DNA of 64,000 nt from Candidatus Saccharimonadaceae bacterium (GTDB lineage Bacteria > Eisenbacteria > RBG-16-71-46): positions 81,637-145,636 of the forward strand of contig DATJGS010000037.1 of assembly GCA_035494735.1 (NCBI GenBank). Reading direction: 5' to 3'. The translations under genes and the position numbers were made by a program. The notes below the pieces were generated by a model. It saw nothing but the letters and a program-made list of their open reading frames with translations, did no database searches and was not told where the DNA came from. Shown piece after piece: positions 1-64,000 of this stretch. Positions within the stretch are counted from its first letter, which is position 1; every line of letters starts with the position of its first letter.

Positions 1-51
1 AGTGAGCAGAGACAATGCAACGACGGTGAGACCTCGGATCAGTGCTCTCAC
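1..51 (-). CDS. Possible 5' end of a minus-strand gene running off the window start. A GTG (plus-strand cac, 49-51) sits after a GGAGG-like SD and the first 17 codons are hydrophobic.
   Basis: SD-like cctcctc at 58-64 on the plus strand, in-frame GTG, hydrophobic N-terminus. Very partial. Confidence 0.2.
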   Translation of the reverse strand, partial: MRALIRGLTVVALSLLT

Positions 52-121
52 GGCGGCCTCCTCTGTTCCCGATCGCTACGGGATGCGGCCGGCGAGCGCC
101 GGCCCGATCATCGCCCGATCC

Positions 122-1477
122 CTAGGCCTTCGAGGCGGCGGCCGCCACCTCGATCTCCACGTCGAGTCCCAATCCGCGGTGCAGCAGGCGCACGGTCTTG
201 TCCGCTTCCTCCTCGCGCACGACGAACGACAGGTTCACGCGCGACGCGCCCTGCGAAATCATCTCGACGCCCACCCCGACGCCACCGAGCAGCGTGAACA
301 CGTGCCCGGCCAGACCGACGCGCTGCGGCGCGCCCTCGCCCACCACCGCGACGACGGCCAATCCATGCCGCACCTCCACGCGCCCGATTCCCTCCAGCTC
401 GGCGATCGCCGCATCCAGGTGCGCGAGATCGTCCACCGTGACCGAGATCGAGACTTCGGACGTCGTGACCAGGTCGACGACGACGTGATGGCGTCCGAAC
501 ACTTCGAACACGCGGGCCAGGAAGCCGTGCGCGAGCAGCATGCGCGTCGAGGCGATGGTCACCGCCGACACGCCCTTCTTGCTGGCGATCGACTTGACGC
601 GCCACGTCGCGTCGCTCTCCGGAGCGTCGGGCGTGATGAGCGAGCCCGCATCTTCCGGACGCTGCGTGTTCAGGATGCGCACCGGGATGTCGCGCTCGAT
701 CGCGGGCAGCAGCGTCTTCGGGTGCAGCACGCGCGCGCCGAAGTACGCGAGCTCGCTGGCCTCGGCGAACGAAAGCTGCGGCACGACGCGCGCCTCGGGC
801 ACGACGCGCGGATCCGCGCTCAGGAGCCCGCTCGTGTCCGTCCAGATCTGGATCTCGCGCGCGCCGAGCGCGGCGCCGATCAGCGCCGCGCTGTAGTCGG
901 AGCCGCCGCGCCCGAGCGTGGTGGTGCGTCCGTCCAGCGTCACGCCCACGAATCCGGTGACGACCGCGACGCGCGAGCGGTCGGCCAGCCCACGGCGCAG
1001 GCGCTCCGCGGCTTCGGGCAGCGGATGCGCGGCGCCGAAGCGATCGTCCGTGACGAGGCCGGCCACGCCGGCGTCGACCGCGCGCGCGGGCACACCGGCC
1101 GCTTCGAGTCCCGCCGCGAACAGTGCGGCCGAGCAGCGCTCGCCGAACGCCAGCGCGTGATCGCGCTCGGCGCCGGTCAACGCGGCGGCCGGGCACGCGG
1201 CCACGAACGCGTGCCACGCAGCGATCACCTCGGCCATCGCCGCCGGTGACACCCCGATGTCGCACGCGAACTCGAGATGGCGGGCGGTCAGCGTTTCGCC
1301 GAGCTCCGCGCGGCGTGCCGGGTCGCGGCACCAGTCGACGAGCAGGTTCGTGACGCCATGGAGCGCGCTCACGACCACGACCGGCGTCTCGGCGCGCCGC
1401 TCGGCCACGAGTCGGCAGGCCACGCGATAGTTCGCGGGTACGCCGACCGAAGTGCCGCCGAACTTCATGACGATCAC
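122..1477 (-). CDS. lysC: Aspartate kinase.
   Basis: N-terminal (M)IVMKFGGTSV kinase motif and a C-terminal ACT-domain region. Likely GTG start at 1477 with GGAGG 5 nt upstream; the ATG at 1468 is an alternative. Confidence 0.9.
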   Translation of the reverse strand: MIVMKFGGTSVGVPANYRVACRLVAERRAETPVVVVSALHGVTNLLVDWCRDPARRAELGETLTARHLEFACDIGVSPAAMAEVIAAWHAFVAACPAAALTGAERDHALAFGERCSAALFAAGLEAAGVPARAVDAGVAGLVTDDRFGAAHPLPEAAERLRRGLADRSRVAVVTGFVGVTLDGRTTTLGRGGSDYSAALIGAALGAREIQIWTDTSGLLSADPRVVPEARVVPQLSFAEASELAYFGARVLHPKTLLPAIERDIPVRILNTQRPEDAGSLITPDAPESDATWRVKSIASKKGVSAVTIASTRMLLAHGFLARVFEVFGRHHVVVDLVTTSEVSISVTVDDLAHLDAAIAELEGIGRVEVRHGLAVVAVVGEGAPQRVGLAGHVFTLLGGVGVGVEMISQGASRVNLSFVVREEEADKTVRLLHRGLGLDVEIEVAAAASKA

Positions 1478-1596
1478 GAACGCCTCCTGCCCCCGGGACG
1501 ACGGCGCGGCGCTTCGCCGGCCATTCGCATGCGTTGGAACGGGCAATCTACACCGCGCGCCTCGTCGCGCGTACGGCTTTGTGCTTGAATGCGCGC

Positions 1597-2838
1597 GTGG
1601 ATCGTCGCGTCTTCCTCGCCCGCTTCGCAGCGCTCCTGGCCGCCCCGGCCGTGGCCGGCCGCGCGTTGGCCGCGGCGCGCGTCGATTCGCTCGGCGCCGC
1701 GCCCGACAGCATCTTGGGCGCGCCGAACCCCGAGGTCGCGCTGCTCGCCGTGGGCGGCGACACCACGCTCGGCTACAACCTCGAAGCCCACGTCGACGAG
1801 ACGCTGGAGCTGGGGATCTCGCGCGAATCGCTGTTCCCCCTGTACCTGGCGAACGTGCGCCCGATCCTCGAGTGGGCCGACGTGGCGATGGTGAACCTCG
1901 AGTGCCCGTTCACGACGCGCGGCGACGCGATGCAGAAGAACTTCAACTTCCGCGCGCGCCCCGAGCTGGTCGAGATCCTGAAAGCCGGCTCCATCGACGC
2001 GGTGACGTTGGCGAACAACCACCTCAAGGACTACGGCGACGACGGCGTTCGCGACACGATCGCCACCCTGGACGGCGCCGGCATCGCGCACTTCGGCGCG
2101 GGCACGAACCTGGCGAAGGCGCGCCGCCCGCTCATCGTCGAGCGGCGCGGCGTCAAGCTCGGGTTCCTCGGCTACTACTTCCAGGCCGCGCCCGACATGC
2201 TCGAGCCCGAGGCCGTGTACGCCACCAAGCACGACCCGGGCGTGGCCGGCTGCTACAAGGACGCCGATTGCATCGAGCGCATGGTGCGCGAGGACGTGAA
2301 GCGCCTCGTGCCCAAGGTCGACGCGGCGATTCCGTTCTTCCACTGGGGCAAGGAGGGTTCGACCGACGTCCGCGACTACCAGACGCACCTCGCGCACCTC
2401 TGCGTCGACCTCGGCTGCCGCGCCGTGCTCGGCGCGCACCCGCATCGCTTCCAGGGCATCGAGGTGTACCGCGGCGCGCCGATCTTCTATTCGCTCGGCA
2501 ATTTCCTGTTCGGAGGCAACAAGGATCCCAAGGACAAGCTGTCGGCGATCGTGCGCCTGCGCGTCACGAAGAGCGGCCCGATCGAGGCCGACGCCGTGCC
2601 CATCCAGATCACGCGCTGGCCGGACGCGCCGTTCCAGCCGTACGTGCTCGAGGGCCCGGAGAAGGACGCGGCGCTGATCCATTTCGCCGAATTGTCGCGC
2701 GGCTTCCCGGCCACGCTGCCGCAGCTCGCCACGTACATGCCGCCGGCGTTCGACGCGAGCTCGGGCGCGGCGGGGGGCTCCGCGGACTCACTGCGCGGCC
2801 ACGCGCCGGCCGACTCGGCGGGAGCGCCGCGCCGCTAG
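1597..2838 (+). CDS. CapA/PgsA-family metallophosphatase (poly-gamma-glutamate capsule synthesis-like), Tat-type signal peptide.
   Basis: CapA-like motifs (GDxxLG ... NNH ... GAH.H) and an RRVFLARFAALLAAPAVAG twin-arginine leader. Start placed at GTG 1597. Confidence 0.75.
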   Translation: MDRRVFLARFAALLAAPAVAGRALAAARVDSLGAAPDSILGAPNPEVALLAVGGDTTLGYNLEAHVDETLELGISRESLFPLYLANVRPILEWADVAMVNLECPFTTRGDAMQKNFNFRARPELVEILKAGSIDAVTLANNHLKDYGDDGVRDTIATLDGAGIAHFGAGTNLAKARRPLIVERRGVKLGFLGYYFQAAPDMLEPEAVYATKHDPGVAGCYKDADCIERMVREDVKRLVPKVDAAIPFFHWGKEGSTDVRDYQTHLAHLCVDLGCRAVLGAHPHRFQGIEVYRGAPIFYSLGNFLFGGNKDPKDKLSAIVRLRVTKSGPIEADAVPIQITRWPDAPFQPYVLEGPEKDAALIHFAELSRGFPATLPQLATYMPPAFDASSGAAGGSADSLRGHAPADSAGAPRR

Positions 2839-2935
2839 CCCGTTGCCCCTTGGCCGGGGCGGCGCGGCTCTCTACAATTGAGCGCGCTCGACCAACTCGC
2901 CGCACGCCACGTCGCTCCTCGTCCTGGACTCCGCC

Positions 2936-5533
2936 ATGCGCCCAAGTCGTGCCCTCCCTCTCGCCCTGCTCGTGGCCCTCGCCTGCCTCGCCGCCGATTC
3001 CGCGACCCGCGTGCGGCTGGCGCCGGCCGAGCGCGACGCGCACGAAGCCGAGGATCCGGGCGACTGGTTCTTCGCGCAGCGCGCGTTCCCGGGCGCGACC
3101 GTGAACCAGGCCGCGTTCGACGCGGCGCGCGGCCAGGCGCTGGCCGATCGCGCGCGGCAGGCGCTGTCGACGAGCGCCACGCCGCTGGTGTGGACGCAGG
3201 CCGGGCCGTACAACATCGGCGGCCGCGTCACCGCGCTCGCCGTGCTGAACGGCGGCGTCACGGCCTACCTGGGCGCGGCCGACGGCGGCGTGTTCAGGTC
3301 CACGAACTCGGGCGTCAACTGGACGCCGATCTTCGACAACGCGTTCGGCACGCCGTCGATCGGCGCCATCACCATCGATCCGACGAACGCGAACACGGTG
3401 TACGTCGGCACCGGTGAAGCGAACGCGTCGGTCGACTCGTACGACGGCAGCGGGATGTATCGCAGCGACGACGCAGGCGCGACCTGGAGCCCGCTCGGGC
3501 TCGCGACGGTCGGCCGCATCGCGCGCATCGCCGTCGACCCGGCGAACTCCAGCCGCATCTTCGTCGCCGCGATGGGCTCCCAGTTCTCGACGGGTTCCAA
3601 CCGCGGCCTGTACCGCAGCGAGAACGGCGGCGCGACGTGGAGCCGCGTGCTGTTCGTGAGCGACAGCACGGGCGCGGGCGACGTCGTCGTGAACCCCGTC
3701 CATCCGGAGACGCTGTTCTGCGCGACGTGGGAGCGCGTGCGCCACCAGAACTACCGGCGCGCGTTCGGCCCCGAATGCGGCATCTGGCGCAGCGCGGACC
3801 ACGGCGACACGTGGACGCTGCTGTCGAGCGGCCTGCCCGCGCCCAGCGACAACGTGGGGCGCATCGCGCTCGGCATCGCGGCGTCGCGCCCGTCCACGAT
3901 CTACGCGCAGATCGGCACCGGCGTCGCCGGCGGCTACAAGGGGCTCGGCCTGTACCGCAGCCTCGACGCCGGCCAGACCTGGGCGCGGCGCGACGGCGCG
4001 GGCACCACAAGCACGTTCAACAACGCGTTCGGCGGCTTCTGCTGGTACTTCGGCTCGATGGGCGTCGACCCGACGAACCCGGATCGCATCTTCTGCCTCG
4101 GCCAGTCGCTGCTGCGCTCGCTCGACGGCGGCGCCACGTACGCGACCGTCACCGGCGCGGCGCACGTCGACGAGCACGCGATCTGGATCGACCCCACGAA
4201 CGTGAACCGCGTGTTCCTGGGAAACGACGGCGGGTTCTTCTCGTCCACGAACGGCGGCAGCGTCTGGACCAAGTCCGTCGACCTGCCGATCTCCCAGTTC
4301 TACGCGTGCGACGTCGACGCGTCGAACCTGGCGCGGACCATGGGCGGCACGCAGGACAACAACTCCATCCAGACGTTCGGCTCGCCGACCGGCTGGACCG
4401 TGATGCTGGGCGGCGACGGCTTCTACGCGCTCGTCGACCCCACGAACCCGAATATCGTGTTCGCCGAGTCCCAGTACTGCAACGGCGGAGCCGGCCCGGC
4501 CAAGGCCACGGACGGCGGCGTGTTCTTCGGCACGCCCACCGGCTTCGCGCCCAGCGACCGCTACAACTGGTGCACGCCGATCGTGCTAAATCCTCTGAAC
4601 CACAACGTCGTGCTGACCGGCAGCCAGCGCGTGTACCGCAGCACCGACAACGGCGACAACTACTCGACCCTGGGCGGCGACCTGACCACGAATCCCGTCT
4701 CCCAGCTGGGCTTCGGCACGATCTCCACGATCGACGTCTCGCGGGCCGACACCAGCCTGTACTACGTCGGCACCGACGACGGCCGGGTGTGGCGCTCGCC
4801 GGACCGCGGCTTCTCGTGGGCCGAGATCACCGCCGGGCTGCCGCTGCGCTCGATCACGCGCGTCACGGCGGACCGCACAGACCCGAACGTCGTCTACGTG
4901 ACGCTGTCCGGCTTCGGCAGCGACGAGCACGCGCCGCACGTGTTCCGCAGCGCGGATCGGGGTACGAACTGGACCTCGATCGCCGGCAACCTGCCGGACG
5001 CGCCGGCCAACGATCTCGTGGTCGACACGCTCGACCCGAACACGCTGTACCTCGGCACCGACGTCGGGGTCTACGCGACGCGCAACCTCGGGGCCGGCTG
5101 GTTCCCGCTCGGGACAGGATTGCCCATCCAGGCGGTTTTCGATCTCGCGCTGCACGCCGGCACGCACACGCTGGTGGTCGGCACGCACGGTCGCTCGCTG
5201 TGGAAGCTGGACCTCGGCGGCCTGCCGCTCGCGGTTCCACCCGCGCCGTCCGCGGCGCGTCTCGCGCTGTCGTTCCCTTCGCCGAATCCGAGTCGCGCGA
5301 GCGCTCGCTTCACGCTCGAAGTGTCGCGTGCCATGTCCGTGGAGGTAGCGGTGTTCGACGCGTCGGGTCGGCGCGTGGCGACACTGTTCCGAGGCGCATG
5401 TGGAGCGGGCCAAATCACTCTCGCCTGGGACGGCCGCGACGCCGCGGGACGTCGCGCGAGCGCGGGCGCGTACTGGGTGCGCGCGGCGAGCGCCGAGGGT
5501 GTCGCGACGCGCTCGCTCGTCCGACTCGAGTGA
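2936..5533 (+). CDS. Secreted BNR/Asp-box repeat beta-propeller protein (sialidase/GH74/sortilin-like) with a T9SS-type C-terminal sorting domain.
   Basis: Signal peptide, about 10 SxDxGxTW Asp-box repeats, and a C-terminal FlgD-Ig/Por-secretion-tail pattern (PNP...D.SGRRV...G.Y). Confidence 0.85.
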   Translation: MRPSRALPLALLVALACLAADSATRVRLAPAERDAHEAEDPGDWFFAQRAFPGATVNQAAFDAARGQALADRARQALSTSATPLVWTQAGPYNIGGRVTALAVLNGGVTAYLGAADGGVFRSTNSGVNWTPIFDNAFGTPSIGAITIDPTNANTVYVGTGEANASVDSYDGSGMYRSDDAGATWSPLGLATVGRIARIAVDPANSSRIFVAAMGSQFSTGSNRGLYRSENGGATWSRVLFVSDSTGAGDVVVNPVHPETLFCATWERVRHQNYRRAFGPECGIWRSADHGDTWTLLSSGLPAPSDNVGRIALGIAASRPSTIYAQIGTGVAGGYKGLGLYRSLDAGQTWARRDGAGTTSTFNNAFGGFCWYFGSMGVDPTNPDRIFCLGQSLLRSLDGGATYATVTGAAHVDEHAIWIDPTNVNRVFLGNDGGFFSSTNGGSVWTKSVDLPISQFYACDVDASNLARTMGGTQDNNSIQTFGSPTGWTVMLGGDGFYALVDPTNPNIVFAESQYCNGGAGPAKATDGGVFFGTPTGFAPSDRYNWCTPIVLNPLNHNVVLTGSQRVYRSTDNGDNYSTLGGDLTTNPVSQLGFGTISTIDVSRADTSLYYVGTDDGRVWRSPDRGFSWAEITAGLPLRSITRVTADRTDPNVVYVTLSGFGSDEHAPHVFRSADRGTNWTSIAGNLPDAPANDLVVDTLDPNTLYLGTDVGVYATRNLGAGWFPLGTGLPIQAVFDLALHAGTHTLVVGTHGRSLWKLDLGGLPLAVPPAPSAARLALSFPSPNPSRASARFTLEVSRAMSVEVAVFDASGRRVATLFRGACGAGQITLAWDGRDAAGRRASAGAYWVRAASAEGVATRSLVRLE

Positions 5534-5758
5534 GATTTCGCGTCCCGCACGCCGAGAGCGATTTCACCCGCAATTGGCGCGGCCCGGAATATGCATCGCT
5601 TTCGACCGCTCCAAATCGGGTCCGAATGACGCTCACCGCGAAAAAGACCTTTGAAAATGCGGGCGCCCTTGCTATACCCGCTCCTGGCTAAGGCGTGTCG
5701 CGACTCCGATGCGCCCGCCCGAAGCGCTCATAGACCTTCATAGGGAGAGGAAGGAACC

Positions 5759-6040
5759 ATGGCGAAGATGATGACGAAGTCCCAGATTGCCGGCTACATC
5801 GCCAACAAGTTTGAGCTCACCAAGAAGCAGAGCGTCCAGATTCTCGAAGAGCTCGCGACGCTGGCCGCCAAGCAGGCCAGAAACGGCTTCGTGTTCCCGG
5901 GCGTTGGCAAGCTCGTGGTCGTGAAGCGCAAGGCGCGTATGGGCCGCAACCCGCAGACCGGCGAGGCCATCAAGATTCCGGCCAAGACCGTGCTGAAGTT
6001 CCGCATCGCGAAGGCGATGAAGGAGCTCGCGCTCAAGTAG
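5759..6040 (+). CDS. hup: HU/IHF-family nucleoid DNA-binding protein.
   Basis: 93 aa; GRNPQTGE..I.IPA..V.KF HU signature; AGGAAGGA SD. Confidence 0.92.
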   Translation: MAKMMTKSQIAGYIANKFELTKKQSVQILEELATLAAKQARNGFVFPGVGKLVVVKRKARMGRNPQTGEAIKIPAKTVLKFRIAKAMKELALK

Positions 6041-6057
6041 AGCGAACCCGATTTGCG

Positions 6058-6098
6058 GAACGGCCCGGCGCCCGAGCGTCGGGCCGTTCTTGTTTGTG
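6058..6098 (+). terminator. Rho-independent terminator downstream of the HU gene.
   Basis: 10-bp stem GAACGGCCCG/CGGGCCGTTC with a 12-nt loop, followed by TTGTTTGTG. Confidence 0.7.
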
Positions 6099-6134
6099 CG
6101 ACACCGCGAGGCAACGCGACCGCGGGCGCCGTCG

Positions 6135-6246
6135 CGCGGTGGAGGCAGGCGCGAAAAGACGGGTAGGGGCCCGTCGCCCCTTCCCCACCCCCCCACCTCC
6201 CCGGGGCTCCCGCCCTCCCCGACTTTTCGCACCTGCCTCCACCGCG
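6135..6246. repeat. Large imperfect inverted repeat (about 29-bp arms, 27/29 paired) enclosing a roughly 53-nt C-rich loop. The minus strand of the loop is G-run rich.
   Basis: Arm cgcggtggaggcaggcgcgaaaagacggg at 6135-6163 pairs with cccgacttttcgcacctgcctccaccgcg at 6218-6246. The loop contains ccccaccccccc and ccccggggc. Confidence 0.6.
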
Positions 6247-6301
6247 CTGCGTGGCTCGGTCGCGTTGCCTCACCCTAGACGCTCTGTCACGATGGCCTTG
6301 C

Positions 6302-7231
6302 ATGACTACTGGGATCGTCGTCGATTCGGTCACCAAGACCTACCGCGGTGGCGCGGTGCGGGCGCTCGACAGTGTTTCGTTGAACATCGCGCCGGGTGAG
6401 GTGTTCGGGATCATTGGGCCGAACGGCGCGGGCAAGACCACGTTGTTCGGGTGCCTGCTCGGGTTTCTCCGGCCCGATTCGGGGCGCGTCACCGTGGATG
6501 GCCATGCGGTCGACGATCTCGAGATCCGGCGCGTGACCGGCTACCTGCCGGAGCGCCTCGTGCTCGATCGCTGGATGCGCGGGCGCGAGTTCCTCGCGTA
6601 CCACCACGCGCTCGCCGGGCTGCACTCGGGGGATCGTGCGCGCGACGTCGAGCAGAGCCTGGCGCGCGTCGGACTCGAGCCCGAAGCGGGCGCGCGGCCG
6701 GTGCGCAAGTATTCGCGCGGCATGCTGCAGCGGCTCGGGCTCGCGCAGGCGCTGCTCGGTCACCCGCGCTGGGTGTTCCTCGACGAGCCGGCCTCGGGCG
6801 TCGATCCGGCGGGCGTCGTGCTGTTCCGCCGGCTGCTCGCCGACCTGAAGGGTCGCGGCGTCACCGTGCTGCTCAACTCGCACCAGCTCGACCAGGTCGA
6901 GCGCGTGTGCGACCGCGTCGCGTACGTCAGCAAAGGGCGGGTCGAGGCCATCGAAACGGTGAGCGCGGGCGCCGGCGAGTCGCGCGTGCTGCGCGTGCGC
7001 TGGGCGGCCGGCGGCGCGACGCCCACGCCCGAAGCGCTGCGCGCGCTCGCGGAGCGCGCCGGTGCCACGCTCGAGAGCGCGGGCGCGACCGAACTGCGCG
7101 TCGCCGTGACCGACGACGCCGGCGCCGCGCGCCTCCTGTCCGCGCTCGTCGCGTCCGGCCTGCCGGTGACCGAGGCGGCGCCCGAGGAAGGGCGCCTCGA
7201 GCGCCTGTTCCTGGAAGGCGGCGCGTCGTGA
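6302..7231 (+). CDS. ABC transporter ATP-binding protein.
   Basis: Walker A GPNGAGKTT, signature YSRGMLQRL, Walker B VFLDEP. Confidence 0.9.
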   Translation: MTTGIVVDSVTKTYRGGAVRALDSVSLNIAPGEVFGIIGPNGAGKTTLFGCLLGFLRPDSGRVTVDGHAVDDLEIRRVTGYLPERLVLDRWMRGREFLAYHHALAGLHSGDRARDVEQSLARVGLEPEAGARPVRKYSRGMLQRLGLAQALLGHPRWVFLDEPASGVDPAGVVLFRRLLADLKGRGVTVLLNSHQLDQVERVCDRVAYVSKGRVEAIETVSAGAGESRVLRVRWAAGGATPTPEALRALAERAGATLESAGATELRVAVTDDAGAARLLSALVASGLPVTEAAPEEGRLERLFLEGGAS

Positions 7232-7944
7232 TCCATTCGACGCTGATCCAGGCGCTGCTCCGCCAGCGCGCGGCCAGCCCGGTGCGCATGGCGCTGCTGC
7301 TGTTCATGTTCTTCGCGCCGATCCTGATCACCGCCAGCGCGCCCGGGCTCGGGCTCGGCCCGCTGGGCAACGGCTACGGCATCGTCATCGTGATCGCCGC
7401 CGGCATGATCGGGCAGGACGTTTCGTCCGGCGTGCTGCAGCTGCTGCTGGCGCGACCGATCCGCCGCGACACGTACGTGCTGAGCCGCTGGCTCGGCGCC
7501 GCGCTCGGCGGCTTCGGGTTGATCGCGGTGCAGGCCGGACTGTGCACGCTCGTGCTGTGGATGCGCGGCGCGCCGCCCGACACACGCGACCTCGCGCTGC
7601 TGCTCGGCGACAACCTGCTGCTCGCGCTCGGCCTGTGCGCCGTGCTCGCGCTGTGTTCGTCGCTGCTCGGCGGCCTCGGCGACCTGGCCATCCTGTTCCT
7701 GGCGACGCTCGCCGCGAAGCTCATGGAGGGCGCGAGCCAGCTCGCGCACTCGCCGATCCTCGGCCGCGTCGGCACGGAACTCGAGAACGTGTGCATCCCG
7801 CAGATCCACCTGTTCGAATTCATGAGCCCGTCCGGCCCGCCGTGGTTCGCGATCGTGTCGTACGTCTCCACGGTCGTGCTGTGCCTGGCGCTGGCCATCG
7901 TGGTCGTGAATCGCAAGGAGCTGTCGTATGCCGCCGCCGGATGA
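7228..7944 (+). CDS. ABC-2 type transporter permease.
   Basis: GTG start overlaps the upstream stop (GTGA); six predicted TM helices. Confidence 0.7.
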   Translation: MIHSTLIQALLRQRAASPVRMALLLFMFFAPILITASAPGLGLGPLGNGYGIVIVIAAGMIGQDVSSGVLQLLLARPIRRDTYVLSRWLGAALGGFGLIAVQAGLCTLVLWMRGAPPDTRDLALLLGDNLLLALGLCAVLALCSSLLGGLGDLAILFLATLAAKLMEGASQLAHSPILGRVGTELENVCIPQIHLFEFMSPSGPPWFAIVSYVSTVVLCLALAIVVVNRKELSYAAAG

Positions 7945-8521
7945 CGCTCGCGGGCAAGGCACGCGGCAGACGCCGACCGTGCTGCTCGCGCTCGCCGCGC
8001 TGCTGCTCGTGGCGCGCGTCGTCGTGGGCGTGATGGACGCGCGGCACCCGCGCGAGAAGGCCGACCTCGTCGCGTGGCAGCCGATCGCCGAGGCCGGCTC
8101 GCGCGCCGCGCAGACCGGGCGCCCGGTGCTCTACGAATTCAGCGCCGCCTGGTGCGGACCGTGCCAGGCCATGAAGCGCGAAGTGTTCGCCGACCCCGAC
8201 GCCGCGGCCGAGATCAGCCGTTCGTTCGTGCCGGTCCAGGTCGTGGATCGGCAGCGCGAGGACGGCCACAATCCGCCCGACGTCCAGGAGCTGGAAGAGC
8301 GCTATCACATCGACGGGTTTCCCATGCTCGTCGTCGTCGCCCCGGGCATCGAGCCGCAGACGCTGAACGGCTACCCGGGCGCCGACGAGACGCGGCGCTG
8401 GCTGCAGGGCGCGATGATGCGCGCGAGTGTGGGCGGAGCGCGGCTGCAGCCAGGATCTCCGCTCGGCGGCGACGGCGCGAACGGCGCGAACGCGCCCGAC
8501 ACGTTGCGCCGCCTGCGCTGA
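7928..8521 (+). CDS. Membrane-anchored thioredoxin-like protein.
   Basis: N-terminal TM helix and a WCGPC active site; overlaps the permease by 17 nt. Confidence 0.8.
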   Translation: MPPPDDARGQGTRQTPTVLLALAALLLVARVVVGVMDARHPREKADLVAWQPIAEAGSRAAQTGRPVLYEFSAAWCGPCQAMKREVFADPDAAAEISRSFVPVQVVDRQREDGHNPPDVQELEERYHIDGFPMLVVVAPGIEPQTLNGYPGADETRRWLQGAMMRASVGGARLQPGSPLGGDGANGANAPDTLRRLR

Positions 8522-8540
8522 CGCATCGGCCCCCCCTCGT

Positions 8541-10952
8541 TCACGCCACCCGCCGCCCCGAGGCCGGGGTCGCGGTGCGGCGCCGCGCGCTCCACGCCAG
8601 CACCGGACCCAGCGCCATCAGCAGCGCCGCGAGCGCGGCCGCGAGCATGGCGCCGCGCGTGACGGCCGCCCCCGCGCTCCAGCCCGGCGGCTCGTAGCGC
8701 ATCTCGACGTGGTGCGCCCCGGCGGGCAGCGCGACGCCGCGCACGAGATCGTCGACGCGCACGAGCCGCGCCTCCGCCCCATCGACGCGCGCCGTCCATC
8801 CCGGCAACAAGGGATCGGCGACCACGAGGAACGCGCGATCGCCCGCCACGACGTCGAGCCGCAGCCGATCGGGACTGTCCTCGATCCAGCGCACGCGCGC
8901 CGTGCCGGAGCCGGGGTACGCGCCGGCCACGTCCGGCGCTTCGGCCACGGCTTCGCGGTCCGCGCGAAAGTCGGGCGCGAACAGCCGCGCGCGGGCCTCC
9001 TCGTCTCCCGCGGCGGAACTCACCCACGGCACGCAGTACGCGCGTGGCCGGGCGTGCGTGAGGCGGATGACGCTGCGCGGCCCGCTGGAATCCACGACCG
9101 TCCACACCTCCGGGTCGCCGGGCGTGTCGCGCTCGACCTCGGCGTAGCGCACCGCGAGCGCGCATAGCGCTTCGTAATGCGCCGGCAGGCCGGCCGCGAA
9201 CAGATCGCTCCATGCCCGGTCGACCGCGCCATGGACGCCCGTCACCGAGCGCGCGCGCCACGCGATCCAGTCGTTCGTCGAGACGAGCGCGGGGTCGAGC
9301 GGCAGGACGCGCGCCCGAGGATCCGCCGCCGCCACGCGCGCGAGCGCCGGCGGCGGCGGCGCGGCCAGACGCGCGGCCGGGGCCCGGGTGCCTGCGAGGA
9401 ACGGCACGCTCACCGACGCCAGGTCGAGCGCGTGCAGCGCGAGCGCCAACGGCAGCGGCCAGCGCCGCGCCGTGCCGTCGCGCGACAACAGCCACGCCGC
9501 CGCCGCGCCGCCGAGCAGCACGCCGCGCCACGCGAGATCGAGGCCCGCGGCGCTGGCCGCGGCTCGCGCCACGTCGGGCGCAATGCCGGGATGCAGCTGG
9601 CGGCTGAGCGCGGCGAGGCCGTCGCGCAACGGAAACGTCGCGAGGCTCAAGCCCGCCAGCGTTCCGAGCGCCGCCGCGCCGGCCATGCGCCCGAGCGCGC
9701 GGCGCGGCACGCGGCTCGCGGCGTACGCGCGGGTCGCGCGCTCGAGCCCCAGCGCCGACGCGAGCACGAGCGCGAACTGGGTGAGGATCAGCCACACCGA
9801 CGCCACGCGGAACCCGGCGAACACGGGCAGCGCGGCGCGCAGCCAGTGGTCGAGCGGCCCCAGGTGCGCGCCGAGCGCGAGCAGCACGCCGCACGCGCCG
9901 GCGCCGGCCAGCCACAGCACGGGACCGGACTCGCCGCGCCGCCTCGGCCAGGCGATCAGCGCGAGCGCAGAGACCAGGGTGCCCGCGAACGGTGGATAGT
10001 CGGTCTTGCCCATGCCGCCCCAGTACGCGGGCCCGCCGAAGCCCACGGCGCGCGGCCAGACGAGTGACACGAGATCGCGAAACGCGACGCTGTAGCGCTC
10101 GACCTCGGAGGCCGCGACGCCGCCCGGACCGCCGCGTACCGACAGCGCGCCGTAGGACAGCGCCGGCCACCACACCGCGGCGCCGAGCGCGAGCCCCAGC
10201 GCGGCCGCGGCGCCGGTCAGGAGCAGACGGCGCGGCGCGCGAAAGCGCCACGCGCGCTCGATCGCGAAGCCGGCGAGCAGCGCGCCTCCGGCCAGGACCA
10301 TCTGCGGATGCCCGGCCAGGATCTGGACGCCGAGCACGGCCGCGAGCGCGAGCGCGGCGCGCGCGGCCCGCGGCGTGTCGCGCGCCGCGAAGACGTGGTG
10401 CGCGAGCAGCAGCGGCACGGGGATGAGCGCGGCCGCGAACACCTGCGCGTCGTGTCCGAACGCGAGCGGCACGAGCAGGCTCGGTAGCAGCCCCCAGCCG
10501 ATGCCCGCCCACAGCATGCCCTCCACGCCGCAACCCCACAGCGCGCGCGCGAGCAGGGCCATGCCGAGCGTGCCGGCCAGGTGCGCGAGCAGCGGCGCCC
10601 ACAGCGGCGGCGCCCACGGCGCGCGATTCAGCGCCTCCCACGCGTCGAGCAGCGGATCGGGCAGGTACTGCGGCCGCGCGTCGGCGAGGCTGGCCGCGGA
10701 CGGCAGCCCGAGGAACACGTACGGATTCCAGAACGTGCGCGTGTGCGTGTCGCGCCAGCGCTCGCTCGAGTACTCGGCAAAGCGCCGGTACGAGGTCGCG
10801 TCGCCGGCCACGAACGCACGGTGCGCGAACAGTTCGGGCGCGAACAACGCGCTCCATCCGAGCGCGAGCACGAGGAGCGCGGTGGCCACGGGCCGCGCCC
10901 GCCCCCTACGCGCCGCTTCGACGTCTCGCGCCACTTCGATTCGTTTCGCCAT
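8541..10952 (-). CDS. Large polytopic membrane protein, YfhO/GT39-like putative glycosyltransferase.
   Basis: 803 aa, many TM segments plus a C-terminal periplasmic domain. Family assignment is by overall architecture only. Confidence 0.5.
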   Translation of the reverse strand: MAKRIEVARDVEAARRGRARPVATALLVLALGWSALFAPELFAHRAFVAGDATSYRRFAEYSSERWRDTHTRTFWNPYVFLGLPSAASLADARPQYLPDPLLDAWEALNRAPWAPPLWAPLLAHLAGTLGMALLARALWGCGVEGMLWAGIGWGLLPSLLVPLAFGHDAQVFAAALIPVPLLLAHHVFAARDTPRAARAALALAAVLGVQILAGHPQMVLAGGALLAGFAIERAWRFRAPRRLLLTGAAAALGLALGAAVWWPALSYGALSVRGGPGGVAASEVERYSVAFRDLVSLVWPRAVGFGGPAYWGGMGKTDYPPFAGTLVSALALIAWPRRRGESGPVLWLAGAGACGVLLALGAHLGPLDHWLRAALPVFAGFRVASVWLILTQFALVLASALGLERATRAYAASRVPRRALGRMAGAAALGTLAGLSLATFPLRDGLAALSRQLHPGIAPDVARAAASAAGLDLAWRGVLLGGAAAAWLLSRDGTARRWPLPLALALHALDLASVSVPFLAGTRAPAARLAAPPPPALARVAAADPRARVLPLDPALVSTNDWIAWRARSVTGVHGAVDRAWSDLFAAGLPAHYEALCALAVRYAEVERDTPGDPEVWTVVDSSGPRSVIRLTHARPRAYCVPWVSSAAGDEEARARLFAPDFRADREAVAEAPDVAGAYPGSGTARVRWIEDSPDRLRLDVVAGDRAFLVVADPLLPGWTARVDGAEARLVRVDDLVRGVALPAGAHHVEMRYEPPGWSAGAAVTRGAMLAAALAALLMALGPVLAWSARRRTATPASGRRVA

Positions 10953-11099
10953 GCACTCTTCACCACCCGGTCCGGTCGACGTTGGCTCTGGCGATGGAAG
11001 CGAAGCACGGCGCGTCCCGCGCGCGCCGCAGCGCGCTCACGCACGCGACATCCCGGCGACCGGCGTGGCGCGTACGCCAGCGAGCGGGCGAGCGGATGG

Positions 11100-11234
11100 G
11101 AGCGCGATCCCGACGCACGAGCGGACGAAGCGCGATCGCGGCGCGACGAGCGGACGAGAGCGCGATCGCGACGCACGGCCGGACGAGCGCGGGCGCGAAC
11201 GTCCGCGCCGAAAGCGTGGGCCGAAAGCGTGGGA
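11100..11234. repeat. Intergenic tandem repeats: about 30 bp x3 (GCGCGATCNCGNCGCNCGAGCGGACGA-like), then 14 bp x2 (gccgaaagcgtggg).
   Basis: Direct reading of the sequence; the units are directly tandem with no spacers. Confidence 0.7.
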
Positions 11235-11292
11235 CGGAGACTCGAAGCGGGAGTCGAAGGCGCGCCGCGCGCAACCGGATGTCGCGGCTTCG

Positions 11293-12147
11293 CTAGCGGG
11301 CGGCCACCCAGTCCGTGCCGCTGCGCGCGAAGCGCTCGATCAGGGACGCGAGCGCGTCCGGTCGATCGAGCATGATGAAGTGCCCGCAGCCCTCGAGGCG
11401 GGTCGGCGTCAGCCGCGGCACGCGCGCGTAGCCCAGCGATTCGGCGACGGCCGGCCACGCTTCGTCCTTGGCCCACGACCTCTCGGCGAGCACGGCGAGC
11501 ACCGGCATCCGGAGCCGCGCCGCGTCGCGCGACAGATCGGCGCTGAGCGCGAGGCGGATCCACGGCTTCACGTTCGCCGGGTCCAGTTCGCGCACCTCCT
11601 GATACAGCGCGAGCCCCTGCAGCGAGTCGCGTCCGAACGCGCCGTACGCGGTGCGCAGCACGTGATCGTAGTCGCCATCGAGTGCGCCGAGCAGCGCCGT
11701 GCGTCCGGCCGCGTCGACCTGCGGGCGCAGCGCGGTCTCGACCAGCACCAGGCACTTGACGCGCTCCGGATGATCGATGGCTTCCGCGGTGGCCACGAGG
11801 CCGCCGAGCGAGTGGCCGACGAGCACGACCGGGCCGCCGTCGATGCGCGCGAGCGCGCGGTCCAGCGCGGCCTCGGCGCGATCGAGGGAAAACGGATCGG
11901 GCATCTCGCTTTCGCCGTGGCCGGGCAGATCCACGAGCGTCACGCGCCAATGCGCGGCGAGCCGCCGCGCCATGGGCAGCCAGTGCGTGCTGCGGCTGCC
12001 GAGCCCGTGCACGAGCACGAGCGACGGGCCGCGGCCGAACGCATGGTAGGCCGATGGCGCGACCGGCCGCGCGCCCGAGAACGCGAGGGCGAGCGTGGCC
12101 ACGGCGGCAATCAACGTGAGCGAGAGCCAGAAGCGGGTTCGGTTCAT
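11293..12147 (-). CDS. Alpha/beta hydrolase-fold protein with a signal peptide.
   Basis: HGLG ... GHSLGG nucleophile elbow; start taken at MNRTRFWLSL. Confidence 0.8.
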   Translation of the reverse strand: MNRTRFWLSLTLIAAVATLALAFSGARPVAPSAYHAFGRGPSLVLVHGLGSRSTHWLPMARRLAAHWRVTLVDLPGHGESEMPDPFSLDRAEAALDRALARIDGGPVVLVGHSLGGLVATAEAIDHPERVKCLVLVETALRPQVDAAGRTALLGALDGDYDHVLRTAYGAFGRDSLQGLALYQEVRELDPANVKPWIRLALSADLSRDAARLRMPVLAVLAERSWAKDEAWPAVAESLGYARVPRLTPTRLEGCGHFIMLDRPDALASLIERFARSGTDWVAAR

Positions 12148-12240
12148 GGGCGGTTCGACGCGCGTGACGACGCGCATCGCCGCGGGGTTATCGGCAGGAG
12201 CGCGCCGGCGCTGAACCGGAACGACGGGCGCGATCCGGGC

Positions 12241-14202
12241 CTAGCGAACCGGCCGCGCGGCGGCGCCGGCGTCGTGGCGGCGCACCAGCTCGGCCGCGGC
12301 CGGCCACACTTCGGGGCGATGCCGGAGGTAGTCCTGCACCTCCGCGCCGGCGCCCGGCCGCCGGATCACCGCGCGCAGCGAGTCATTGGCCACCGCGGCC
12401 AGCTCGCTGTCACCGCGCGCCGTGGCCGCCCCGGCCAGGCCGAGCCAGCCCAGCGCGTCGCCGGGCGAGATGCCGAGCAGCGTGCGATACGCGCGCTCGG
12501 CGTCCGGCGGGTCACCGTCGCGCGTCGCGGCGAGCGCCCATGACAGGAACAGGCGCCGGGTCGGCGCGAGCCGTGCCGCGTTCTCGAAGCCGAGCCGCGA
12601 TTCCTTCCAGCGCCCGAGCAGATCGTTGCGCTGGCCCAGGTACTCCCACGTGCGCGCGCGTTCGAACGTGGGCCGGATCGGCGCTTCTTCCGCGAACGCG
12701 TGCGCGCGCTGCAGGCCGGCTTCCACGTCGTGCGCCATGAACAGCAGCTGCAGCGTGGGAACGACGGCGATGGCCGCGGCCGCCAGCATCAGCCGTGAAC
12801 GCTTGCGACGGACCGACGTCGCGAGGACCCAGGCCGAGAGCAACGCCAGCGTGGCGCCGAACGGCGCGAACACGTCCCAGTCGCGGAACAGCCCCTGCTG
12901 CGGCTCGACGAACAGGAACAGCGGCACCCAGCCGAGCGCGAGCGCGGCCAGCACGCGACCCGCCGGATCGCGCCACGCCGTGCGCACGACCGGCCGGGCC
13001 GCCAGCAGCAGGGCCGGCGCGAGCGGCGCGAGCACGATGATCGCGCTCAGCCGATCCAGCACCCACACCCCGCCGCCGACCGGCGCCGCGCCGCCGCCCA
13101 GCGCGGCCGGCAGGTGATGCCCGGCGTCGAACTTCGTGGCGATGCGCGCGAGCAGCGGCGCCAGCACGAGGGCGGCCAGCGCCGGAGGCCCGAACACGCG
13201 CCACGCGCCGCGCACGGCGCCGGCGCGCAGCCGGAGATGCGCGAGCACGGCGGCCGCGGGCAGCAGCGCGATCGCGGAACGGTGCGTCGCGAGGGCCAGC
13301 GCGATCGTGAGACCGAACGCCAGCGTGTGGCGGCCGTGGCGCGCGCAGCGCACCCCGAGCCACGCGGCCAGCACGGTGAGCACGACCAGCTCGCCGCTGG
13401 CCTTGGCGAATCCGGTGAGCAGCGCGAGGTGGCCTGCGAAGAACACGACGAGCGCGACCGGCACGCGCGCCGCGGCGTCGGCGATCTCGTGCGCGAAGCA
13501 CAGCGCGAGCACGGCCAGCGCCGCCGCCTCGAGCGCGCCCAGGACGCGGCCGAAGAGATTCGCGGCGCCCGCGTCACCGTGGGCCAGAGCCGGCGCGAGC
13601 AGGCCGTGGATCAGGCGATCGATGGGCAACGCCTGCGGGAACATGCGATCGAACGTTCCCGCGCCGTTCGCACCCTGGCGCAGCAGAAAATCGCCGAGGA
13701 ACCACGCGCGATCGGGCAGCGCGAGCACCAGCAGCGCGCCGGCCAGCGCCGCGAGCACGAGATGGACGACGGGCGGCGTGGGCGCGAGCGGCGGCGTGGT
13801 CGACGGCAGCCGCGGCGGCGCCGGCGTGAGAGACGGCGCGGTCGCGGGTCGCGCGGGCGCGAGTGTCGGCGCGGTCCGTGGCGGTGTCGGCGTTGGCGTC
13901 GGCGCGGTCCGTGGCGGAGCCGGCGCGGGCGGCGGCACCGCTCCGAGCGCGTGTCCGGCGGGCGCCGCGGACTTGGCCCCGCCCGCCGCCGACGTGGTTC
14001 GCGGCGTGCGGCTCGCGAGGAGCGCGCCGGCCACGATCAGCGCGAGGAGCAGCCAGCTCCCCCAGCCGAACGCGGGCGACAGGAAGCGCTGCTGCGCGAG
14101 CGCCCAGCCGGCGGTGCCGGGGAGCGGCGCGAGCGCGGCGCGCAGCAGGGTCGAGGCGATGGCCCAGCCCCACAGCGCGCGCTCGACGGCGCCGCGATTC
14201 AT
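12241..14202 (-). CDS. Polytopic membrane protein with a Pro/Thr/Ala-rich linker and a C-terminal TPR-like domain.
   Basis: Hydrophobic core and PTPTPTPPRTAPT repeats; C-terminal helical repeats. Confidence 0.6.
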   Translation of the reverse strand: MNRGAVERALWGWAIASTLLRAALAPLPGTAGWALAQQRFLSPAFGWGSWLLLALIVAGALLASRTPRTTSAAGGAKSAAPAGHALGAVPPPAPAPPRTAPTPTPTPPRTAPTLAPARPATAPSLTPAPPRLPSTTPPLAPTPPVVHLVLAALAGALLVLALPDRAWFLGDFLLRQGANGAGTFDRMFPQALPIDRLIHGLLAPALAHGDAGAANLFGRVLGALEAAALAVLALCFAHEIADAAARVPVALVVFFAGHLALLTGFAKASGELVVLTVLAAWLGVRCARHGRHTLAFGLTIALALATHRSAIALLPAAAVLAHLRLRAGAVRGAWRVFGPPALAALVLAPLLARIATKFDAGHHLPAALGGGAAPVGGGVWVLDRLSAIIVLAPLAPALLLAARPVVRTAWRDPAGRVLAALALGWVPLFLFVEPQQGLFRDWDVFAPFGATLALLSAWVLATSVRRKRSRLMLAAAAIAVVPTLQLLFMAHDVEAGLQRAHAFAEEAPIRPTFERARTWEYLGQRNDLLGRWKESRLGFENAARLAPTRRLFLSWALAATRDGDPPDAERAYRTLLGISPGDALGWLGLAGAATARGDSELAAVANDSLRAVIRRPGAGAEVQDYLRHRPEVWPAAAELVRRHDAGAAARPVR

Positions 14203-14203
14203 T

Positions 14204-15169
14204 TCATCGGCGCGCGAGCGCCTGCTGTGCGAACTGGGAGATCACGGTCGCGAGCGTGTCCGGCTGATCGGACGCGATGAGTCCCGCGGCCTTCGCGATG
14301 TGACGCGTCGTGACGCCGGCCGGGTCGTCCCAGCCCATGGCCTTGCTCACCTCCGGCCAGGTCTTGCCCTCGGGCAGCGCATGATCGGTGAGCACGAGCA
14401 GCATCGGCGTCTTCAGGCCCTTGAGCGAACGGCCGCCGTCCACGCTCAGCAACTCGCGCATGTACGACTTGATCGTGACCTGCGGCACTTGCGAGGCGAC
14501 GGCGTGGATGGCCACGCCCTGCGCCGAGTCGCGGCCCATCTTCATGAACACGAGGCGCAGCACCTGGTCGTAGTTCTGGTCCATGAAGTCGACGAAGTGG
14601 CTCTTCATCTGATCGTCGACCGGAATCGGCGAGCGCAGCGTGACGTCGATCAGCACGAGGCCGCGCTGGTGCTCGGGGTGCATGCTGGCCGCCATGAGCG
14701 CGAGCAGTCCGCCGACGCCCTGCCCAACGACGACCGTGCTCTCCGCGTTCTGCTTCGCGAGCACCAGGTCGAGGGACGCGGCCGCCGCCTCGAGCGAAAA
14801 CGGATCGGGCAACGCGCTCTCGCCGTGCCCCGGCAGGTCCACGAGCACGACGTGATAGTTCGCGAGCAGACGCCGCGCGGCCGGCATCCAGCCCATGCGC
14901 GCCGCGCCCAGACCGTGGACGAGCACGACCGTCGGGCCGTGGCCGAACTCCGTGGTCTTGAGCGCGACGGGCCCCGAGGCGGCGCCGGCCATGCCGGCCA
15001 GCGCCAGCGCGGCGAGCGCGAGCGGCGCGGCGGCGAGCGCGAGCGGCGCGGCGACGCGCGCGAAAAAACGGGCGGCCGGGCGCGCCCGCGGGTGCGGGGC
15101 GGCCGGCGACGAGGATGTCGGTTCAGCGGTCTCGGCGTTCTTCGCGTTCTTCGCGTGCTCGGCGTTCAA
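14204..15169 (-). CDS. Alpha/beta hydrolase-fold protein, paralog of 11293-12147.
   Basis: VLVHGLG...VDLPGHGES...GQGVGG. Start uncertain: TTG 15169 is proposed, and the table ORF extension to 15325 would read through the promoter palindrome. Confidence 0.7.
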   Translation of the reverse strand: MNAEHAKNAKNAETAEPTSSSPAAPHPRARPAARFFARVAAPLALAAAPLALAALALAGMAGAASGPVALKTTEFGHGPTVVLVHGLGAARMGWMPAARRLLANYHVVLVDLPGHGESALPDPFSLEAAAASLDLVLAKQNAESTVVVGQGVGGLLALMAASMHPEHQRGLVLIDVTLRSPIPVDDQMKSHFVDFMDQNYDQVLRLVFMKMGRDSAQGVAIHAVASQVPQVTIKSYMRELLSVDGGRSLKGLKTPMLLVLTDHALPEGKTWPEVSKAMGWDDPAGVTTRHIAKAAGLIASDQPDTLATVISQFAQQALARR

Positions 15170-15213
15170 TGAGTGCCTCCGTGCGGGCGCGATCTTACCC
15201 GCGATCTTTTCGC

Positions 15214-15242
15214 TTGCGAACTGCACGTATGTGCAGTACCGT
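15214..15242 (+). promoter_or_regulatory. Candidate sigma70-type promoter whose 17-nt spacer is filled by a perfect palindrome CTGCAC-GTAT-GTGCAG.
   Basis: -35 TTGCGA, -10 TACCGT, 17-nt spacer. The palindrome matches TGCNC-N4-GNGCA, which I recall as the Fibrobacter-type LexA operator. Confidence 0.5.
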
Positions 15243-15260
15243 GCCTCTCGCCAGGTCCCA

Positions 15261-15512
15261 ATGCGACTCGAAACCCTCGATGAAGCCGTCACCGTTCGCG
15301 CCGACTTCCAGGGCGGCGCCGTCACCCCGCTGGCTTTTCGCCGGCGGGGCCGCGAGCACCGGATCGTGCGGGTGAATGCCCGTTGGATCGACAGGGTGCC
15401 GCGGCATCCTCACTTCTATTTCTCGGTGACGGACGAGAGCGGGGACGTCTATCAGCTGCAGCTGCAGAGCGGCGACCTGGTGTGGTGGCTGGACTCGGTG
15501 ACGCTCGAATGA
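15261..15512 (+). CDS. Small hypothetical protein (83 aa), translationally coupled to the downstream Y-family polymerase.
   Basis: Protein-like composition (W, Y, F, D, E) and an ATGA stop/start overlap with the next gene. Confidence 0.5.
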   Translation: MRLETLDEAVTVRADFQGGAVTPLAFRRRGREHRIVRVNARWIDRVPRHPHFYFSVTDESGDVYQLQLQSGDLVWWLDSVTLE

Positions 15513-16987
15513 CGGGCGTCCCCTCCCTCACCGCGGCGCCGGGTGGAGCGCAACGTGCGCCTCACCCCTCTGCGACGCACAGGACGGCACCCGTCGAAGC
15601 AGAGCCGGGCGCCGCGGTGAAGGACGAAAACTCCGAGAGCGGTGCTGCGACCGACGCCGGTATCGCGGGGATCACCGGACCCGTCGGCGCAGCCCGCTCC
15701 GGAGCTGATGTTCCGGGCCGCCACGTCGGAAGCCCAGCCGCGCCGTCTCTGGCCGAAGCCGCGCCCGCCGCCGAGGCCGCGCGCGAAACCCTCGTGCTGC
15801 ACGTCGACATCGACGCGTTCTTCGCTTCGATCGAGCAGCAGCGCGACCCGCGCCTGGCCGGGCGGCCGGTCATCGTCGGCGCCGGCGTCATCGCGTCGTG
15901 CTCGTACGAGGCGCGTGCGTTCGGCTTGAAGGCCGGCATGCCGCTGTCCGAGGCCAGGCGCCTGTGCCCGAAGGCCGTCATCGTGGACGGCCACGCCCAG
16001 GTCTATCGCTGTTTCGCCGAGCGCATCTTCGAGCGCTGCCGCCAGATCGCGCCCGCGGTCGAGACGTACCTCGACGAGGCGTACTGCGACCTCTCCGGCA
16101 CGGAGCGCCTGCACGGCGACCCGCTCGCCGCCGTGGCCGCGCTCAAGCGCGACATCCGCGAGTCGACCGGCCTCGGCGTGACGTGCGGGCTCGGGCCGAA
16201 TCGCATGCTCGCGAAACTGATCGGCAAGACCGTGAAGCCCGACGGCCTCGCGCGCATCGCGGCCGTGGACGCCGAGGACTTCCTGACGGCGCGCCCGATC
16301 GAGCAGCTGGCCGGCGTCGGCCACGCGCACGCGCGCACGTTGCGCTCGATGAACCTGCACACCATCGGCGACCTGCGCGCGCTGCCGGTCGCCGCGCTGG
16401 AAGCGCTGTTCGGCGCGCCCGGACGGCAGCTCTTCCAGCGCTGCCGCGGTTTCGACACCATCGCGGTCAGCGAGCGCGAGGTGCCGGTCTCGATCTCGCG
16501 CGAGACCTCGTTCCACCGCGACACCGCCGAGCGCACGGAGATCGAAGGCATGCTCGAATACCTGGCCTCGCGCGCGTGCCGCGCGGCGCGCGACCTGGGG
16601 CTGCGCGCCCGCACCGTGGCGCTGCGCCTCCGCTACTCGGACGGCGAATGCCTCGAGCGCGCGCGTTCGCTCGGCATGCCGAGCGACGCCGATCCGGCCG
16701 TGGTCGACCTGGCGCGCGCGCTGCTGCAGCGCCTGTTCACGCGGCGCGTCGCGCTGCACGCGGTCGGGATGACGCTGTCCAGCTTCACGCGCACCGGCGT
16801 CGAGCAGGGCTCGCTGTTCGACGAGCCCGAAGCCGGCCGCCAGGCCGCGCTGTACCGCGCGTTCGACGGCGTGCGCGAGGCGTACGGCCACGGCGTGCTG
16901 GTCTCGGGACGCGCGCTGCACCTGAAAGGGCGGCTCGAAGAGGATCGCCATGGCTTCGTGCTGCGCACGCCGTCGCTGACCCGTTAG
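15509..16987 (+). CDS. dinB: Y-family DNA polymerase, DinB/Pol IV-like, catalytic carboxylates present.
   Basis: LHVDIDAFFASIEQ and YLDEAYCDL motifs. The first 95 codons or so are A/G/P-rich with lower GC3, so the true start may be GTG 15794. Confidence 0.85.
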   Translation: MTGVPSLTAAPGGAQRAPHPSATHRTAPVEAEPGAAVKDENSESGAATDAGIAGITGPVGAARSGADVPGRHVGSPAAPSLAEAAPAAEAARETLVLHVDIDAFFASIEQQRDPRLAGRPVIVGAGVIASCSYEARAFGLKAGMPLSEARRLCPKAVIVDGHAQVYRCFAERIFERCRQIAPAVETYLDEAYCDLSGTERLHGDPLAAVAALKRDIRESTGLGVTCGLGPNRMLAKLIGKTVKPDGLARIAAVDAEDFLTARPIEQLAGVGHAHARTLRSMNLHTIGDLRALPVAALEALFGAPGRQLFQRCRGFDTIAVSEREVPVSISRETSFHRDTAERTEIEGMLEYLASRACRAARDLGLRARTVALRLRYSDGECLERARSLGMPSDADPAVVDLARALLQRLFTRRVALHAVGMTLSSFTRTGVEQGSLFDEPEAGRQAALYRAFDGVREAYGHGVLVSGRALHLKGRLEEDRHGFVLRTPSLTR

Positions 16988-16997
16988 TCCACCCACC

Positions 16998-17023
16998 CCG
17001 CGCGCGCACTCGAGCGCGCGCGG
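16998..17023 (+). other. GC hairpin just after the dinB stop.
   Basis: 9-bp stem CCGCGCGCG/CGCGCGCGG with an 8-nt loop; no T-tract. Confidence 0.4.
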
Positions 17024-17042
17024 CAACGTCCCGGAGGATTCC

Positions 17043-17405
17043 ATGCCCGATCCCACGCTGCTCGGACTGCGCACCGTCGTCTACCGCACGCCCGACCTCG
17101 CGCGCGGCAAGGAGTGGTACGGCTCCCTGCTCGGCGTCGCGCCGTACTTCGACCAGCCGTTCTACGTCGGCTTCAACGTCGGCGGCTTCGAGCTGGGACT
17201 GCTGCCCGACGACGACGGCATGGCGGTCACGTATTGGGGCGTCGCCAAGATGTCGGCGGCGTGGCCGCGGCTGCTGGAACTCGGCGCGACCCCGGTCACG
17301 GCGCCCCAGGACGTGGGCGACGGCATCCTCGTGGCCAGCGCGCGCGACCCGTTCGGGAACCTGATCGGGCTCATCGAGAACCCGCACTACCCGAACACGG
17401 CGTAG
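17043..17405 (+). CDS. VOC/glyoxalase-bleomycin resistance family protein.
   Basis: 120 aa with the typical VOC-fold sequence pattern. Confidence 0.7.
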   Translation: MPDPTLLGLRTVVYRTPDLARGKEWYGSLLGVAPYFDQPFYVGFNVGGFELGLLPDDDGMAVTYWGVAKMSAAWPRLLELGATPVTAPQDVGDGILVASARDPFGNLIGLIENPHYPNTA

Positions 17406-17451
17406 CACGGCGCTCAAGGAGCGGGGGGCGACGTGCCGATACCACGGCATC

Positions 17452-18201
17452 ATGGTGTCTCCCGTCCGCAGGCCCCAACCGCCTCCACCGCCCGATCCGC
17501 TGCTGGTGCGGCTGTTCACGCAGCCGCTGTCCAGCCAGCAGGTCGAACGCCGTGCGCGCCAGACGCTGCGCCCGGCGGTGCGCGTGCTGCTCGTGATGGT
17601 GCCGGTGGCGCTGCTCGCCGGGCTCGGCTACGCCGCGTTCGACCTGTGGTCGCAGCTGCCGCCCACGCTCGTGCCGCGCCATCGCCCGGAAGCCCTGTGC
17701 TTCGCGCTGGCGGCGGCCGATCCGGTGACCGGCGATCATTTCCAGCCGCCCATGCACATCGAGCCGAGCGCGGCGCTGATGCGCTCGCGTTTCACGCCGA
17801 GCACGCCGGCCGGCGCGGCGCTGCGCGAGGTCATGCACCTCGACGAGAGCATGGTGCTGAGCGAGGCGTCGCGTCACGTCGGCGACTTCGACGTGTCCGT
17901 GCTGTGGCTGTACCTGCCGCCGGGCGCCGGCCCGGGCGACGGCTCGGACGACGCGCGCCACTGGCTCGTGCTGTGCTGGATGGAGGGCGGCGATCTCGCG
18001 GTGTGCAACTTCCGCTTCGCCGGCGAAGGCCGTCAGCTCGACGCCGACGAGCACCAGTGGGGCCAGCGCCTCGTCAATCGCCTGCTCGTGCCCGCGAACT
18101 TCGAAGCCGGCGTGCTCCCGACCGTGCGCCTGCGCATGCCGCGCGGCACGACCATGCCGGCGTTCGGCCCGCCCGCGGCGCAGTCGATCGCCGCGCAGTA
18201 A
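17452..18201 (+). CDS. Hypothetical membrane-anchored protein.
   Basis: One TM helix and a non-repetitive composition, unlike the overlapping ORFs. Confidence 0.4.
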   Translation: MVSPVRRPQPPPPPDPLLVRLFTQPLSSQQVERRARQTLRPAVRVLLVMVPVALLAGLGYAAFDLWSQLPPTLVPRHRPEALCFALAAADPVTGDHFQPPMHIEPSAALMRSRFTPSTPAGAALREVMHLDESMVLSEASRHVGDFDVSVLWLYLPPGAGPGDGSDDARHWLVLCWMEGGDLAVCNFRFAGEGRQLDADEHQWGQRLVNRLLVPANFEAGVLPTVRLRMPRGTTMPAFGPPAAQSIAAQ

Positions 18202-18245
18202 CCGATCGCGACGCGCCCGCCGGCCACCGCGAGCCCTATCGCGCG

Positions 18246-18728
18246 CTACCGGCTCGCGCCGACCTTCGCCCCGTCCGGACGGTCCTTGAGGCAGATCAAC
18301 GTCTGCGTGCCGAACGCGCAGCGCGACGCTTCGCCCGCCTTCAGCACCTCGACCTCGAGCATGCACACGGTGAGCGTGCGCCCCGAGCGCACGACGCGCC
18401 CGGTCGCGATCAGTCGCTCGCCGTCGGCCGGCGCCAGCAGGTGCATGCGGTACTCGACGCTCAGCACGGACGACTCTTTCGGCATGAGCGTGTAGCCCGC
18501 GTAGCCGCCGGCGCTGTCCGCGATCGTGCCGACGATGCCGGCGTGGAAGTAACCGTGCTGTTGCGTCAGGTCGTCGCGGAACGGCAGCTCGATCGTGCAC
18601 AGCCCGGGCTCGACGCGCGTCAGCTCGGCGCCGATCAGCGTCATGACGCGCTGGCGCACGAAGCTGTCGCGCACGCGGCGCGCGAAGTCGGGATCGCGGG
18701 GTTCGAGCGAGGGCATGGCCGCGTGCAT
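18246..18728 (-). CDS. PaaI/hotdog-fold thioesterase.
   Basis: Start taken at MHAAMPSLE; hotdog-fold pattern GYFHAGIVGTIADSAGG. Confidence 0.75.
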   Translation of the reverse strand: MHAAMPSLEPRDPDFARRVRDSFVRQRVMTLIGAELTRVEPGLCTIELPFRDDLTQQHGYFHAGIVGTIADSAGGYAGYTLMPKESSVLSVEYRMHLLAPADGERLIATGRVVRSGRTLTVCMLEVEVLKAGEASRCAFGTQTLICLKDRPDGAKVGASR

Positions 18729-18823
18729 GCTAGCACCGGCGCGGCGCGCGGCGCGCGAGTCCGGCGCGGCGTCTGCGCGTGGTGCGGCGACGGCGCGGGC
18801 GCGCGGTTCGCCGCGGGCGTCCG

Positions 18824-21800
18824 ATGACGCACACGCTCGCTCCCGCGTTCGTGCCGCTGCGCGTGCGCTCGCACGGCTCGTTGCTCGAGGGCACCGCCTC
18901 ACCCGAGCAGCTCGTCCGGACCGCGCTCGAGCGCGGCGCGCACGCGCTCGCGCTGACCGACCGCAACAACCTCTACCTCGCGATCCGCTTCTGGCAGGCG
19001 GCGCACGCCGAGGGCCTCGTGCCGCTGCCCGGCGCCGAGCTGGTGACGGCCGACGCGGCGGCCTTGCTGCTGCCGCTCGACCGCCGCGGCTGGGCGCGGC
19101 TGTGCGCGCTGCTCACCGCGCGGCATCTGGACCCGGCGTTCGATCTGATCGCGGCGCTCGGCGAAGGCGCGGCCGGGCTCCACGTGATCGTCGAGACGCC
19201 GGCGCTCGCGGCTTCGCTGCTGGCGGCCGGCGTCCCGGCGGCGCGCGCGACGGGCGCGGGAGCCTCCGGCGGGCTGTGGCTCGGCGTGCGCGGGCTTTCT
19301 TTCGAGCGCCCGCGCCTGGCCGAGCGGCTCGACGCGGCGCGCGCGCTCGGCGTGCCGGCGGTCGCGACCGGCGATTGCGTGATGCTGAATCCGCTCGACC
19401 ACGACGCGCACGCCATCGCCATGACCGCGGCGCGCGGCGAGCTGCTCGAGCGCATGCCGCCCGGCGCGTTCGCGACGCGCGACGCGTGGCTCGCGTCCCC
19501 CGCGGAGTGGACGCGCCGCGTGCGCGCGCTCTGCACGGGCGCCGGGCGGCCCGAGGCCGCGGCCGTGCTGCTCGCGCACAACGTCGAGCTGGCGGCGCGC
19601 TGCCGGCTCGAGCTGGAGCTGGGCACGCCGATCTTCCCGCGGCATCCCGAAGTGCAGGGCGCCGAGGGCCTGGCGCGCCTCCAGCGCCTGTGCGACGACG
19701 GCGTGCGCTGGCGGTATGGCGGGGGGCGGGCGACGGCGGGCGCGCACGGGCCGGCGGCGTACGCGGCGCCGGCGCCCCCCGCGTCGCCCGGCGCGCGCGC
19801 CACGACCGTCCGCGCCGCGGGCGCGCGCCTCGCGGAAGAGCTGTCGATGATCGCGCGCATGGGCTTCACCGATTACTTCCTGCTCGTCGCCGAGATCGTC
19901 GGCTTCGCGCGCGCGCGCGGCATCCCGACCGTGGGCCGCGGCTCGGGCGCAGGCTCGATCGTGGCGTACGTGCTCGGCATCACGAACGTCGACCCGCTGC
20001 GCTACAACCTGTACTTCGAACGCTTCCTCAATCCGTCGCGGCGCGACTGCCCGGATCTCGACATCGATCTGTGCTGGAAGCGCCGCGACGAAGTGATCGC
20101 GCACGTGTACGACGCGTACGGGCACGATCGCGTCGCCATGATCTCGACGCACGCCACGCTGGGCGCGCGCTCGGCGTTCCGCGAGACCGCGAAGGCGCTC
20201 GGCGTGCCGAACGCGCGCGTGAACGTGCTGGCGAAGCGCGTGCCGCGCGATCTCGAGGCGCCGTACGCGCCGAAGCTCGCCGCGTTCGCGGGCGGGCGCG
20301 ACGTGGATTGGCGCGAGCCGGTGCTGGCGCGCGCGCTGGCGCTGGCCGAGAAGCTGTCGGGCGCGCCGCGGCACCTGTCCGTGCACGCGGGCGGACTCGT
20401 GATCGCGGACCGGCCGCTCACCCACTACGTGCCGCTCGAGCGTGCGGCCAAGAACGTGGTCGTGACGCAGTTCGAGATGCGCGCGATCGAGGCGATCGGC
20501 CTGGTCAAGATGGACCTGCTCGGCAACCGCGCGCTGACCGAGATCGGCGACTGCGCGAGCCTCGTCACGCGGCGCGGCGGTCCGGTGATCGACGTCGACG
20601 CGATCCCCGACGACGACCCCGCGACCGCGGCGCGCGTCGGCGCGGGCGCGACGCTGAACTGCTTCCAGCTCGAGTCTCCGGCCATGCGCCACCTGCTGCG
20701 CATGATCGCGGCGCGCAACCTCGACGACACGATCGCCGCGGTCGCGCTCGTGCGCCCCGGGCCCGCCGGCTCACCGGGCGGCGAAGGGCGCGATCGCAAC
20801 ACGAAGGAGACGTTCTGCCGCCGCCAGCGCGGCCTCGAGCCCTCCGTGTTCGCGCACCCGCGCCTCGAGCCCGTGTTGCGCGAGACGCACGGGCTGATGC
20901 TGTACGAAGAAGACGTCATGCGCGTCGCCGCCGCGCTCACGCCGCTGACGCTGGCCGAGGGCGACGACCTGCGCCGCGCCATCGCCCACGCGCGCGACGA
21001 CGAGGAGTTCCGCGCGCTCGAGCGCGGCTTCGTCACGCAGGCCCGGCGCGAAGGCGTCGACGATGCGAGCGCCCACGCCGTGTGGCGCGAGCTGACGCGC
21101 TTCGCCGCGTACGCGTTCTGCCGCGCGCACGCCGCCGGCTACGGGCGCCTCGGCTGGCAGGCCGCGTACCTGAAGACGCACTTCCCCGCCGAATACGCGG
21201 TGTCGATCCTCAACCATCACGCCGGCATGTATCCGACGTGGGTGCACGTCGAGGACCTGCGCCGCCAGGGCGCGTGTTTCCTGCCGCCGTGCGCGGCGCG
21301 CTCGACGTGGGACTCGGCGTACGAAGCGGGCGCCGTACGCGTCGGGCTCGGGCGCGTGCTCGGGCTGTCGGAGGCGACGGGCGCGCGCATCGCCGGCGAG
21401 CGCGCGGCGCGGCCGTTCGCCAGCCTCGCCGACTTCGCGGACCGCGCGCGGCCCAGCTCCGACGAACTCGAGACGCTGATCCGCGCGGGCGCGCTCGACT
21501 TCGCGGGGCGCTCGCGGCCCGCGCTGTTGCTGGAAGCGCGCGTGGCCGCAGGGCGCGGCGGCGCGGCCGGAGGCGCGCGGGCGCTGGTACGCGCGCCGGC
21601 GCTGGCCGCGAACGACGGCACACCCGTGCTGCCGACGGCGGTCGCCACGGTGCTGACGCCCGAGCTGCCCGAGTTCTCGCTCGAACAGCGCGTGCGCGGC
21701 GAGCTGGAGGCGCTCGGCCTATGGTTCAGCGCGCATCCGCTCGACGTGATGCTGCCGCCGGGTGCGCGCGACGGCACGGTGCGCGCGGCGGCGTTGCCTA

Positions 21801-22105
21801 GGCACGCCGGGCGCCGCGTCGCGGTCGTCGGCATGCCGTGCGCGCAGCGCGGCGTCGAGACGCGCAGCGGCGACATGATGCTGTTCCTCACCGTCGCCGA
21901 CGAGAGCGGGCTCGTCGAATGCGCGCTGTTCCCCGACACGTATCGCGCGTGCGCCGCGGCGACGCGCGGCGAGATCGTGCGCGTGGAGGGTCGCGTCGAC
22001 GAAACGCTGGATTCCGTGACGCTGGGCGCGGAGCGCGTGGAAATGCTGTCCGCGTCGCGCGACACGCCGCACGGCCGCCAGGGACGCGGCCAACATCACC
22101 ATTGA
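18824..22105 (+). CDS. dnaE2: Error-prone DNA polymerase III alpha-type subunit.
   Basis: About 1093 aa; PHP domain, polymerase core and OB fold; shorter than DnaE1 and lacking its C-terminal region. Confidence 0.85.
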   Translation: MTHTLAPAFVPLRVRSHGSLLEGTASPEQLVRTALERGAHALALTDRNNLYLAIRFWQAAHAEGLVPLPGAELVTADAAALLLPLDRRGWARLCALLTARHLDPAFDLIAALGEGAAGLHVIVETPALAASLLAAGVPAARATGAGASGGLWLGVRGLSFERPRLAERLDAARALGVPAVATGDCVMLNPLDHDAHAIAMTAARGELLERMPPGAFATRDAWLASPAEWTRRVRALCTGAGRPEAAAVLLAHNVELAARCRLELELGTPIFPRHPEVQGAEGLARLQRLCDDGVRWRYGGGRATAGAHGPAAYAAPAPPASPGARATTVRAAGARLAEELSMIARMGFTDYFLLVAEIVGFARARGIPTVGRGSGAGSIVAYVLGITNVDPLRYNLYFERFLNPSRRDCPDLDIDLCWKRRDEVIAHVYDAYGHDRVAMISTHATLGARSAFRETAKALGVPNARVNVLAKRVPRDLEAPYAPKLAAFAGGRDVDWREPVLARALALAEKLSGAPRHLSVHAGGLVIADRPLTHYVPLERAAKNVVVTQFEMRAIEAIGLVKMDLLGNRALTEIGDCASLVTRRGGPVIDVDAIPDDDPATAARVGAGATLNCFQLESPAMRHLLRMIAARNLDDTIAAVALVRPGPAGSPGGEGRDRNTKETFCRRQRGLEPSVFAHPRLEPVLRETHGLMLYEEDVMRVAAALTPLTLAEGDDLRRAIAHARDDEEFRALERGFVTQARREGVDDASAHAVWRELTRFAAYAFCRAHAAGYGRLGWQAAYLKTHFPAEYAVSILNHHAGMYPTWVHVEDLRRQGACFLPPCAARSTWDSAYEAGAVRVGLGRVLGLSEATGARIAGERAARPFASLADFADRARPSSDELETLIRAGALDFAGRSRPALLLEARVAAGRGGAAGGARALVRAPALAANDGTPVLPTAVATVLTPELPEFSLEQRVRGELEALGLWFSAHPLDVMLPPGARDGTVRAAALPRHAGRRVAVVGMPCAQRGVETRSGDMMLFLTVADESGLVECALFPDTYRACAAATRGEIVRVEGRVDETLDSVTLGAERVEMLSASRDTPHGRQGRGQHHH

Positions 22106-22324
22106 CGAGGGCACGTGACGGGAGTGGAATGCGGACAGGCGTTCGCGGGCAACGAGACGCGGCGCCGAAAACAGCCCACGCTTGGACGCGGGCGCGGTCG
22201 AGTGCGGAACCTCTAAGGGGGACCGCCGGCCGGAAGATGCAGTCCGCCGACGCCGGTCGGGGAACGATCCCGAGCGCACAGCTCAGGGACCGAAACCTCG
22301 GGCGGCGTTCGGCTGTGGGAGTCC

Positions 22325-22978
22325 CTACTCCCGCGTCCGCTTCGCCTCGTCGGCCTTCTTCAGCTTGCCCACCTCGACGAGCAGATCCCACGCGCTGTTC
22401 GTGGCGCTCGCGAGCAGCATCGCGAACAGGGACACGAGCCAGTACATGCCGGCTTCGTCGTTGCTCATGAAGATCGAGTATCCGACGAGCGAGATCCCGA
22501 TGAAGCACAGGACCATGACGATGCTGCGCCGCCCGAGGCTGCCGGCGCGCGCGCGGGCGTGGCCGGCGCGCCGAGCGTTGATGAGCAGTGCGCCCGAGAA
22601 GATCGTCAGCGCGCCGCTTCCGGCCATCAGCTCGGCGCCGAGCGCGCGGCCGTGCCAGCCGGGCACGAGCATGAACAGCGACAGGATGAGCGCGCCCATG
22701 AACGCGAGCAGCGTGAGGCGCGCGTAGGCGAGCAGGTGCGCCTTCGTGTCGTGGAGCAGCGCGTCGAGGTTGAACGACAGCGCCACGAACAGGAGCCCGG
22801 CCAGCGTCACGGCGGCGGTGCCGGTCATCATGAAGTACTCGTGCCACTTCTCGACGAAGCCCGGGCCCATGATCGGGCCGGCGCCAGGCGGCAGGGAGCG
22901 GATGAAGTGACCGGCCGGGCCGATCGTGTCCGCGGCACCGACCGCCACCGAGATGGCGAGCAGCGGCGCGGCGCTCAC
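22325..22978 (-). CDS. Hypothetical polytopic membrane protein.
   Basis: 5-6 TM helices; GTG start overlaps the stop of the HD gene. Confidence 0.55.
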   Translation of the reverse strand: MSAAPLLAISVAVGAADTIGPAGHFIRSLPPGAGPIMGPGFVEKWHEYFMMTGTAAVTLAGLLFVALSFNLDALLHDTKAHLLAYARLTLLAFMGALILSLFMLVPGWHGRALGAELMAGSGALTIFSGALLINARRAGHARARAGSLGRRSIVMVLCFIGISLVGYSIFMSNDEAGMYWLVSLFAMLLASATNSAWDLLVEVGKLKKADEAKRTRE

Positions 22979-23544
22979 AGCCCCAGCTCGGTGTGCACTC
23001 CGCGCAGCGCTTCGAGCGTGAACTCGATGTGCGCCGGGAGTTCCACCCCGAGTTCGGCCGCGCCGTTCACGATGTCGTCGCGGCTCACGTTCTTCGCGAA
23101 ATCGGCGCGCTTGAGCTTCTTGAGCACCGACGGCGTCTGCAGCGACAACAGCGAGCGATCGGGCAGCACGAGCGTGCACGCGACGAGGAATCCGCACAGC
23201 TCGTCGCACGCGAACAGCGCACGCGCCATCGGCATGTCGCGCGGCACGCCGGTGTAGTTCGCGTGGCTCAGGACCGCGCGGCAGATGTCCTCTGGCCAGC
23301 CGATCGAGCGCAGGTACTCGACGCCCTTGATCGGGTGCAGATCCGCGGTGGGATGGCGCTCCCAGTCGAAATCGTGGATGAGGCCGGTCAGGCCCCAGCG
23401 CTCTTCGTCGCCGCCCGAGCTGCGCGCGTACGCGCGCATCACGGCTTCGACCGCGAGGCAGTGCTTGCGCAGCCCCGGGTTCTGGATCCACTCCTCGACC
23501 AACGCCAGCGCCTGGGCGCGGCTCGGCAGCGTGGCTTCGGTCAC
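22975..23544 (-). CDS. HD-domain phosphohydrolase.
   Basis: H...HD...D metal-binding motif pattern. Confidence 0.8.
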   Translation of the reverse strand: MTEATLPSRAQALALVEEWIQNPGLRKHCLAVEAVMRAYARSSGGDEERWGLTGLIHDFDWERHPTADLHPIKGVEYLRSIGWPEDICRAVLSHANYTGVPRDMPMARALFACDELCGFLVACTLVLPDRSLLSLQTPSVLKKLKRADFAKNVSRDDIVNGAAELGVELPAHIEFTLEALRGVHTELGL

Positions 23545-23623
23545 GGTCTCCCCCTCAAAGCATGCGAGGCCGCGCTACTGGAGCGCCGCCTCGGGAATCA
23601 CGCTCGAATCGCACTTCGACCGC

Positions 23624-23863
23624 TCAGGTGTTCTCGAAGTGCGTCCGATTCTTGTCGATGAATGTCTTCCATTTCTCGGGAACGCCGTTGTCCGGGAAGA
23701 TCGCCTGCACCGGACACGCCGCTTCGCACGCCTGGCAATCGATGCATTCGTCGGGATGAATGTAGTACTGGTCTTCGCCCTCGTAGATGCAGTTGACGGG
23801 GCACACCTCGACGCACGACTTGTCCTTCACACCGATGCACGGCTCGGCGATCACGAACGGCAT
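23624..23863 (-). CDS. fdxA: 7Fe-type ferredoxin (3Fe-4S plus 4Fe-4S).
   Basis: CIGVKDKSCVEVCPVNC ... CIDCQACEAACP cysteine pattern. Confidence 0.9.
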   Translation of the reverse strand: MPFVIAEPCIGVKDKSCVEVCPVNCIYEGEDQYYIHPDECIDCQACEAACPVQAIFPDNGVPEKWKTFIDKNRTHFENT

Positions 23864-24047
23864 GAGTTCCTCCGAGAAGGCCGGCGCTGACTGCCGGCGG
23901 ATGTTCTGCGATCGCTCGGAGTTTAGGGCCTCGCGGTGCGTGCGGCAAGACGCGAGGGGGGCCGGGCGCTCACGAGAGACGGGACGGCGCGGCCGTGCGG
24001 GCCGCCTCCGCCCCTCTCCGGTAATCGCCGGTATCCGTCGCGCGGCG

Positions 24048-25901
24048 TCAGCGCACGAGCACGGCCTTGCGCATGACGCTGTGTCCCGACTGGCTGAGCC
24101 GGATCACGTACACGCCGGCGCGCGAGATGGCACGCTCGTCGAGCCGCATGACGTGCCGCCCGGCACCGAGATCGCCGACCGCGCTCGACCACACGCGGCG
24201 CCCGGCCGCGTCCCACACGCTCAGTTCGGCCGGCGCGTCGCTCGGCAGCGAGAACGCGACGAGGCCGGAGCGCTCCATCGGATTCGGGCTCGGCGCGTCG
24301 AGCGCGAGTCCGAGGCCGCTCGGCACGTCGACCCACGCCTCGCCCGCGTACGCCGTCGCGCCGCGGTCGGCGATCGCGAGGCGATAGCCGTAGCGCGCGC
24401 CGGGCGTGACGTCGAGATCCTCGTACGTCACCGAGCCCGTGCCCGAAACCGCGCGGGCCGCGACCTCGGTCCACGCGCCGGACGGCGTGCGGCGCTCGAT
24501 CGAAACCATGCGCGACGCGAGCGTCGCGCCATACCATTCCAGCGCCACGCGCTCGGGAGTCGCGTCGGCCGAAACCAGCGACGCGAGCGTGGCCACGATG
24601 ACTTCGCAGCCGGCCGCGGGATCGGGCGCGGTCATGCCGCGGTTCACGAAGTCGCGGAGACCGTCCGCCTCGCAGCGCAGGTGAACGGTCGACGAGATGC
24701 GGTTGAAGCCCTGCGCCATGAAAATCGCCGAGAGCACGTCCTGCTCGCCGCCCGGGGCGAGCGTCACCGGCCCGCTCGACACGAGCATGCGGCGGTCCGA
24801 CGGGTTCGTGTCGAGCCAGCCGGTTCCCGCCTCGGGAGCGCCCGACACCATGAAGCGGGTGGGAAGCCCGTCCGTGGGATTGATGATCGGCGTGCCGTCC
24901 TGGTTGAGGCCGCGGATGTAGTTCTCGGTCTGGCTCGCCGTCGCCGGATCAGTCCCGTTGACGTAGCGGGTGAACGCGGTCATCGGCAGCGGCGGCCCGG
25001 AAGGCGGCTGGGCGCCGCGCAGCAGCTCGAAGCCGATGGCGGGCGGCGCCGAGCCGTACACGGCGTCGTCGTCGTCACCGTTGTACGCGTAGCCGAGCGA
25101 CCGCGTCGTGTCGCAACCGATGAGGTCGTCAACGTAGTCGCCGAGGTCGGGGTCCGACCACAGTCCGACGTACATCGAGTCGAGCGTGCTCGAGCCCCTG
25201 TTGAAGATGTGCCAACGCACGAACACCGTCTGTGCGAGCGCGCCGGGATGGTTGAACGCGAATACGGTCTCCTGCACCTCGACGCCGAGCTGCGCGGTCT
25301 GGCCCGCGTTGTTCGTATGGAACGTCGGGTCGCCGTCGTTGAACACCGCCCACAGCATCTGGTCGCCGGTGATGCTCAGCGAGCCATCTCCCAGCACGAC
25401 GACCGGCGGCGCGCCGTACGGCACGGCGCCCGCGTCGTAGTCGGCGAGCGCGGCGTCGCGCGTCGCGGCGTCGGAGTAGACACGCAGCAGCGAGTAGACA
25501 CGGTAGGCGGGATTCGCCGGGTTGTCGGGAAGGCCGAAGGGCATCGCTCCCGGCGCGAACTCGTCGCTGTACTCCGAGACCGCGACACGCGTCTGGCCGT
25601 CCACACGCGCGGCGAGCCAAAGGCCGGCCGTGTAGACCGCCGTCTTGCCGCTGCCCTTCGGGAACTCGAGCCCGGCGGTGCCGATCGGGCGATTGTTCGC
25701 GAGGCAGCCGGTGTTCGTCACGAACATGCTGATGTCGTTCACGTCGATCACGCCCGAATAATCGAAGTCCTGAGCGCGATTCGGCGCTGGGAGGCGCATG
25801 TCGGCCGAGAGCGCGCTCGGGCCGAACGTGGCCAGCAGCAGGGCGAATGAAATCGGGAACGCGGCGGCGAGCAGGCGGCGCGAAAACGAGGAGAGCGTCA
25901 T
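24048..25901 (-). CDS. Secreted hypothetical protein with a T9SS-type C-terminal sorting domain.
   Basis: Signal peptide, an Ig-like region, and a C-terminal SPNP...DAAGRRV...GVYVIRL tail. Confidence 0.75.
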   Translation of the reverse strand: MTLSSFSRRLLAAAFPISFALLLATFGPSALSADMRLPAPNRAQDFDYSGVIDVNDISMFVTNTGCLANNRPIGTAGLEFPKGSGKTAVYTAGLWLAARVDGQTRVAVSEYSDEFAPGAMPFGLPDNPANPAYRVYSLLRVYSDAATRDAALADYDAGAVPYGAPPVVVLGDGSLSITGDQMLWAVFNDGDPTFHTNNAGQTAQLGVEVQETVFAFNHPGALAQTVFVRWHIFNRGSSTLDSMYVGLWSDPDLGDYVDDLIGCDTTRSLGYAYNGDDDDAVYGSAPPAIGFELLRGAQPPSGPPLPMTAFTRYVNGTDPATASQTENYIRGLNQDGTPIINPTDGLPTRFMVSGAPEAGTGWLDTNPSDRRMLVSSGPVTLAPGGEQDVLSAIFMAQGFNRISSTVHLRCEADGLRDFVNRGMTAPDPAAGCEVIVATLASLVSADATPERVALEWYGATLASRMVSIERRTPSGAWTEVAARAVSGTGSVTYEDLDVTPGARYGYRLAIADRGATAYAGEAWVDVPSGLGLALDAPSPNPMERSGLVAFSLPSDAPAELSVWDAAGRRVWSSAVGDLGAGRHVMRLDERAISRAGVYVIRLSQSGHSVMRKAVLVR

Positions 25902-26085
25902 GGCGGCCTCGAAGGAGTCGGCGCGCTCGCGGCGCTGGGTGCGCGGCCTCACGCACGACTTGCCGGGAATGATAGCCCGACCCGTGCGCGAAGCGCTGCC
26001 TCAATCCTGCCCCGGACCGGCCAATCCTGGGCACGTCGGCCTGGACTCGCGCGGGCCGCGCGACCCCTTGCGAGGAGCGAACCCC

Positions 26086-26166
26086 ATGCCCCGGAGCGAC
26101 ATTGGCGCGATGCTCCGCGCGATCGCGGGCGCCGGACTGCCGGCCGTCCTCCTGCTCGTCCGATAG
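26086..26166 (+). CDS. Candidate 26-aa hydrophobic peptide upstream of the efflux operon.
   Basis: GAGGAG SD 9 nt upstream of the ATG, coding-like GC3, single TM-like helix. Speculative. Confidence 0.25.
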   Translation: MPRSDIGAMLRAIAGAGLPAVLLLVR

Positions 26167-26265
26167 AGCCGCGCCGCCGCGTCACGTCGCGAGGCGCTCC
26201 GTCCCCGCTTGACCCCTTCGCCGAGCGCGGCTTAGGTTTGCCCGCCAACTTCCGCGAAGGGCCCC

Positions 26266-27456
26266 ATGACCACGTCGCCGCCCGACCTCTCCAGCCTGCG
26301 TATTTCCCGCGACGCCGAGCCTTCGCGCGGCAGCGGACGCGGTCTGCTCGTGGGCGGGCTCGTCATGCTCGGACTCGTCGCCGTCGTCACGGCGACGTTC
26401 GTGTTCGTCTCGAAGACCCGGCCGCTGGCGGTCAAGTCCGGCACCGTCGTGGCGACCGGCGGCGGCACGGCGTCGAGCGCCGGCATCACGGCGAACGGCT
26501 ACGTCGTCGCGCACACCCACGCCTCGGTCTCCGCGAAGATCCTCGGGCGTCTCGCCACGCTGTCCGTGCACGAGGGCTCGCACGTGCGGACCGGCGAGAT
26601 CATCGCCACGATCGAGGGCGCGGACTACGCGGCGCAGCTCGCGGTCGCGCGCACCGCCGAGGCGCAGTTCGACGCGCAGCTGAAGCAGGCCGAGCGCGAC
26701 TTGAAGCGCGCTGAGGAGCTGCGCCGCCAGAACCTGACGTCCGACGCGGACCTCGAGAACGCCCAGACCAAGCTCGACGTGCTGCGCGCGCAGAAGGCCA
26801 GCGCGCACGCCGAGTCCGATCTGGCCGCCGCGACGTACGAGAACACCCGCGTGCGTGCGCCGTTCGACGGCACCGTGCTCAGGAAGGACGCCGAGGTCGG
26901 CGAGATCGTCGCGCCGTCGAGCGCGGGCGGCGGGCTCACGCGCACGGCGATCGTGACCATGGCGGATCTCAGCGCGCTCGAGGTCGAAGTCGACGTGAAC
27001 GAGGCGTACATCGCGCAGATCATGAACGGGCAGAACGCGCGCATCACGCTCGACGCGTACCCCGACACGTCGTTCACGGGCCGCGTGCGCCAGGTCGTGC
27101 CGACGGCGGATCGGCAGAAGGCGACGGTGCTGGTCAAGGTCTCGATCCTCGACCACGACCCGCGCATCCTGCCCGAGATGGGCGCGAAGGTGCTGTTCGT
27201 GCGCGACGCCGGCCACGCCGCGACTGCGGCACCGCGCCGCGTGATGGTGCCGGCGGCGGCCGTGGTAAAGGATGTGTCCGGCGCGCGCGTGTGGGTGATC
27301 GACAACGGCCGCGTCGCCGCGCACAAGGTGGACCTGGGGCCGACGCGCGACGACGTGATCGAAGTGCGGGACGGCTTGAGCGGCGGCGAGAGCGTCGTGC
27401 TCTCGCCTCCGGCGGGACTGAAGGACGGGACGCGCGTGCGCGTCTCCGGATCGTAG
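26266..27456 (+). CDS. Periplasmic adaptor (membrane fusion protein, HlyD/MacA family).
   Basis: N-terminal TM helix, coiled coil, beta-barrel architecture. Confidence 0.85.
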   Translation: MTTSPPDLSSLRISRDAEPSRGSGRGLLVGGLVMLGLVAVVTATFVFVSKTRPLAVKSGTVVATGGGTASSAGITANGYVVAHTHASVSAKILGRLATLSVHEGSHVRTGEIIATIEGADYAAQLAVARTAEAQFDAQLKQAERDLKRAEELRRQNLTSDADLENAQTKLDVLRAQKASAHAESDLAAATYENTRVRAPFDGTVLRKDAEVGEIVAPSSAGGGLTRTAIVTMADLSALEVEVDVNEAYIAQIMNGQNARITLDAYPDTSFTGRVRQVVPTADRQKATVLVKVSILDHDPRILPEMGAKVLFVRDAGHAATAAPRRVMVPAAAVVKDVSGARVWVIDNGRVAAHKVDLGPTRDDVIEVRDGLSGGESVVLSPPAGLKDGTRVRVSGS

Positions 27457-27517
27457 TCGGCGGACGGTCCCTGGCGCTCCGGCGCCGGGCGCGCTGCAAA
27501 CACGCATGGGAGGTGGC

Positions 27518-28189
27518 ATGGCGGCGGTCGAAGTTCGCGACGTGCGCAAGGTGTACCAGCGGGATCGCCAGAGCGTGCCGGTGCTCGACGGGCTGTCGCT
27601 CGACATCGCCGAGGGCGACTTCGTGGCATTGATGGGGCCGTCGGGCAGCGGCAAGACGACGCTGCTGAACCTGATCGGCGGCATCGACCAGCCGACGTCG
27701 GGCGCGATCGGCGTGGGCGGGACGAACATCGCCACGCTCAAGGGCGACGCGCTGTCGCGGTGGCGGTCGCGGCACATCGGCTTCATTTTCCAGCTCTACA
27801 ATCTGATTCCCGTGCTCACCGCGCTGCAGAACGTCGAGCTGCCGCTGCTGCTCGTGAAGATGAGCGGCGCCGAGCGCAAGAAGCGCGCGACGACGGCGCT
27901 GCAGCTGGTCGGGCTCGGCGATCGCATCGGGCACTATCCGCGCCAGCTCTCGGGCGGACAGGAACAGCGCGTCGCCATCGCGCGCGCGCTGGTGAGCGAT
28001 CCGACGCTGCTGCTGGCCGACGAGCCGACCGGCGATCTCGATCGCAAGTCGGGCGAGGAGATCCTGCAGCTGCTCGAGCGCCTGAACCAGGAGTACAAGA
28101 AGACGATCATCATGGTCACGCACGATCCGCACGCGGCCGAGCGCGCGAAGCGCGTCCTGCACCTCGACAAGGGCGTGCTGTCCAACTGA
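27518..28189 (+). CDS. ABC transporter ATPase, MacB/LolD-type.
   Basis: [35 protein letters not shown]. Confidence 0.9.
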
Positions 28190-28202
28190 GCGGGGGCTCG
28201 TC

Positions 28203-29396
28203 GTGAGCGTCTTTCGACTCGTACTCGTGAACCTGGGGCGCAACAAGCGCCGCACCATCCTGACCACGCTGAGCGTGATGGTCGGGGTGTTCCTGTTCTG
28301 CGCGCTCGGCGGCGTGCTCGATACGCTGCAGGATTCCATCAAGGTCGGCAGCCTCAGCCGCCTGGTCACGCGCAACAAGATCTCGCTCGTGTTCCCGCTG
28401 CCGATCTCGTACCGCGATCGCATCGCCGCGGTGCCGGGCGTCAAGCGCGTCGGCTACTCGAACTGGTTCGGCGCGCAGGATCCGAAGGACCCGCACAATT
28501 TCTTCGCGCAGTTCGCGTGCGACGACGTGTACCTGCCCATCTACTCCTCCGACTTCGACATCGTCGAATGGTCGAAGCCCCAGGTCGAGACGCCGCTCGC
28601 ACCGGGCGCGGATCCCAAGCTGCAGGCCTACGACCAGGAACAGACCGCGTGCATCTGCGGCGTGAAGCTCATGCAGAAGATGGGCTGGAAGCTCGGTCAG
28701 ACGATCACGCTGAGCGGCACCATCTATCCGGGCTCGTGGCCGTTCACGATCCGCGCCGTGTACAAGGCCAGGAAGCCGTCGCTCGGCGAAGAGACCATGT
28801 TCTTCCACTTCCGCTACCTGAACGAGAAGGGCATGGGCGGCGCGCAACTCGTCGGCATCTACGTGTTCGAGTTGAACGACCCCGACCGTGCGTCGGCCGT
28901 CGCCCAGACCGTGGATGCGATGTTCGAGAACTCGTCCGCGGCGACGCTGACCGAGAGCGAGCAGGCGTTCCAGGCCGGCTTCGTGAGCATGTGGGGCAAC
29001 GTCCCGTTCGTGCTGCGCGTGATCGGGCTGGCCATCGTGTTCGCCATCCTGCTCGTCGCCGCGAACACCATGATGATGGCGTTCCGCGAGCGCACGTCGG
29101 AGATCGGCGTGCTGAAGACGCTGGGCTTCCGCGACGGCACCATCTTCACGATGGTGGTGATCGAGGCGGCCGTGATCACGCTGGGCGGCGGCGCCCTCGG
29201 CGCGCTGCTCGCCAAGGCGCTGCTCGAAGGCGGCGGCTTCAACCTGGGCGGTTTCCTGCCGCCGATGCGCGTGTACTGGGGCACCGTCATCACCGGCATC
29301 GCCATCGCGCTCGTGATGGGCGCGGTGAGCGGCATTCTGCCCGCGATGAGCGCGGCTCGTCTCAAGATCGTCGACGCGCTGCGCCGGGTCGACTAG
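28203..29396 (+). CDS. FtsX-like ABC permease.
   Basis: MacB-type large periplasmic loop and C-terminal TM bundle. Confidence 0.85.
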
Positions 29397-29405
29397 GAGG
29401 ATCGC

Positions 29406-30578
29406 GTGGCCCTTCCACTCGTCTACAACCTGCGCAACATCCAGCAGCGCCCGCTGTCGACGCTGACCACCGCGCTCGGCGTCGGGCTCACCGTCATGAT
29501 CTTCATCGGCGCGCTCGCGCTGGCCGCCGGGTTCCGCGCGGCGCTCGTCAGCACGGGCTCGCCGAACAACGCGATCGTGCTGCGCAAGGGCGCGGACAGT
29601 GAGATCTCGAGCGGTGTGTCGCGCGAGCAGGTCGAGATCCTGCGTTCGAATCCGGCGGTGGCCGCCGGCCCCGACGGTCGCGCGCTGGCCACGGCCGACC
29701 TCGTCGTCGTCATCAACAAGGACCGTCTCGGGCAGAAGGGCTCGTCGAACCTCACGCTGCGCGGCGTCGACCCGACGGGCATCTCCGTGCGCGCGAACGT
29801 CCAGGTGCTGCCGGGCGGGCGCATGTTCGCGCCCGGCACGGACGAGGTCATCGTCGGGCGACGCGTCGCGGGGCGCTTCGCGAACTGCGCGGTCGGCGAT
29901 CGAATCACGTTCCAGCAGCGCACGTTCACCGTCGTCGGCCACTTCGCGGCGGGCGGGGCGGCGTTCGAATCGGAGATCTGGGGCGACGCCGCCGTGCTCG
30001 GGCCGGCGCTCAATCGCAACGACGTGTTCCAGACGGTCACGTTCCGCATGAAGCAGCCCGCGCAATTCGCGGCGCTCAAGGCCGAACTGGAGAAGGACCC
30101 GCGACTCCAGGTGCAGGTCAAGCGCGAGTCGGACTTCTACGCCGAGCAGTCGGGCACGTTCACGGGCCTCATCACCGGGCTCGGCGTGTTCATCACGCTG
30201 ATCATGGGCATCGGCGCCGTGTTCGGCGCGGCGAACACCATGTACGCGTCGGTCGGCGCGCGCACGCGCGAGATCGCCACGCTGCTCGTGCTCGGCTTCC
30301 GGCCCGGCGCGATCCTGCTGTCGTTCCTGATCGAGTCGGTGCTGATCTGCGTGCTGGGGGGCGTGATCGGCTGCATCCTGGCGCTGCCCATCAACGGCAT
30401 CACGACGAGCACGACGAACTTCCAGTCGTTCAGCGAAGTCGGCTTCGCGTTCCTCGTGACGCCGAAAGCGATGCTGGCCGGCCTGGTGTTCTCGGCGGCC
30501 ATGGGCCTGATCGGCGGATTCTTCCCGGCGCGCGCCGCGGCGCGTCAGCCCTTGGCGCGGGCGCTGCGCGCGATGTAG
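29406..30578 (+). CDS. Second FtsX-like ABC permease.
   Basis: Paralogous to the upstream permease in architecture. Confidence 0.85.
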   Translation: MALPLVYNLRNIQQRPLSTLTTALGVGLTVMIFIGALALAAGFRAALVSTGSPNNAIVLRKGADSEISSGVSREQVEILRSNPAVAAGPDGRALATADLVVVINKDRLGQKGSSNLTLRGVDPTGISVRANVQVLPGGRMFAPGTDEVIVGRRVAGRFANCAVGDRITFQQRTFTVVGHFAAGGAAFESEIWGDAAVLGPALNRNDVFQTVTFRMKQPAQFAALKAELEKDPRLQVQVKRESDFYAEQSGTFTGLITGLGVFITLIMGIGAVFGAANTMYASVGARTREIATLLVLGFRPGAILLSFLIESVLICVLGGVIGCILALPINGITTSTTNFQSFSEVGFAFLVTPKAMLAGLVFSAAMGLIGGFFPARAAARQPLARALRAM

Positions 30579-30650
30579 CGGAGGAGCGGCCGCGCGCAGG
30601 CGTTTGTCGCGCGCCCGGTCACGGGCGGCGTGGCGCGGGCCGGCGCCGCG

Positions 30651-32213
30651 TCACTCGATGCGCAGCAACCGCACCGTCGACGTCGCGCGCCCGGCGCTCA
30701 GCCGCACCAGGTAGACGCCGGCCGGGACGTGCGCCCCGCGCTCGTCGGCGCCGTCCCACGTCAGACGCTCTGCGCCCACCGCGAAGCGCACGTCGGCCAG
30801 CGTGCGCACCCGCCGCCCCTGCGTATCGAAGATCTCGACGCGCGCCGGCCCGGGCTCGCGCAGCGCGAACGAAACCTCCGTAGGCCCGGCGCTCGGATTC
30901 GGCGTGACGCGGAGCGCGAAGTTGCGCGGCGTCGGCTCGACCGCGTTCGGCGGCCCGGTGTAGCGAATGCGCCCGAACGCCCCGGTCGCGCCGCCGAAGC
31001 CGTCGTCGAACTGGCGCAGCCAGTACAGGCTGCCGTCGGGGCCGATCTGGTAGTCGCATTGGCTGTACATGCCGGTCATCCAGTTCACCGTATCGGGCTG
31101 TCCCGGCACATCCGCCGGCGCGACCCACGTGCCGCCGACCTTCTGCGCGCAGCGCAAGTAGCCGCCGTAGTAATCGCCGTAGAACAGAATCCCCTCGTAT
31201 TCATTCGGCCAGTTCGCGAGGCCGCCCACGGCGCCGCGGTGCACGCCGGCCGTGATGACGGCCTGGCTGCTGCCGTCGTGCGGGATGACGACGATCGGCG
31301 AGTCGAACGTCTGCGAGCCGCCGCCGCCCGGCTCCGGGCACTGCCCGACCGGCTCGACCGTCACGCCCTCGCGCCACGGCCAGCCCTCGTTGTCCCCGGC
31401 GGACACCTCGTCGACCTCCTCGAACGAGAAGTCGCCGGGGTCGGCGACGTACAGATTCTGGGTCACGCGATCGATCACGAATCGCCACGGATTGCGCAGG
31501 CCGAGCGCGAACACCAGGCGCGTCGTGCTGTCGCTCGACGCGAATGGATTGTCGGCGGGCGTGATCTGCGCGCGGAAGGCGCTGCCCGCGCCCGGCGGCA
31601 GGTTGCGCACGTCGAGCCGCAGGATCTTGCCCTTGAGTTGCGTCAGGTCCTGCGCCGCGCAACGGTCGAGGTCTTCCCCCACGGCCGCGTAGAGCATGCC
31701 ATCGAGCCCGAAACGCAGGCACCCGGCGTTGTGGCTGTCCGAGTTGTCCGGGATGTTGCCGATGATCACGTACGGCGAGCCGAGCACGAGGCTCTCTCCG
31801 AGCGGATTCGCGAGGTCGCCGCTGGCCGTGTAACGCACGATGATGATGAAGCCGCTCGTGCTCGTGTAGTCGAGATACACGTAGGGGCGCTGCGGCCACG
31901 CCGGATCGACCGCGACTCCCTGCAGCCCGCGCTCGCCGCTCGTCCCGGACGTGTTGAGCCCCGGCACGGTCAGCACCGGGTCTGTGGCAGCCACATGCGT
32001 GCCGACGATGAGTCGCACGCGCCCGGTCACCTGCTCCGTGAACAGCACGCGCCCGTCGGGCAGGAACGCGAAGCTGTTCGGCTGGGTGAGAGAGGGCACC
32101 AGCACTTCGGCTGCGAAGTTCGCGGGGACGACCGGATTGGTGGCGGCGGCGCGCGGGACGAGCACAAAGGCGAAGGCGGCCAGCAGCGGCGCCAGGCGGA
32201 GCGGACGCGTCAT
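30651..32213 (-). CDS. PQQ-dependent sugar dehydrogenase (glucose/sorbosone dehydrogenase family) with a T9SS-type C-terminal domain.
   Basis: GSDH beta-propeller motifs and a C-terminal TPNPSAGP...DTQGRRV...GVYLVRL tail. Confidence 0.8.
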   Translation of the reverse strand: MTRPLRLAPLLAAFAFVLVPRAAATNPVVPANFAAEVLVPSLTQPNSFAFLPDGRVLFTEQVTGRVRLIVGTHVAATDPVLTVPGLNTSGTSGERGLQGVAVDPAWPQRPYVYLDYTSTSGFIIIVRYTASGDLANPLGESLVLGSPYVIIGNIPDNSDSHNAGCLRFGLDGMLYAAVGEDLDRCAAQDLTQLKGKILRLDVRNLPPGAGSAFRAQITPADNPFASSDSTTRLVFALGLRNPWRFVIDRVTQNLYVADPGDFSFEEVDEVSAGDNEGWPWREGVTVEPVGQCPEPGGGGSQTFDSPIVVIPHDGSSQAVITAGVHRGAVGGLANWPNEYEGILFYGDYYGGYLRCAQKVGGTWVAPADVPGQPDTVNWMTGMYSQCDYQIGPDGSLYWLRQFDDGFGGATGAFGRIRYTGPPNAVEPTPRNFALRVTPNPSAGPTEVSFALREPGPARVEIFDTQGRRVRTLADVRFAVGAERLTWDGADERGAHVPAGVYLVRLSAGRATSTVRLLRIE

Positions 32214-32430
32214 GTCGCAACCTTTCGGGCGGCCGATAGAGGGGCGTGATGGAGGTCGGGAAGCCGTCTGCGCGCGTCGGGCGGGCTCGATGATAGCCTA
32301 GGCGGTCATCGACGCGCGAGCGGGCCGCGCGTTCCGCGGACGTGCCTGTGAGCATTTCCGGCGCACGCCGCGACAGAGTGTCGCCCCGAAACGATCCGGC
32401 AGCCGGGCCGCGGGGTCGCCGTCGATCGAA

Positions 32431-33156
32431 TCAGCCGCCGGGGTTTTCGATGGCCTGCCGGAGCCGCTCGCGCGACGGGATGACGAAGCGTCCTTCGCCG
32501 GTCACGAGCAATCCCTCGCGCCCCCAGCGCGACAACACGCGAATCGCGGATTCGACGGTCGTGCCCACCAAGTCGGCCACTTCCTGGCGCGTCAGCGTGA
32601 GCGGGATCTCGACGCCCGCGGGGCCCTCGCGGCCCATGCGCTCGGCCAGCGTGAGGAACAGCTGCGCGATGCGCGTGTCCACGCGCTGGCCGCGCATGTC
32701 CTCGAGCTTGCGCGTCAGCGACACGACGAGCTTCGTGAGTTCGCGAATGATGGCGCGCGCGAACTCCGGATGACGGTCCAGCAGCTCGAAGTAGTCGCGG
32801 CGCGGCAGCACGACCAGCGACACGGGCTCGAGACACACGGCGCTCGCCGGGTACGGCATGTAGTTGTACACCGCGATCGCACCGACCGGCTCGCCCTCGC
32901 CGAACAGCTCGAGGATCACGTCGCCGGCGTCGGCGTGGCGCACGATCTTCACGCGCCCGCGCACGATGACGGTGAGCTGCTCGGCCGGGTCCCCGGCGCG
33001 CCACAGGAAATCGCCGCGCGCGTAGTCGCGGAGGCTCGCGAGACTCGCGATGCGTCCCTGATCGTCGGCCGTCAGCCCGCGGAACATCGGGATGGAGCGG
33101 ACCGCGGCCAGGACCCGTTCGGATCGAGCCTCGGACGTCGCGCGCGGTTCGCTCAT
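32431..33156 (-). CDS. Crp/Fnr-family transcriptional regulator.
   Basis: cNMP-binding-like fold plus a C-terminal HTH. Confidence 0.85.
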   Translation of the reverse strand: MSEPRATSEARSERVLAAVRSIPMFRGLTADDQGRIASLASLRDYARGDFLWRAGDPAEQLTVIVRGRVKIVRHADAGDVILELFGEGEPVGAIAVYNYMPYPASAVCLEPVSLVVLPRRDYFELLDRHPEFARAIIRELTKLVVSLTRKLEDMRGQRVDTRIAQLFLTLAERMGREGPAGVEIPLTLTRQEVADLVGTTVESAIRVLSRWGREGLLVTGEGRFVIPSRERLRQAIENPGG

Positions 33157-33170
33157 ATGATGCGGATCAT
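33157..33170. promoter_or_regulatory. Crp/Fnr-type palindrome ATGATGCGGATCAT.
   Basis: TGAT-N4-ATCA core resembles the TTGAT-N4-ATCAA FNR/Dnr consensus; sits right next to the regulator's start codon. Confidence 0.45.
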
Positions 33171-33255
33171 AGTCCAGTCGGGCCGCGTGCTCCCACCCCG
33201 CTCGACGGCAACGATCTAGGCCGGAATTCCCGACCCCGTGAATCCACGACGCGCG

Positions 33256-33269
33256 TGATGCCGATCATG
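33256..33269. promoter_or_regulatory. Second Crp/Fnr-type palindrome GTGATGCCGATCAT.
   Basis: Centred about 72 bp upstream of the hemerythrin ATG, consistent with class II (-41.5) activation. Confidence 0.5.
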
Positions 33270-33333
33270 CCGCGCGCGGCGCGAACGCACGATCCTCCTG
33301 ATGGACGCGGTACCGACTTTGGAGGAGCGGACG

Positions 33334-33903
33334 ATGCCCAATACGGTGTTCGACAATCTGCGCGACGACCACCTGCGCGTGCTCGGCGACATCTCGGCCG
33401 TGGAACGCGCCCTCGAGCCCGCGAGCGAAGGGCGGCGCGACGCGCGCGGCGGCCGGGCGGTCCGAGCCAAGGCGATTCGGCCGTCGGCGACGTGGGAACC
33501 GCTGCGCCGCCTCGTCGCGTTGCTCGAGCGCCAGTTCGAGACGCACATGGCGGCGGAGGACAAGGTGCTGTTCCCGTCGCTCGAGCGGGCGCTGCCCGAG
33601 ACGAGCGGTGCGCTCCGTGAGCTCGAGGACGAGCACCGCGAACTGCGCGGCATGCTCGCCTCGGTCGCCGGCCTGCTCCAGCGCCGCGCGTCGCAGGCCC
33701 GCGACGAACAACTCGTCGTGCAGGGCCGCGATCTCGTGGACCTGCTGCGCATTCATATTCGCAAGGAAGAAGTCGTCGTGTTCCGCGTGGCCGAGCGACT
33801 GCTCAGCCCCGCGGAGCTGATGGGCGTCGCGCGCCGTCGGACCGGAAACGCGATGACCGAACTCGGCTCCGGTCGCATCCCCTCGAGAGGATCGAACTCA
33901 TGA
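33334..33903 (+). CDS. Hemerythrin-like (HHE cation-binding) domain protein.
   Basis: Four His plus Glu/Asp in H...E spacing; GGAGGAG SD; ATGA overlap with the cytochrome c gene. Confidence 0.7.
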   Translation: MPNTVFDNLRDDHLRVLGDISAVERALEPASEGRRDARGGRAVRAKAIRPSATWEPLRRLVALLERQFETHMAAEDKVLFPSLERALPETSGALRELEDEHRELRGMLASVAGLLQRRASQARDEQLVVQGRDLVDLLRIHIRKEEVVVFRVAERLLSPAELMGVARRRTGNAMTELGSGRIPSRGSNS

Positions 33904-34391
33904 AGACGACTCGACTCGTGACGCTCGCCCTGGCCCTCGCGGCTGTGGCCGCGGTCGCGGGCTGCGGCGGCAAGACGGCGGATTCGGGCACCACCACGGG
34001 CACGACGAACGTGTCGGCCTCGGGCGCGGCCGGCGGCGACGCTCTGCCCGCCGGGCTCGACGAAGGCCCGCGCGCCGCGACGACGCCCATCGACGAGAGC
34101 AAGGTCGAAGCCGGCGAGAAGCTGTTCCAGACGCGCGGCTGTTCGGCCTGCCACGGATTCGGTAAGCGCATCTCCTGCCCCGATCTCGATGGCGTGACGT
34201 CGCGCCGCACCGCGAAGTGGATCGAGACGCAGATCCTGCACCCCGACGTCATGACCAAGCAGGACCCGACCGCTCGCCAGTTGTTCGCGCAGTACGCGCT
34301 GCAGATGCCCAAGCAGGGACTGACGCCGGCGGAGGCCGCCGCCGTGCTCGAGTTCCTGAAGCACAAGAACCACGAATCGGCCGAGAAGTAA
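33900..34391 (+). CDS. Lipoprotein c-type cytochrome.
   Basis: LAGC lipobox and a CSACHG heme-binding motif. Confidence 0.85.
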   Translation: MKTTRLVTLALALAAVAAVAGCGGKTADSGTTTGTTNVSASGAAGGDALPAGLDEGPRAATTPIDESKVEAGEKLFQTRGCSACHGFGKRISCPDLDGVTSRRTAKWIETQILHPDVMTKQDPTARQLFAQYALQMPKQGLTPAEAAAVLEFLKHKNHESAEK

Positions 34392-34410
34392 CCCGGAAAA
34401 GGAGCGCACC

Positions 34411-36324
34411 ATGAAACGCTGGATCACGATCGTCGCCGCCGTTGTCGCTGGAGCCGTGACGCTCGCCCACCTGCCGGGATGTGCCGGCACGCGCGGCGGC
34501 GGAGGCCCCGGCGCCGCGGCCGGCAAGGTGTACGTGAAACCGGGCGAGCACGACGCGTACTACGCGTTCCTGTCCGGCGGACACTCGGGGCAGATCTACG
34601 TGTACGGCATGCCGTCGTGCCGGCACATCACCACGATTCCCGTGTTCACGCCCGAGCCCGCCGTGGGCTACGGCGTGGACGAGGAGTCGAAGGCCATGCT
34701 CGGCGGACTCACCTGGGGCGACGCGCATCACCCGGGCATGAGCGAGACCGACGGCGATTACGACGGTCGCTGGCTGTTCATCAACGACATGCCGAATGCG
34801 CGCATCGCGCGCATCGACCTGTCGGACTTCAAGACCCACGAGATCTACGGGCCGATTCCGAACGTGTCCGCGGCGCACGCGTGCCCGTTCCCGACGCCGA
34901 ATACCGAGTACGTGTTCGCGGCGTCGCGCTTCTCGATCCCGATCCCCTACCCAACCGTGCGCCCGATGTCCGAGTACGCGCAGGCGTTCAACGGCGTGGT
35001 GGCGGGCATCAAGGTGGATCCCAAGAGCGGTCATATGTCGATGGGCTTCGAAGTGCTGATGCCGCCGTTCGACTGGGATCTGGCCGACGCCGGCAAGGGC
35101 CCGAGCAACGGCTGGGAATTCTTCACGTGCTACAACAGCGAAGAAGCCCATGACTCGCTCGAAGTGAAGGCCTCGCAGAACGAGATGGACTACATCGCCA
35201 TGGTCGACTGGCGCGCGGCGCAGAAGGCGGTCGACGAAGGCAAGGCGAAGATGATCGGCGGCGCGCCGGTGCTCGATCCCAAGGACGTGAAGGGCATCGT
35301 GTACCTGTTCCCGGTGCCGAAGAGCCCGCACGGCGTCGACGTCGATCCGAGCGGCCAGTACGTGTGCGCCTCGGGCAAGCTGCAGGCGGAAGTCTCCGTC
35401 TACAGCTTCGCGAAGCTGAGCGCGGCCATCGCCGCCGGCAAGTTCACGGACGAGAAGGGCGGCATCCCGGTGCTGCCCTACGAGAACGTGATCGAAGCGA
35501 AGGTGCCGGTGGGCCTGGGGCCGCTGCACACGCAATTCGACGGCAAGGGCTACGCGTACACGTCGCTGTTCCTCGACTCGCAGATCGCGAAGTGGAAGAT
35601 CGGCCCGCCCTGGAACGTCGTCGACAAGATCGACGTGTACTACTCGATCGGCCACCTCATGGCGTCCGAGGGTGACACGCGTCACCCGACCGGCGACTAC
35701 GTCGTGGCGCTCGACAAGCTGTCGAAGGACCGCTACCTGTCCGTCGGGCCGACGCATCCGGAGGCCGCGCAGCTCATCGACATCCGCGGACCGAAGATGG
35801 AGCTGCTGTACGACTTCCCCACGTACCTCGAGCCCCACTACGCGCAGATGATCCGCGCTGAGAAGCTCAAGCCGTTCACCGTGTACCCGCTCGACAAGAA
35901 CGACAAACCGTTCGCGACCAAGCGGGCCGAGGACGCGCGTGTCGAGCGCAAGGGACATCGCGTGGACGTGATGATGATCGCCGTGCGTTCGCACTTCTCG
36001 CCCGACAACATCCAGGTGACGCAGGGCGACACGGTCTACTTCCACGTCACGAACGTCGAGCAGGACGACGACATCGCGCACGGCTTCGGCATTCTGTTCT
36101 CGAGCAAGAACATGCAGATCGAGCCGGGCGAGACCAAGACCATGCGCTGGGTCGCGGACAAAGCCGGCGTCACGCCGTTCTACTGCTCGAACTTCTGCAG
36201 CGCGCTGCACCAGGAGATGCAGGGCTACATCGAAGCGTTGCCGGCGGGCGCCCACGTGGCCGCCGTGCAGCGTCCCGATCCGGCTCGCGTCGCCGAAGTC
36301 GCGGCGCTCATGAAGCACCCATAG
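34411..36324 (+). CDS. nosZ: Nitrous-oxide reductase, clade II (Sec/lipoprotein-type).
   Basis: Seven-bladed propeller region and a C-terminal CuA site HGF...FYCSNFCSALHQEMQG. LPGCAG lipobox and no twin-arginine. Confidence 0.92.
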   Translation: MKRWITIVAAVVAGAVTLAHLPGCAGTRGGGGPGAAAGKVYVKPGEHDAYYAFLSGGHSGQIYVYGMPSCRHITTIPVFTPEPAVGYGVDEESKAMLGGLTWGDAHHPGMSETDGDYDGRWLFINDMPNARIARIDLSDFKTHEIYGPIPNVSAAHACPFPTPNTEYVFAASRFSIPIPYPTVRPMSEYAQAFNGVVAGIKVDPKSGHMSMGFEVLMPPFDWDLADAGKGPSNGWEFFTCYNSEEAHDSLEVKASQNEMDYIAMVDWRAAQKAVDEGKAKMIGGAPVLDPKDVKGIVYLFPVPKSPHGVDVDPSGQYVCASGKLQAEVSVYSFAKLSAAIAAGKFTDEKGGIPVLPYENVIEAKVPVGLGPLHTQFDGKGYAYTSLFLDSQIAKWKIGPPWNVVDKIDVYYSIGHLMASEGDTRHPTGDYVVALDKLSKDRYLSVGPTHPEAAQLIDIRGPKMELLYDFPTYLEPHYAQMIRAEKLKPFTVYPLDKNDKPFATKRAEDARVERKGHRVDVMMIAVRSHFSPDNIQVTQGDTVYFHVTNVEQDDDIAHGFGILFSSKNMQIEPGETKTMRWVADKAGVTPFYCSNFCSALHQEMQGYIEALPAGAHVAAVQRPDPARVAEVAALMKHP

Positions 36325-36337
36325 TTCCCGCACGTCG

Positions 36338-36362
36338 GGGGCCGGCCCGAGCGGCCGGCCCC
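36338..36362 (+). other. Perfect 10-bp GC hairpin between nosZ and nosB.
   Basis: GGGGCCGGCC-cgagc-GGCCGGCCCC; no T-tract. Confidence 0.5.
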
Positions 36363-36376
36363 GACGGGAGGCAGTC

Positions 36377-36988
36377 GTGCACTATCTCGCCGATCGATTT
36401 CAACCGCGTGAGCGCCGCCTGATCTGGCTCGCCGCGCTCATCCTGGTTCCCGTCTTCTTCCTTCCGATCCTGCCGATCTGGGTCATGAAGCTGTGGGCCC
36501 CGCAGTATCGCGAAGGGCTGACGCTGACCATCTTCAGCAACACCATCAAGGGCAACATCGAGAGCATCAACATCCTCAATCACTACGTCGGCATGCACGC
36601 GATCTCGGCGAATGACTTCAGCGAATTCAACTACCTGCCTCAGGCGCTCAGCCTGTTCGGCGTGCTCGCTCTGCTCGCCGCGCTGCTCAACCGGCGCTGG
36701 CTGGCGATCGCGGGATGGCTCGCGTTCACCGCGTTCGCCGCGTACATGTTCAACGACTACGCGCACTGGCTGTGGCACTACGGGCACGACCTCGACCCGC
36801 GGGCGCCGATCAAGCTGCCGCTGTTCACGCCGCCGCTGATCGGCTTCAAGCAGATGGCGAACTTCCGGGTGTTGAGCGTGCCCGGCCCCGGCACCCTGCT
36901 CCTCGGCGTCGCCTGGCTGCTGGGTCCGCTCGCGATCTTCTTCGAACGGCGCGCCGCGCGTGACACGCGGAAGGCGCACGCGGCGTGA
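36377..36988 (+). CDS. nosB: NosB-like transmembrane protein of clade II nos clusters.
   Basis: Polytopic membrane protein immediately after nosZ; GTG start. Confidence 0.6.
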   Translation: MHYLADRFQPRERRLIWLAALILVPVFFLPILPIWVMKLWAPQYREGLTLTIFSNTIKGNIESINILNHYVGMHAISANDFSEFNYLPQALSLFGVLALLAALLNRRWLAIAGWLAFTAFAAYMFNDYAHWLWHYGHDLDPRAPIKLPLFTPPLIGFKQMANFRVLSVPGPGTLLLGVAWLLGPLAIFFERRAARDTRKAHAA

Positions 36989-38451
36989 ACGCCGTGGACC
37001 GCGTGACGGGCCTCGCGCCAGGCCGGACCCCGGCGCCGTGGCGCGCCGCGAGACGGGGCATCGCGGCCCTTCGCGCCGCCGCGCAAGGGTTGGGGCTGTC
37101 GGCCGCGCTGGCCCTGGCGCTCGTACCCGGCGCCGCGCATGCGCGGACGACGCGCGTTCCCGCCGTGCGTGGCGCCGCGCAGGCCGCGATCTCCGCGGCC
37201 GCGCCCGGCGACACGCTGATCCTGGAGGCGGGGGTCCATCCCGGGCCGCTTCTCGTCGATCGAGCGCTGACCGTGCGGGGGGAGCGCGGCGCGATCGTCG
37301 ATGGAGGCGGTTCCGGATCGACCCTGACCGTGACCGCGTCCGGGACGCGCGTCGAGGATCTCGCCGTCCGCCATTGCGGCACGCGCGTCATCACGGTCGA
37401 CGCCGGCGTGCGCGTGCTCGAGGCCGCGAACGTCACGTTGACGCGGCTCGCGCTCGGCGACGTGCTGTACGGCGTCGACGTCGAGCGCTCGCCGAACCTC
37501 GTCGTGCGCGACTGCGTCTTGCGCGGCCGCGTTGCGGGCGGGGGCGACGACGGCGAAGGCAACGGCCTCCACGTGTGGTACTCGACCGGCGCAACGCTCA
37601 CCGGCAACGACGTCAGCCACTTCGAGGACGCGGTCTACCTGTCGTTCGCGAACGACGCGCGCGCGATCGGCAATCGCCTGCACGACGACGGGCGCTACGG
37701 CTTCCACACGATGTACTGCCAGGGCAGCGTGCTCGAACGGAACGTGTTCACGAGGAACGCGGCGGGCTGCGCCATCATGTTCTCGAACCACCTGCGCGTC
37801 GCGCACAACCGCTTCGAGCACAACCGCGGCCCGCGCACGTACGGCTTGCTGCTGCGCGACTGCTCGGACGGCACGTTCGAGGGAAACGCGCTCGTCGACA
37901 ACACCATCGCCATGTTCCTCGACAACTCGAACCGCAATCGCGTGCGCGAGAACCTGCTGCTCGACAACGGCTGGGGCGTGCTGATGTTCTCGTCGTGCGC
38001 CGGAAACGAGTTCACGCGGAACGCGTTCCTGCACGACGACTACGCGGTCGCGATCGACATGAAGTACACCGACAATCGCTTCGACGATGGGCGCGTCGGC
38101 AACTACTGGAGCGATCACGCGCCGTACGACCTCGACGGCGACGGGCTGGGTGACGCGCCGTATTCGCCCGTCGGCACATTCGCGTTCCTGTCGAAGCAGT
38201 ACCCGGACCTGTCCGTGCTCGCGAAAAGCCCGGCGGTCGCCGCGCTGTCGGTGGCCGAGCAGGTGCTGCCCGCGATGCGCCCCAGCGAGGCCATGGATCG
38301 CCACCCGCTCGTGGCGCCGCCGCCGCTCGCGCGCCAGGGCCTCGTCGCCCTGCCGCGCGGCCGGCGCGCGACGCCGTGGGCCGCGGCGGCATTCGGCTCC
38401 ATCGCGCTCCTGTCGCTGGGCGGCCTCGGCGTCGGACGGTGGCGCGCATGA
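36985..38451 (+). CDS. nosD: Periplasmic right-handed beta-helix protein.
   Basis: Parallel beta-helix repeat pattern and position in the operon. Confidence 0.8.
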   Translation: MNAVDRVTGLAPGRTPAPWRAARRGIAALRAAAQGLGLSAALALALVPGAAHARTTRVPAVRGAAQAAISAAAPGDTLILEAGVHPGPLLVDRALTVRGERGAIVDGGGSGSTLTVTASGTRVEDLAVRHCGTRVITVDAGVRVLEAANVTLTRLALGDVLYGVDVERSPNLVVRDCVLRGRVAGGGDDGEGNGLHVWYSTGATLTGNDVSHFEDAVYLSFANDARAIGNRLHDDGRYGFHTMYCQGSVLERNVFTRNAAGCAIMFSNHLRVAHNRFEHNRGPRTYGLLLRDCSDGTFEGNALVDNTIAMFLDNSNRNRVRENLLLDNGWGVLMFSSCAGNEFTRNAFLHDDYAVAIDMKYTDNRFDDGRVGNYWSDHAPYDLDGDGLGDAPYSPVGTFAFLSKQYPDLSVLAKSPAVAALSVAEQVLPAMRPSEAMDRHPLVAPPPLARQGLVALPRGRRATPWAAAAFGSIALLSLGGLGVGRWRA

Positions 38452-39359
38452 TCCGCGTGTCGGGCCTGGTCAAGCGCTTCGGCGCGATCCGTGCGGTCGA
38501 CGATCTGAGCTTCGAAGTCGAAGCCGGCGAGACGTTCGCCGTCATCGGCCCGAACGGCGCCGGCAAGACCACGATGCTCAAGACGCTGCTCGGGCTGACG
38601 CGGCCGGACGCGGGGAGCATCGTTGTCGGGCCGCACCACCTGGCGCCGACGGATCCGCGCGCGCGCCACGACCTCGGCTACGTGCCGCAGCGCGTCACGT
38701 TCCCGCCCGGGCGAAGCGTCGAAGAGGTGTTGGGCTTTTTCGCGGCGCTGCGCGGGCTCGACGGCGGCGCCGCACGCGCGGCGTTGCGCCGCGTCGGGCT
38801 CGAGTCGCTGGCGGCGCGGCGCGCGAGCGAGCTGTCCGGCGGCTACACCCAGCGCCTGTCGCTGGCCCAGGCGCTGCTCGGCGAACCCGCGCTGCTCGTG
38901 CTGGACGAGCCGACCGCCAGTCTCGACCCCGAGGCCACGTGGGAGTTCCGCTCGTTGATCGAGCAGCAGCGTCGCGACGGCAAGACCATCCTCCTTTGCT
39001 CCCACCTGCTCGCCGAGGTCGAACGCGTCGCGGACCGCGTGCTCATCCTGGTCGAGGGCCGGCGCGCCGCGCTCGAGCGGCTGTCCGAGCTGAGGCTGCG
39101 CCAGATGCGCGCAACGCAGCTCGTGATCGAGATCCGTGAGGCGGAGCCGTCCGTCGCGGCCGTGGTCTCGGGCGCGGCGCCGGGCGCGGCGTGGCTCTCG
39201 CCCACGCGGCTCACCATCGACAATGTCGACGGTGTGGGCCTCGACGCGCTGGACGCGCTGCGTCGCGCGGGCGTCGCGGTGCGCTCGTTCGAGATCCAGC
39301 GGCCGACGCTCGAGGAGCTGTTCCTCCAGGTCGTGCGGCGCGGGAGGCACCATGCGTAG
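38448..39359 (+). CDS. nosF: ABC ATPase.
   Basis: GPNGAGKTT, LSGGYTQRLSLAQAL, LVLDEPT. Confidence 0.85.
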   Translation: MIRVSGLVKRFGAIRAVDDLSFEVEAGETFAVIGPNGAGKTTMLKTLLGLTRPDAGSIVVGPHHLAPTDPRARHDLGYVPQRVTFPPGRSVEEVLGFFAALRGLDGGAARAALRRVGLESLAARRASELSGGYTQRLSLAQALLGEPALLVLDEPTASLDPEATWEFRSLIEQQRRDGKTILLCSHLLAEVERVADRVLILVEGRRAALERLSELRLRQMRATQLVIEIREAEPSVAAVVSGAAPGAAWLSPTRLTIDNVDGVGLDALDALRRAGVAVRSFEIQRPTLEELFLQVVRRGRHHA

Positions 39360-39846
39360 GCCGTGGGCGCAGTCGTTGGTTCGAGGCGACGGTGGCCGGC
39401 CCGGCACCGGGCTGGCCGCGCCGTTCCTCGCCCGACTCGCGCTCACCGCACTGCTCCTTGTGGCGTTCGCAGGTTGCGCGCGGCGCGCGGGACCGCCGTC
39501 GATCGCCGGTGGCGTCGAGTGCACCCGCTGCAGCATGGAGACCAGCAGCCGGCACTTCGCGTGCGAGCGCGAGGTCTCGGGAAAATGGCTCGTGTACGAC
39601 GCGCTCGAGTGTTTGGCTCGCGACGCGGGACGCGAAGATCCGACGGCCATCTGGCTGCCGGACTACGACGAAGGAACGCTGCACCGTGCGGACTCCCTGT
39701 GGATCGTGCACGGCGACCTCGCGACGCCGATGGGCGGCGGACTCGTGGCGTTCATGAGCCGCGCCGCGGCGGACACGATCGCGGCTTCCTCTCACGGCGT
39801 GGTCGGGCGCTGGCGCGAGATCGCGCCCGGGATGGCCAGGCCATGA
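39352..39846 (+). CDS. nosL: Copper-chaperone lipoprotein NosL-like.
   Basis: Lipobox LVAFAGC; about 164 aa; position in the operon. Confidence 0.65.
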   Translation: MRRPWAQSLVRGDGGRPGTGLAAPFLARLALTALLLVAFAGCARRAGPPSIAGGVECTRCSMETSSRHFACEREVSGKWLVYDALECLARDAGREDPTAIWLPDYDEGTLHRADSLWIVHGDLATPMGGGLVAFMSRAAADTIAASSHGVVGRWREIAPGMARP

Positions 39847-40256
39847 CGCGGCCCTACGTCGTGCTGCTCGTCGTCGCGGTCGTCGCCGCCGTCGCGCTCG
39901 GCGTGATCGGCCGGCGCCGTCCGTCCCCGCGCGCGGCGGTCACGGCGCCGATCACGCTGCCCACGGTCGCGCTCGGCATCCAAGTGCGGGACGGCGCGGT
40001 CGAACCCGCGAACGCGGCCGTGCCCAAGGATCACCGCGTCGAACTGGACGTCGTCAATCGCGGGCGCGCCACGGTCTCGGTGCGCCTCGCCGGCTACGAG
40101 GACCACGTGGCGATCGATTCGCTGGCCGCGGGCGCGTCGCGCCACGTCACGTTCGACGCGGATCGCCCGGGCGAGGACTTCGCGTGGCTGCTGGACGGGC
40201 GTCCGGTCGGGCGGCTGTCCGTGACCGGCTCGCACCTCGCGGAGGGACGGCGATGA
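39843..40256 (+). CDS. Small membrane-anchored cupredoxin-like protein with no obvious Cu ligands, inserted between nosL and nosY.
   Basis: N-terminal TM helix and a roughly 100-aa beta-sandwich with a V.L.VVN.G.....F.A..PG.Y..W-type pattern; ATGA overlaps on both sides. Confidence 0.5.
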   Translation: MTRPYVVLLVVAVVAAVALGVIGRRRPSPRAAVTAPITLPTVALGIQVRDGAVEPANAAVPKDHRVELDVVNRGRATVSVRLAGYEDHVAIDSLAAGASRHVTFDADRPGEDFAWLLDGRPVGRLSVTGSHLAEGRR

Positions 40257-41092
40257 GCCTGCGCGCGAAGTTCGTGCGCGTGCGCGTGGTCGGTGCCGAG
40301 GAGTACCGGCGCGCGCTCGAGACGCGCTGGTTGTTCGGCTTCACGACGCTGTTCGCCGCGCTGGTGCTCGGCCTGTCCTACTTCGGCCTCGCGCAGGGCC
40401 ACGAAGTCGGCTTCCAGGGGTTCGCGCGCACGACGCTGAGCCTCATGAACCTCGTGCTGCTCGTCGTGCCGCTGTGCGCGCTCCTGCTCGGCGTCACGAG
40501 CCTGGCGGGTGGCGGCGACACGCTGCCGCTGCTGCTGGCCCAGCCGGTGTCGCGCGGCGAGGTGCTGGCCGGCAAGTTTGCCGGGCTGGCCGCCGCGCTC
40601 ACCGTCGCGCAGGGCCTCGGCTTCGGCGTGGGCGGACTCGTCGTCGCGCTGAACGCCGGCGCCGACCAATTGCCCGGGTTCGTCGCGCTCACCGTGCTGT
40701 CGATGGCGCTCGGCTGGCTGCACCTCGCGGTCGCGCTGGCCATCGGCGCGATATGGCCCGACCGGCTGCGCGCGATGTCGATCGCGCTGCTTCTCTGGCT
40801 CGTGCTGGTCGTCGCGTACGACCTGATCGTGCTCGGCGCGACGACGCTGCTGAGCGGCTTCCCGCTGCAAAGCGTTCTCGTACCCGCCCTGCTCCTCAAT
40901 CCCGTGGACCTGGCGCGCGTGCTCGTCACGATCGCGGTCGGTTCGGGGGCGCTGTTCGGGCCCACGTCGGCGGTGCTGGTCAAGACGTTCGGCGCCACGC
41001 GCGGCGTCGCGCTCGGCGTCTTCGTGCTCGTGGTCGAGACCTTGGTGCCGCTGGTGATCGCGGCCCACGTCTTCCGCCGCCGCGACTGGTAG
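40253..41092 (+). CDS. nosY: ABC-2 type permease.
   Basis: Six TM segments and position in the operon. Confidence 0.8.
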   Translation: MSLRAKFVRVRVVGAEEYRRALETRWLFGFTTLFAALVLGLSYFGLAQGHEVGFQGFARTTLSLMNLVLLVVPLCALLLGVTSLAGGGDTLPLLLAQPVSRGEVLAGKFAGLAAALTVAQGLGFGVGGLVVALNAGADQLPGFVALTVLSMALGWLHLAVALAIGAIWPDRLRAMSIALLLWLVLVVAYDLIVLGATTLLSGFPLQSVLVPALLLNPVDLARVLVTIAVGSGALFGPTSAVLVKTFGATRGVALGVFVLVVETLVPLVIAAHVFRRRDW

Positions 41093-41238
41093 CCGAGCCG
41101 GCGCGGCAACGGCCGCCCCCGCCCCGCTCCCTTCCCGGCCCCGCCTCATCTGAAGGGCGTTCGAATCGCGTTTCGCGCTCCGCCGGGGGCTGGACTAGAA
41201 TCCCCGCCGCCCCTGCGAACCCCATCGAGGAGAGTGTC

Positions 41239-42222
41239 TTGTCCCGCGTTTACGATGTCTTGATCCTGGGCACCGGCCCTGCTGGATATACCGCCGCGCT
41301 GTACGCGGCCCGCGCGAACCTGAAGCCGCTCGTGATCTCGGGCTACCAGCCGGGCGGCCAGCTCACCATCACGACCGAGGTCGAGAACTACCCAGGCTTC
41401 CGCGAAGCCATTCTCGGCCCCGAGCTGATGGAACGCATGCGCGACCAGGTGCTGCGCTTCGGCGCCGAGATCGTGTCGGCCGCGGTCGACAGCGTCGACC
41501 TCACGAAGCGCCCGTTCATCGTGAGCGCGGACGGTCAGGTGTATCGCACGCGCGCCCTGATCGTGGCGACCGGGGCCTCGGCCAAGCTGCTCGGGATCGA
41601 GAGCGAGCAGAAGCTCATGGGCTTCGGCGTGTCGGCGTGCGCCACGTGCGACGGTTTCTTCTTCCGCGACAAGCCGGTGATGGTGATCGGCGGCGGCGAC
41701 ACGGCGATGGAGGAGGCCACGTACCTCACGCGCTTCTGCCATGAAGTCGTGGTCGTGCATCGCCGCGATACGCTGCGCGCTTCCAAGATCATGCAGGAGC
41801 GCGCGCTCAAGAATCCGCGCATCCGCTTCATCTGGGACAGCGAGCTGGTCGAAGTCCTCGGCGTCGAGGACAACAAGGTGCGCGGCGTCCGCCTGAAGAA
41901 CCTGAAGACCGGCGAGATCAGCGAGCACGCGACGGCCGGCGTGTTCATCGCCATCGGCCATCAGCCGAACACGTCGTTCCTCGTCGGCCAGCTGCCGATG
42001 GACGAACGCGGCTACCTGACCGTGGAGCCCGGCAGCACGCGCACCGGCGTGCCCGGCGTGTTCGTGGCCGGCGACGTGGCGGACCCGACGTACCGCCAGG
42101 CGGTGACGGCGGCGGGCACCGGCTGCATGGCCGCGATCGATGCCGAGCGCTGGCTCGAGGCCGAGAACCACGCGCACGCCGCAGAAGCCGAAACGGAGTC
42201 CGTCCCGGCGCGTCGCGCCTAA
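41239..42222 (+). CDS. trxB: Thioredoxin reductase.
   Basis: GxGxxG FAD and NAD motifs and a CATCDG redox-active site; TTG start assumed. Confidence 0.9.
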   Translation: MSRVYDVLILGTGPAGYTAALYAARANLKPLVISGYQPGGQLTITTEVENYPGFREAILGPELMERMRDQVLRFGAEIVSAAVDSVDLTKRPFIVSADGQVYRTRALIVATGASAKLLGIESEQKLMGFGVSACATCDGFFFRDKPVMVIGGGDTAMEEATYLTRFCHEVVVVHRRDTLRASKIMQERALKNPRIRFIWDSELVEVLGVEDNKVRGVRLKNLKTGEISEHATAGVFIAIGHQPNTSFLVGQLPMDERGYLTVEPGSTRTGVPGVFVAGDVADPTYRQAVTAAGTGCMAAIDAERWLEAENHAHAAEAETESVPARRA

Positions 42223-42255
42223 CCCAGAGAAGCGCCGCTCTTCGATCGGAAGACC

Positions 42256-43965
42256 ATGGAACGCGAAATCCTCGAGTTCGACGTCCAGTTCGTCGGCGCC
42301 GGCCCGGCCGGGCTGGCCGGCGCGATTCATCTCTCGAACCTCATCGAGCGCCACAACCAGTCGGTCGCCGCGGGCGCGCCGGGCACGTCGCTCGGCGAGG
42401 TCACGATCGCCGTGCTCGAGAAATCGGCGACGGTGGGCGCGCACGGCATCTCGGGCGCGGTCATGGACCCGCGCGGCATGCGCGAGCTGATCCCCGACTA
42501 CCTCGAGAAGGGCTGCCCGGTCTCGAGCGACGTGACGAGCGACGATGTGTACATGCTGTGGCACGACGGCCACGTGCGGCTGCCGCTGACGCCGCCGATG
42601 CTCGCGAACCACGGCAACCACATCCTGTCGCTCGGCCGGCTCGTCGCGTGGATGGCCGAGATCGCGGAGCAGAAGGGCGTGCTGATCGCGACCGAGACGC
42701 CGGCGGCGCGCGCGCTGGTCGAGAACGGCCGCGTCGTCGGAGTGATGGCCGGCGACAAGGGCGTCGACAAGTCGGGCGCGAAGAAGTCGACGTACCAGCC
42801 CGGCGCCGAGTGCCGCGCGAAGGCCACGGTGCTGTGCGAGGGCCCGCGCGGCACGATCGCCAAGCAGCTCGAGACCCAGCTCGGCCTCACGATCGGCCGC
42901 AACGCGCAGGTCTACGCGACCGGCGTGAAGGAGCTGTGGGAGATGCCGGCCGGGCGGGTGCAGAAGGGCCGCGTCATCCACACCATGGGATTCCCGCTGT
43001 CCGTGGACACGTTCGGCGGCGGATTCATCTACGGGCTCGACGAGACGCACTGGGCGATCGGCTGCGTCACCGGGCTCGACGCGCACGATCCGACGAACGA
43101 TCCGCACGCGAACCTGCAGCTCATGAAGACGCACCCGCTGGTGCGCGCGCTGCTGGAAGGCGGCAAGCCGGTCGCGTACGGCGCGAAGGCGATCCCGGAA
43201 GGCGGCTACTGGGCGATGCCGAAGCTGAGCGCGGACGGCGTGCTGCTGTGCGGCGACTCGGGCGGGTTCCTGAACGGCGGGCGCCTGAAGGGCGTCCACC
43301 TCGCGATCAAGTCGGGGATGATGGCCGCCGAGACCCTGTTCGAGTGCCTGCTCGCCGGCGACTTCGCGAAGGAGCGCCTGGCCGGCTACGAGAAGCGCTT
43401 CGAGTCGTCATGGGCGGCCGAGGAACTGCGCGGCATGCGCAATTTCCACCAGGGCTTCGAGCACGGCATGTTCGCGGGCATGGCGAACGTCGGCTTCGGG
43501 ATGGTGTTCGGCGGCCGCGACTGGCTGCTGCGCGATCGCGTGCCGAACGCGCCCGGGCACGAGCGCATGCGCAAGCTCGCGGACGTGCATCCGCAGGGCA
43601 AGCCGGCGCCGTTCAAGGCCGACGGCGTGCTCACGTTCGACAAGCTCGCGGACGTGTACCTGTCGGGCACGACGCACGACGAGGACCAGCCGGTGCACCT
43701 GGTCGTGGCCGACACGACTATCTGCGCGACGCGCTGCCGCAGCGAGTACGGGAATCCCTGCCAGCACTTCTGTCCGGCGAACGTGTACGAGATGGTGCCC
43801 GACGAATCGAAGCCGGCGCCGGCGGGCGGGCCGCAGCCCCTCAAGCTGCACATCAACGCGTCGAATTGCGTGCACTGCAAGACCTGCGACATCGCCGACC
43901 CTTACCAGATCATCACGTGGGTGACGCCGGAGGGCGGCGGCGGGCCGGACTACAAACAGCTGTAG
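42256..43965 (+). CDS. Electron-transfer flavoprotein-ubiquinone oxidoreductase.
   Basis: FAD-binding N-terminus and a C-terminal 4Fe-4S ferredoxin-like CxxCxxC...C region. Confidence 0.88.
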   Translation: MEREILEFDVQFVGAGPAGLAGAIHLSNLIERHNQSVAAGAPGTSLGEVTIAVLEKSATVGAHGISGAVMDPRGMRELIPDYLEKGCPVSSDVTSDDVYMLWHDGHVRLPLTPPMLANHGNHILSLGRLVAWMAEIAEQKGVLIATETPAARALVENGRVVGVMAGDKGVDKSGAKKSTYQPGAECRAKATVLCEGPRGTIAKQLETQLGLTIGRNAQVYATGVKELWEMPAGRVQKGRVIHTMGFPLSVDTFGGGFIYGLDETHWAIGCVTGLDAHDPTNDPHANLQLMKTHPLVRALLEGGKPVAYGAKAIPEGGYWAMPKLSADGVLLCGDSGGFLNGGRLKGVHLAIKSGMMAAETLFECLLAGDFAKERLAGYEKRFESSWAAEELRGMRNFHQGFEHGMFAGMANVGFGMVFGGRDWLLRDRVPNAPGHERMRKLADVHPQGKPAPFKADGVLTFDKLADVYLSGTTHDEDQPVHLVVADTTICATRCRSEYGNPCQHFCPANVYEMVPDESKPAPAGGPQPLKLHINASNCVHCKTCDIADPYQIITWVTPEGGGGPDYKQL

Positions 43966-44065
43966 GGCGGCGACAGGCGAGGCGGCTCGCGGCGGGCGGC
44001 CCGGGGACCGATCGGCGGGCCCAAGTGTCGGGGAATCTTTGGACGGCTGGGGAGTACTACCCCTC

Positions 44066-45013
44066 ATGAAGCGCTGGCTGCCCCTCTGTCTCGGCCTCGT
44101 TCTCGCCGCGTCGCTCGCCTCGTGCGCGACCGTGGACCTGGTGCCGGCCGACGTGTCCATGCCGGCGGCGCGCGCCGCGCTGGCGCCCGACGTGCGCTTC
44201 TTCTACGACGCGCTCGCCGACGAGGGCGACTGGATCCTGATCGAGCCCTACGGCTACGTGTTCCGCCCGCGCGTGAACTTCGTGTCGTGGCGCCCTTACG
44301 AACAGGGCTTCTGGGTGCCGAGCGACGTGTACGGCTGGACGTGGATCTCGACCGAGCCGTTCGGCTGGGCCACGTATCACTACGGCCAGTGGATCTACGA
44401 CCGCTTCGACGGCTGGGTGTGGATCCCCGGCTCGGAGTGGGGCCCGGCGTGGGTCGCGTGGCAGGAAGGCGACGGTTTCGTGGGCTGGGCTCCGCTGGGT
44501 CCGGTCGGCGCCACGGGCTACGACGCCGTGCCGGGCGGGGCGTACACGTACGTGCCGACGGGCCAGATGGCGAGCACGAATCTCCCGCCGAATCTCAAGC
44601 ACGCGTCGGACCTGGTCTCGCGCCGCCCCGACCTCCAGCCCGTCGAGAACTTCGCCGAGCAGGCCGGCGTGCGCGTGAATCTCGGCCCGGTGCTCGGTGA
44701 CGTCGAGCGCGCCTCGGGGCACAGCATTCCGACCGTGCAGATCTCGGACCTGCTGCCGCAGCGCGGCCCGTCCGCGAACGCCCCCAAGCGTGGCGGCGGC
44801 CTGATGCCGCAGAACGCGGCCGCGGACACCGTGTCGCTCATCCGTCAAGTGGCGCAGCAGCAGACGCAAGAGGCGCGCGCGCTCGTGCGCGCCGGCGCGC
44901 CGCCGCCCGCCAAGCTTCCGCTGCTGCGCGTGAAGCGCCACGAGCACGCCGCGAAGCCCGGGCTGCTCCCGGCCGGCCGCAGCGCCCAGGCGCCCGCCGA
45001 CTCGACGCGCTAG
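44066..45013 (+). CDS. Lipoprotein with Trp/Gly-rich repeats.
   Basis: Lipobox LASC and repeated W..YGW.W / GW.W units. Confidence 0.6.
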   Translation: MKRWLPLCLGLVLAASLASCATVDLVPADVSMPAARAALAPDVRFFYDALADEGDWILIEPYGYVFRPRVNFVSWRPYEQGFWVPSDVYGWTWISTEPFGWATYHYGQWIYDRFDGWVWIPGSEWGPAWVAWQEGDGFVGWAPLGPVGATGYDAVPGGAYTYVPTGQMASTNLPPNLKHASDLVSRRPDLQPVENFAEQAGVRVNLGPVLGDVERASGHSIPTVQISDLLPQRGPSANAPKRGGGLMPQNAAADTVSLIRQVAQQQTQEARALVRAGAPPPAKLPLLRVKRHEHAAKPGLLPAGRSAQAPADSTR

Positions 45014-45040
45014 ACCGCGCTGGACGAGCGCCCGCCGCGC

Positions 45041-46225
45041 ATGAGTCCGTCCGAGACCGCCGAGGCCGCCGAGGCGGCGAGCCGCATCAAGTCGCGCGCG
45101 CGCGAATTGGGCTTCGAGGCGGTCGGCATCGCCTCGGTCGCGCCGCTCGAAGCCGCCGAGCACTATCAGGCATGGCTCGAGGCCGGTCGCCACGGCGACA
45201 TGCGCTATCTGGCGTCGCCCAAGCACCGCGCGCGACGCGCCGAGCCCGAGCGGCTGCTGCCCGGGCTGCGCGCCGTCGTGTGCGTCGCGATGTGCCACTC
45301 GCCCGCGCGCGATGACGCGCGCGACCGGCGACTCGGGCGCATCGCGCGCTACGCCGCCGGCGAGGACTACCACCACGTCATGCGCGACCGGCTGCGCGTG
45401 CTCGAGCGCTTCATCGAGCGCGACGCGCTGCCCGGCTCGCGCGCGCTGTGGTACGCGGACACCGGCGCGATCCTCGAGCGCGGCTGGGCCGAGCGCGCCG
45501 GGCTCGGCTGGATCGGCAAGCACTCGGGATTGCTGTCGCGCGAGCGCGGCTCTTGGTTCCTGCTCGGCGAGCTGCTCGTCGATCGTGCGCTCCCCGCCGA
45601 CGCGCCGGTGGACCGCGAGCACTGCGGATCGTGCACGCGCTGCCTCGACGTGTGCCCGACGCGCGCCATCATCGCGCCGTATCAGGTCGACGCGCGGCGC
45701 TGCCTGTCGTACCTCACCATCGAGTTCCGCGGCGTCATCCCGCGCGAGCTGCGCGCGTCCATGAGCGACTGGATCTTCGGCTGCGACCTGTGCCAGGACG
45801 TGTGCCCGTGGAACCGCTTCGCGCCCGAGTCGCGCGAGGCGCGTCTCGCGGCGCGCGACCTCGACGGCTGGACGCTCGAGCGCTTCCTCTCCCTCGATGA
45901 GCCCACGTTCCGCGAACTGTTCGCGACGAGCCCGATCCGCCGCGCGGGCCGCGACGCGTTCGTGCGCAACGTCTGCGTGGCCCTCGGCAACCGCGCGGAG
46001 GCGTCGGCCGTGCCGGCGCTCGCGCGCACGCTGGGCGCGGACACCTCGCCGCTCGTGCGCGGTCACGCGGCCTGGGCGCTCGGCGAGATCGCGCGGCTCC
46101 TGGGCGCCGAGAGCGCGGAGTGTTCCGTGGACGACATCCGCCGCGTGCTCGAGCGCGCCGCCGCCCAGGACGCCGACGACGCCGTGCGCGAAGAAGCGCG
46201 CGCGGCGCTGGCGCGCGTCGTGTAG
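45041..46225 (+). CDS. queG: Epoxyqueuosine reductase.
   Basis: Two 4Fe-4S clusters (CxxCxxC...CP) and C-terminal HEAT-like repeats. Confidence 0.85.
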   Translation: MSPSETAEAAEAASRIKSRARELGFEAVGIASVAPLEAAEHYQAWLEAGRHGDMRYLASPKHRARRAEPERLLPGLRAVVCVAMCHSPARDDARDRRLGRIARYAAGEDYHHVMRDRLRVLERFIERDALPGSRALWYADTGAILERGWAERAGLGWIGKHSGLLSRERGSWFLLGELLVDRALPADAPVDREHCGSCTRCLDVCPTRAIIAPYQVDARRCLSYLTIEFRGVIPRELRASMSDWIFGCDLCQDVCPWNRFAPESREARLAARDLDGWTLERFLSLDEPTFRELFATSPIRRAGRDAFVRNVCVALGNRAEASAVPALARTLGADTSPLVRGHAAWALGEIARLLGAESAECSVDDIRRVLERAAAQDADDAVREEARAALARVV

Positions 46226-46234
46226 GCTTGGGGC

Positions 46235-46654
46235 GTGAACATCACGCCCATCGACGACGATCAGCGCCTCTACGTCTCCGCCACCATCGACGACTGGAGC
46301 GAGATCCAGACGCTCGGCATCTCCGTGGTCGTGGACCTCGAGGGCACGATCGACTCCGGTATCCCGTCCGCGAACGGCGCGCTGCTCTACCTCTACTATC
46401 CGTTCGAGGATTCCGCCATCCCCGACGCGGAGCTGATCGAGTCGCTGGCCGTGTTCCTGGCCGACCTCGTGCGCCGCGGCCATCGCGTGCTCGTCCACTG
46501 CAGCATGGGGCTCAATCGTTCGCCGCTCGTGGCCGGCGCCGTGATGCGGCGCATGGGCTGGGGGCCGGAGGCGCTCATCGAACGCCTGCGCGAGCGCCGT
46601 CCCGGCGCGCTGTTCAACGAGGCGTACTGCGAGTATCTGCTGAAGAGCGTGTGA
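46235..46654 (+). CDS. Dual-specificity/tyrosine protein phosphatase.
   Basis: HCSMGLNRS CX5R P-loop; GTG start. Confidence 0.8.
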   Translation: MNITPIDDDQRLYVSATIDDWSEIQTLGISVVVDLEGTIDSGIPSANGALLYLYYPFEDSAIPDAELIESLAVFLADLVRRGHRVLVHCSMGLNRSPLVAGAVMRRMGWGPEALIERLRERRPGALFNEAYCEYLLKSV

Positions 46655-46690
46655 CGCGGCACGGACCCCGGCCGCGGCAACGCTTCGCGT

Positions 46691-47110
46691 CTACTCGAGC
46701 TTCGCGCCTTCCACCCACGCCGCGCCGCCGTCGTCGAAGATCTCCTTCTTCCAGATGGGCACGCTGCGCTTGAGTTCGTCCATGGCCCAGCGGCACGCGT
46801 CGAAGGCGGCGGCACGATGCACGGCCGTGGCGAGCACGACGACGCTGGCCTCGGAGGGCGGCACTTCGCCGAGCCGATGCACGATGCGGCACGCGGCGAT
46901 CGCGAAGCGCTCGGCGGCAGCGCGCTCGATCTTCTCGAGCGCGGCGATGGCCATCGGCGCGTAGGCCTCGTACGCGAGGCGCACGACGCGCCGGCCTTCG
47001 TGATGATCGCGCGTCGTGCCGAGGAACACCGCGACCGCGCCGCAGTCGGGGCGCGACGCCTCGCGCGCGAGATGGGCGACGTCGATCGGGTGTTCGGTCA
47101 GTTCAGCCAC
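46691..47110 (-). CDS. moaE: Molybdopterin synthase catalytic subunit.
   Basis: MoaE fold pattern; GTG start at 47110; the upstream ORF extension was judged spurious. Confidence 0.8.
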   Translation of the reverse strand: MAELTEHPIDVAHLAREASRPDCGAVAVFLGTTRDHHEGRRVVRLAYEAYAPMAIAALEKIERAAAERFAIAACRIVHRLGEVPPSEASVVVLATAVHRAAAFDACRWAMDELKRSVPIWKKEIFDDGGAAWVEGAKLE

Positions 47111-47837
47111 GGTGCGGTCCTCGCAGGGCGACCCGCCGCGTCGCGCGCGGCACGGCGACGGAGCCGGCGCGGCGCGAACGCACGCCGGCCAGCTCCCGGC
47201 GCATGATGGGCCGCGTCGCCGAACGCCGCGCGACTTCACGGAATCCCGCGGCGCGGAACGACGCCGCGAGGCCGTGCCACACGAACGCGGCGGGCATGCG
47301 GTCCGCGGGATCGACGGGATAGCCTTCGAGGCGCGGCGCGCCCCGCTTCGCGGCGTACGCGCACGCCGCCTCGAGCAGCGCCACCGTCAGACGCCGGCCC
47401 CGCTGCGTGCGATCGATGAAGAAGCACGGCACGGACCACGTCGGCAGTTCGTCGACCGGCAGCAGAATGCGCGACGATTCGTAGCGCCGGTATGTGGCAC
47501 GGGGCGCAAGCGCCACCCAGCCGACGGCACGCCCCCCTTCGTATGCGAGCAGCCCGGGCGGATCGCCCTTCGCGACGATCTTCCGGAACGCGGTGCGATT
47601 GTTCGCGTGCTCGGCCTTCCACTCGGCCGCGGTGCGCCGTGGGAACATGCACCAGCATCCCGCGCACGCCCCGCGCGGCCCGAACAGCCGCACGAGATCG
47701 TCCCAGCGATCGGGCGTGAGCGGGTGGAACGTCCACGGCGTGCGCGCCGGACGCTTGCTCGCGGAGGCGCGCGCAAGGCCGCGTCTCGCGCCCGTGCGCG
47801 CGGCAGGCTTCGCTCCCCTCCTGCGCGTCGCGCTCAT
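47103..47837 (-). CDS. GNAT-family N-acetyltransferase embedded between moaD and moaE.
   Basis: CxGCWCM ... acetyl-CoA-binding fold; ATGA overlap with moaD and an 8-nt overlap with moaE. Confidence 0.7.
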   Translation of the reverse strand: MSATRRRGAKPAARTGARRGLARASASKRPARTPWTFHPLTPDRWDDLVRLFGPRGACAGCWCMFPRRTAAEWKAEHANNRTAFRKIVAKGDPPGLLAYEGGRAVGWVALAPRATYRRYESSRILLPVDELPTWSVPCFFIDRTQRGRRLTVALLEAACAYAAKRGAPRLEGYPVDPADRMPAAFVWHGLAASFRAAGFREVARRSATRPIMRRELAGVRSRRAGSVAVPRATRRVALRGPHRG

Positions 47838-48079
47838 CCGCCGCTCACCGGCGGCAGCAGCGCCAGCTCGGCGCCGGCCGCGAGCGGCGCCTCGGGTTTG
47901 ACCAGCCGCCCGTCGACCGCGAGCGCGAGATGCGCGACCAGCGCGTCGAGCCCCGGGTGCAGGCGCACGAGCGCGGCGAGCGCGTCGGCGACGCGACTCG
48001 ACTCGGGCAGATCGAGTCGCAGCGTGGACGCGCCCGCGCGTTCACGGGCCTGCGCGAAGAGGAGAACGGTGATGGTCAT
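47834..48079 (-). CDS. moaD: Molybdopterin synthase sulfur-carrier subunit (ends in GG).
   Basis: 81 aa; ubiquitin-like fold; C-terminal ...PPVSGG. Coordinates are +/-1 because of the local sequence/table discrepancy. Confidence 0.8.
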   Translation of the reverse strand: MTITVLLFAQARERAGASTLRLDLPESSRVADALAALVRLHPGLDALVAHLALAVDGRLVKPEAPLAAGAELALLPPVSGG

Positions 48080-48117
48080 GATGGACGCGTCAGCGACGCG
48101 CACACTATGCTGGCGTG

Positions 48118-49335
48118 ATGGACCATCAGAATCAAGCCTCCGACGATCCGGAACGTCCCGGGACGACGCCCGGCCCGCCGCCGGACGCGACGCACGAGAC
48201 CGCCCCCGGAGCACCGGACGCGGCGCCCGACGCGACGCATGACGCCGCCACGGGCGCGCCGGACGCGGCGCCGAACGCGCACGACGCCGGGTCCGACTTC
48301 GGCGCCCCCACGCCCCGCCTGCCCGACTTGCGCCCGGCGCTCATCGGGTGGCTCGCGTTCATCGCGGTCGCGGGCATCGCCGGCATCGCCATCGGCGCGC
48401 AGGAGCTCGCGCTCATGGTGGCGCTGGCCGGGCTGTTCGTGGCGGCGCAGGCCGCGGATCTCGATTCGCGCTGGACGCTGTTCTACTGGCTGCTCGGCGC
48501 GGCCGTGCCCGTCGGCGGTGCGCTCGCGTTCAGCGCGCTCACCACGCTGGCCAATCAATCGGCGCTGAGCGGCGCGCCGCGCGTGATCGCGATCGGCGTG
48601 TCGATCTTCGCGGCGCTGGTGTCGCTCCTGACCGCCGTGCGGCCGTTCGCCGACGAGCTGGTCTCGCTGCTGTTCCGCAGCGATGCGCCGACGCACACGC
48701 TGCGCCTGGCCGCGCGGCTCGTGCTGCTGACGTTCCTGTTCTCGATCCCCGGCTACTTCCTGGTGCCGGATCTCATGCAGAACATGCTCGACGACGCGAA
48801 GGGCTTCTTCGCCCGCGTGTCGCTCGGGAGCGAACTGATCGGCTACGTCGCGCTCGCGCTCGGCTCGGTCGGGTTCCTGGTGCGCCGCGGATTGCGCGAC
48901 GCGCTCGCGCGCCTCGGCGTGACGCGGCTGCCGCGCAGCCAGTGGTGGATCGTCGTGGCCGGCGTGGTGGCAATCATCGCGTTCAACAATCTCGCGGACT
49001 GGGCGCAGCACCGCTGGTTGCCCGCGGCGTGGGCGCACGACAGCGACATGAACAAGAAGCTGTCGCGCGGGCTCGGGCCCATGCGCGTGATCCTGCTCGG
49101 CCTCGCGGCCGGCATCGGCGAAGAGATCACGCTGCGCGGCGCGCTCCAGCCGCGGCTCGGCATCGTGCTCACGGCGCTGCTGTTCGCGTCGCTGCACGTC
49201 CAGTACTCGTGGTCGGGAATGATCGTGGTCGGTGTGATCGGGCTCGTGCTCGGTGTGATCCGGCGCCGCGCGAACACGACGGCGTCCATCGCCGTGCACA
49301 CGCTCTACGACATCGCGGCGGTGTTCGGAACGTAA
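48118..49335 (+). CDS. CPBP-family (CAAX) intramembrane metalloprotease.
   Basis: EExxxR, FxxxH and HxxxD motifs. The N-terminal approximately 70 aa are a repetitive D/A/P/T-rich low-complexity stretch, so the true start may be near 48330. Confidence 0.75.
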   Translation: MDHQNQASDDPERPGTTPGPPPDATHETAPGAPDAAPDATHDAATGAPDAAPNAHDAGSDFGAPTPRLPDLRPALIGWLAFIAVAGIAGIAIGAQELALMVALAGLFVAAQAADLDSRWTLFYWLLGAAVPVGGALAFSALTTLANQSALSGAPRVIAIGVSIFAALVSLLTAVRPFADELVSLLFRSDAPTHTLRLAARLVLLTFLFSIPGYFLVPDLMQNMLDDAKGFFARVSLGSELIGYVALALGSVGFLVRRGLRDALARLGVTRLPRSQWWIVVAGVVAIIAFNNLADWAQHRWLPAAWAHDSDMNKKLSRGLGPMRVILLGLAAGIGEEITLRGALQPRLGIVLTALLFASLHVQYSWSGMIVVGVIGLVLGVIRRRANTTASIAVHTLYDIAAVFGT

Positions 49336-49410
49336 CGGGCGTTCGCGACGTGGGACGCACGGCCGTCCGCGGCGCCGAACCATCGCGCGGCGCGGAGGCC
49401 GCGAAAGCGC

Positions 49411-50130
49411 CTAGCTCAGCGTCTCACCGGGGCGCAGCGCCACGACGTCCGCGGTGACACCGAAGCGCTTCAACTCCTCCTTCAGCGCGTCGGGCGTCCC
49501 GGTCAGCCCGGGAGACGTGCCGTGGTGCATGGGCACGATCCACTTGGGCTTGAGCATGCGCGCCGCGACCGCGGCTTCGCGCGGGCCCATCGTGTACAGA
49601 TCGCCGATCGGCAGCAGCACGATCTCGGGCGCGTACAGCTCGGCGATCAGCGCCATGTCCGGAAGCAGCCCGGTGTCGCCGGCGTGATAGATGCGCGTGC
49701 CGTCCTCCAGCGTGATGACGAAGCCGCACGGCTCGCCGCCGTAGACGACCTGGCCGCCGTCCTCGATGCCGGCCGAATGCGTGGCGTGCACCATCGTGAA
49801 CTTGAGCCCGCCCACCTCCTGCGTGCCGCCCTTGCCCATCGGCGCGACGCTGGGAACGCCTTTGCGCGTGAGGTAGAGACCCATCTCGTAGATGCACACG
49901 ACCGTGGGCTTGAACTTCTTGCCGAGCGTGACCGCGTCGGCGGCGTGATCGCCGTGGCCGTGCGAGATCGTCATGATGTCGATCTTGTCGAACGTCTTCA
50001 GCTCCTTCGGGCACGCCGGATTGCCCTCGATCCAGGGGTCGAGCAGCACGGTCTTGGCGCCGCGCGTGACCAGCTTGAACGTCGAATGGCCCAGCCAGGT
50101 CAGGGCGAAGCCGCGATTCAGGTTCGGCAT
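49411..50130 (-). CDS. MBL-fold metal-dependent hydrolase (UPF0173-like).
   Basis: HGHGDH motif. Confidence 0.85.
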   Translation of the reverse strand: MPNLNRGFALTWLGHSTFKLVTRGAKTVLLDPWIEGNPACPKELKTFDKIDIMTISHGHGDHAADAVTLGKKFKPTVVCIYEMGLYLTRKGVPSVAPMGKGGTQEVGGLKFTMVHATHSAGIEDGGQVVYGGEPCGFVITLEDGTRIYHAGDTGLLPDMALIAELYAPEIVLLPIGDLYTMGPREAAVAARMLKPKWIVPMHHGTSPGLTGTPDALKEELKRFGVTADVVALRPGETLS

Positions 50131-50192
50131 GTGGATCCCGTTCTCCCGAGGCGCCGCGCGGCGTGTGGCGCGCGGCGACGACGTCGTGTCGA

Positions 50193-51593
50193 TCAGCGCG
50201 CCGGGGCCGCGGCCTCGGCGTCCTTCAACTCTTCGAGGCGCGCCGTGAAGTGCCTGAGCACCGGCGCCTCGTACGTGATGCGCAGCCCCTTCATCTCGTT
50301 GCGCCGCCGGTACAGGTCGATCACCGATTCGCCGACGTAGCGCATGTGCTCGGTCGTGTACACGCGCCGCGGGATGGCGAGACGCACGAGTTCGAGCTGG
50401 GGGTACACCATGTCGCCGCGCGCGTCGCGGTGCGCGAACATCAGCGAGCCGACTTCGACCGAGCGGATGCCGAACTCACGATACAGCGCCACGACCAGAG
50501 CCTGCCCTGGATACTGTGACTGTGGCAGGTGCGCGAGGAAGCGTCGTGCGTCGAGGTACACGGCGTGTCCCCCGACCGGCTTCACGATCGGCACGCCCGC
50601 GCGATCGAGCTGGTCGCCGAGCGCGGCCACCTGGCCGATGCGGAACGCCAGGTAGTCTTCGTTCAGCACCTCGCGCAGGCCGCGCGCGATCGCTTCGAGG
50701 TCGCGCCCGGCGAGGCCGCCGTACGTCGGGAAACCCTCGACGAGGATCAACAGGTTCGTCACCCGCTCGGCCCACTCGGCGTTGTTGAGTGCGAGGAACC
50801 CGCCGATGTTCACGAGCCCGTCCTTCTTCGCGCTCATCGTGCAGCCGTCACCCAGCGCGAACGTCTCGCGCGCGATCTCGGCCACGGCCTTGTTCGCGTA
50901 GCCGGGCTCGCGCTGCTGGACGAACCAGCTGTTCTCGGCGAAGCGGCACGCGTCGAAGATCAGCGGGACGCCGTGGCGACTGCACACTTCGCGCACGGCG
51001 CGCATGTTCGCGATTGAGACAGGTTGTCCCCCACCTGAGTTGTTCGTGATGGTGATCATCACCATCGGCACCCGGGCCGCGCCGAGCTCACGGAGCGCGT
51101 TGTCGAGCTTGAGTGGGTCAAGATTGCCCTTGAACGGATGCTGGAGCGTCGGGTCCAGGCCTTCGTCGATGACCAGGTCCAGCGCTTCGGCGCCCTGGTG
51201 TTCGACGTTCGCCCGCGTCGTGTCGAAGTGAATGTTGTTCGGTACGACGTCGCCCTTCTTGAGGATGGTCGAGAACAGCAGGTTCTCCGCAACGCGGCCC
51301 TGGTGGGTCGGAATGACATGCTTGTAGCCAAAAATGTCCCGTACCGCGTCCTGGAAGTGAAAGAAGTTCCGGCTCCCGGCGTACGACTCGTCGCCCATCA
51401 TGAGCCCAGCCCACTGGTGGTCACTCATGGCCGAGGTGCCTGAGTCTGTGAGCAGGTCCACGTAGATGCTGTCCGCCGGGACCGCGAAGATATTGAGGCC
51501 CGCCTCGGTGATCAGCCGTTCACGCTCTTCGCGTGTCACACGGCGCAGCGGTTCGACGACCTTGATGCGGAAGGGCTCTGCGGGAAATCGCAT
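50193..51593 (-). CDS. Beta-eliminating lyase: tyrosine phenol-lyase/tryptophanase family.
   Basis: N-terminal PAEPFRIKVVEP, SDHQWAGLMMGDESYAGS and a PLP-lysine region, with high identity to known TPL/TnaA sequences recalled from memory. Confidence 0.9.
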   Translation of the reverse strand: MRFPAEPFRIKVVEPLRRVTREERERLITEAGLNIFAVPADSIYVDLLTDSGTSAMSDHQWAGLMMGDESYAGSRNFFHFQDAVRDIFGYKHVIPTHQGRVAENLLFSTILKKGDVVPNNIHFDTTRANVEHQGAEALDLVIDEGLDPTLQHPFKGNLDPLKLDNALRELGAARVPMVMITITNNSGGGQPVSIANMRAVREVCSRHGVPLIFDACRFAENSWFVQQREPGYANKAVAEIARETFALGDGCTMSAKKDGLVNIGGFLALNNAEWAERVTNLLILVEGFPTYGGLAGRDLEAIARGLREVLNEDYLAFRIGQVAALGDQLDRAGVPIVKPVGGHAVYLDARRFLAHLPQSQYPGQALVVALYREFGIRSVEVGSLMFAHRDARGDMVYPQLELVRLAIPRRVYTTEHMRYVGESVIDLYRRRNEMKGLRITYEAPVLRHFTARLEELKDAEAAAPAR

Positions 51594-52029
51594 GGGATCG
51601 GCAGTCTAGTCGGAGGCGACGCGGTGCGCGAGCATTTTAGGCATTGCAATCGAGGCGATGAGGCTCCTACTCTTGAGTCGTCCCCAGGAATCCTCCCCTC
51701 GCAACAGCAGCAGCGTAGGCTCGCCGAGCGCCGCCCCCCCGAGCGCATTCCGCGGTGTATCGCGGACGGGCCGCAACACCTCATCGAGAGCAGGGCGGAT
51801 GGACCGGAACTCGACTTTCGCTTCGCGTCGCGATGGCGTGCAACGCATGCGCTGTGGATCGGTTGGGCGTCTGTGGGATCGGGGGACTCCAACGCTCGGA
51901 TCGTGAAGCAGCGCAGTTTGAGCCGCGCTGGGGCGGCATAGGGGTCGGTGCCAGGCCGAAGTCGGCGCCGAGGCGAGCAGGGACTCGCACCTCGCGTGTG
52001 TCACCGCGAACGACCCAAGGTTGTGCGAA

Positions 52030-52060
52030 GGGCCGGTCGAGAGACCGGCCCTTTCGCGTT
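52030..52060 (+). terminator. Orphan intrinsic-terminator-like hairpin in a 600-bp spacer.
   Basis: Perfect 9-bp stem GGGCCGGTC-gaga-GACCGGCCC followed by TTTCGCGTTGGGGATTTTGG; no upstream plus-strand CDS. Confidence 0.55.
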
Positions 52061-52195
52061 GGGGATTTTGGCTGTCGAGCCAGATGCAAGCGACATTAGA
52101 ATCATGGCTCGCGGATTGGGCTGTCCATCGCATCGAGTCGTTGCCCCTGCACATCGGCTGCGCCGGCGTGCGTCCCGATCGCCGGTTGGAGGTGC

Positions 52196-55100
52196 GTGAT
52201 GACACGACCCTCGAGCGCCCTGTCGCGACTGATCGCGTTCGCCTTCATTCTTGTTGCCTGCCCGACGCTGGCACGGTCGGATTGCCCGCCGGGCACGCTC
52301 TTCCAAGATGGTGTGCCGTACGCCGCGGGACCCCAAGCACACGGAATCGTCACCGCCGATCTGAACGGCGACGGAATTCTCGACGTCGTCGTCGTCTCGA
52401 GCCTCGGCGTTCCGGGCAGTCCATCGGGCTCGATCGCCGTCTACCTCGGTCACGGATCGAATGGAACCGGCGACGGGACGTTTTCGACTCCCGCCTACTT
52501 CGCCGCGAACAACTATCCGACGGACGTCGCCGCCGCTGATCTCGACGGTGATGGGTACACAGACCTCGTCGTGGCTTGTGCATTCGCGGATGTCGTCATC
52601 ACGCTGAAGGGTAACGGGAACGGAACGTTTGCTCCGGCGGTTGCACACGCGACCGGGCACGTGCCGTTCGGCCTTCGCGTGGCCGACTTCGACGGCGACG
52701 GCGTGCCGGACATCGCGGTCACGAACAACAGCGCATCGAGCATCAGCGTGTTCGCGGGCGTGCGAACGGCGGGTGTCTTCGACGTGGGCCCCCGTCACGA
52801 CTACACCGTGGGCGCGGTGCCTCTGGGCCTCACGTCGGGCGACTTCAACGGCGACGGAATCCAGGATCTCGCCGTCGCCGCGTACAACCCGGGCGCCATC
52901 GTCGAGCTCGACGGCATCGCGCCGGGCGGCACGTTCGGCCCGGCCATCAATCATCCGATTGGAGCACATCCTTGGAACGTCGTCGCAACCGACGTGAATA
53001 TTGACGGCCACCCGGACTTGGTCGCCTCGACTGGGGACAACGTCGTCTGCACGCTGCTGGGTGCGCCGGGCGGCGGGTTCCTTTCTCCGCTCACCTCGAC
53101 CACGGCCGGTGTCACAACCGGAATCGTGATCGCCGACTTCGATCTCGACGGAGTCCTCGACGTCGCGCTGACGAATGTGAACAGCACGTCGGTCTCCGTT
53201 CTCCTCGGCAATCACGGAGGCTCGGGAGGCAACGGCACCTTTACGAGTGCTAGCTCCTCGGAAGTGGGCTCCCAGCCCATCGCGATCACGTCGGCTGACT
53301 TCAATGGTGACGGCCATCCCGATCTGGCGACGGCGACGTTCGCGAGCGGGCAGCTCGTCGTCTTGTTGTCGGGGTGCACGCTTCACACGCCGCCCTCGCT
53401 GATTGGCCAGTGGCAGGCGCGAGGGGTCCTCGTGACCCAAGCCAGTGGAGACCAGTTGTCGCCGTGCATCGCGGCCGACGACGCTGGAGGAACTTTCGTC
53501 GCGTGGTTGGACAGACGATCCGCGGTCCCGGGACAGCCGGGTCCTGGGATCTACGTCCAGCGTCTGACGGCGGCCGGCACGGTCGCGGCGGGATGGCCCG
53601 CCGGTGGACTGGCGGTCTCGCAAGGCGGCGGTGAAAGCGTCCTAAGCATCACTCAAGACACGGCGGGTGGGATCTTCCTGACCTGGCTCGACTCGATCAA
53701 CGGAGCGCGCGTCGTCCGGGTGACAGCGAGCGGGCAGCTCGCGCCCGGGTGGACCCTCGGAGGAATTCTCACGAGCAATCTGGGTGCCGGTGGATGCTCG
53801 TCTTGCCCCGACCCGCTCTTTGCGGGTGTCGAGTCCGTCGCGGACGGACTCGGCGGCGTGTTCGTTGCCTTTGCAGCGGCCCGATACATCGCGGTCGAGC
53901 ACGTGACTCCCGGAGGCTCGCTCGATCCGGCGTGGGGCACGGACGGCCTACTCTTCGGTCCTTCGAACAAGCCCCTGGGGAACTGTCACATCGCAACCGA
54001 CATGAATGGCGGTCTCTACCTCGTCTGGCTCGTGTTCAGTTACTCGTGTCTCATCGAATCACCGTTCACGTGCTTCAACACCTCGACCACGGAGCGACGG
54101 CATATTTCGATCGTGGGGGCAGTCGACCCGGCGTGGTCGGGATCCGAGGGCGCAATTCGACCGCGGATCGCGAGCGATGGCGCTGGAGGGGCGGTCGTCG
54201 TTCGATCCAATCTGCCGGCGCCGTACTCGGACTCATACGTCGTCCGCTATGGTCCCACAGGCTCGAAGATCTACGACGTGAACGAACACACGAACATCAC
54301 CGTCGCGGGCGAGATCATTCCGAAGCCCGACGGTCAGGGCGGCACATTGCTCCTCTGGCAGGCCTACTACGGCAAGGATTTCTACACGCTGAGGCTGGCA
54401 GCGAACGGCGCGGCACAGGGTGGGTGGCTCACACCCGGCGCGTCACTCGGAGGCTATCCCGCAGCGATCGACGACGCGGCGATCGCCCCGGACGGCACCG
54501 GTGGCGCCTGTTACGCGTGGGCCGATGGGCGGAACGCGCAATACGACGTTTACGCGACGCGCCTGACGCCGAGTGGCTCGCTGGCGCCGGGATGGACGGT
54601 GAACGGGGACCCGGTAGCCGACGGACTTGCGGATCAATCCCATGTCGCCATCGCCCGCGACATCGCCGGCTCCTTCGTCGTGTGCTGGCAGGACCATCGC
54701 AATGGCACGGACTACGATGTCTACGCTCAGCGCCTCACGCCCGACTCGCCGGTCGCGACGACGACGTCCTTGATCTCCGCGGACGCCACCCCGTCGAGCG
54801 TGACGATGTCCTGGCAGTCGAGTGGAGATCCGGTTGTCGGCGGCGTCGTGCAACGCCGGCAGGGCGGCTCGCCGTGGGCGGCCATCGGCTCCGTCAACAG
54901 CGACGGAACCGGGCGCATGCGCTTCGAAGACGCGAGCGTGGCGCCGGGAGCCCGCTACGCCTACCGACTCGGTTACCGCTCGGACGGCCAGCAACTGTTC
55001 ACGAGCGAGACGTGGGTGGACGTGCCGCTCGCGGCCGTGCTCTCACTCGAGGGCGTGAGACCGAATCCCGCCGTCGATCGGATGACCGTGAGCTTCTCGC

Positions 55101-55300
55101 TGGCCGACGCTTCGCCGGCGACGCTCGTGCTCGTCGACCTCGCGGGTCGCGCGATGCTGCGCCGCGACGTCGGAGCGATGGGGGTGGGGCGACATGTGCT
55201 CTCGCTCGACGTCGGGACGAGGCTCGCGCCCGGCATGTACTGGCTACGGCTCACCCAGGGCGGGCGCATGCTGCACGCGCGGGCGGTCGTGATTCGCTGA
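52196..55300 (+). CDS. Large secreted FG-GAP/VCBS-repeat protein with a T9SS-type C-terminal sorting domain.
   Basis: Signal peptide; repeated DLNGDG/DFDGDG FG-GAP calcium-binding units; C-terminal VRPNP...DLAGRAM...GMYWLRL tail; GC3 clearly lower than in neighbouring genes. Confidence 0.8.
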   Translation: MMTRPSSALSRLIAFAFILVACPTLARSDCPPGTLFQDGVPYAAGPQAHGIVTADLNGDGILDVVVVSSLGVPGSPSGSIAVYLGHGSNGTGDGTFSTPAYFAANNYPTDVAAADLDGDGYTDLVVACAFADVVITLKGNGNGTFAPAVAHATGHVPFGLRVADFDGDGVPDIAVTNNSASSISVFAGVRTAGVFDVGPRHDYTVGAVPLGLTSGDFNGDGIQDLAVAAYNPGAIVELDGIAPGGTFGPAINHPIGAHPWNVVATDVNIDGHPDLVASTGDNVVCTLLGAPGGGFLSPLTSTTAGVTTGIVIADFDLDGVLDVALTNVNSTSVSVLLGNHGGSGGNGTFTSASSSEVGSQPIAITSADFNGDGHPDLATATFASGQLVVLLSGCTLHTPPSLIGQWQARGVLVTQASGDQLSPCIAADDAGGTFVAWLDRRSAVPGQPGPGIYVQRLTAAGTVAAGWPAGGLAVSQGGGESVLSITQDTAGGIFLTWLDSINGARVVRVTASGQLAPGWTLGGILTSNLGAGGCSSCPDPLFAGVESVADGLGGVFVAFAAARYIAVEHVTPGGSLDPAWGTDGLLFGPSNKPLGNCHIATDMNGGLYLVWLVFSYSCLIESPFTCFNTSTTERRHISIVGAVDPAWSGSEGAIRPRIASDGAGGAVVVRSNLPAPYSDSYVVRYGPTGSKIYDVNEHTNITVAGEIIPKPDGQGGTLLLWQAYYGKDFYTLRLAANGAAQGGWLTPGASLGGYPAAIDDAAIAPDGTGGACYAWADGRNAQYDVYATRLTPSGSLAPGWTVNGDPVADGLADQSHVAIARDIAGSFVVCWQDHRNGTDYDVYAQRLTPDSPVATTTSLISADATPSSVTMSWQSSGDPVVGGVVQRRQGGSPWAAIGSVNSDGTGRMRFEDASVAPGARYAYRLGYRSDGQQLFTSETWVDVPLAAVLSLEGVRPNPAVDRMTVSFSLADASPATLVLVDLAGRAMLRRDVGAMGVGRHVLSLDVGTRLAPGMYWLRLTQGGRMLHARAVVIR

Positions 55301-55478
55301 CGGGGGCGGAGCCCCATCGCCTCAACACTGAGACCCGGTCGCGCCCATAGCAAGCGCCGCAGTCCTCAGGTGGCCCGGACACGCTATACTTCGTTCGGAA
55401 TCTTGCGCATCGCGCGCCTGGGTGACGCTGTCGGTGTCGCCTTGGCGTCCGACCCTCCACCCCCGGGCGCGGCCGACC

Positions 55479-56936
55479 GTGACCTTCACCACCGTCACTT
55501 TCATCCTGTTTCTCGTTGTGGTGTTCGCGCTCCACTGGTCCGCGCGCGACCGGCGGGTGCGCAACACCGTGCTGCTCGTCGGCAGCTACGTCTTCTATTC
55601 GTGGTGGGACTGGCGATTCAGCGGGCTGATGCTGGCTGCGAGCCTGATGGACTACGTGGCCGGCGTGTGGATGGACAGGGTCGGCGCGAGCCCGTGGCGG
55701 AAGCGGATCCTGCTGATGAGCATGGTCGGGAACCTCGGCATGCTCGGCCTCTTCAAGTACTTCAACTTCTTCGCGGCCAACCTTCAGGCCCTCGCCGGCG
55801 CGCTCGGACTCCATCTCGACGCGGTGACCCTCCACGTCGTGCTACCGGCGGGCATCAGCTTCTACACGTTCCAGACGATGAGCTACACGATCGAGATCTA
55901 TCGCGGCCAGCTCAAACCCACGCGCGACCTGCTCAGCTACCTCACGTTCGTGTCCTTCTTCCCGCACCTGGTGGCCGGGCCGATCATGCGGGCGCACAAC
56001 TTGCTGCCCCAGATCCAGGCCGAGCGAACGTTCGATTACGAACTCGCCCGGGACGGTTGCCGGCAGATGCTGTGGGGCTTCTTCAAGAAGATCGTGCTCG
56101 CCGACTCACTCGCGATCGTCGTCGATCGTTATTACGCGCAGCCGGCCAGCTGGGGCGGGCCGCAGCTCGCGTTCGCGACGTTGTGCTTTGCGTTCCAGAT
56201 CTACTGCGACTTCTCGGCGTACTCCGACATGGCGAGCGGCACCGCGAAGCTGTTCGGCGTCAGGCTCATTCGCAACTTCGCGTATCCGTACTTCAGCCAG
56301 AGCATCCAGGAATTCTGGCGGCGCTGGCACATCTCGCTGTCCACGTGGTTTCGCGACTACGTGTTCATTCCGCTCGGCGGCAGTCGCAGTTCCGGGCCGC
56401 GCACCGCGTGGAACGCCATGCTCACGTTCCTGCTCAGCGGCTTCTGGCACGGCGCCTCGTGGAATTTCTTGTTGTGGGGCGGCATCAATGGAGCGGCGGT
56501 GACGCCAACCGTCCTGCGCGGCGAAGCGCACCGCATCACGCGCACGGACGTGCCGGGCGGCGAGCGGAACATTCCAGACGCCGGCACTCTGGCGCGCATC
56601 CTGGGGACGTTCGCCGTCACGTGCCTGGCGTGGGTGTTCTTCCGAGCACGCACGCTGTCGGATGCCGTTCTGATCCTGAAACGCGTTCTGACCGGACTGT
56701 TCGATGTCGCCGACTTCCACGCTCTGCTGGGCGTCGTGTCGGCCGAAAAGAAGACGCTCGCGGTCCTGGTCGCGTTCGTCGTCGTCGAATGGCTGGCCCG
56801 CCGCCACGAGCACCCGCTGCGCGAGATCGGCCGCTGGAACCCGCCGTTGCGCTGGGTCACGTACACCGCGCTGATCTGGGGCACGCTGTATCTCGCGCCC
56901 TACGTTCCCGGCCACTTCATCTACTTCCAGTTCTGA
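55479..56936 (+). CDS. MBOAT-family membrane-bound O-acyltransferase (AlgI/DltB-like).
   Basis: Polytopic, with a conserved His in the ...FWHGASWNF region; GTG start assumed. Confidence 0.85.
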   Translation: MTFTTVTFILFLVVVFALHWSARDRRVRNTVLLVGSYVFYSWWDWRFSGLMLAASLMDYVAGVWMDRVGASPWRKRILLMSMVGNLGMLGLFKYFNFFAANLQALAGALGLHLDAVTLHVVLPAGISFYTFQTMSYTIEIYRGQLKPTRDLLSYLTFVSFFPHLVAGPIMRAHNLLPQIQAERTFDYELARDGCRQMLWGFFKKIVLADSLAIVVDRYYAQPASWGGPQLAFATLCFAFQIYCDFSAYSDMASGTAKLFGVRLIRNFAYPYFSQSIQEFWRRWHISLSTWFRDYVFIPLGGSRSSGPRTAWNAMLTFLLSGFWHGASWNFLLWGGINGAAVTPTVLRGEAHRITRTDVPGGERNIPDAGTLARILGTFAVTCLAWVFFRARTLSDAVLILKRVLTGLFDVADFHALLGVVSAEKKTLAVLVAFVVVEWLARRHEHPLREIGRWNPPLRWVTYTALIWGTLYLAPYVPGHFIYFQF

Positions 56937-56941
56937 ACGGG

Positions 56942-57898
56942 ATGAAGCGCTTCCTCGGTCGCCTCGCCGCGTTCGTCGCGATTCAGATCGTGATCGCCGC
57001 TGCCGTGTTCGCGCTCTATCACCCGAGCCCGCAGAACATCATGGCGAGCACGATCGACAAGCATCGGCTGCTCGACGAGACGCCGTCGCCCCGGCTCGTC
57101 CTGATCGGCGGCTCGAGCGTGCTGTTTGGAACCATCTCCGACACGCTGGCCACGCGGCTTCCGTACCACCCCGTCAACATGAGCATCGCCGCGGGGCTCG
57201 GCGCCGGCTTCATGCTCAACGAGGCGCGCGACGGGCTCCGGCCCGGCGATGTTGCGTTGGTGTCGATCGAATACGAGGAGTTCGGCATCACCGGACGACC
57301 CGAGACCGTGCTGCGACTCTTGTCGTCGCGGCCGCAAAGCGTGCGGTACGTGCCGCTCGACTACTGGCCAGCGATCCTCGACTTCGGCCTGTCGTACACC
57401 GGGATCATCGTGCGGTCATCGGTCGGGGGTTTGCACGGCCGCCAGGAACCGCTGATCCCACCGAACGTGCGCTTCGCCCTGAACACGTTTGGCGACGACT
57501 CGCTGCGGCCGCCGACTCCCAAGGTGCCGCCGGTCGGAATCGCCGTCTACGCGGATGGACGGCTCCCGTCGCACTTCGGTGCGGTGCTCGAGCAGATCAA
57601 TCGGTTCGCCGACTTCTGCAGAGCCCGAGGCGTGCGCGCTTATTTCATCCATCCGCCCGTGCCCGAAACGCGTTGGCGACTGCACGCGCCGGAGATCGCG
57701 CTGGCCGAGTCGGTGTTCGTGAAGCGCATGCGGATGCCGCTGCTCGACACGCAGGACGGCGTCATCTTCCCCGACCGCCTGTTCTACGACACCGAGTATC
57801 ACCTGACTGCCGAGGGCGCGGCACTGCGCACGCAGATGCTCGTGAAGGAGCTCGGCTCGCGCCTGGCCGCGGATGGAGTGACGGCTTCCGGTCATTGA
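56942..57898 (+). CDS. Membrane-anchored accessory protein for the MBOAT (AlgJ/AlgX/DltD-like, SGNH-like).
   Basis: N-terminal TM helix and a periplasmic domain; gene order after MBOAT is typical of glycan O-acylation pairs. Confidence 0.55.
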   Translation: MKRFLGRLAAFVAIQIVIAAAVFALYHPSPQNIMASTIDKHRLLDETPSPRLVLIGGSSVLFGTISDTLATRLPYHPVNMSIAAGLGAGFMLNEARDGLRPGDVALVSIEYEEFGITGRPETVLRLLSSRPQSVRYVPLDYWPAILDFGLSYTGIIVRSSVGGLHGRQEPLIPPNVRFALNTFGDDSLRPPTPKVPPVGIAVYADGRLPSHFGAVLEQINRFADFCRARGVRAYFIHPPVPETRWRLHAPEIALAESVFVKRMRMPLLDTQDGVIFPDRLFYDTEYHLTAEGAALRTQMLVKELGSRLAADGVTASGH

Positions 57899-57957
57899 TT
57901 CGCGAGCAGAACCATCTTCCTACGACCGCGGAAGGGTCCGGGTCCGGGTCCGGCTCC

Positions 57958-58623
57958 CTAATTCAGCTCCCCACCTCTCGGGTCCTCGCGCTGTGGCCCT
58001 TCGCGGAGTCGGCGCTCGACCATGTCGCGCACGCGGTGGCCGCGGTCGATCACGCTGTCCAGGGCGAGCAGTTCGAGCTTGCGGCGCGCGTTGACGGCGA
58101 GGCCCATGCACACCGCGTTGACGAGCGCTTCGTACGTGAGCCCGTCGCCGAATGGCGGCGTCGGGCGCACTTCGCCGGCGCGCGCCTCCGCGTTTGCCCA
58201 GCGCGCGCACACGTCGAGCAGCGCGCGGCGCTCGATCTGGACGAGCGGATCGTCCTCGGTCAGGGGATCGCACGGCAGGATGCGCACGGGTGCGGCGCGG
58301 TACGGGTACTCGCGCACCGGGCGCTCGAAGCGCACGCGCGAGACGCCGAGCAACTTCAGGTCGTAGCAGTCGTCGGGCAGCCAGCGCACGTCCTCGAAAC
58401 GCGCCAGGCAGCCGAGTCGGTAGAACTCGGGGCTGCCGTGGTAATCGCGCTCCCAGCCGGGCTTCAGCATGGCCATGGCGATGAGACGCTCGCCGGACAG
58501 CGCGTCGCGCACCATCGCCCGGTAGCGCAATTCGAAGATGTGGAGCGGCACGACCGTGTGCGGGAACAGGACGAAGTTCGGCAGGGGAAAGATCGGCACC
58601 GGTGCCTTCGGCGGTTCGATCAT
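57958..58623 (-). CDS. LON N-terminal substrate-binding domain protein.
   Basis: LON_N pattern PLFPL...VLFP. Confidence 0.75.
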   Translation of the reverse strand: MIEPPKAPVPIFPLPNFVLFPHTVVPLHIFELRYRAMVRDALSGERLIAMAMLKPGWERDYHGSPEFYRLGCLARFEDVRWLPDDCYDLKLLGVSRVRFERPVREYPYRAAPVRILPCDPLTEDDPLVQIERRALLDVCARWANAEARAGEVRPTPPFGDGLTYEALVNAVCMGLAVNARRKLELLALDSVIDRGHRVRDMVERRLREGPQREDPRGGELN

Positions 58624-58671
58624 GCTGCGCCCCTCGTGCCCCGCGGCTCCCGGGCGCCGGCGCAGGACACC

Positions 58672-59151
58672 TCAGTCGTCCGCGACGAACTCCAGCAGAT
58701 CCTGAATGTGCCCGTCGACCTTCACCTTGGGATAGATCTGCGCGATGCGTCCGGTCTTGTCGACGACGAACGTCGTGCGCTCGATTCCCATGTACTTCTT
58801 GCCGTACAGATTCTTCTGTTTGTACACGCCGAACATCTTGGACACCGTCGCGTCTTCGTCCACGAGCAGCGGAAACGGCAGTTTGTGCTTCGTGATGAAG
58901 TGCTGGTGCGATTCGAGATTGTCGGTCGATACGCCGAGGATCACCGTGTTGTGCTTCTCGAACTCCGCCGTGTGATCGCGGAAGTCGCACGCCTCGCGCG
59001 TGCAGCCGGGCGTCTCGTCCTTCGGATAGAAGTAGAGGATGACGGTCTTCTTCCCCTTGTATTGCTTGAGCGAGATGTTCTCGCCCGTCGTCGACGGCAG
59101 CGTGAAATCCGGCGCAGGTCTGCCGATGATCGGCAACAGGCTGATTGCCAT
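58672..59151 (-). CDS. bcp: Peroxiredoxin, Bcp/PrxQ type.
   Basis: FTLPSTTGE...YFYPKDETPGCTREAC peroxidatic Cys motif. Confidence 0.9.
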   Translation of the reverse strand: MAISLLPIIGRPAPDFTLPSTTGENISLKQYKGKKTVILYFYPKDETPGCTREACDFRDHTAEFEKHNTVILGVSTDNLESHQHFITKHKLPFPLLVDEDATVSKMFGVYKQKNLYGKKYMGIERTTFVVDKTGRIAQIYPKVKVDGHIQDLLEFVADD

Positions 59152-59229
59152 GCATCCTCCGAAAGCGGTGCCGGGCCCCTCTCGGGGCCCGGCGTCGAGG
59201 GGCGGCCGACCGCCCCGGAACGAACCGAA

Positions 59230-59847
59230 CTACTTGCTATGGACCGCCGACATGGCGAGCGCGCGCTCGAGATTCTGCTCGACCACGCCCCAGTCCAGAT
59301 TGTTGAAGAACGCCTCGATGTACTTGGCCCGCAGGCGGCCGTAGTCCAGCCAGTACGCGTGCTCGTACACGTCGAGCGCCAGGATCGGCGTGGCGTTCCA
59401 CAGCGGGAACGTGTTCTGCGCGTCGCCGACCACCGTCGTCAGCGTGTTCCAGTCGTGATCGTAGGCGAGCCACACCCAGCCGCGCGCCGCGATGCCGGAG
59501 GCCTTGAAGTCCGCGAGCCACGCGTCATAGGACGGGAAATCGCGCTTGATCAGCTCGGCGGTCTTGGCGCCGGGCGCCCCGCCCTTGCCGCCCAGGTGCG
59601 CGAAGTACAACTCGTGATTCTTGACGCCGCCGGTCGCGAACGACAGGTCCACGCGCAGCGCGCGCAGGTCGCTGTAGATCTGGTTCGCGCTCGCGCGATC
59701 GACGTTCGCGAGCTTCTCCTGGATCTCGTTCGTCTTGCCGACGTAGCCCTTGTACAACTCGTAGTGCTCTTCCATGGTGCGCTGCGAAATGCCGTTCAGC
59801 TCGCGGATCGACGCGAACTTGCGGGCTTCGAGTTTCGGGAAGGGCAT
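59230..59847 (-). CDS. Fe/Mn superoxide dismutase.
   Basis: DVYEHAYWLDY metal-ligand region and an N-terminal helical hairpin. Confidence 0.9.
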   Translation of the reverse strand: MPFPKLEARKFASIRELNGISQRTMEEHYELYKGYVGKTNEIQEKLANVDRASANQIYSDLRALRVDLSFATGGVKNHELYFAHLGGKGGAPGAKTAELIKRDFPSYDAWLADFKASGIAARGWVWLAYDHDWNTLTTVVGDAQNTFPLWNATPILALDVYEHAYWLDYGRLRAKYIEAFFNNLDWGVVEQNLERALAMSAVHSK

Positions 59848-59946
59848 GACCGACCTCCTGCTGGAAAGACGCGGGCCGCTCGAGGGTCCGCATCGAGGGA
59901 TGTGCGGTGGGAACGAGCCGAAGGTAGCCCCCGCTCCCGAGCACTG

Positions 59947-60447
59947 TCAACCGCTGGACTTGGGTCGCGCGCGCACGCCGCGCGCGCTCGTAATGCGTCC
60001 CGTGCGCACCGAATCGAGCAGCGCCTCGAGACGTCCGCCGCTGATCTCGCAGCTCATGTCCGAGGCCTTGCACCCGGCGAGCGTGTAGCCGCAACCGCAC
60101 GTGCAATGCTGCGCGTTCGCATAGCGCAGGAACAATTCCTTCTGACGCCCGGGCAGCCCGCCGAGATCCATGCCGCGCACCTCGTCGAGCCAGCGATTCT
60201 TGTATGCGGTCGAGTCGATGGTTGCTCCCGTCGCGCGGCGCGCGGCGCCCAGCGCCTGATCGATCGGGGCGTCGCTGCTCGTGTCCGGCATGGCCGCGAC
60301 GGGCGGCGCGGACGCGCTCGAGACCTGAGCCGCGGTGGGCGTGCGGCGCCACGACACGTACCAGGCGGCGAGGCCGAGAATGAACAGGCCGAGCACCGCG
60401 AGGGCGATGATGTGGACGCGGCCGTCCTGCCGAGAGCGCGGGAACAT
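59947..60447 (-). CDS. Single-pass membrane protein with a C-terminal Cys cluster (HCTCGCGYTLAGC...C).
   Basis: TM helix and a Cys-rich extracytoplasmic domain; unknown family. Confidence 0.5.
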   Translation of the reverse strand: MFPRSRQDGRVHIIALAVLGLFILGLAAWYVSWRRTPTAAQVSSASAPPVAAMPDTSSDAPIDQALGAARRATGATIDSTAYKNRWLDEVRGMDLGGLPGRQKELFLRYANAQHCTCGCGYTLAGCKASDMSCEISGGRLEALLDSVRTGRITSARGVRARPKSSG

Positions 60448-60594
60448 GGCGCCCAGTCTAGGCGGAGCGGCGCGCCGGCGCCACGCGGGCGTGGCCGCGC
60501 AAGCGCCGCGGGTCGCGCCATCGCGTTGACCGAGCGGCGTCCCGCCTCCTAGGATTCGGCCATGTCATCCCGAACCCCCTCCCTCGGAGAGAAC

Positions 60595-61167
60595 ATGTCC
60601 TGGATTCGATCGGTGCCCCCTGAACAGGCGACCGGTCCGCTCAAGGCGCTGTACGCGCGCATCGCGGAACGCTCGCCGAACGGCCGGGTGAGCGCGCTGT
60701 GGCAGGCGTGCGGGCTCGACCCCACGCCTCTCGAAGGCCGCTTCGCCCACTACAGCGGCATCATGGACGATCCGACGCCGCTGACCCGCGCGCAGGCCGA
60801 AATGGTGGCCGTCGTGGTGTCGGCGACGAACGGCTGCGGCTACATGGTCGCGCAGGCCGGGCCACGCCTCGCCGCGGCGCTCGGCGACGAGACACTGGCG
60901 CGCGCCATCGCGCTCGACTATCGCGAGGCGAACATCGCGGCGCGCGACCGCGTGCTGCTGGACTTCGCGGTGGCGCTGTCGTGCGAACCGGGCGAGCGCA
61001 CACAGGCCGACGTCGAGCGGCTGCGCGAATACGGCTTCGACGACCAGGCGATCCTGCGGCTCACCGGGATGGCGGGGCTCATCTGCGCGGTGAATCGCGT
61101 CGCGAGCGGGCTCGGCGTCGAGCTGGAGCCCGACATGACGCCGTGGGAGTACGGGGCGCAGAAGTAG
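60595..61167 (+). CDS. Carboxymuconolactone decarboxylase/AhpD-like peroxidase-related enzyme.
   Basis: MSWI... N-terminus typical of the peroxidase-related subfamily; CMD fold. Confidence 0.7.
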   Translation: MSWIRSVPPEQATGPLKALYARIAERSPNGRVSALWQACGLDPTPLEGRFAHYSGIMDDPTPLTRAQAEMVAVVVSATNGCGYMVAQAGPRLAAALGDETLARAIALDYREANIAARDRVLLDFAVALSCEPGERTQADVERLREYGFDDQAILRLTGMAGLICAVNRVASGLGVELEPDMTPWEYGAQK

Positions 61168-61180
61168 TCGCGGCGATTTC

Positions 61181-61879
61181 CTACCAGCCGCCGGCGATCA
61201 GCTCGCGGGTCTCCTCGACCGCGACGCGCCACAGCGCGAACACGTCGTCGTCCGGGCGCTGGTAACGCCCGCCGAAATTGCCGTCGCCGAGATAGGCGCG
61301 CGTCGCCGCCGGATCGAGCGCGCCGAGCTTCGCGAGATCGACCATCGGCTTCTGCGCGTCGGGCGACTTGGCGCCGGCGAGGCGCGTCCACGGGAAGTTC
61401 TCCATCCACGACGCGTGCGACGCGACCGGGTCGATCTCCTGCACCTTCTGCCACACCTTGGGCGCGTTCCACCAGTTGTGCAGCTTGACCGTGACACCCG
61501 GCCGCTCGCCCATCCATTCCGCGATCCCCGAGGCGATGGGCTGGTTGCCGCCGTGCCCGTTGACCACGAGCACGCGCTTGAAGCCGCTGCCGGCAAGGCT
61601 GTCGAGCGCGTCACGTACGACCGCGAGCAGCGTCTCGACGCGCAGCGACACGGTGCCGGGATACGCGCGGAAGCGCGGCGTGATGCCGTAGGCGATCACC
61701 GGGAACACGGGCACCGAGAGCGGCTCGGCGGCCTCGACGGCGACGCGCTCGGCCAGGATGCTGTCGGTCGCGAGGCTCAGGAACGCGTGCTGCTCGGTGC
61801 AGCCGATGGGCAGCACGGCGCGGTCGTCGCGCGCGAGGTACTGCTCGACCTGCATCCAGTTCAGCGTGGCGACGTGCAT
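61181..61879 (-). CDS. Creatininase-family amidohydrolase.
   Basis: Creatinine amidohydrolase-like motifs (EQH...GHGGN); start at MHVATLNW. Confidence 0.75.
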   Translation of the reverse strand: MHVATLNWMQVEQYLARDDRAVLPIGCTEQHAFLSLATDSILAERVAVEAAEPLSVPVFPVIAYGITPRFRAYPGTVSLRVETLLAVVRDALDSLAGSGFKRVLVVNGHGGNQPIASGIAEWMGERPGVTVKLHNWWNAPKVWQKVQEIDPVASHASWMENFPWTRLAGAKSPDAQKPMVDLAKLGALDPAATRAYLGDGNFGGRYQRPDDDVFALWRVAVEETRELIAGGW

Positions 61880-61934
61880 GCGCGCATTCTCGGCGAAACG
61901 CGGAGGCTTCCGCAATCGACGGTCTCGCGGACCC

Positions 61935-63182
61935 CTAACGGGCGACGATCGCCTCTTTGTAGATCGCGAGCAGGCCGTTGACGTGCGCGGCCGGATTCGC
62001 GACGCGACGCACGCGCTCGGAGCCGGCCGTCGCCCAACGCGGCGCCGCGGCATCGGCGAGCGCGCGGCGCGCGCCGGCAGCGAAGCCGGCGGCGTCGCCG
62101 GGCTCGGCGAGGAGCCCGGTCACTTCGTGCTCGACGAGCTCCGGGATGGCGCCGATGCGCGCGGCGACGACCGGGCGCGATTCGAGCAGCGCTTCGGCGG
62201 CGGCGTAGCAGAAGTGCTCGTAGAAGCGCGACGGCACGAGCACGACCGCGGCCCGCGCGCGCAGGCGCGCGAGTTGTTCGTCGCTCAAGTGACCGAACAC
62301 GTGCAGCGACGGCGTGCGGCGCGCGGCGTCCTCGAGCGACGCGCGCAACGGCCCGTCGCCGGCCACGAGCAGCGGCGTGTCGCCGAGCGCGGCCGCGATC
62401 CCCGGCAACAGCGCGACGCCCTTCTCCTCCGACAGCCGCCCCGAGAACAACGCGAACGGGCGATCGGCCACGGGCGCGACGGCGTCCCCGCCATCCGAAA
62501 CCGGCGTGCGTTCCAGACCGTGCGGGAGCAGGCGCACTCGCGCGTCGGGCAGCCCCCACGCGCGCGCCTTCTCCTCGACGAAGCGCGACGGCGCGATCCA
62601 CAACTTCACGTGCCGGTACGCGCCGAGCGCCTCGTGCAGATACGCCTCGACCGTGCCGACGACGCTCTTCGCGCGCGAGCCCTGCACGCACCCGGTTGCG
62701 GCCGCGTGCCAGTGCCCGCCGCCTCGACAGCGCTCGCACGGCGCGCCGTGCGCGTACAGGATGCGATTCGTGCACCACGGTTTGAAGTCGTGGAGCGTCA
62801 TCACCGTCGGCACGCCCGCGCGCTCGAGAGGCCTGAGGATCGACGGCGTGAGATAGCGGCTCGGCGCGTGCAGGTGCGCGACGTCGGGCTTGAACGCCGC
62901 GAGCGTCGTTTCCATCGCGCGCTCGGCCGGTCGCGACCACAGGGCGTTCGGCAGATGGCGCAGTTGAGCGCCGAGCGCGCCGCCCTCGGTGAAGTCCACG
63001 GCCGGCGCGAACGAATCGGCGGTCGGGCTCGGCAGGTTGCGCGGGTCTTTCGTTGCCAGATGCGCGACTTCGTGCCCCGCCTCGGTCAGCCAGCGCGATT
63101 CGTCGAGGTAGGTGCGCTCGACGCCGCCCTTCAAGTAGTGGAACGCGTTGACCAGGAGGACGCGCAACGGGGCTCTCCGCAC
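61935..63182 (-). CDS. GT4-family glycosyltransferase.
   Basis: GT-B fold and an E...E C-terminal motif region. Confidence 0.85.
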   Translation of the reverse strand: MRRAPLRVLLVNAFHYLKGGVERTYLDESRWLTEAGHEVAHLATKDPRNLPSPTADSFAPAVDFTEGGALGAQLRHLPNALWSRPAERAMETTLAAFKPDVAHLHAPSRYLTPSILRPLERAGVPTVMTLHDFKPWCTNRILYAHGAPCERCRGGGHWHAAATGCVQGSRAKSVVGTVEAYLHEALGAYRHVKLWIAPSRFVEEKARAWGLPDARVRLLPHGLERTPVSDGGDAVAPVADRPFALFSGRLSEEKGVALLPGIAAALGDTPLLVAGDGPLRASLEDAARRTPSLHVFGHLSDEQLARLRARAAVVLVPSRFYEHFCYAAAEALLESRPVVAARIGAIPELVEHEVTGLLAEPGDAAGFAAGARRALADAAAPRWATAGSERVRRVANPAAHVNGLLAIYKEAIVAR

Positions 63183-63291
63183 GTTGGAGGCGCTCGAGGG
63201 GCGGCCGCCCCGCCCGGAGCGCCGAGCACACTAGCACACGCGCCAATTGCGGCCGCGGACCCCCGCAGGCTATGATTTCCCTCGCGCGATC

Positions 63292-64000
63292 ATGCTCCCC
63301 CGCTCCGGCATCGGCTTCCTACTGGGCTTGAGTCTGGCCCTCTCAGCGACCTCCATCAACGCCGCATCGATGGAGGCGAATTTGGTGCACGATTCGGTGG
63401 ATTTCCCATCGACCATTCGCTTCGCGCCCGATGGCCGGATGTTCATGCTCGAGACTTTTACCGGTCGCGTCATGGTCTATGCGGACTCCCTCGCGGACAC
63501 GGCGTCCGTGTGGGCCACACTGCCCGTGTATTCGAACGGCGAGCGCGGCTTGCTCGGCATGGCGTTCCACCCGCAGTTTCCGGATTCGCCGTTCGTCTAC
63601 CTGTTCCACACGAATCCGTCGCCGCTCGAGAACCGCATGGTGCGCATGCGCGACTCCTCGGGGGTCGGCGTCGACTATACGATCCTGGTGGGCGGTCTCT
63701 CGGCTTTCTCGTCGACGCATCAGGGGGGCCGCATCGCGTTCGGCCCGGACCGAATGTTGTATTTCAGCCTCGGCGATCAATTGGGACCGTACGCGTCGCA
63801 GGATCTGTCCGTGCCGTACGGCAAGATCCAGCGCGTCACGACGACTGGCCGCCCCGCGCCCGGCAATCCCTTCGGGCCGAGCAGTCCAGCCGTGACGCTG
63901 GGGAATCGCAACGATTTTGGACTGTGCTTCGATCCGCTCACGGGTCAGGGCTACTTCACCGAGAACGGCCCCGACTGTGACGACGAGTTGAACTTCCTCC
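63292..64000 (+). CDS. PQQ-dependent sugar dehydrogenase (glucose/sorbosone dehydrogenase family), 3' end truncated by the window edge.
   Basis: Signal peptide and GSDH N-terminal motifs (HDSVDFP...FAPDGRMF...GERGLLGMAFHPQF). Confidence 0.75.
   Translation, partial: MLPRSGIGFLLGLSLALSATSINAASMEANLVHDSVDFPSTIRFAPDGRMFMLETFTGRVMVYADSLADTASVWATLPVYSNGERGLLGMAFHPQFPDSPFVYLFHTNPSPLENRMVRMRDSSGVGVDYTILVGGLSAFSSTHQGGRIAFGPDRMLYFSLGDQLGPYASQDLSVPYGKIQRVTTTGRPAPGNPFGPSSPAVTLGNRNDFGLCFDPLTGQGYFTENGPDCDDELNFL

What the first reader, a model, noticed from the sequence alone, without database searches (positions are those of the whole stretch)
32431..41092. Complete clade II nos cluster with a hemerythrin and a cytochrome c at its head and a divergent Crp/Fnr regulator
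The ten genes from 33334 to 41092 are the hemerythrin, cytochrome c, nosZ, nosB, nosD, nosF, nosL, the cupredoxin-like gene, and nosY. NosZ carries a Sec lipoprotein leader (LPGC) and no twin-arginine, which is the clade II hallmark. This is a non-denitrifier-type N2O reducer with a likely O2/NO-sensing front end.
Basis: partly seen in the sequence, partly recalled or inferred. Interest (0 to 1): 0.55.

Follow-up and report, generated by a model that had tools for sequence, protein, structure and literature searches.

The report
Eisenbacteria-type clade II N2O-reductase operon
This is a complete gene set for turning the greenhouse gas N2O into N2, of the well-known "clade II" kind, in an uncultured soil bacterium of the Eisenbacteria group. 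Its core is ordinary, but it carries three conserved extras that I did not find described: a di-iron hemerythrin, a small copper-protein-like gene, and a regulator with two binding sites.

Summary
The gene boundaries given (32431-41092) are correct. Nine co-oriented genes (33334-41092) lie next to a divergent Crp/Fnr gene: hemerythrin, cytochrome c lipoprotein (NosC), NosZ, NosB, NosD, NosF, NosL, a cupredoxin-like gene, and NosY.

NosZ is clade II by HMM score and by tree (200/200 bootstraps). It keeps all CuZ and CuA ligands, has no twin-arginine motif, and ends its leader in a conserved Cys (LPGC).

The window comes from a public MAG in which NosZ is already annotated. Flanking synteny places the organism in the Eisenbacteria, not under its NCBI label.

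The core is an ordinary clade II nos cluster. New details:
- Two TGAY-N4-RTCA palindromes 98 bp apart lie upstream of the operon. They occur in 12/12 relatives with the regulator and in 0/6 without it.
- The hemerythrin keeps all six YtfE/RIC di-iron ligands but lacks the RIC N-domain.
- The cupredoxin-like protein has no Cys, belongs to a very small family, sits in every complete Eisenbacteria cluster even where nosL is missing, and occurs elsewhere fused to NosL.
- A hairpin conserved in structure separates nosZ from nosB.

O2/NO sensing and non-denitrifier status remain untested.

The parts
32431..33156 (-). Crp/Fnr-family transcription regulator (241 aa), divergent from the nos operon. It has no N-terminal Cys cluster and lacks the cAMP-contact residues.
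   Evidence: PF00027, PF13545 and PF00325 all match. The best solved relatives are GlxR and Mtb Crp at 74 bits, with DNR at 46 and FNR at 44. It has a single Cys, at position 108. Orthologues of 68-81% identity occupy the same divergent position in 9 loci from the genome-collection scan, 12 counting the window, L081 and L083.
33158..33169 (.). Distal palindrome TGATGCGGATCA (TGAY-N4-RTCA), 2 nt upstream of the crp start codon and about 170 nt upstream of the hemerythrin ATG.
   Evidence: TGATNNNNATCA occurs 3 times in the window against 0.2 expected. The same box occurs 170-186 nt upstream of the hemerythrin start in 10 of 12 relatives.
33256..33267 (.). Proximal palindrome TGATGCCGATCA. Its centre lies 72 nt upstream of the ATG at 33334 and 98 bp from the distal box. 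It is the probable activator site of the nos promoter.
   Evidence: A proximal box is present in 12/12 distinct loci that carry the divergent crp gene. It is absent within 450 nt upstream of the operon in 6/6 loci without crp.
33334..33903 (+). Cytoplasmic hemerythrin-like (HHE) di-iron protein of 189 aa, the first gene of the operon. An alternative start lies at 33301.
   Evidence: PF01814 at E 2e-19. The family profile hits the di-iron domain of E. coli YtfE at E 1e-8, and H13, H71, E75, H101, H141 and E145 are invariant and align to the YtfE ligands. The model is a helical bundle with pLDDT 87.8, and its fold matches HHE proteins 3cax, 2p0n and 6q09. No TM segment or signal peptide was found.
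33900..34391 (+). NosC: monohaem cytochrome c lipoprotein, the probable electron donor to NosZ.
   Evidence: PF00034 matches. It has a CSACH haem motif and the lipobox VAGC. Homologues sit directly upstream of nosZ in most of the 80 clade II loci. The nosC position is known from the literature (PMC3475470).
34411..36324 (+). NosZ: clade II (Sec-dependent) nitrous-oxide reductase of 637 aa, with a lipoprotein-type leader ending LPGC24.
   Evidence: TIGR04246 scores 860 bits against TIGR04244 at 456, both with a cutoff of 625. The tree separates clade I from the rest in 200/200 bootstraps. All 7 CuZ His ligands and the CuA ligands H, C592, C596, H600 and M603 align to P. stutzeri NosZ. The leader Cys is conserved in 80/82 relatives.
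36334..36365 (+). GC-rich intercistronic hairpin (13-bp stem, no U tract) between the nosZ stop and the nosB ribosome-binding site.
   Evidence: Folding energy is -40.6 kcal/mol for the 71-nt context, z = -2.9. A 10-14 bp stem-loop sits at the same junction in 15 Eisenbacteria loci although the sequences differ.
36377..36988 (+). NosB: polytopic membrane protein specific to clade II clusters.
   Evidence: No Pfam or NCBIfam model matches. The 19-residue hydropathy scan finds three hydrophobic segments, and a fourth (about residues 108-126) is read by eye. The motifs LNHYVGM and YGHD are present (motifs taken from PMC9697520). Homologues lie directly downstream of nosZ in nearly all 80 loci.
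36985..38451 (+). NosD: periplasmic beta-helix maturation protein with a C-terminal TM helix.
   Evidence: TIGR04247 at 362 bits. It matches P. stutzeri NosD (7o0y) at E 4e-39. A TM helix spans residues 466-484.
38448..39359 (+). NosF: ABC ATPase.
   Evidence: PF00005 at E 6e-32. Its position is conserved across the related loci.
39352..39846 (+). NosL: copper-chaperone lipoprotein with lipobox FAGC42. An alternative start lies at 39376.
   Evidence: PF05573 scores 22 bits, just under the gathering cutoff of 24. The family profile hits P. stutzeri NosL (7osf) at E 3e-13. C57, C60, M62, D83, C87, P126 and M127 are invariant.
39843..40256 (+). Cup: membrane-tethered cupredoxin-fold protein of 137 aa with no Cys. 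It is an unnamed accessory gene typical of Eisenbacteria nos clusters.
   Evidence: The model has pLDDT 88.8, with a TM helix at residues 3-24 and a beta-sandwich. Fold matches are EfeO-Cup, Cupredoxin_1 (4hcf), FtrB, and the CuA domains of NosZ and ba3. It has no Cys. It is present in all complete Eisenbacteria clusters. The family has only 82 representatives at E<=1e-10 among 1.84 billion. Fusions with NosL exist.
40253..41092 (+). NosY: ABC-2 type permease.
   Evidence: PF12679 at E 4e-23. It has about 6 TM segments. Its position as the last gene is conserved.

Best explanation
The locus is a functional clade II nitrous-oxide respiration module in an Eisenbacteria-like soil bacterium.

Shown by sequence:
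- NosZ has all its copper ligands. It is exported unfolded by Sec and probably lipid-anchored at Cys24.
- It is preceded by a lipoprotein monohaem cytochrome c (NosC).
- It is followed by NosB, the NosDFY ABC-type maturation machine and the copper chaperone NosL.

Inferred from what is known of the families:
- Electrons flow from a quinol-oxidising complex encoded elsewhere, through NosC, to CuA and CuZ at the outer face of the membrane.
- NosL hands Cu(I) to NosD in the NosDFY complex, which builds CuZ.

Inferred from comparative evidence gathered here:
- The divergent Crp/Fnr-family protein binds two TGAY-N4-RTCA palindromes spaced 98 bp apart and positioned relative to the hemerythrin start. 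It thereby controls the operon. Its signal is neither cAMP nor an FNR-type Fe-S cluster.
- The first gene product is a cytoplasmic di-iron hemerythrin-like protein with the YtfE/RIC ligand set. It most likely binds or detoxifies NO or O2 under the conditions in which the operon is induced.
- The Cys-less cupredoxin-like protein Cup works with NosL in copper handling, or in place of it. It does not transfer electrons.
- A hairpin after nosZ probably sets a higher level of hr-nosC-nosZ mRNA than of the accessory genes.
For: - NosZ identity and clade.
- Sec-type or lipoprotein leader: with clade I Tat controls.
- Accessory genes. NosB motifs and TM segments: with PMC9697520 and PMC3475470.
- Conserved architecture in 14 or more Eisenbacteria loci.
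- Translational coupling through 4-nt overlaps.
- Regulator boxes: enriched, with conserved spacing and position, present only where crp is present, 12/12 against 0/6.
- Hemerythrin ligands and fold.
- Cup: fold. It is present in all complete clusters, while nosL is absent from 6 (L001, L004, L005, L047, L065, L081). NosL-Cup fusions occur in 7 representatives plus L044.
- Hairpin.
- Chromosomal context is syntenic with Eisenbacteria MAGs, so the cluster is not a recent island.
Against: - There is no expression or activity data of any kind. Everything is sequence inference from an uncultured organism.
- No quinol-dehydrogenase module (NosGH/C1C2, a bc complex or ACIII) is in the window, so the electron path is assumed.
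- The NosZ lipobox has Pro at position -2 (LPGC), which is non-canonical, and no dedicated signal-peptide predictor could be run.
- The window's NosL scores just below the Pfam threshold.
- The window's Cup has Arg at the nearly invariant His136.
- Flanking charges leave Cup topology ambiguous (N side +2.9, C side +2.1).
- No sigma-70-like promoter was found.
- The hairpin could be a true terminator that splits the cluster into two transcription units.
Confidence: 0.85

Rival explanations
1. The hemerythrin is the sensor of the system. It binds O2 or NO at its di-iron site and passes the signal to the Crp/Fnr protein or to NosC, which makes the head of the operon a gas-sensing front end.
For: - Hemerythrin and regulator co-occur: every one of the 12 loci with the divergent crp also has the hemerythrin, and loci lacking one mostly lack the other.
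- The regulator has no recognisable sensing cofactor site of its own.
- Divergent Crp-hemerythrin pairs also occur about 8 kb from nosZ in Pyrinomonadaceae loci.
- In-frame hemerythrin-NosC fusions exist.
Against: - The hemerythrin has no output or DNA-binding domain.
- Its closest solved relative by sequence is YtfE/RIC, a family linked to repair and NO handling rather than signalling.
- Being the first regulated gene fits a target of the regulator as well as a partner.
- L006 has the hemerythrin but neither the regulator nor the boxes.
- One of the two fusion lineages comes from long-read assemblies that show other frameshifts.
Confidence: 0.25
2. The cupredoxin-like protein is a blue-copper electron carrier that donates electrons to NosZ, as pseudoazurin or azurin do in clade I organisms.
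For: It has a cupredoxin fold with matches to auracyanin, plastocyanin and CuA domains, and it is encoded inside the nos operon.
Against: - There is no cysteine anywhere in the protein, and no His-Cys-His-Met ligand set.
- The best fold matches are the non-redox metal-binding Cupredoxin_1 group: EfeO-Cup, FtrB, and 4hcf/4hcg.
- It sits among the maturation genes and is fused to the chaperone NosL in other lineages.
- A dedicated cytochrome c donor is already present.
Confidence: 0.05
3. The nine genes form two transcription units rather than one operon. The first is hr-nosC-nosZ, ended by the hairpin. The second is nosB-D-F-L-cup-Y, with its own start or fed by read-through.
For: - A strong hairpin conserved in structure lies exactly at the nosZ/nosB junction. 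This is the only junction with a sizeable gap, 52 nt.
- From my own knowledge of Pseudomonas stutzeri, nosZ in clade I organisms is often transcribed separately from nosDFY.
Against: - There is no U tract after the stem.
- The gap is too short for an obvious promoter, and the nosB ribosome-binding site directly abuts the stem.
- No promoter-like sites were found.
- Gene order and orientation are invariant.
Confidence: 0.35
4. The organism is a full or partial denitrifier, with nir and nor genes elsewhere in the genome, and not a non-denitrifying N2O scavenger.
For: A RIC-like di-iron protein and a Crp/Fnr regulator with FNR-like boxes are typical companions of NO-generating pathways (family knowledge). 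Only 64 kb of a contig at least 321 kb long was seen.
Against: About 40 of roughly 50 predicted proteins in the window were scanned with Pfam and none matched a nir, nor, nar or nap family. Many clade II carriers lack them (PMC9697520).
Confidence: 0.4

Closest known systems
Clade II ("atypical") nos clusters without NosGH, such as those of Bacillus azotoformans, Geobacillus, Anaeromyxobacter and Gemmatimonas (nosC-nosZ-nosB-nosD-nosF/Y-nosL)
   Same: - nosC, a cytochrome c lipoprotein, precedes nosZ.
- NosZ uses Sec-type export.
- The four-helix membrane protein NosB follows nosZ.
- NosD has a C-terminal TM helix.
- NosF, NosY and NosL are present, and nosR and nosX are absent (PMC3475470, PMC9697520).
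   Different: - The order is D-F-L-(cup)-Y rather than D-Y-F or B-L-D-F-Y.
- A hemerythrin gene leads the operon.
- A cupredoxin-like gene lies between nosL and nosY.
- A dedicated divergent Crp/Fnr gene comes with two conserved boxes.
- NosZ is only 50-62% identical to NosZ from other phyla.
Wolinella succinogenes nos cluster (nosZ-B-D-G-C1-C2-H-F-Y-L)
   Same: It has a clade II NosZ, and NosB is essential there (Hein et al. 2017, as cited in PMC9697520).
   Different: The window has no NosG/H/C1/C2 menaquinol-dehydrogenase module, and its NosZ has no C-terminal cytochrome c domain.
RIC / YtfE / ScdA di-iron proteins (including NorA and DnrN of denitrifiers, from my own knowledge)
   Same: The protein is a four-helix-bundle hemerythrin-like domain with the same six ligands, H, H-x3-E, H, H-x3-E. 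It is cytoplasmic and encoded alongside N-oxide respiration genes under a Crp/Fnr-type regulator.
   Different: It lacks the N-terminal ScdA_N domain. TIGR03652 scores only 21.8 bits against a cutoff of 204.7. Its position as the first gene of a nos operon was not found in the papers searched.
FNR / DNR / NnrR / FixK regulators and their TTGAT-N4-ATCAA boxes
   Same: It has the same two-domain architecture. The recognition helix has Val-Glu-x3-Arg, as in FNR rather than CRP. The palindromic target has a TGA-N6-TCA core in the divergent promoter region.
   Different: - It has no FNR Cys cluster.
- Sequence is slightly closer to actinobacterial GlxR/Crp than to DNR or FNR.
- The half-site is (A/C/G)TGAY rather than TTGAT.
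- Two sites lie 98 bp apart.
Cupredoxin_1 family (PF13473): the EfeO N-terminal domain, Brucella FtrB, and B. anthracis 4hcf/4hcg
   Same: These are the best fold matches. There is a weak PF13473 hit. They are extracytoplasmic, Cys-less, metal-binding cupredoxin folds that are not electron carriers.
   Different: Cup has different conserved residues: GYE, DRPGxxF and G-x-H-x-x-E-E at the C-terminus. Its context is nos rather than iron uptake, it has an N-terminal TM tether, and it occurs fused to NosL.
NosB-NosL fusion proteins of Flavobacterium and Dyadobacter
   Same: They show that NosL is recruited into fusions with other membrane-bound nos accessory proteins (PMC9697520).
   Different: Here the fusion partner found in other lineages is the cupredoxin-like domain, at the C-terminus of NosL.

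Membership tests
Clade II (Sec-dependent) NosZ, TIGR04246 | Scores above the curated cutoff of the clade II model and below that of the Tat-dependent clade I model | tested here: met
   TIGR04246 scores 860.4 bits (cutoff 625). TIGR04244 scores 456.4 bits (cutoff 625).
Clade II (Sec-dependent) NosZ, TIGR04246 | Groups with clade II and not clade I in a NosZ tree | tested here: met
   In an NJ tree of 29 sequences over 599 columns, the split between clade I and the rest has 200/200 bootstraps. Identity to clade I is 37-41%.
Clade II (Sec-dependent) NosZ, TIGR04246 | Signal peptide without a twin-arginine motif | tested here: met
   The leader MKRWITIV...HLPGC has no RR. Only 1 of 82 relatives has a Tat-like motif, while all five clade I controls have RR. 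No SignalP or TatP run was possible.
Clade II (Sec-dependent) NosZ, TIGR04246 | Seven CuZ histidines and the CuA ligand set (H, C-x3-C-x3-H-x2-M) | tested here: met
   All align to P. stutzeri NosZ: HH in GDAHHP, then AAH, SPH, PLH, IGH, EPH, plus AHG and CSNFCSALHQEM.
Clade II (Sec-dependent) NosZ, TIGR04246 | Catalyses reduction of N2O to N2 | not testable with these tools
   This needs an enzyme or culture assay.
Clade II nos gene cluster | nosB lies next to nosZ and encodes a polytopic membrane protein with 4 (or 6) TM helices and the LNHYIGM and YGHN motifs | tested here: met
   The gene lies 52 nt downstream of nosZ. The hydropathy scan gives three segments and a fourth is read by eye. 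LNHYVGM and YGHD are present. Homologues hold the same position in nearly all 80 loci. The criteria come from 10.1101/2024.05.17.594689 and PMC9697520.
Clade II nos gene cluster | A cytochrome c gene (nosC) lies directly upstream of nosZ | tested here: met
   PF00034 monohaem lipoprotein, 19 nt upstream of nosZ. The position is conserved and known from PMC3475470.
Clade II nos gene cluster | NosD, NosF, NosY and NosL maturation genes are present | tested here: met
   NosL is supported by the family profile (E 3e-13 to 7osf), while the single sequence scores just under the Pfam cutoff.
Clade II nos gene cluster | nosR and nosX are absent | tested here: met
   Neither is in the cluster nor among the roughly 40 window proteins scanned. 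The rest of the genome was not seen.
RIC / YtfE / ScdA iron-sulfur repair di-iron proteins | Di-iron ligand set H, H-x3-E, H, H-x3-E in a hemerythrin-like domain | tested here: met
   Invariant H13, H71, E75, H101, H141 and E145 align to the YtfE ligands.
RIC / YtfE / ScdA iron-sulfur repair di-iron proteins | N-terminal ScdA_N domain and a full-length equivalog score | tested here: not met
   Only PF01814 is found. TIGR03652 scores 21.8 bits against a cutoff of 204.7. The protein is not filed as RIC. It is a stand-alone HHE protein with a RIC-like site.
FNR-type oxygen sensors | N-terminal cluster of Cys residues that ligate a [4Fe-4S] cluster | tested here: not met
   The protein has a single Cys, C108, and none in the N-terminal 100 residues.
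cAMP-binding CRP | The Glu and Arg-Ser/Thr that contact cAMP in the nucleotide pocket | tested here: not met
   Where GlxR has GEL...PRTSSA, the window has GAI...PYPASA (alignment).
Crp/Fnr superfamily | A cNMP-binding-like sensor domain plus a C-terminal HTH_Crp_2 domain | tested here: met
   PF00027 at E 8e-19 and PF13545 at E 2.5e-15.
Type-1 (blue) copper cupredoxins | Cupredoxin beta-sandwich fold | tested here: met
   Model pLDDT is 88.8. Foldseek finds 171 PDB matches at E<=1e-3, and the 50 best listed are all cupredoxin-fold proteins or domains.
Type-1 (blue) copper cupredoxins | His-Cys-His-Met copper ligands | tested here: not met
   There is no Cys in the protein, and no His-Cys-His-Met ligand set is conserved across the family alignments.
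NosL copper chaperone | Lipoprotein with the NosL fold or sequence family and conserved Cys/Met metal ligands | tested here: met
   Lipobox FAGC42. C57, C60 and M62 (C-x2-C-x-M), C87 and M127 are invariant. The profile hits P. stutzeri NosL (7osf) at E 3e-13. PF05573 scores 22 bits against a gathering cutoff of 24 for the single sequence.

The most novel reading that the evidence does not exclude
The small Cys-less cupredoxin-like protein (Cup, 39843-40256) is a previously unrecognised nos maturation factor. It would be a membrane-tethered metal-handling domain that partners NosL, since the two are fused in several lineages. It may replace NosL in Eisenbacteria whose clusters lack nosL.

Together with a RIC-like hemerythrin that leads the operon and a dedicated Crp/Fnr regulator acting at two fixed palindromes, this would define an Eisenbacteria-type nos system. 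Its copper delivery and gas-responsive control would differ from both clade I (NosR/NosX) and Wolinella-type clade II systems.
Probability: 0.4. Interest if true: 0.55.

Novelty: new variant of a known kind. Interest (0 to 1): 0.4.

Why it matters
Clade II NosZ organisms are regarded as the main biological sink for N2O in soils, yet almost all mechanistic knowledge comes from a few cultured Proteobacteria, Campylobacterota and Bacteroidota.

This locus shows that an uncultured, widespread soil lineage (Eisenbacteria) carries a conserved, chromosomally stable nos system of its own. I found no paper in the held library that links this lineage to N2O reduction.

The extras give concrete handles for experiment:
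- a predicted regulator-operator pair, for asking what switches N2O reduction on in such organisms;
- a candidate extra copper-handling factor that could matter for heterologous expression of clade II NosZ;
- a di-iron protein that may explain tolerance to O2 or NO.

None of this changes the basic picture of N2O reduction, so the value is incremental.

Tried and rejected
- Pairwise BLAST of Cup against NosZ found nothing. Only the family profile detects the NosZ CuA domain, at E about 1e-6 in a local database. An unrestricted jackhmmer run drifted into all NosZ sequences and was not used as evidence of close kinship.
- A single-sequence search of NosL against the PDB gave only noise. The family profile was needed.
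- The sigma-70 promoter and intrinsic-terminator scan gave nothing above chance.
- A possible Tat motif in NosD (RRGIAAL) is not conserved in relatives and was dropped.
- The Crp-hemerythrin pairs in Pyrinomonadaceae loci are separated from nosZ by unrelated genes, so they were not used as evidence of a shared regulon.
- Rfam and tRNA scans of the window were empty.
- The nosY-trxB spacer shows no significant structure.
- Literature searches for Eisenbacteria with nosZ or N2O, for hemerythrin with clade II nosZ, and for cupredoxin-like genes in nos clusters returned no relevant description.
- The afdb50 library was unavailable.
- The first tree script timed out.
- The NCBI organism label, Candidatus Saccharimonadaceae, was rejected as the source taxon on composition and synteny.

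Full report
**1. What is in the sequence**

The window has about 70% G+C, so many spurious ORFs exist. Third-position G+C singles out one coding frame per stretch. Between 32431 and 41092 this gives ten genes.

One gene lies on the minus strand: a 241-aa Crp/Fnr-family regulator at 32431-33156. Nine lie on the plus strand:
- hemerythrin (33334-33903);
- cytochrome c (33900-34391);
- NosZ (34411-36324);
- NosB (36377-36988);
- NosD (36985-38451);
- NosF (38448-39359);
- NosL (39352-39846);
- a 137-aa cupredoxin-like protein that I call Cup (39843-40256);
- NosY (40253-41092).

Pfam and NCBIfam confirm the regulator, hemerythrin, cytochrome c, NosZ, NosD, the ABC ATPase and the ABC-2 permease. 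They give sub-threshold hits for NosL and Cup and nothing for NosB.

That includes the hemerythrin start at 33334, which has a GGAGGAG ribosome-binding site and matches the N-termini of homologues. The only slip is the count: nine genes lie in 33334-41092, and the regulator is the tenth.

Five junctions are 4-nt start/stop overlaps, one is an 8-nt overlap, and the others are gaps of 19 and 52 nt. The next gene is a thioredoxin reductase that starts 146 nt after nosY and has its own ribosome-binding site.

**2. NosZ is clade II**

The Sec-dependent NosZ model TIGR04246 scores 860 bits. The Tat-dependent model scores 456 bits, below its cutoff of 625.

I fetched five clade I NosZ genes from plasmid records. 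I built a neighbour-joining tree with these and 23 clade II sequences from related loci. The window sequence falls inside clade II.

All seven CuZ histidines and the CuA ligands align to the P. stutzeri enzyme.

The leader (MKRWITIVAAVVAGAVTLAHLPGC) has no twin arginine, whereas all five clade I controls show one. The Cys at the end of the hydrophobic run is present in 80 of 82 clade II relatives examined, and 57 of them have a lipobox-like tetrad. A lipid-anchored NosZ is therefore likely, and it is general in this part of clade II. The Pro at position -2 is non-canonical, and I could not run a dedicated predictor.

**3. The accessory genes**

- NosB has hydrophobic segments consistent with four TM helices: three from the hydropathy scan and one read by eye. 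It carries the two published NosB motifs, here as LNHYVGM and YGHD (motifs from PMC9697520). It sits where NosB sits in nearly all 80 related loci.
- NosD matches the solved P. stutzeri NosD at E 4e-39. It has the C-terminal TM helix noted for clade II NosD (PMC3475470).
- NosL is a lipoprotein. A profile of its family hits the solved P. stutzeri NosL at E 3e-13, and C-x2-C-x-M plus further Cys and Met residues are invariant.
- The cytochrome c is a monohaem lipoprotein in the known nosC position (PMC3475470).
- Neither nosR, nosX nor a NosGH/C1C2 module is present.

The cluster is therefore complete in the sense of the Anaeromyxobacter, Gemmatimonas and Bacillus type of clade II cluster.

**4. 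Source organism**

The closest NosZ sequences, at 73-84% identity, are from Candidatus Eisenbacteria MAGs. The next, at about 60%, are from Acidobacteriota and others.

The window's proteins are exact matches to NCBI entries HTK32133-HTK32141 from a TPA MAG labelled "Candidatus Saccharimonadaceae bacterium", on a 321-kb contig. There NosZ is already annotated as a Sec-dependent nitrous-oxide reductase, and NosB and Cup are annotated as hypothetical. An identical 13-kb contig exists in JGI metagenome 3300045391.

The label conflicts with the composition and with the flanking genes. The upstream HlyD/ABC/MacB/MacB/GSDH genes and the downstream TrxB/ETF-QO genes are 66-85% identical to, and syntenic with, Eisenbacteria loci L008 and L011. 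The organism is therefore Eisenbacteria-like, and the cluster sits in a conserved chromosomal neighbourhood.

I found no paper in the held library that links Eisenbacteria to nosZ or N2O reduction.

**5. Conserved architecture**

A tblastn map of the ten proteins onto 80 loci gave three patterns:
- Eisenbacteria share (crp)|hr-nosC-Z-B-D-F-(L)-cup-Y.
- Acidobacteriota, Myxococcota and others have Z-B-D-F-L-Y.
- Gemmatimonadota and Bacteroidota have Z-B-L-D-F-Y.

The hemerythrin and the regulator come and go together. Twelve distinct loci have both, L006 has only the hemerythrin, and L004, L017, L032 and L047 have neither.

**6. Regulator and operator**

The regulator has the Crp/Fnr two-domain architecture. 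It has a single Cys and therefore no FNR cluster. It lacks the Glu and Arg-Ser that hold cAMP in CRP and GlxR. Its recognition helix (TVESAIR) is of the FNR type, with Val instead of the CRP Arg.

The 177-nt crp-hr spacer holds two palindromes, TGATGCGGATCA (33158) and TGATGCCGATCA (33256). The pattern TGATNNNNATCA occurs three times in 64 kb against 0.2 expected.

Relatives carry TGAY-N4-RTCA boxes at the same places. The proximal box lies 72-90 nt upstream of the hemerythrin start and the distal box 170-186 nt upstream. The two are 96-99 bp apart in 10 of 12 loci, whereas their distance to the crp start varies from 1 to 112 nt.

Loci without the regulator have no such box within 450 nt of the operon. 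This is good comparative evidence for a regulator-operator pair that controls the nos promoter. What the regulator senses is unknown.

**7. The hemerythrin**

It has no signal peptide or TM segment, so it is cytoplasmic. A profile of 47 homologues hits the di-iron domain of E. coli YtfE (RIC) at E 1e-8. The invariant H13, H71, E75, H101, H141 and E145 align to the YtfE iron ligands.

The AlphaFold model (pLDDT 87.8) is a helical bundle whose best fold matches are HHE-domain proteins. It lacks the ScdA_N domain and scores far below the RIC equivalog cutoff. I therefore file it as a stand-alone HHE protein with a RIC-like site.

By analogy with RIC, NorA and DnrN (my own knowledge), the most likely role is binding or detoxifying NO or O2, or repairing damaged iron centres, when N-oxide respiration is induced. 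A sensor role cannot be excluded.

In two lineages the hemerythrin and NosC are read as one ORF that keeps the NosC lipobox. One of these lineages comes from long-read assemblies with other frameshifts, so I treat this only as a hint.

**8. The cupredoxin-like protein**

The model (pLDDT 88.8) shows an N-terminal TM helix and a beta-sandwich. Foldseek returns cupredoxin-fold proteins throughout the listed matches, led by the EfeO cupredoxin domain, B. anthracis Cupredoxin_1 (with Cu or Zn bound) and Brucella FtrB. The CuA domains of NosZ and ba3 oxidase also match. The family profile also detects the NosZ CuA domain weakly.

The protein has no cysteine, so it is not a blue-copper or CuA electron carrier. 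Across the family the invariant residues are G84-Y85-(E), D-R-P109-G110-x-x-F113 and a C-terminal G129-S-H131-L-x-E-G-H. The window copy has Arg at the last His.

The family is very small. There are 82 representatives at E<=1e-10 among 1.84 billion cluster representatives, and every member that carries a source name is called hypothetical.

It is present in all complete Eisenbacteria clusters. That includes six with no nosL between nosF and nosY: L001, L004, L005, L047, L065 and L081.

In other lineages the same domain is the C-terminal half of proteins whose N-terminal half is a Pfam-significant NosL. These are L044 plus seven representatives, and they keep G-Y-E, P-G-x-x-F and G-x-H.

I infer a copper- or metal-handling role alongside NosL. 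Flanking charges leave the topology ambiguous. The fusions to lipoprotein NosL argue for the periplasmic side.

**9. The hairpin after nosZ**

The 52-nt nosZ-nosB spacer is almost entirely a 13-bp G+C stem with a 5-nt loop (36334-36365). Folding energy is -40.6 kcal/mol, z = -2.9. Fifteen Eisenbacteria loci have a 10-14 bp stem-loop at this junction although the sequences differ.

No U tract follows, and the nosB ribosome-binding site abuts the stem. The most likely effect is differential mRNA stability or partial termination, which would give more hr-nosC-nosZ message than accessory-gene message.

**10. Verdict**

The locus is a new member of a known kind of system. It has lineage-specific variations (regulator with operators, hemerythrin, Cup, hairpin) that are conserved and that I did not find described.

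O2/NO sensing is unproven, and the non-denitrifier status cannot be determined from this window. About 40 of roughly 50 predicted proteins in the window were scanned with Pfam, and none matched a nir, nor, nar or nap family.

Noticed in passing
whole window; NCBI proteins HTK32133-HTK32141: The source MAG is labelled "Candidatus Saccharimonadaceae bacterium" at NCBI. The window has about 70% G+C and lies on a 321-kb contig. Both its nos genes and its flanking housekeeping genes are closest to, and syntenic with, Candidatus Eisenbacteria MAGs. The taxonomic label looks wrong.
   Followed up: partly
window 36334-36365: A strong G+C hairpin with no U tract lies between nosZ and nosB. An equivalent stem-loop is present at the same junction in 15 related loci although the sequences differ.
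   Followed up: yes
L081/L082 9001-9993; L083 4167-5156: In two other Eisenbacteria lineages the hemerythrin and the NosC cytochrome c are a single in-frame ORF of 329-330 aa that keeps the internal NosC lipobox. L081 and L082 come from long-read assemblies with other frameshifts (NosZ split in L082, NosB-NosD joined in L081). L083 comes from short reads.
   Followed up: partly
L044 8805-9626; proteins P0338, P0350, P0361, P0362, P0367, P0387, P0347: These proteins combine an N-terminal NosL domain (Pfam-significant) with a C-terminal domain homologous to the window's cupredoxin-like protein. I did not find this fusion architecture described.
   Followed up: yes
L035, L038, L039 (Pyrinomonadaceae), about 8 kb upstream of nosZ; L024: Divergent Crp/Fnr-hemerythrin gene pairs, some with a second hemerythrin, also occur near nosZ in Acidobacteriota but are separated from it by unrelated genes. 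The regulator-hemerythrin pair may be a module in its own right.
   Followed up: partly
window 2936-5533, 30651-32213, 52196-55300: Several large secreted proteins lie in the window: a BNR/sortilin-like protein, a glucose/sorbosone dehydrogenase-like protein, and a 1034-aa repeat protein. The first two end in a FlgD_ig-like C-terminal domain. The third was not scanned. This may be a lineage-specific sorting or anchoring tag.
   Followed up: no
window 39843-40256, residue 136: The window's Cup copy ends GSHLAEGRR, whereas more than 90% of family members end GSHLxEGHR. The nearly invariant last His is Arg here.
   Followed up: no
window 12241-14202 (-), 24048-25952 (-), 17452-18201 (+): Three sizeable ORFs with clear coding signal (GC3 above 0.9) have no Pfam match at E<=1e-4. 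Positions 8-14 kb have unusually high G+C (0.75-0.77) and AT skew (+0.2 to +0.25).
   Followed up: no

What the first reader, a model, noticed from the sequence alone, without database searches (positions are those of the whole stretch)
33157..33269. Two near-identical TGATGC(C/G)GATCAT palindromes in the regulator/nos divergent region
ATGATGCGGATCAT abuts the Crp/Fnr start codon, consistent with autoregulation. GTGATGCCGATCAT is centred about 72 bp before the hemerythrin ATG, a class II activation position. Both fit the TTGAT-N4-ATCAA FNR/Dnr/NnrR family consensus at the core.
Basis: partly seen in the sequence, partly recalled or inferred. Interest (0 to 1): 0.55.

Follow-up and report, generated by a model that had tools for sequence, protein, structure and literature searches.

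The report
Regulator binding sites controlling N2O reductase
The two short palindromes are real, evolutionarily conserved docking sites for the neighbouring Crp/Fnr-type regulator: one probably switches on the hemerythrin/nitrous-oxide-reductase operon and the other probably lets the regulator throttle its own gene. This is a familiar design, found here in an uncultured soil phylum with a slightly altered DNA code.

Summary
Observation confirmed. ATGATGCGGATCAT (33157-33170) and GTGATGCCGATCAT (33255-33268) lie 98 bp apart between a Crp/Fnr regulator gene (minus strand) and a hemerythrin-cytochrome c-nosZ(clade II)-nosBDFY operon. TGAT-N4-ATCA occurs 3 times in the window against 0.2 expected.

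The pair recurs in 72 non-redundant orthologous loci, mostly Candidatus Eisenbacteria, 95-100 bp apart. The family consensus is TATGAC-N4-GTCATA, not TTGAT-N4-ATCAA. A matrix built without the window ranks these two sites first and second in the 64 kb.

Box 2 lies 22-23 nt upstream of a conserved CGAnnnT hexamer, which puts its centre at about -41.5 (class II geometry). Box 1 is the stronger site. It overlaps a -10-like TATGAT just before the regulator's start codon, which suggests autorepression.

The regulator has no FNR cysteines and no cAMP-contact residues. Its recognition helix reads V-E-x-A-I-R. Two relatives with Ser in place of Ile carry TTGA-N6-TCAA boxes. Six relatives from three Acidobacteriota-annotated sub-clades keep Ile and ATGA-N6-TCAT, upstream of hemerythrin, RIC and NnrS genes, so an NO-type signal is likely but unproven.

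Verdict: a new variant of a well-known kind, of moderate interest. No transcription start site, binding assay or effector has been determined.

The parts
33157..33170 (.). Box 1, ATGATGCGGATCAT (16-mer TATGATGCGGATCATA, 33156-33171). High-affinity operator overlapping the regulator's core promoter and abutting its start codon.
   Evidence: Sequence. It scores 23.6 bits with a matrix built without the window. It is present in all 22 aligned loci and in 72 non-redundant loci, mean 23.4 bits.
33255..33268 (.). Box 2, GTGATGCCGATCAT. Weaker operator at the hemerythrin-nos promoter, centred at 33261.5.
   Evidence: Sequence; 17.6 bits. It is conserved 95-100 bp from Box 1 (mode 98) in 72 loci, mean 17.3 bits.
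33291..33296 (+). GATCCT, the probable -10 hexamer of the hemerythrin-nos promoter. Predicted start about 33303, which puts the Box 2 centre at -41.5. Inferred, not mapped.
   Evidence: C-G-A-n-n-(C)-T is invariant or nearly so in 22 of 22 aligned loci. It lies 22 nt (48 loci) or 23 nt (18 loci) after the Box 2 14-mer in 66 of 71 loci.
33166..33171 (-). TATGAT on the minus strand: a -10-like hexamer formed by the regulator-distal half of Box 1. Predicted start about 33158-33159, giving a 2-3 nt leader. Inferred.
   Evidence: The half-sites are asymmetric: C in 71 of 72 loci on one half, but A 37 / G 35 on the other. Acidobacterial relatives L102 and L103 have TATGAT, 7 nt, then ATG.
33191..33196 (-). 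GTGGGA on the minus strand (TTGGGG in most orthologues): a -35-like element for the regulator gene, 17-19 nt from TATGAT. Inferred.
   Evidence: Conserved block CCCCAA in window orientation, with A in 59 and 53 of 72 loci.
33240..33244 (.). GAATC (family consensus GGAAATCG), a conserved A/T-rich block 10-17 nt upstream of Box 2, at about -62 of the hemerythrin-nos promoter. It may be a contact site for the RNA polymerase alpha C-terminal domain. Speculative.
   Evidence: A in 62 of 72, A in 55 of 72, T in 58 of 72, C in 60 of 72.
32431..33156 (-). Crp/Fnr-superfamily regulator, 241 aa. Recognition helix T-V-E-S-A-I-R. The cAMP cassette is replaced by an invariant GAIAVYNYMPYPA. No conserved Cys or His.
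   Evidence: Pfam cNMP_binding, HTH_Crp_2 and Crp. All NCBIfam hits are below their cut-offs. Alignment with CRP and FNR; AF2 model; Foldseek.
33334..33903 (+). Hemerythrin HHE-domain protein, first gene of the operon.
   Evidence: Pfam PF01814, E = 1.6e-19. Syntenic in the orthologous loci.
33900..34391 (+). c-type cytochrome; its start overlaps the hemerythrin stop.
   Evidence: Pfam Cytochrom_C; synteny.
34411..36324 (+). Sec-dependent (clade II) nitrous-oxide reductase NosZ.
   Evidence: NCBIfam TIGR04246, 860 bits against a cut-off of 625.
36377..41092 (+). nos accessory genes: a NosB-like membrane protein (36377-36988), NosD (36985-38451), an ABC ATPase, NosF-like (38376-39359), a cupredoxin-like ORF (39363-40256) and an ABC-2 permease, NosY-like (40184-41092).
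   Evidence: synteny of NosB and NosD.

Best explanation
The two palindromes are operators for a dimer of the divergently encoded Crp/Fnr-superfamily regulator.

Box 2 is the weaker site. It sits at about -41.5 of the promoter that drives hemerythrin, cytochrome c, nosZ (clade II) and nosB, nosD, nosF and nosY. When the regulator is in its active form it binds there and recruits RNA polymerase (class II activation).

Box 1 is a near-perfect 16-bp palindrome. It covers the regulator gene's own -10-like hexamer (TATGAT) and start site, directly before the start codon. The regulator therefore represses itself, and in this window its mRNA is nearly leaderless.

The half-site ATGA(C/T) is read by a recognition helix V-E-x-A-I-R. 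The Ile sits where FNR has Ser212 and CRP has Gly184. This goes with A at the outer position, where FNR boxes have T and CRP boxes have G.

The activating signal is unknown. Relatives of the regulator sit next to RIC/ScdA, NnrS and hemerythrin genes, so nitric oxide or nitrosative stress is the most likely signal, possibly combined with low oxygen.

Shown here: the existence, conservation, spacing and specificity covariation of the sites, and the gene context. Inferred: binding by this protein, the start sites, the sign of regulation and the effector.
For: - Enrichment: 3 observed against 0.2 expected. A matrix built without the window ranks the two sites first and second in 64 kb.
- Synteny: regulator divergent from hemerythrin-cytochrome c-nosZ-nosB-nosD in 21 of 23 genome loci and in most metagenome loci.
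- Conservation: the box pair is present in 72 non-redundant loci, 95-100 bp apart, in an otherwise diverged intergenic region. Sites of 14 bits or more in 177 kb of orthologous loci lie almost only there.
- Class II geometry: the CGAnnnT hexamer lies 22-23 nt after Box 2 in 66 of 71 loci. The acidobacterial relatives show the same 22-23 nt spacing to a TAGnnT hexamer. The -41.5 definition is taken from PMC6343905.
- Box 1 lies 14-29 nt (median 21) before the regulator's start codon, with a Shine-Dalgarno sequence in between, in most loci. A class II start site would therefore fall inside the coding region.
- The Box 1 half-sites are asymmetric, favouring TATGAT. L102 and L103 have TATGAT, 7 nt, then ATG.
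- Covariation: the helix x-E-x-A-I-R goes with ATGA-N6-TCAT in Eisenbacteria and in 6 more distant loci. The helix L-E-T-A-S-R (P0123, P0271) goes with TTGA-N6-TCAA. Each box type is absent from the other set, with expectations of 0.003-0.06 per locus.
- Relatives' boxes lie upstream of RIC/ScdA, NnrS and hemerythrin genes. Rodionov et al. 2005 list dnrN and nnrS among the genes of NO-responsive regulons (PMC1274295).
Against: - No transcription start site, binding or expression data exist for any member.
- The simple sigma-70 scan found no promoter in the region. The proposed -10 of the nos promoter starts with G (GAnnnT), not T.
- The proposed regulator promoter has a long 17-19 nt spacer, and about half of the orthologues have TATGAC or CATGAC, which lack T at -7.
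- Other conserved inter-box blocks (A..CA.TT, GGAAATCG) are unexplained. They would also allow an upstream regulator promoter with Box 2 near -62.
- The Ser/Ile covariation rests on one independent lineage: two contigs whose regulators are 86% identical.
- One family member (L058) has neither boxes nor nos genes.
- No nir or nor genes are in the window, so an endogenous NO signal is not evident.
- In Nitrosophilus, a Crp/Fnr regulator correlated negatively with nosZ (PMC11539149).
Confidence: 0.7

Rival explanations
1. The boxes are bound by the same regulator, but with a different logic. It could repress the nos operon from Box 2, which overlaps the -35 region. The two sites, 98 bp apart, could form a repression loop. 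Or Box 2 could also activate the regulator gene from a class I-like distance, giving positive autoregulation, while Box 1 acts as a downstream roadblock.
For: - The box-to-box spacing is fixed at 95-100 bp.
- The conserved block AAnTGnT(A/G)G lies about 50 nt from the Box 2 centre in the regulator's orientation. That would put Box 2 near -62 of an alternative promoter.
- A negative correlation between a Crp/Fnr regulator and nosZ was reported for Nitrosophilus (PMC11539149).
- From memory: the E. coli fnr promoter also has two FNR sites about 103 bp apart.
Against: - The 22-23 nt spacing of Box 2 to a conserved -10-like hexamer is the canonical activator geometry, and it recurs in another phylum with a different hexamer.
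- The TAGnAAT-like block is only weakly conserved: 24-40 of 72 loci at its key positions.
- 98 bp is 9.3 helical turns, so the sites are not in phase.
Confidence: 0.17
2. The palindromes are targets of a different transcription factor encoded elsewhere, such as a global FNR/Crp paralogue or a factor from another family. The adjacent regulator would then be only a neighbour.
For: No binding data exist. Only 64 kb of the genome is visible, so other Crp/Fnr paralogues cannot be excluded.
Against: - The boxes and this regulator are neighbours in 72 or more loci and in relatives from two phyla.
- The outer base of the box changes together with residue 184 of the adjacent regulator.
- The 5-4-5 palindrome is the Crp/Fnr format.
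- The family member without the nos locus also lacks the boxes.
Confidence: 0.08
3. The palindromes are chance or non-regulatory sequence, for example restriction or methylation sites (both contain GATC), a repeat element or an RNA structure.
For: Both boxes in this window contain GATC and are short.
Against: - Orthologues mostly have GTCA rather than ATCA, so GATC is not conserved.
- The sites are conserved in position and spacing while the flanks diverge.
- There is no Rfam match.
- None of 100 shuffles reached the observed count.
Confidence: 0.01

Closest known systems
E. coli FNR (and CRP) class II activation, and fnr autorepression
   Same: - A dimeric Crp/Fnr protein on a 5-4-5 palindrome with core TGA-N6-TCA.
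- An activator site 22 nt upstream of the -10 hexamer, centred at -41.5 (definition in PMC6343905).
- A second site over the regulator gene's own start. From memory: fnr has FNR sites at about -0.5 and -103.5.
   Different: - No N-terminal Cys cluster, so no [4Fe-4S] oxygen sensing.
- The helix is V-E-x-A-I-R, where FNR has V-E-x-x-S-R.
- The half-site is ATGAC, not TTGAT.
- Sequence relationship is only at superfamily level: E about 1e-10 to 1e-12 against FNR structures.
DNR and NnrR, the NO-responsive Crp/Fnr activators of nir, nor and nos in Proteobacteria (Rodionov et al. 2005, PMC1274295)
   Same: - They lack the FNR cysteines.
- They activate denitrification genes, including nosZ, from FNR-like boxes.
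- Their regulons include the hemerythrin-type dnrN (RIC) and nnrS. The broader clade of this regulator has its boxes upstream of such genes.
   Different: - The boxes differ: CTTGAT-N4-ATCAAG for DNR and TTGCG-N4-CGCAA for NnrR, against TATGAC-N4-GTCATA here.
- The DNR structure matches only at E = 2e-14, behind the actinobacterial CRPs.
- The target is a clade II nos cluster in a genome region with no nir or nor genes.
- Haem binding is untested, and there is no conserved His or Cys.
HcpR1 of delta-proteobacteria and cyanobacteria (box wyTTGACnnnnGTCAArw; PMC1274295)
   Same: - The inner half-site TGAC-N4-GTCA is identical.
- The regulator is transcribed divergently from its target.
- Box variants track substitutions in the recognition helix, the same principle as found here.
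   Different: - The outer base is T in HcpR1 boxes and A here.
- HcpR1 targets are hcp and frdX.
- The specificity change described for HcpR is at CRP position 180 or 181; here it is at position 184.
NssA, NssB, NssC and NssR regulators of Campylobacterota with clade II nosZ (Wolinella, Nitrosophilus; PMC11539149)
   Same: Crp/Fnr-family regulators are implicated in the control of clade II nos, nap and nor genes, with TTGA-N6-TCAA-like boxes about 48 nt upstream of the start sites.
   Different: - A different phylum.
- A different box: ATGA-N6-TCAT against TTGA-N6-TCAA (NssR's TTAAC-N4-GTTAA is from memory).
- Those regulators are not encoded divergently from a hemerythrin-nosZ operon.
- Similarity to the Nss proteins was not tested here.
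Anr-regulated oxygen-binding hemerythrin of Pseudomonas aeruginosa (bioRxiv 10.1101/802934)
   Same: A hemerythrin gene under an FNR-family regulator, expressed in low oxygen (title and abstract seen).
   Different: Anr is a Cys-cluster FNR. The Pseudomonas hemerythrin is not linked to nos genes. Only the abstract was read.

Membership tests
Crp/Fnr superfamily of transcription regulators | An N-terminal cNMP-binding-like beta-barrel, a long dimerisation helix and a C-terminal Crp-type helix-turn-helix. | tested here: met
   Pfam PF00027 (E = 8e-19), PF13545 and PF00325, all above their cut-offs. The AF2 model (pLDDT 80) has the beta-barrel, a long helix at residues 130-154 and the HTH. The top Foldseek hits are all CRP-family structures.
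Crp/Fnr-type operator | A palindrome of two 5-bp half-sites separated by 4 bp, with core TGA-N6-TCA. | tested here: met
   T, G and A, and T, C and A, are invariant or nearly so in 72 loci.
FNR proper (oxygen sensor) | An N-terminal cluster of three Cys plus one central Cys that ligate a [4Fe-4S] cluster. | tested here: not met
   There is a single Cys (C108), and it is replaced by Ala in several orthologues. No N-terminal Cys aligns with FNR C20, C23 or C29.
FNR proper (oxygen sensor) | An E--SR recognition helix and a TTGAT-N4-ATCAA box. | tested here: not met
   The helix is V-E-S-A-I-R. The family box is TATGAC-N4-GTCATA, with A at the outer position in 67 of 72 Box 1 copies. TTGA-N6-TCAA occurs once in the window, elsewhere, at chance level.
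CRP proper (cAMP receptor) | The cAMP-contact residues (E72, R82, S83 of E. coli CRP), R180 in the helix, and a TGTGA-N6-TCACA box. | tested here: not met
   GELGLFEEGQERSA of CRP aligns with the invariant GAIAVYNYMPYPAS. R180 aligns with V. NCBIfam CRP scores 56 bits against a cut-off of 266.
DNR / NnrR (NO-responsive activators) | Orthology to DNR or NnrR, and their boxes (TTGAT-N4-ATCAA or TTGCG-N4-CGCAA). | tested here: not met
   The DNR structure 3dkw matches only at E = 6e-11 (single sequence) or 2e-14 (profile), behind the actinobacterial CRPs and NtcA. The box differs (PMC1274295).
DNR / NnrR (NO-responsive activators) | Haem-based NO sensing. | not testable with these tools
   No conserved His or Cys; an invariant Met lies within YNYMPYP. 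Ligand binding needs biochemistry.
DNR / NnrR (NO-responsive activators) | A regulon of nir, nor and nos genes plus dnrN (RIC) and nnrS. | tested here: inconclusive
   The window's boxes precede hemerythrin and nos only. In relatives at 35-45% identity, boxes precede ScdA_N+hemerythrin (RIC) and NnrS genes. No nir or nor genes were seen.
Class II activator-dependent promoter | Activator site centred at about -41.5 relative to a mapped transcription start. | tested here: inconclusive
   The geometry is met relative to a conserved -10-like hexamer, 22-23 nt in 66 of 71 loci, and likewise in Acidobacteriota. No start site has been mapped, and the sigma-70 consensus scan found nothing.
HcpR1 | A TTGAC-N4-GTCAA box upstream of hcp or frdX. 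| tested here: not met
   The inner half-site matches but the outer base is A. There is no hcp gene in the window or in the fetched loci.

The most novel reading that the evidence does not exclude
The regulator and the hemerythrin it always controls form a conserved two-part sensing module, found in Eisenbacteria and in Acidobacteriota. In this reading the di-iron hemerythrin binds O2, NO or perhaps N2O and feeds back on the effector-less Crp/Fnr protein, by buffering the ligand or by direct contact. That would be a previously undescribed way of deciding when non-denitrifying, clade II N2O reducers express nosZ.
Probability: 0.12. Interest if true: 0.75.

Novelty: new variant of a known kind. 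Interest (0 to 1): 0.45.

Why it matters
Clade II NosZ organisms are thought to be the main biological sink for the greenhouse gas N2O in soils. Their regulation is known only for a few Campylobacterota.

This analysis gives a concrete, testable cis-regulatory model for a widespread uncultured soil phylum:
- an operator sequence, TATGAC-N4-GTCATA;
- its likely reader, a Crp/Fnr subfamily with helix x-E-x-A-I-R;
- a single-residue specificity rule (Ile goes with A, Ser goes with T);
- a promoter architecture.

The motif can be used to predict regulons in Eisenbacteria and Acidobacteriota genomes. It also points to NO rather than N2O as the probable trigger. None of this changes the general picture of Crp/Fnr regulation.

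Tried and rejected
- The sigma-70 promoter and terminator consensus scan of 32900-33600 found nothing.
- The Rfam scan of the intergenic region gave only a chance miRNA hit at E = 0.58.
- The third TGAT-N4-ATCA (51047) and the one-mismatch hit at 59126 are not part of the system. The first lies inside the tryptophanase gene and scores 11 bits; the second scores under 10 bits. Both are at chance level.
- Box 1 as a class II activator reading toward hemerythrin was rejected. The block at the right distance (CCAAnC) lacks the conserved T at -7 and reads better as TTG, a -35-like element, on the other strand.
- Box 1 as a class II activator of the regulator gene was rejected. The start codon lies 0-29 nt downstream in most loci, so the start site would fall inside the gene.
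- I tried to read the block TAcCAcTTTC as a sigma-54, Bacteroidetes-type -7, NarL or IHF site by eye. None fitted, and it remains unexplained.
I repeated it with A2.
- The structure and fold search added nothing beyond a generic CRP fold closest to the actinobacterial CRP and GlxR.
- A literature string search for ATGAC-N4-GTCAT and variants found only TTGAC-type boxes.
- A whole-genome regulon scan was not possible.

Full report
**1. The observation**

Reading the window confirms both palindromes. ATGATGCGGATCAT lies at 33157-33170. It directly abuts CAT at 33154-33156, which is the ATG of a 241-aa ORF on the minus strand (32431-33156). GTGATGCCGATCAT lies at 33255-33268. The centres are 98 bp apart.

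The downstream gene most likely starts at 33334, where ATG is preceded by GGAGGAG, and not at the mechanical ORF start 33301.

TGAT-N4-ATCA occurs three times in this 70% G+C window against 0.20 expected, and none of 100 shuffles reached 3. The third copy (51047) is inside a tryptophanase gene.

**2. Gene context**

Pfam and NCBIfam identify the following.
- The minus-strand ORF is a Crp/Fnr-superfamily regulator.
- The plus-strand genes are a hemerythrin HHE protein (33334-33903), a c-type cytochrome (33900-34391) and Sec-dependent (clade II) NosZ (34411-36324; TIGR04246, 860 bits).
- They are followed by a NosB-like membrane protein, NosD, an ABC ATPase, a cupredoxin-like ORF and an ABC-2 permease.
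- These genes overlap or are separated by 52 nt or less, so they form one likely operon.
- The rest of the window encodes housekeeping functions. No nir or nor genes are present.

**3. Comparative evidence**

Searching one genome per species with the regulator returned 23 loci with 69-83% identical proteins, almost all from Candidatus Eisenbacteria MAGs. In 21 of them the regulator is divergent from hemerythrin-cytochrome c-nosZ-nosB(-nosD). A metagenome scan added 75 loci, most with the same synteny where the contig is long enough.

The intergenic DNA has diverged almost everywhere, apart from a few blocks. The two boxes are the strongest of these.

In 72 non-redundant loci the pair is present 95-100 bp apart, with a mode of 98 in 32 loci. 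In window orientation the Box 1 consensus is T-A-TGAC-NNNN-(A/G)TCAT-(A/G), with a mean score of 23.4 bits. The Box 2 consensus is n-TGAC-NNNN-GTCAT-G, mean 17.3 bits.

The family motif is therefore TATGAC-N4-GTCATA. The inner T/A of this window's boxes is a minority variant, and the outer base is A rather than the T of an FNR box.

A matrix built from the orthologues alone, with the window left out, scores the window's sites 23.6 and 17.6 bits. These are ranks 1 and 2. Nothing else exceeds 12.2 bits, and the tryptophanase site scores 11.0, which is chance level. In 177 kb of orthologous loci, sites of 14 bits or more lie almost only in this intergenic region.

**4. Promoter architecture**

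*The hemerythrin-nos promoter.* A hexamer preceded by C (CGAnnnT; GATCCT at 33291-33296 here) follows the Box 2 14-mer after 22 nt in 48 loci and after 23 nt in 18, out of 71. C, G, A and T are invariant in the 22-sequence alignment.

If this is the -10 element, the start site is at about 33303. The Box 2 centre then lies at -41.5 or -42.5, the defining geometry of class II FNR/CRP activation (definition in PMC6343905). The leader would be about 31 nt and would carry the Shine-Dalgarno sequence.

*The regulator's own promoter.* Box 1 lies a median of 21 nt (mostly 14-29) before the start codon in the orthologues, usually with a Shine-Dalgarno sequence in between. In this window the distance is 0.

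A class II start site 41 nt downstream of Box 1 would fall inside the gene. Box 1 therefore cannot activate the regulator gene in that way.

In the regulator's orientation, the distal half of Box 1 plus its flanking base reads (T/C)ATGA(T/C). This is TATGAT in the window (33171 to 33166 on the minus strand). A conserved TTG-type block lies 17-19 nt upstream.

The two half-sites are not equally constrained. One has C in 71 of 72 loci; the other has T in 37 and C in 35, read in the regulator's orientation. That is what an overlapping -10 requirement would produce.

I therefore infer that Box 1 covers the -10 element and the start site, which means autorepression, and that the window's mRNA has a leader of only 2-3 nt. 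This step is inferred. No start site has been mapped, and the consensus promoter scan found nothing.

**5. The regulator**

Aligned with E. coli CRP and FNR, the family shows these features.
- It has no N-terminal Cys cluster. The only Cys of the window protein is not conserved.
- The cAMP phosphate-binding cassette (GELGLF...ERSA) is replaced by an invariant GAIAVYNYMPYPA.
- It has no conserved His.
- Its recognition helix is T-(V/M)-E-(S/T)-A-I-R. This aligns with CRP R180-E181-x-x-G184-R185 and FNR V208-E209-x-x-S212-R213.

All NCBIfam subfamily models score far below their cut-offs. The nearest solved structures are actinobacterial CRP and GlxR (E about 1e-20 to 1e-22). DNR (6e-11 to 2e-14) and FNR (about 1e-10 to 1e-12) are more distant. 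The AF2 model (pLDDT 80) is a generic CRP fold, and the fold search gives the same ranking.

The protein is present in NCBI only as a 'Crp/Fnr family transcriptional regulator'. There are 704 relatives with E of 1e-20 or better, none with a specific name.

**6. Linking the protein to the motif: covariation**

A search of cluster representatives found relatives at 35-58% identity. Nearly all of those inspected keep x-E-(S/T)-x-I-R.

One lineage instead has L-E-T-A-S-R, the FNR-type E--SR helix. It is represented by P0123 and P0271, at 53% identity to the window protein. Their two contigs each carry two TTGA-N6-TCAA boxes (CTTGATCCCGGTCAAC, CTTGACTGGGATCAAG, CTTGACCTAGCTCAAG, TTTGACCGGGATCAAG) and no ATGA-N6-TCAT.

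Six more distant Ile-containing relatives were examined. Their relatives in the search list are annotated Acidobacteriota, including Vicinamibacterales and Polarisedimenticolia. Each of their loci carries 1-3 ATGA-N6-TCAT boxes and no TTGA-N6-TCAA.

Expected counts are 0.003-0.06 per locus. The adjacent regulator's residue 184 thus tracks the outer base of the box. This agrees with the role of FNR Ser212 in reading the first T of TTGAT (established knowledge, cited from memory), and with the principle shown for HcpR by Rodionov et al. 2005 (PMC1274295). The Ser case is one evolutionary event, so this is supportive, not conclusive.

**7. What the relatives add**

In L102, L103 and L104 the regulator is followed by a hemerythrin gene and a radical-SAM gene. 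A TATGAC-N4-GTCAT box lies 22-23 nt upstream of a TAGnnT hexamer, and in L102 its centre is about 71 nt before the hemerythrin ATG. This is the same geometry as in the window, with a different hexamer.

In L102 and L103 a second box reads GGTATGATCTGnGTCATG. Here TATGAT is followed after exactly 7 nt by the second ATG of the annotated ORF (MIxVM...). This is a textbook leaderless arrangement, and it supports the view that the -10 element lies inside Box 1.

In L105, L106 and L107 the boxes precede ScdA_N+hemerythrin (RIC/DnrN) genes and an NnrS gene. Such genes belong to NO-responsive regulons (PMC1274295).

The conserved core is therefore this Crp/Fnr clade, the ATGA-N6-TCAT box and a hemerythrin-type gene. 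In Eisenbacteria the clade II nos operon sits behind the hemerythrin gene. This makes NO or nitrosative stress, possibly with low O2, the most likely signal. The inference rests on association only. The window's hemerythrin is only distantly related to the acidobacterial one: 27% identity over 91 residues.

**8. Comparison with what is known**

The system works like FNR/DNR-type control of denitrification genes: class II activation plus autoregulation. It also resembles the Nss-type Crp/Fnr control proposed for clade II nos in Campylobacterota (PMC11539149). Its inner half-site equals that of HcpR1 (TTGAC-N4-GTCAA).

It is not a member of FNR, CRP, DNR/NnrR or HcpR1 by their defining features; the membership table gives the tests. 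A string search of the held literature for ATGAC-N4-GTCAT and variants returned only TTGAC-type boxes. I found no paper on nos regulation in Eisenbacteria.

**9. Verdict**

This is a new variant of a well-known kind: a new specificity class and an uncharacterised sensor domain in front of a clade II nos operon in an uncultured phylum.

Interest is moderate (0.45). The result gives a testable regulatory model for an environmentally important N2O sink, but it does not challenge existing concepts.

Still unexplained:
- the conserved inter-box blocks;
- the effector;
- the sign of regulation;
- one family member without boxes (L058).

Noticed in passing
window 33195-33196, 33214-33217, 33240-33244 (family blocks CCCCAA, A..CA.TT, GGAAATCG between the boxes): Three further short blocks between the two boxes are conserved across 72 loci, at fixed distances from Box 2 (59-64, 38-44 and 10-17 nt before it). 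I read the first as a -35-like TTG for the regulator gene. The last may be an A/T-rich contact for the RNA polymerase alpha C-terminal domain. The middle one (TAcCAcTTTC) fits no motif I tried.
   Followed up: partly
window 33334-33903, and loci L102-L105 and L107: A hemerythrin-domain gene is the constant partner and target of this regulator clade in two phyla. It is a plain HHE protein in Eisenbacteria and in some Acidobacteriota, and ScdA_N+hemerythrin (RIC) in others. Its role is open: ligand buffer, co-sensor, or repair and protection of NosZ.
   Followed up: partly
window 32431-33156 (protein P0001): The identical protein is deposited at NCBI as coming from a 'Candidatus Saccharimonadaceae bacterium' MAG. 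The 70% G+C content, the T9SS-tail protein next door and all close relatives (Candidatus Eisenbacteria) suggest that the contig is mis-binned or mislabelled.
   Followed up: no
L058 (Ga0207648_10038139), regulator at about 1378-2100: A 73%-identical family member sits next to a priA fragment. It has an unusually A/T-rich upstream region, no nos genes and no box scoring above 10 bits. This may be a rearranged or recently moved copy.
   Followed up: partly
L006 and L007 (both from MAG MFD05942.bin.1.32): Two separate contigs of one MAG each carry a complete regulator-hemerythrin-cytochrome c-nosZ locus with its own box pair. Either the nos cluster is duplicated or the bin is mixed. The NosZ match in L007 is split into pieces, which suggests frameshifts.
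   Followed up: no
L102 4001-4015 and L103 4001-4015: The annotated start of the acidobacterial regulators (MIWVM, MICVM) lies inside the operator. The second ATG, 7 nt after TATGAT, is the more likely start and would give a leaderless mRNA.
   Followed up: partly
window 39363-40256: An ORF with a weak cupredoxin-like match (E = 4.5e-4) lies between the NosF-like ATPase gene and the NosY-like permease gene. It may be an unrecognised copper-handling nos accessory protein.
   Followed up: no
window 30651-32213 (minus strand): A glucose/sorbosone-dehydrogenase-like beta-propeller protein with a T9SS (Por) C-terminal sorting domain lies directly downstream of the regulator. Paralogues recur near the locus in L022.
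   Followed up: no
window 15383-22105: An ImuB-like Y-family polymerase gene (15383-16987) and a DnaE2-like error-prone polymerase gene (18779-22105) form a mutagenesis cassette. It is unrelated to the finding.
   Followed up: no
window 33157-33174 (minus strand): Box 1 itself encodes a 5-codon mini-ORF, ATG ATC CGC ATC ATA TGA. Its stop overlaps the regulator's ATG in an ATGA arrangement. This is probably a coincidence of the motif beginning with ATG.
   Followed up: no

What the first reader, a model, noticed from the sequence alone, without database searches (positions are those of the whole stretch)
39843..40256. Extra membrane-anchored cupredoxin-like gene inserted between nosL and nosY
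The gene is tightly coupled on both sides by ATGA overlaps. It has a TM anchor and a roughly 100-aa beta-sandwich resembling a cupredoxin fold, but without a Cys/His/Met copper site. It is not one of the named nos genes (Z, B, D, F, Y, L, G, C, H, R, X). It could be a new accessory factor for Cu delivery or CuZ assembly.
Basis: inference. Interest (0 to 1): 0.7.

Follow-up and report, generated by a model that had tools for sequence, protein, structure and literature searches.

The report
Copper-site-less cupredoxin partner of NosL/NosY
A small, conserved gene between nosL and nosY in a clade II nitrous-oxide-reductase cluster encodes a membrane-tethered cupredoxin-fold domain that has lost its copper ligands; in two other lineages it is fused to the copper chaperone NosL, so it is probably an undescribed helper of copper insertion into the enzyme that destroys N2O.

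Summary

X belongs to a small family: about 147 hits, and 91 clusters at 50% identity, nearly all 135-140 aa. Most titled genome loci are Candidatus Eisenbacteria MAGs. In every family locus the gene sits immediately upstream of nosY, with overlapping stop and start codons. nosL usually lies upstream but is missing in five lineages.

In two divergent lineages the X domain is fused, without its helix, to the C-terminus of the lipoprotein NosL. This places the domain outside the cytoplasm and ties it to the NosL -> NosD/NosFY -> NosZ copper relay.

My best reading (0.5) is a membrane-tethered adaptor subunit of the NosFY(D)/NosL machinery. Its conserved loops fall at the inferred membrane-proximal pole. 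Direct non-canonical metal binding, involving invariant His131, is a live rival.

I found no name or paper for this gene. It is a new variant of a known system. All evidence is computational. Interest is moderate.

The parts
39843..40256 (+). Gene X: 137-aa membrane-tethered, Cu-site-less cupredoxin-like protein (stop codon included)
   Evidence: ORF and ATGA overlaps. GC3 is 0.91. 147 homologues. Weak PF13473 match, E 8.5e-5, 23 bits against a gathering cut-off of 27.
39849..39911 (+). N-terminal hydrophobic helix (residues 3-23); probable uncleaved signal-anchor
   Evidence: AF2 helix 3-23. Across 161 members the uncharged segment averages about 20 residues and its best 19-residue window averages KD 2.3. 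The flanking charge bias is ambiguous, +1.8 on each side. Orientation is inferred from the NosL fusions.
39912..39962 (+). Pro/Ala/Arg-rich tether (residues 24-40), low confidence, variable sequence
   Evidence: pLDDT is below 50 for residues 25-32 and block means are 51-55. The alignment columns are unconserved, yet nearly all family members are 135-140 aa long.
39963..40226 (+). Cupredoxin-fold beta sandwich (residues 41-128) with motifs VPKDH, GYEDR, ADRPGEDFAW and GRLxV
40227..40253 (+). C-terminal tail GSHLAEGRR (family consensus GSHLVEGHR) with invariant His131; overlaps the nosY ribosome-binding region
   Evidence: H131 is invariant in the unfiltered alignments A1 and A2 and is aligned to a His in fusion P0269. 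H136 is near-invariant (at least 90% of A1) but is Arg in the window. pLDDT is below 50 for residues 133-137.
40241..40246 (+). GGAGGG Shine-Dalgarno for nosY, inside X codons 133-135
   Evidence: Read directly from the sequence. It partly explains why the tail is conserved (junctions).
39352..39846 (+). nosL: lipoprotein Cu(I) chaperone of clade II type (lipobox FAGC; CTRCSM; D..EC; PMGGG)
   Evidence: Pfam NosL 23.3-23.7 bits against a cut-off of 24. The ligand pattern matches Prasser et al. 2021. 33% identity, E 3e-18, to the N-terminal half of fusion P0269. Eight-nt overlap with nosF.
40253..41092 (+). nosY: ABC-2 permease, translationally coupled to X
   Evidence: PF12679 E 4e-23. It follows X in every family locus.
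38448..39359 (+). nosF: ABC ATPase (ATGA overlap with nosD)
   Evidence: PF00005 E 5e-32; ORF.
36985..38451 (+). nosD: beta-helix copper-insertion protein with a hydrophobic C-terminal segment
   Evidence: TIGR04247 E 2e-108; translation.
36377..36988 (+). nosB-like polytopic membrane protein (GTGA overlap with nosD)
   Evidence: Position after nosZ, with no family hit. Fused to NosD in L042. The nosB name rests on position and on my knowledge of clade II clusters.
34411..36324 (+). nosZ: Sec-dependent (clade II) nitrous-oxide reductase
   Evidence: TIGR04246 E 5e-259, 860 bits.
33900..34391 (+). c-type cytochrome upstream of nosZ (nosC-like)
   Evidence: PF00034 E 5.5e-12.

Best explanation
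X is an accessory subunit of the copper-insertion machinery of a Sec-dependent (clade II) nitrous-oxide reductase.

Its N-terminal helix holds it in the cytoplasmic membrane. A roughly 17-residue flexible tether presents a cupredoxin-fold domain on the periplasmic side. The domain descends from membrane-anchored blue-copper proteins but has lost the type-1 site, so it carries no electrons.

Instead it acts as an adaptor. Its conserved pole, made of the loops PKDH, GYEDR and ADRPGED plus the tail beginning GSH131, is the pole where the tether enters. It therefore faces the membrane. There it contacts the periplasmic face of NosY/NosD and the lipoprotein NosL, holding NosL at the NosDFY complex so that Cu(I) passes NosL -> NosD -> NosZ.

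Shown here: the fold, the ligand loss, the conservation, the strict X-nosY coupling and the NosL::X fusions.

Inferred: the periplasmic orientation, the membrane-facing conserved pole, physical contact with NosY/NosD/NosL, and the adaptor role.

For: (2) Ligand loss. The alignment with Cu-site cupredoxin P0203 puts Trp at the Cys position and substitutes the His, His and Met positions. The mature domains average 0.16 Cys and 0.66 Met.

(3) Synteny. X lies immediately upstream of nosY in all family loci, including members only 28-35% identical. 36 of 41 X/nosY junctions are ATGA or GTGA, and the other five are TGATG.

(4) Fusions.
- L032 ORF 6533-7303 has a lipoprotein-like signal, a NosL domain (60.9 bits) and an X domain (Cupredoxin_1 E 6e-5), with no transmembrane segment between them.
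- P0269, found on two contigs from two samples, has the lipobox LLAGC and a NosL half 33% identical to the window NosL (E 3e-18). Its X half matches the family profile at 94% probability, E 1e-7. The gene order there is nosF, nosL::X, nosY.
- The two fused domains are not each other's nearest relatives.

(5) Conserved positions. These lie in alternate loops (residues 61-64, 84-88, 106-112) and in the tail. By strand alternation in the AF2 model and cupredoxin topology, all of them sit on the pole opposite the former Cu site, where the N-terminal tether enters. This step is inference.

(6) Published model. NosL passes Cu via NosD in NosDFY to NosZ, as cited. Prasser et al. raised the problem of how lipoprotein NosL meets the inner-membrane NosD.
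Against: - No experiment, expression data or complex model supports contact with NosY, NosD or NosL.
- The positive-inside rule does not decide the orientation: net charge is +1.8 on both flanks.
- X persists where nosL is not adjacent (L004, L015, L028, L034, L046/47), so it cannot be only a NosL tether.
- Invariant His131, the conserved carboxylates and the metal-binding nearest relatives (FtrB, EfeO, CupA) fit a metal-binding role at least as well.
- Part of the tail conservation is explained by the overlapping nosY Shine-Dalgarno and start codon.
Confidence: 0.5

Rival explanations
1. X is itself a metal-binding relay. A non-canonical site is built from invariant His131, usually His136, Tyr85 and the conserved carboxylates (E86, D87, D107, E111, D112). 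This site captures copper and passes it to or from NosL or NosD. It may substitute for NosL where nosL is missing.
For: - H131 and Y85 are invariant, and H136 is near-invariant, at least 90% of A1.
- FtrB, the closest solved sequence relative (E 0.007), lacks the His-His-Cys site. It is nonetheless reported to bind Cu2+ with affinities down to the sub-micromolar range (0.32 uM quoted) through putative D118/H121, and it binds Mn2+ through carboxylates.
- Prasser et al. propose that an exposed His on a partner protein releases Cu(I) from NosL.
- X persists in five lineages without an adjacent nosL.
Against: - There are no Cys or Met ligands, which are the usual periplasmic Cu(I) ligands.
- The window protein itself has Arg at position 136, and both fusions lack His136.
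- Y85 and the His131 position are shared with genuine cupredoxin P0203, so they may be structural.
- Conservation of E134, G135 and R137 is confounded by the nosY Shine-Dalgarno and start overlap.
- The 3D proximity of these residues was not measured.
Confidence: 0.25
2. X is a structural subunit of the NosFY ABC module only. Its transmembrane helix packs against NosY and the domain stabilises or gates the complex. It has no specific interaction with NosL or copper, much as the copper-less cupredoxin domain of quinol oxidase subunit II (CyoA) serves a structural role.
For: - The X-nosY adjacency and stop/start overlap are universal, whereas nosL is dispensable in the neighbourhood.
- Leu8 in the helix is invariant.
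Against: Two separate fusions of the domain to NosL, without the helix, are hard to explain if the domain has nothing to do with NosL and if the helix is the essential part.
Confidence: 0.15
3. The domain faces the cytoplasm (N-out, C-in), as in the Streptococcus copper chaperone CupA, and works with NosF or with cytoplasmic copper.
For: The charge bias around the helix is neutral, +1.8 against +1.8. CupA is a precedent for an N-terminally anchored cytoplasmic cupredoxin-fold chaperone (its topology is from my own knowledge).
Against: - The fusions place the domain directly after the secreted lipoprotein NosL, with no intervening membrane segment.
- The nearest Cu-binding relative, P0203, has a type-1 ligand set. 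Such proteins are extracytoplasmic (established knowledge), and it shows the same N-terminal helix and flanking-charge pattern.
- X has none of CupA's Cys/Met ligands.
Confidence: 0.05
4. X is a decaying or non-functional remnant, or a mis-called ORF in a GC-rich genome.
For: High-GC DNA yields many spurious long ORFs; numerous antisense ORFs appear.
Against: - GC3 in the X frame is 0.91, like its neighbours.
- 147 homologues keep a narrow length range and conserved motifs across sequences down to about 28% identity.
- Operon position and translational coupling are conserved.
Confidence: 0.02

Closest known systems
Pfam PF13473 Cupredoxin_1, the EfeO-type cupredoxin-like domains (e.g. PDB 4hcf, the EfeO N-terminal domain 7wgu, Brucella FtrB 8vuk)
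   Different: The query scores below the Pfam gathering cut-off (23 against 27 bits). All four type-1 ligand positions are substituted. The context is a nos ABC module, not an Ftr1/EfeU iron permease. X has its own conserved motifs (GYEDR, ADRPGEDFAW, GSH) and an N-terminal membrane helix.
CupA, the membrane-anchored cupredoxin-fold Cu(I) chaperone of Streptococcus pneumoniae (PDB 4f2e)
   Different: CupA binds Cu(I) through Cys and Met residues, which X lacks. CupA faces the cytoplasm and serves the P-type ATPase CopA (my own knowledge). The NosL fusions place X outside the cytoplasm, and X is paired with an ABC-2 permease.
NosL (PF05573), the lipoprotein Cu(I) chaperone of nos clusters
   Same: Same operon, the same inferred compartment, both tethered to a membrane by the N-terminus, and physically fused to X in two lineages.
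   Different: The fold and sequence are unrelated. X gives no NosL hit and has no CxxCxM or Met ligands.
NosP/NosQ, small accessory proteins of clade I nos clusters (bioRxiv 10.64898/2025.12.16.694761)
   Same: Recently recognised small extra nos-cluster proteins that aid NosZ maturation and lie near nosL.
   Different: NosP/Q are reported only in clade I clusters, lack signal peptides, bind NosZ in the cytoplasm and are co-exported with it. X is in clade II clusters, has an N-terminal hydrophobic helix and is coupled to nosY.
Copper-less cupredoxin domain of quinol oxidase subunit II (CyoA, PDB 1cyx / 7xmc_B)
   Different: CyoA has two transmembrane helices and belongs to a haem-copper oxidase. 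There is no sequence similarity and the context is different.

Membership tests
Cupredoxin fold / Pfam PF13473 Cupredoxin_1 | Greek-key beta-sandwich of the cupredoxin type | tested here: met
Cupredoxin fold / Pfam PF13473 Cupredoxin_1 | Sequence score at or above the Pfam gathering cut-off (27 bits) | tested here: not met
   The query scores 23 bits, E 8.5e-5. At family level, 30 of 53 members match at E <= 1e-3, best 4.1e-9. X is therefore a divergent offshoot, homologous to the family, but the query is not a threshold member.
Type-1 (blue) copper proteins | His, Cys, His and Met (or equivalent) copper ligand set in the loop after strand 3 and in the loop between the last two strands | tested here: not met
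   In the alignment with P0203, Cys aligns to Trp115, the loop His to Arg120, Met to Arg124, and the first His to a non-ligand residue. The query has no Cys at all.
NosL (PF05573) | NosL domain with CxxCxM and a distal Met as copper ligands | tested here: not met
   X gives no NosL hit in Pfam or NCBIfam. The neighbouring gene (39352-39846) carries these motifs.
CupA-type membrane-anchored Cu(I) chaperone | N-terminal transmembrane helix plus a cupredoxin-fold domain | tested here: met
CupA-type membrane-anchored Cu(I) chaperone | Cys/Met Cu(I) site and a cytoplasmic orientation | tested here: not met
   There is no Cys in the query, and the family averages 0.16 Cys per domain. The fusions to secreted NosL argue for an extracytoplasmic location. 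The orientation itself is inferred, not measured.
EfeO/FtrB-type (Cup-II) ferroxidase-associated cupredoxins | Non-canonical Asp/His Cu2+ site plus a carboxylate Fe2+ site | tested here: inconclusive
   X has conserved carboxylates and His131. However, the profile alignment to FtrB covers only residues 43-80, so the site positions could not be compared.
EfeO/FtrB-type (Cup-II) ferroxidase-associated cupredoxins | Encoded with an Ftr1/EfeU-type iron permease | tested here: not met
   All family loci are nos clusters. X lies between nosF or nosL and nosY.
Named nos accessory proteins (NosR, X, B, G, H, C, D, F, Y, L, P, Q) | Sequence match to the family model, or the published description | tested here: not met
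   Pfam and NCBIfam give no nos-family hit for X. The NosP/Q description (clade I, no signal peptide) does not fit. NosP/Q sequences were not compared directly.
Component of the nos copper-maturation module (functional membership) | Conserved co-location and co-translation with the nosD, F, Y and L genes across lineages | tested here: met
   All family loci; two NosL::X fusions.
Component of the nos copper-maturation module (functional membership) | Requirement for NosZ copper loading or N2O reduction | not testable with these tools
   This needs genetics or biochemistry. No cultured host is known among the loci found (record titles).

The most novel reading that the evidence does not exclude
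X is a new class of periplasmic copper-relay protein: a cupredoxin that abandoned its classical site and evolved a new His/Tyr/carboxylate site at the opposite, membrane-facing pole. It accepts copper from NosL, or replaces NosL where nosL is absent, and feeds NosD at the NosFY complex. It would be a previously unseen step in assembling the CuA and CuZ centres of the clade II N2O reductases of this lineage.
Probability: 0.2. Interest if true: 0.7.

Novelty: new variant of a known kind. Interest (0 to 1): 0.5.

Why it matters
N2O reductase is the only known biological sink for the greenhouse gas N2O. Clade II (Sec-dependent) enzymes are widespread in the environment, but their maturation has been studied far less than that of clade I (my own knowledge). 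The structural model of copper delivery, NosL -> NosD/NosFY -> NosZ, comes from a clade I proteobacterium.

A conserved extra protein that is translationally coupled to nosY and fused to NosL in some lineages indicates that this clade II lineage, mostly uncultured Candidatus Eisenbacteria, uses an additional component at that step. If confirmed, three things follow:
- It would add a named accessory gene to nos cluster annotation.
- It would give a handle on how NosL is positioned at the inner-membrane complex.
- It could matter for heterologous expression of clade II NosZ.

It is also a clear example of a cupredoxin domain repurposed after losing its metal site.

Tried and rejected
- **X as a duplicate of the NosZ CuA domain.** Rejected as not detectable. 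BLASTP against the window NosZ C-terminal 137 aa gives E 1.7. The family profile against PDB NosZ gives E 0.4-1.0.
- **P0203 as an ancestral Cu-binding form in a nos cluster.** P0203 is a transmembrane-anchored genuine cupredoxin, about 35% identical to X. It is not in a nos cluster: it is a stand-alone gene in CP002344.1 beside biotin-ligase and homoserine-dehydrogenase genes.
- **A third fusion in L041 (P0209).** Rejected. Stop codons lie upstream of the domain on this 899-nt contig, so nothing can be said.
- **Positive-inside rule for topology.** Uninformative.
- **phmmer of the window NosL against PDB.** It found no NosL chains. NosL identity rests on the borderline Pfam score, the ligand motifs and similarity to the fusion proteins.
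- **Foldseek against AFDB50.** The library was unavailable.
- **Mueller et al. 2022 (NosDFY-NosL cryo-EM).** The paper is not held. It is used only as cited by other papers and from memory.
- **Structure prediction of fusion P0269.** Abandoned.
- **Searching with the L032 fused domain alone.** It found only one relative.
- **Literature searches for an extra cupredoxin gene in nos clusters, or for Eisenbacteria nos clusters.** No description was found.

Full report
**Observation**

The window carries a compact clade II nos cluster on the + strand:
- a Crp/FNR-type regulator (32431-33156, on the - strand)
- hemerythrin (33301-33903)
- a c-type cytochrome (33900-34391)
- Sec-dependent nosZ (34411-36324; TIGR04246, 860 bits)
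- a nosB-like membrane protein (36377-36988)
- nosD (36985-38451; TIGR04247, E 2e-108)
- nosF (38448-39359)
- nosL (39352-39846)
- the flagged ORF, here called X (39843-40256)
- nosY (40253-41092; PF12679)

Every junction from nosB to nosY is an overlap: GTGA, ATGA, 8 nt, ATGA, ATGA. Codon-position GC in the X frame (0.80/0.53/0.91) matches the neighbouring genes in this 70.7% GC sequence. The ORF is real and coding.

**The protein**

X is 137 aa. AlphaFold2, run on a 53-sequence alignment, gives three regions (mean pLDDT 75):
- a helix at residues 3-23
- a low-confidence Pro/Ala/Arg-rich linker at residues 24-40
- a nine-strand beta sandwich at residues 41-128, with block pLDDT 80-87

At sequence level the query matches Pfam PF13473 below threshold (23 bits against 27). 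Thirty of 53 family members match at E <= 1e-3. The closest solved sequence relative is FtrB (E 0.007).

The alignment with P0203, a genuine membrane-anchored cupredoxin that retains the HxxxxC...H...M ligand pattern, shows the losses directly. X has Trp115 at the Cys position and Arg or other residues at the His, His and Met positions.

**The family and its neighbourhood**

X has 147 homologues in the 5.8-billion-sequence collection. It has 91 clusters at 50% identity among 1.84 billion representatives. Nearly all are 135-140 aa. Among GTDB species representatives, 24 loci were found, and 17 of them are titled Candidatus Eisenbacteria.

In every family locus, X lies directly upstream of nosY. 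This includes members only about 28-35% identical (P0180, P0191, P0192, P0201, P0213). Of 41 X/nosY junctions, 36 are ATGA or GTGA and five are TGATG.

nosL usually lies directly upstream of X. It is absent between nosF and X in L004, L015, L028, L034 and L046/47. The constant partner is therefore nosY, not nosL.

**Fusions**

Two lineages encode NosL and the X domain as a single lipoprotein, with no membrane segment between the two parts.

- L032 comes from a MAG titled Thermodesulfobacteriota. Its ORF 6533-7303 (256 aa) scores 60.9 bits for NosL and E 6e-5 for Cupredoxin_1. It lies directly upstream of nosY.
- P0269 (241 aa) was found on two contigs from two samples, between nosF and nosY. 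It has the lipobox LLAGC. Its N-terminal half is 33% identical to the window NosL (E 3e-18) and keeps the CxxCSM and Met-Gly-Gly motifs. Its C-terminal half aligns to the X family profile over the whole domain (hhalign probability 94%, E 1e-7).

Neither fused domain is the other's nearest relative. That fits two separate fusion events, or at least a very deep divergence.

NosL is a secreted lipoprotein. The fusions therefore place the X domain outside the cytoplasm and tie it functionally to NosL. This matters because the charge distribution around the X helix does not decide the orientation: it is +1.8 on each side over 161 members.

**Conserved surface**

In the unfiltered alignments the invariant positions are Y85, P109, G110, V127 and H131. 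Near-invariant positions are P55, G84, D107, R108, D112, F113, W115, G119, G123, G129, S130, L132, H136 and R137.

These fall in the loops at 61-64 (PKDH), 84-88 (GYEDR) and 106-112 (ADRPGED), and in the C-terminal tail. The other loops (49-52, 72-78, 94-99) are variable, and the 117-120 hairpin keeps only D118 and G119.

The loop after strand 3 (72-78) and the last hairpin (117-120) correspond to the classical copper site. Strand alternation in the model then puts all the conserved loops and both chain termini at the opposite pole. That pole is where the tether enters, so it should face the membrane. In the fusions it is also the pole attached to NosL. I could not inspect coordinates, so this is an inference from topology.

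One caveat applies to the tail. Codons 133-135 contain the GGAGGG Shine-Dalgarno of nosY (40241-40246), and codon 137 overlaps the nosY start. Conservation of E134, G135 and R137 is therefore partly a nucleotide-level constraint. His131 lies outside that region. It is kept in both fusion proteins, whose tails otherwise differ. His136 is Arg in the window protein itself.

**Mechanism**

The accepted outline is that NosL hands Cu(I) to NosD in the NosDFY complex, which then loads NosZ (as cited). Prasser et al. pointed out the spatial problem of a lipoprotein chaperone meeting an inner-membrane complex. They also proposed that an exposed His on a partner protein releases Cu(I) from NosL.

The window NosL has the clade II ligand pattern: CTRCSM, swapped Asp/Cys, and PMGGG.

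Against this background, the best-supported reading is that X is a membrane-tethered periplasmic adaptor subunit of the NosFY(D)/NosL machinery, with confidence about 0.5. The main rival, at about 0.25, is that the conserved His/Tyr/carboxylate pole is itself a non-canonical metal site in the relay. FtrB, which lacks the classical ligands yet binds Cu2+, and CupA are precedents for that.

The other rivals rank lower:
- A purely structural NosY subunit with no link to NosL is disfavoured by the fusions (about 0.15).
- A cytoplasmic orientation is disfavoured by the fusions (about 0.05).
- A spurious or decaying ORF is contradicted by the conservation (about 0.02).

**Comparison with known systems, and novelty**

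X works like, but is not a member of, the CupA, FtrB/EfeO or NosL families. It shares the fold with the first two and the operon and compartment with the third. It fails their defining ligand or context features (see the membership table).

It matches no Pfam or NCBIfam model for a named nos protein. It also does not fit the description of the recently named NosP/NosQ.

Database names are only 'hypothetical protein' or 'cupredoxin domain-containing protein'. Five literature searches and two targeted look-ups inside hit papers found no description of the gene.

I rate it a new variant of a known kind: a nos maturation module with one additional, previously unnamed component. It is restricted to one mostly uncultured lineage plus scattered relatives. 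Interest is moderate (0.5). The finding is solid and testable, but it is an elaboration of a known pathway, and all the evidence is computational.

Noticed in passing
L042 5824-7881; L046 6151-8103: NosB is fused to the N-terminus of NosD. In L042 the protein is 685 aa, and its first ~230 residues are 45% identical to the window NosB (E 2e-56). L046 has a 650-aa NosD at the same position, with no separate nosB. This suggests that NosB, whose role in clade II is unclear, is physically part of the NosD module. In the window, nosB and nosD overlap by GTGA (36985-36988).
   Followed up: partly
window about 38370-38440 (NosD C-terminus); L032 4522-5976: NosD in this cluster, and in L032, ends in a hydrophobic segment that looks like a C-terminal membrane anchor (window: ...AAAAFGSIALLSLGGLGVGRWRA). 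This feature might relate to the presence of X.
   Followed up: no
L004, L015, L028, L034, L046/L047: nosL is missing between nosF and X in five lineages. L004 has only a 44-aa ORF there, with no similarity to NosL. X and nosY are retained in all five. Whether nosL is encoded elsewhere in those genomes is unknown.
   Followed up: partly
window 32431-34391; L046 3178-4170: A Crp/FNR regulator (divergent strand), a hemerythrin and a c-type cytochrome precede nosZ in most related loci. In L046 the hemerythrin and cytochrome c are fused into one 330-aa protein. This may be an O2/NO-sensing or electron-donor module.
   Followed up: no
window 39843-40256 (protein P0001): NCBI labels the identical protein as coming from a 'Candidatus Saccharimonadaceae bacterium' MAG. 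Its nos cluster, however, is 74-84% identical at NosZ level to Candidatus Eisenbacteria loci, and the window is 70.7% GC. The taxonomic label or the binning of this contig looks doubtful.
   Followed up: no
window 40239-40256: The last codons of X double as the Shine-Dalgarno (GGAGGG) and start codon of nosY. The sequence CACCGATGA recurs across loci, so the apparent protein-level conservation of the tail (EGHR) is confounded by translational-coupling signals.
   Followed up: yes
L032 about 6060-6170: The nosF gene of this MAG contig contains a masked run of N. The nosL::X fusion ORF downstream is uninterrupted.
   Followed up: no
window 38115-39650 (-), 40094-41149 (-), 36778-38304 (-): Very long antisense ORFs (351-511 aa) overlap the nos genes. 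They are the usual by-product of about 71% GC and high GC3, and they should not be annotated as genes.
   Followed up: no
L001 9259-10455; L004 9253-10560: In several Eisenbacteria loci an NnrS-family membrane protein follows nosY. In the window, nosY is instead followed by a thioredoxin-reductase-like gene (within ORF 40474-42222).
   Followed up: no
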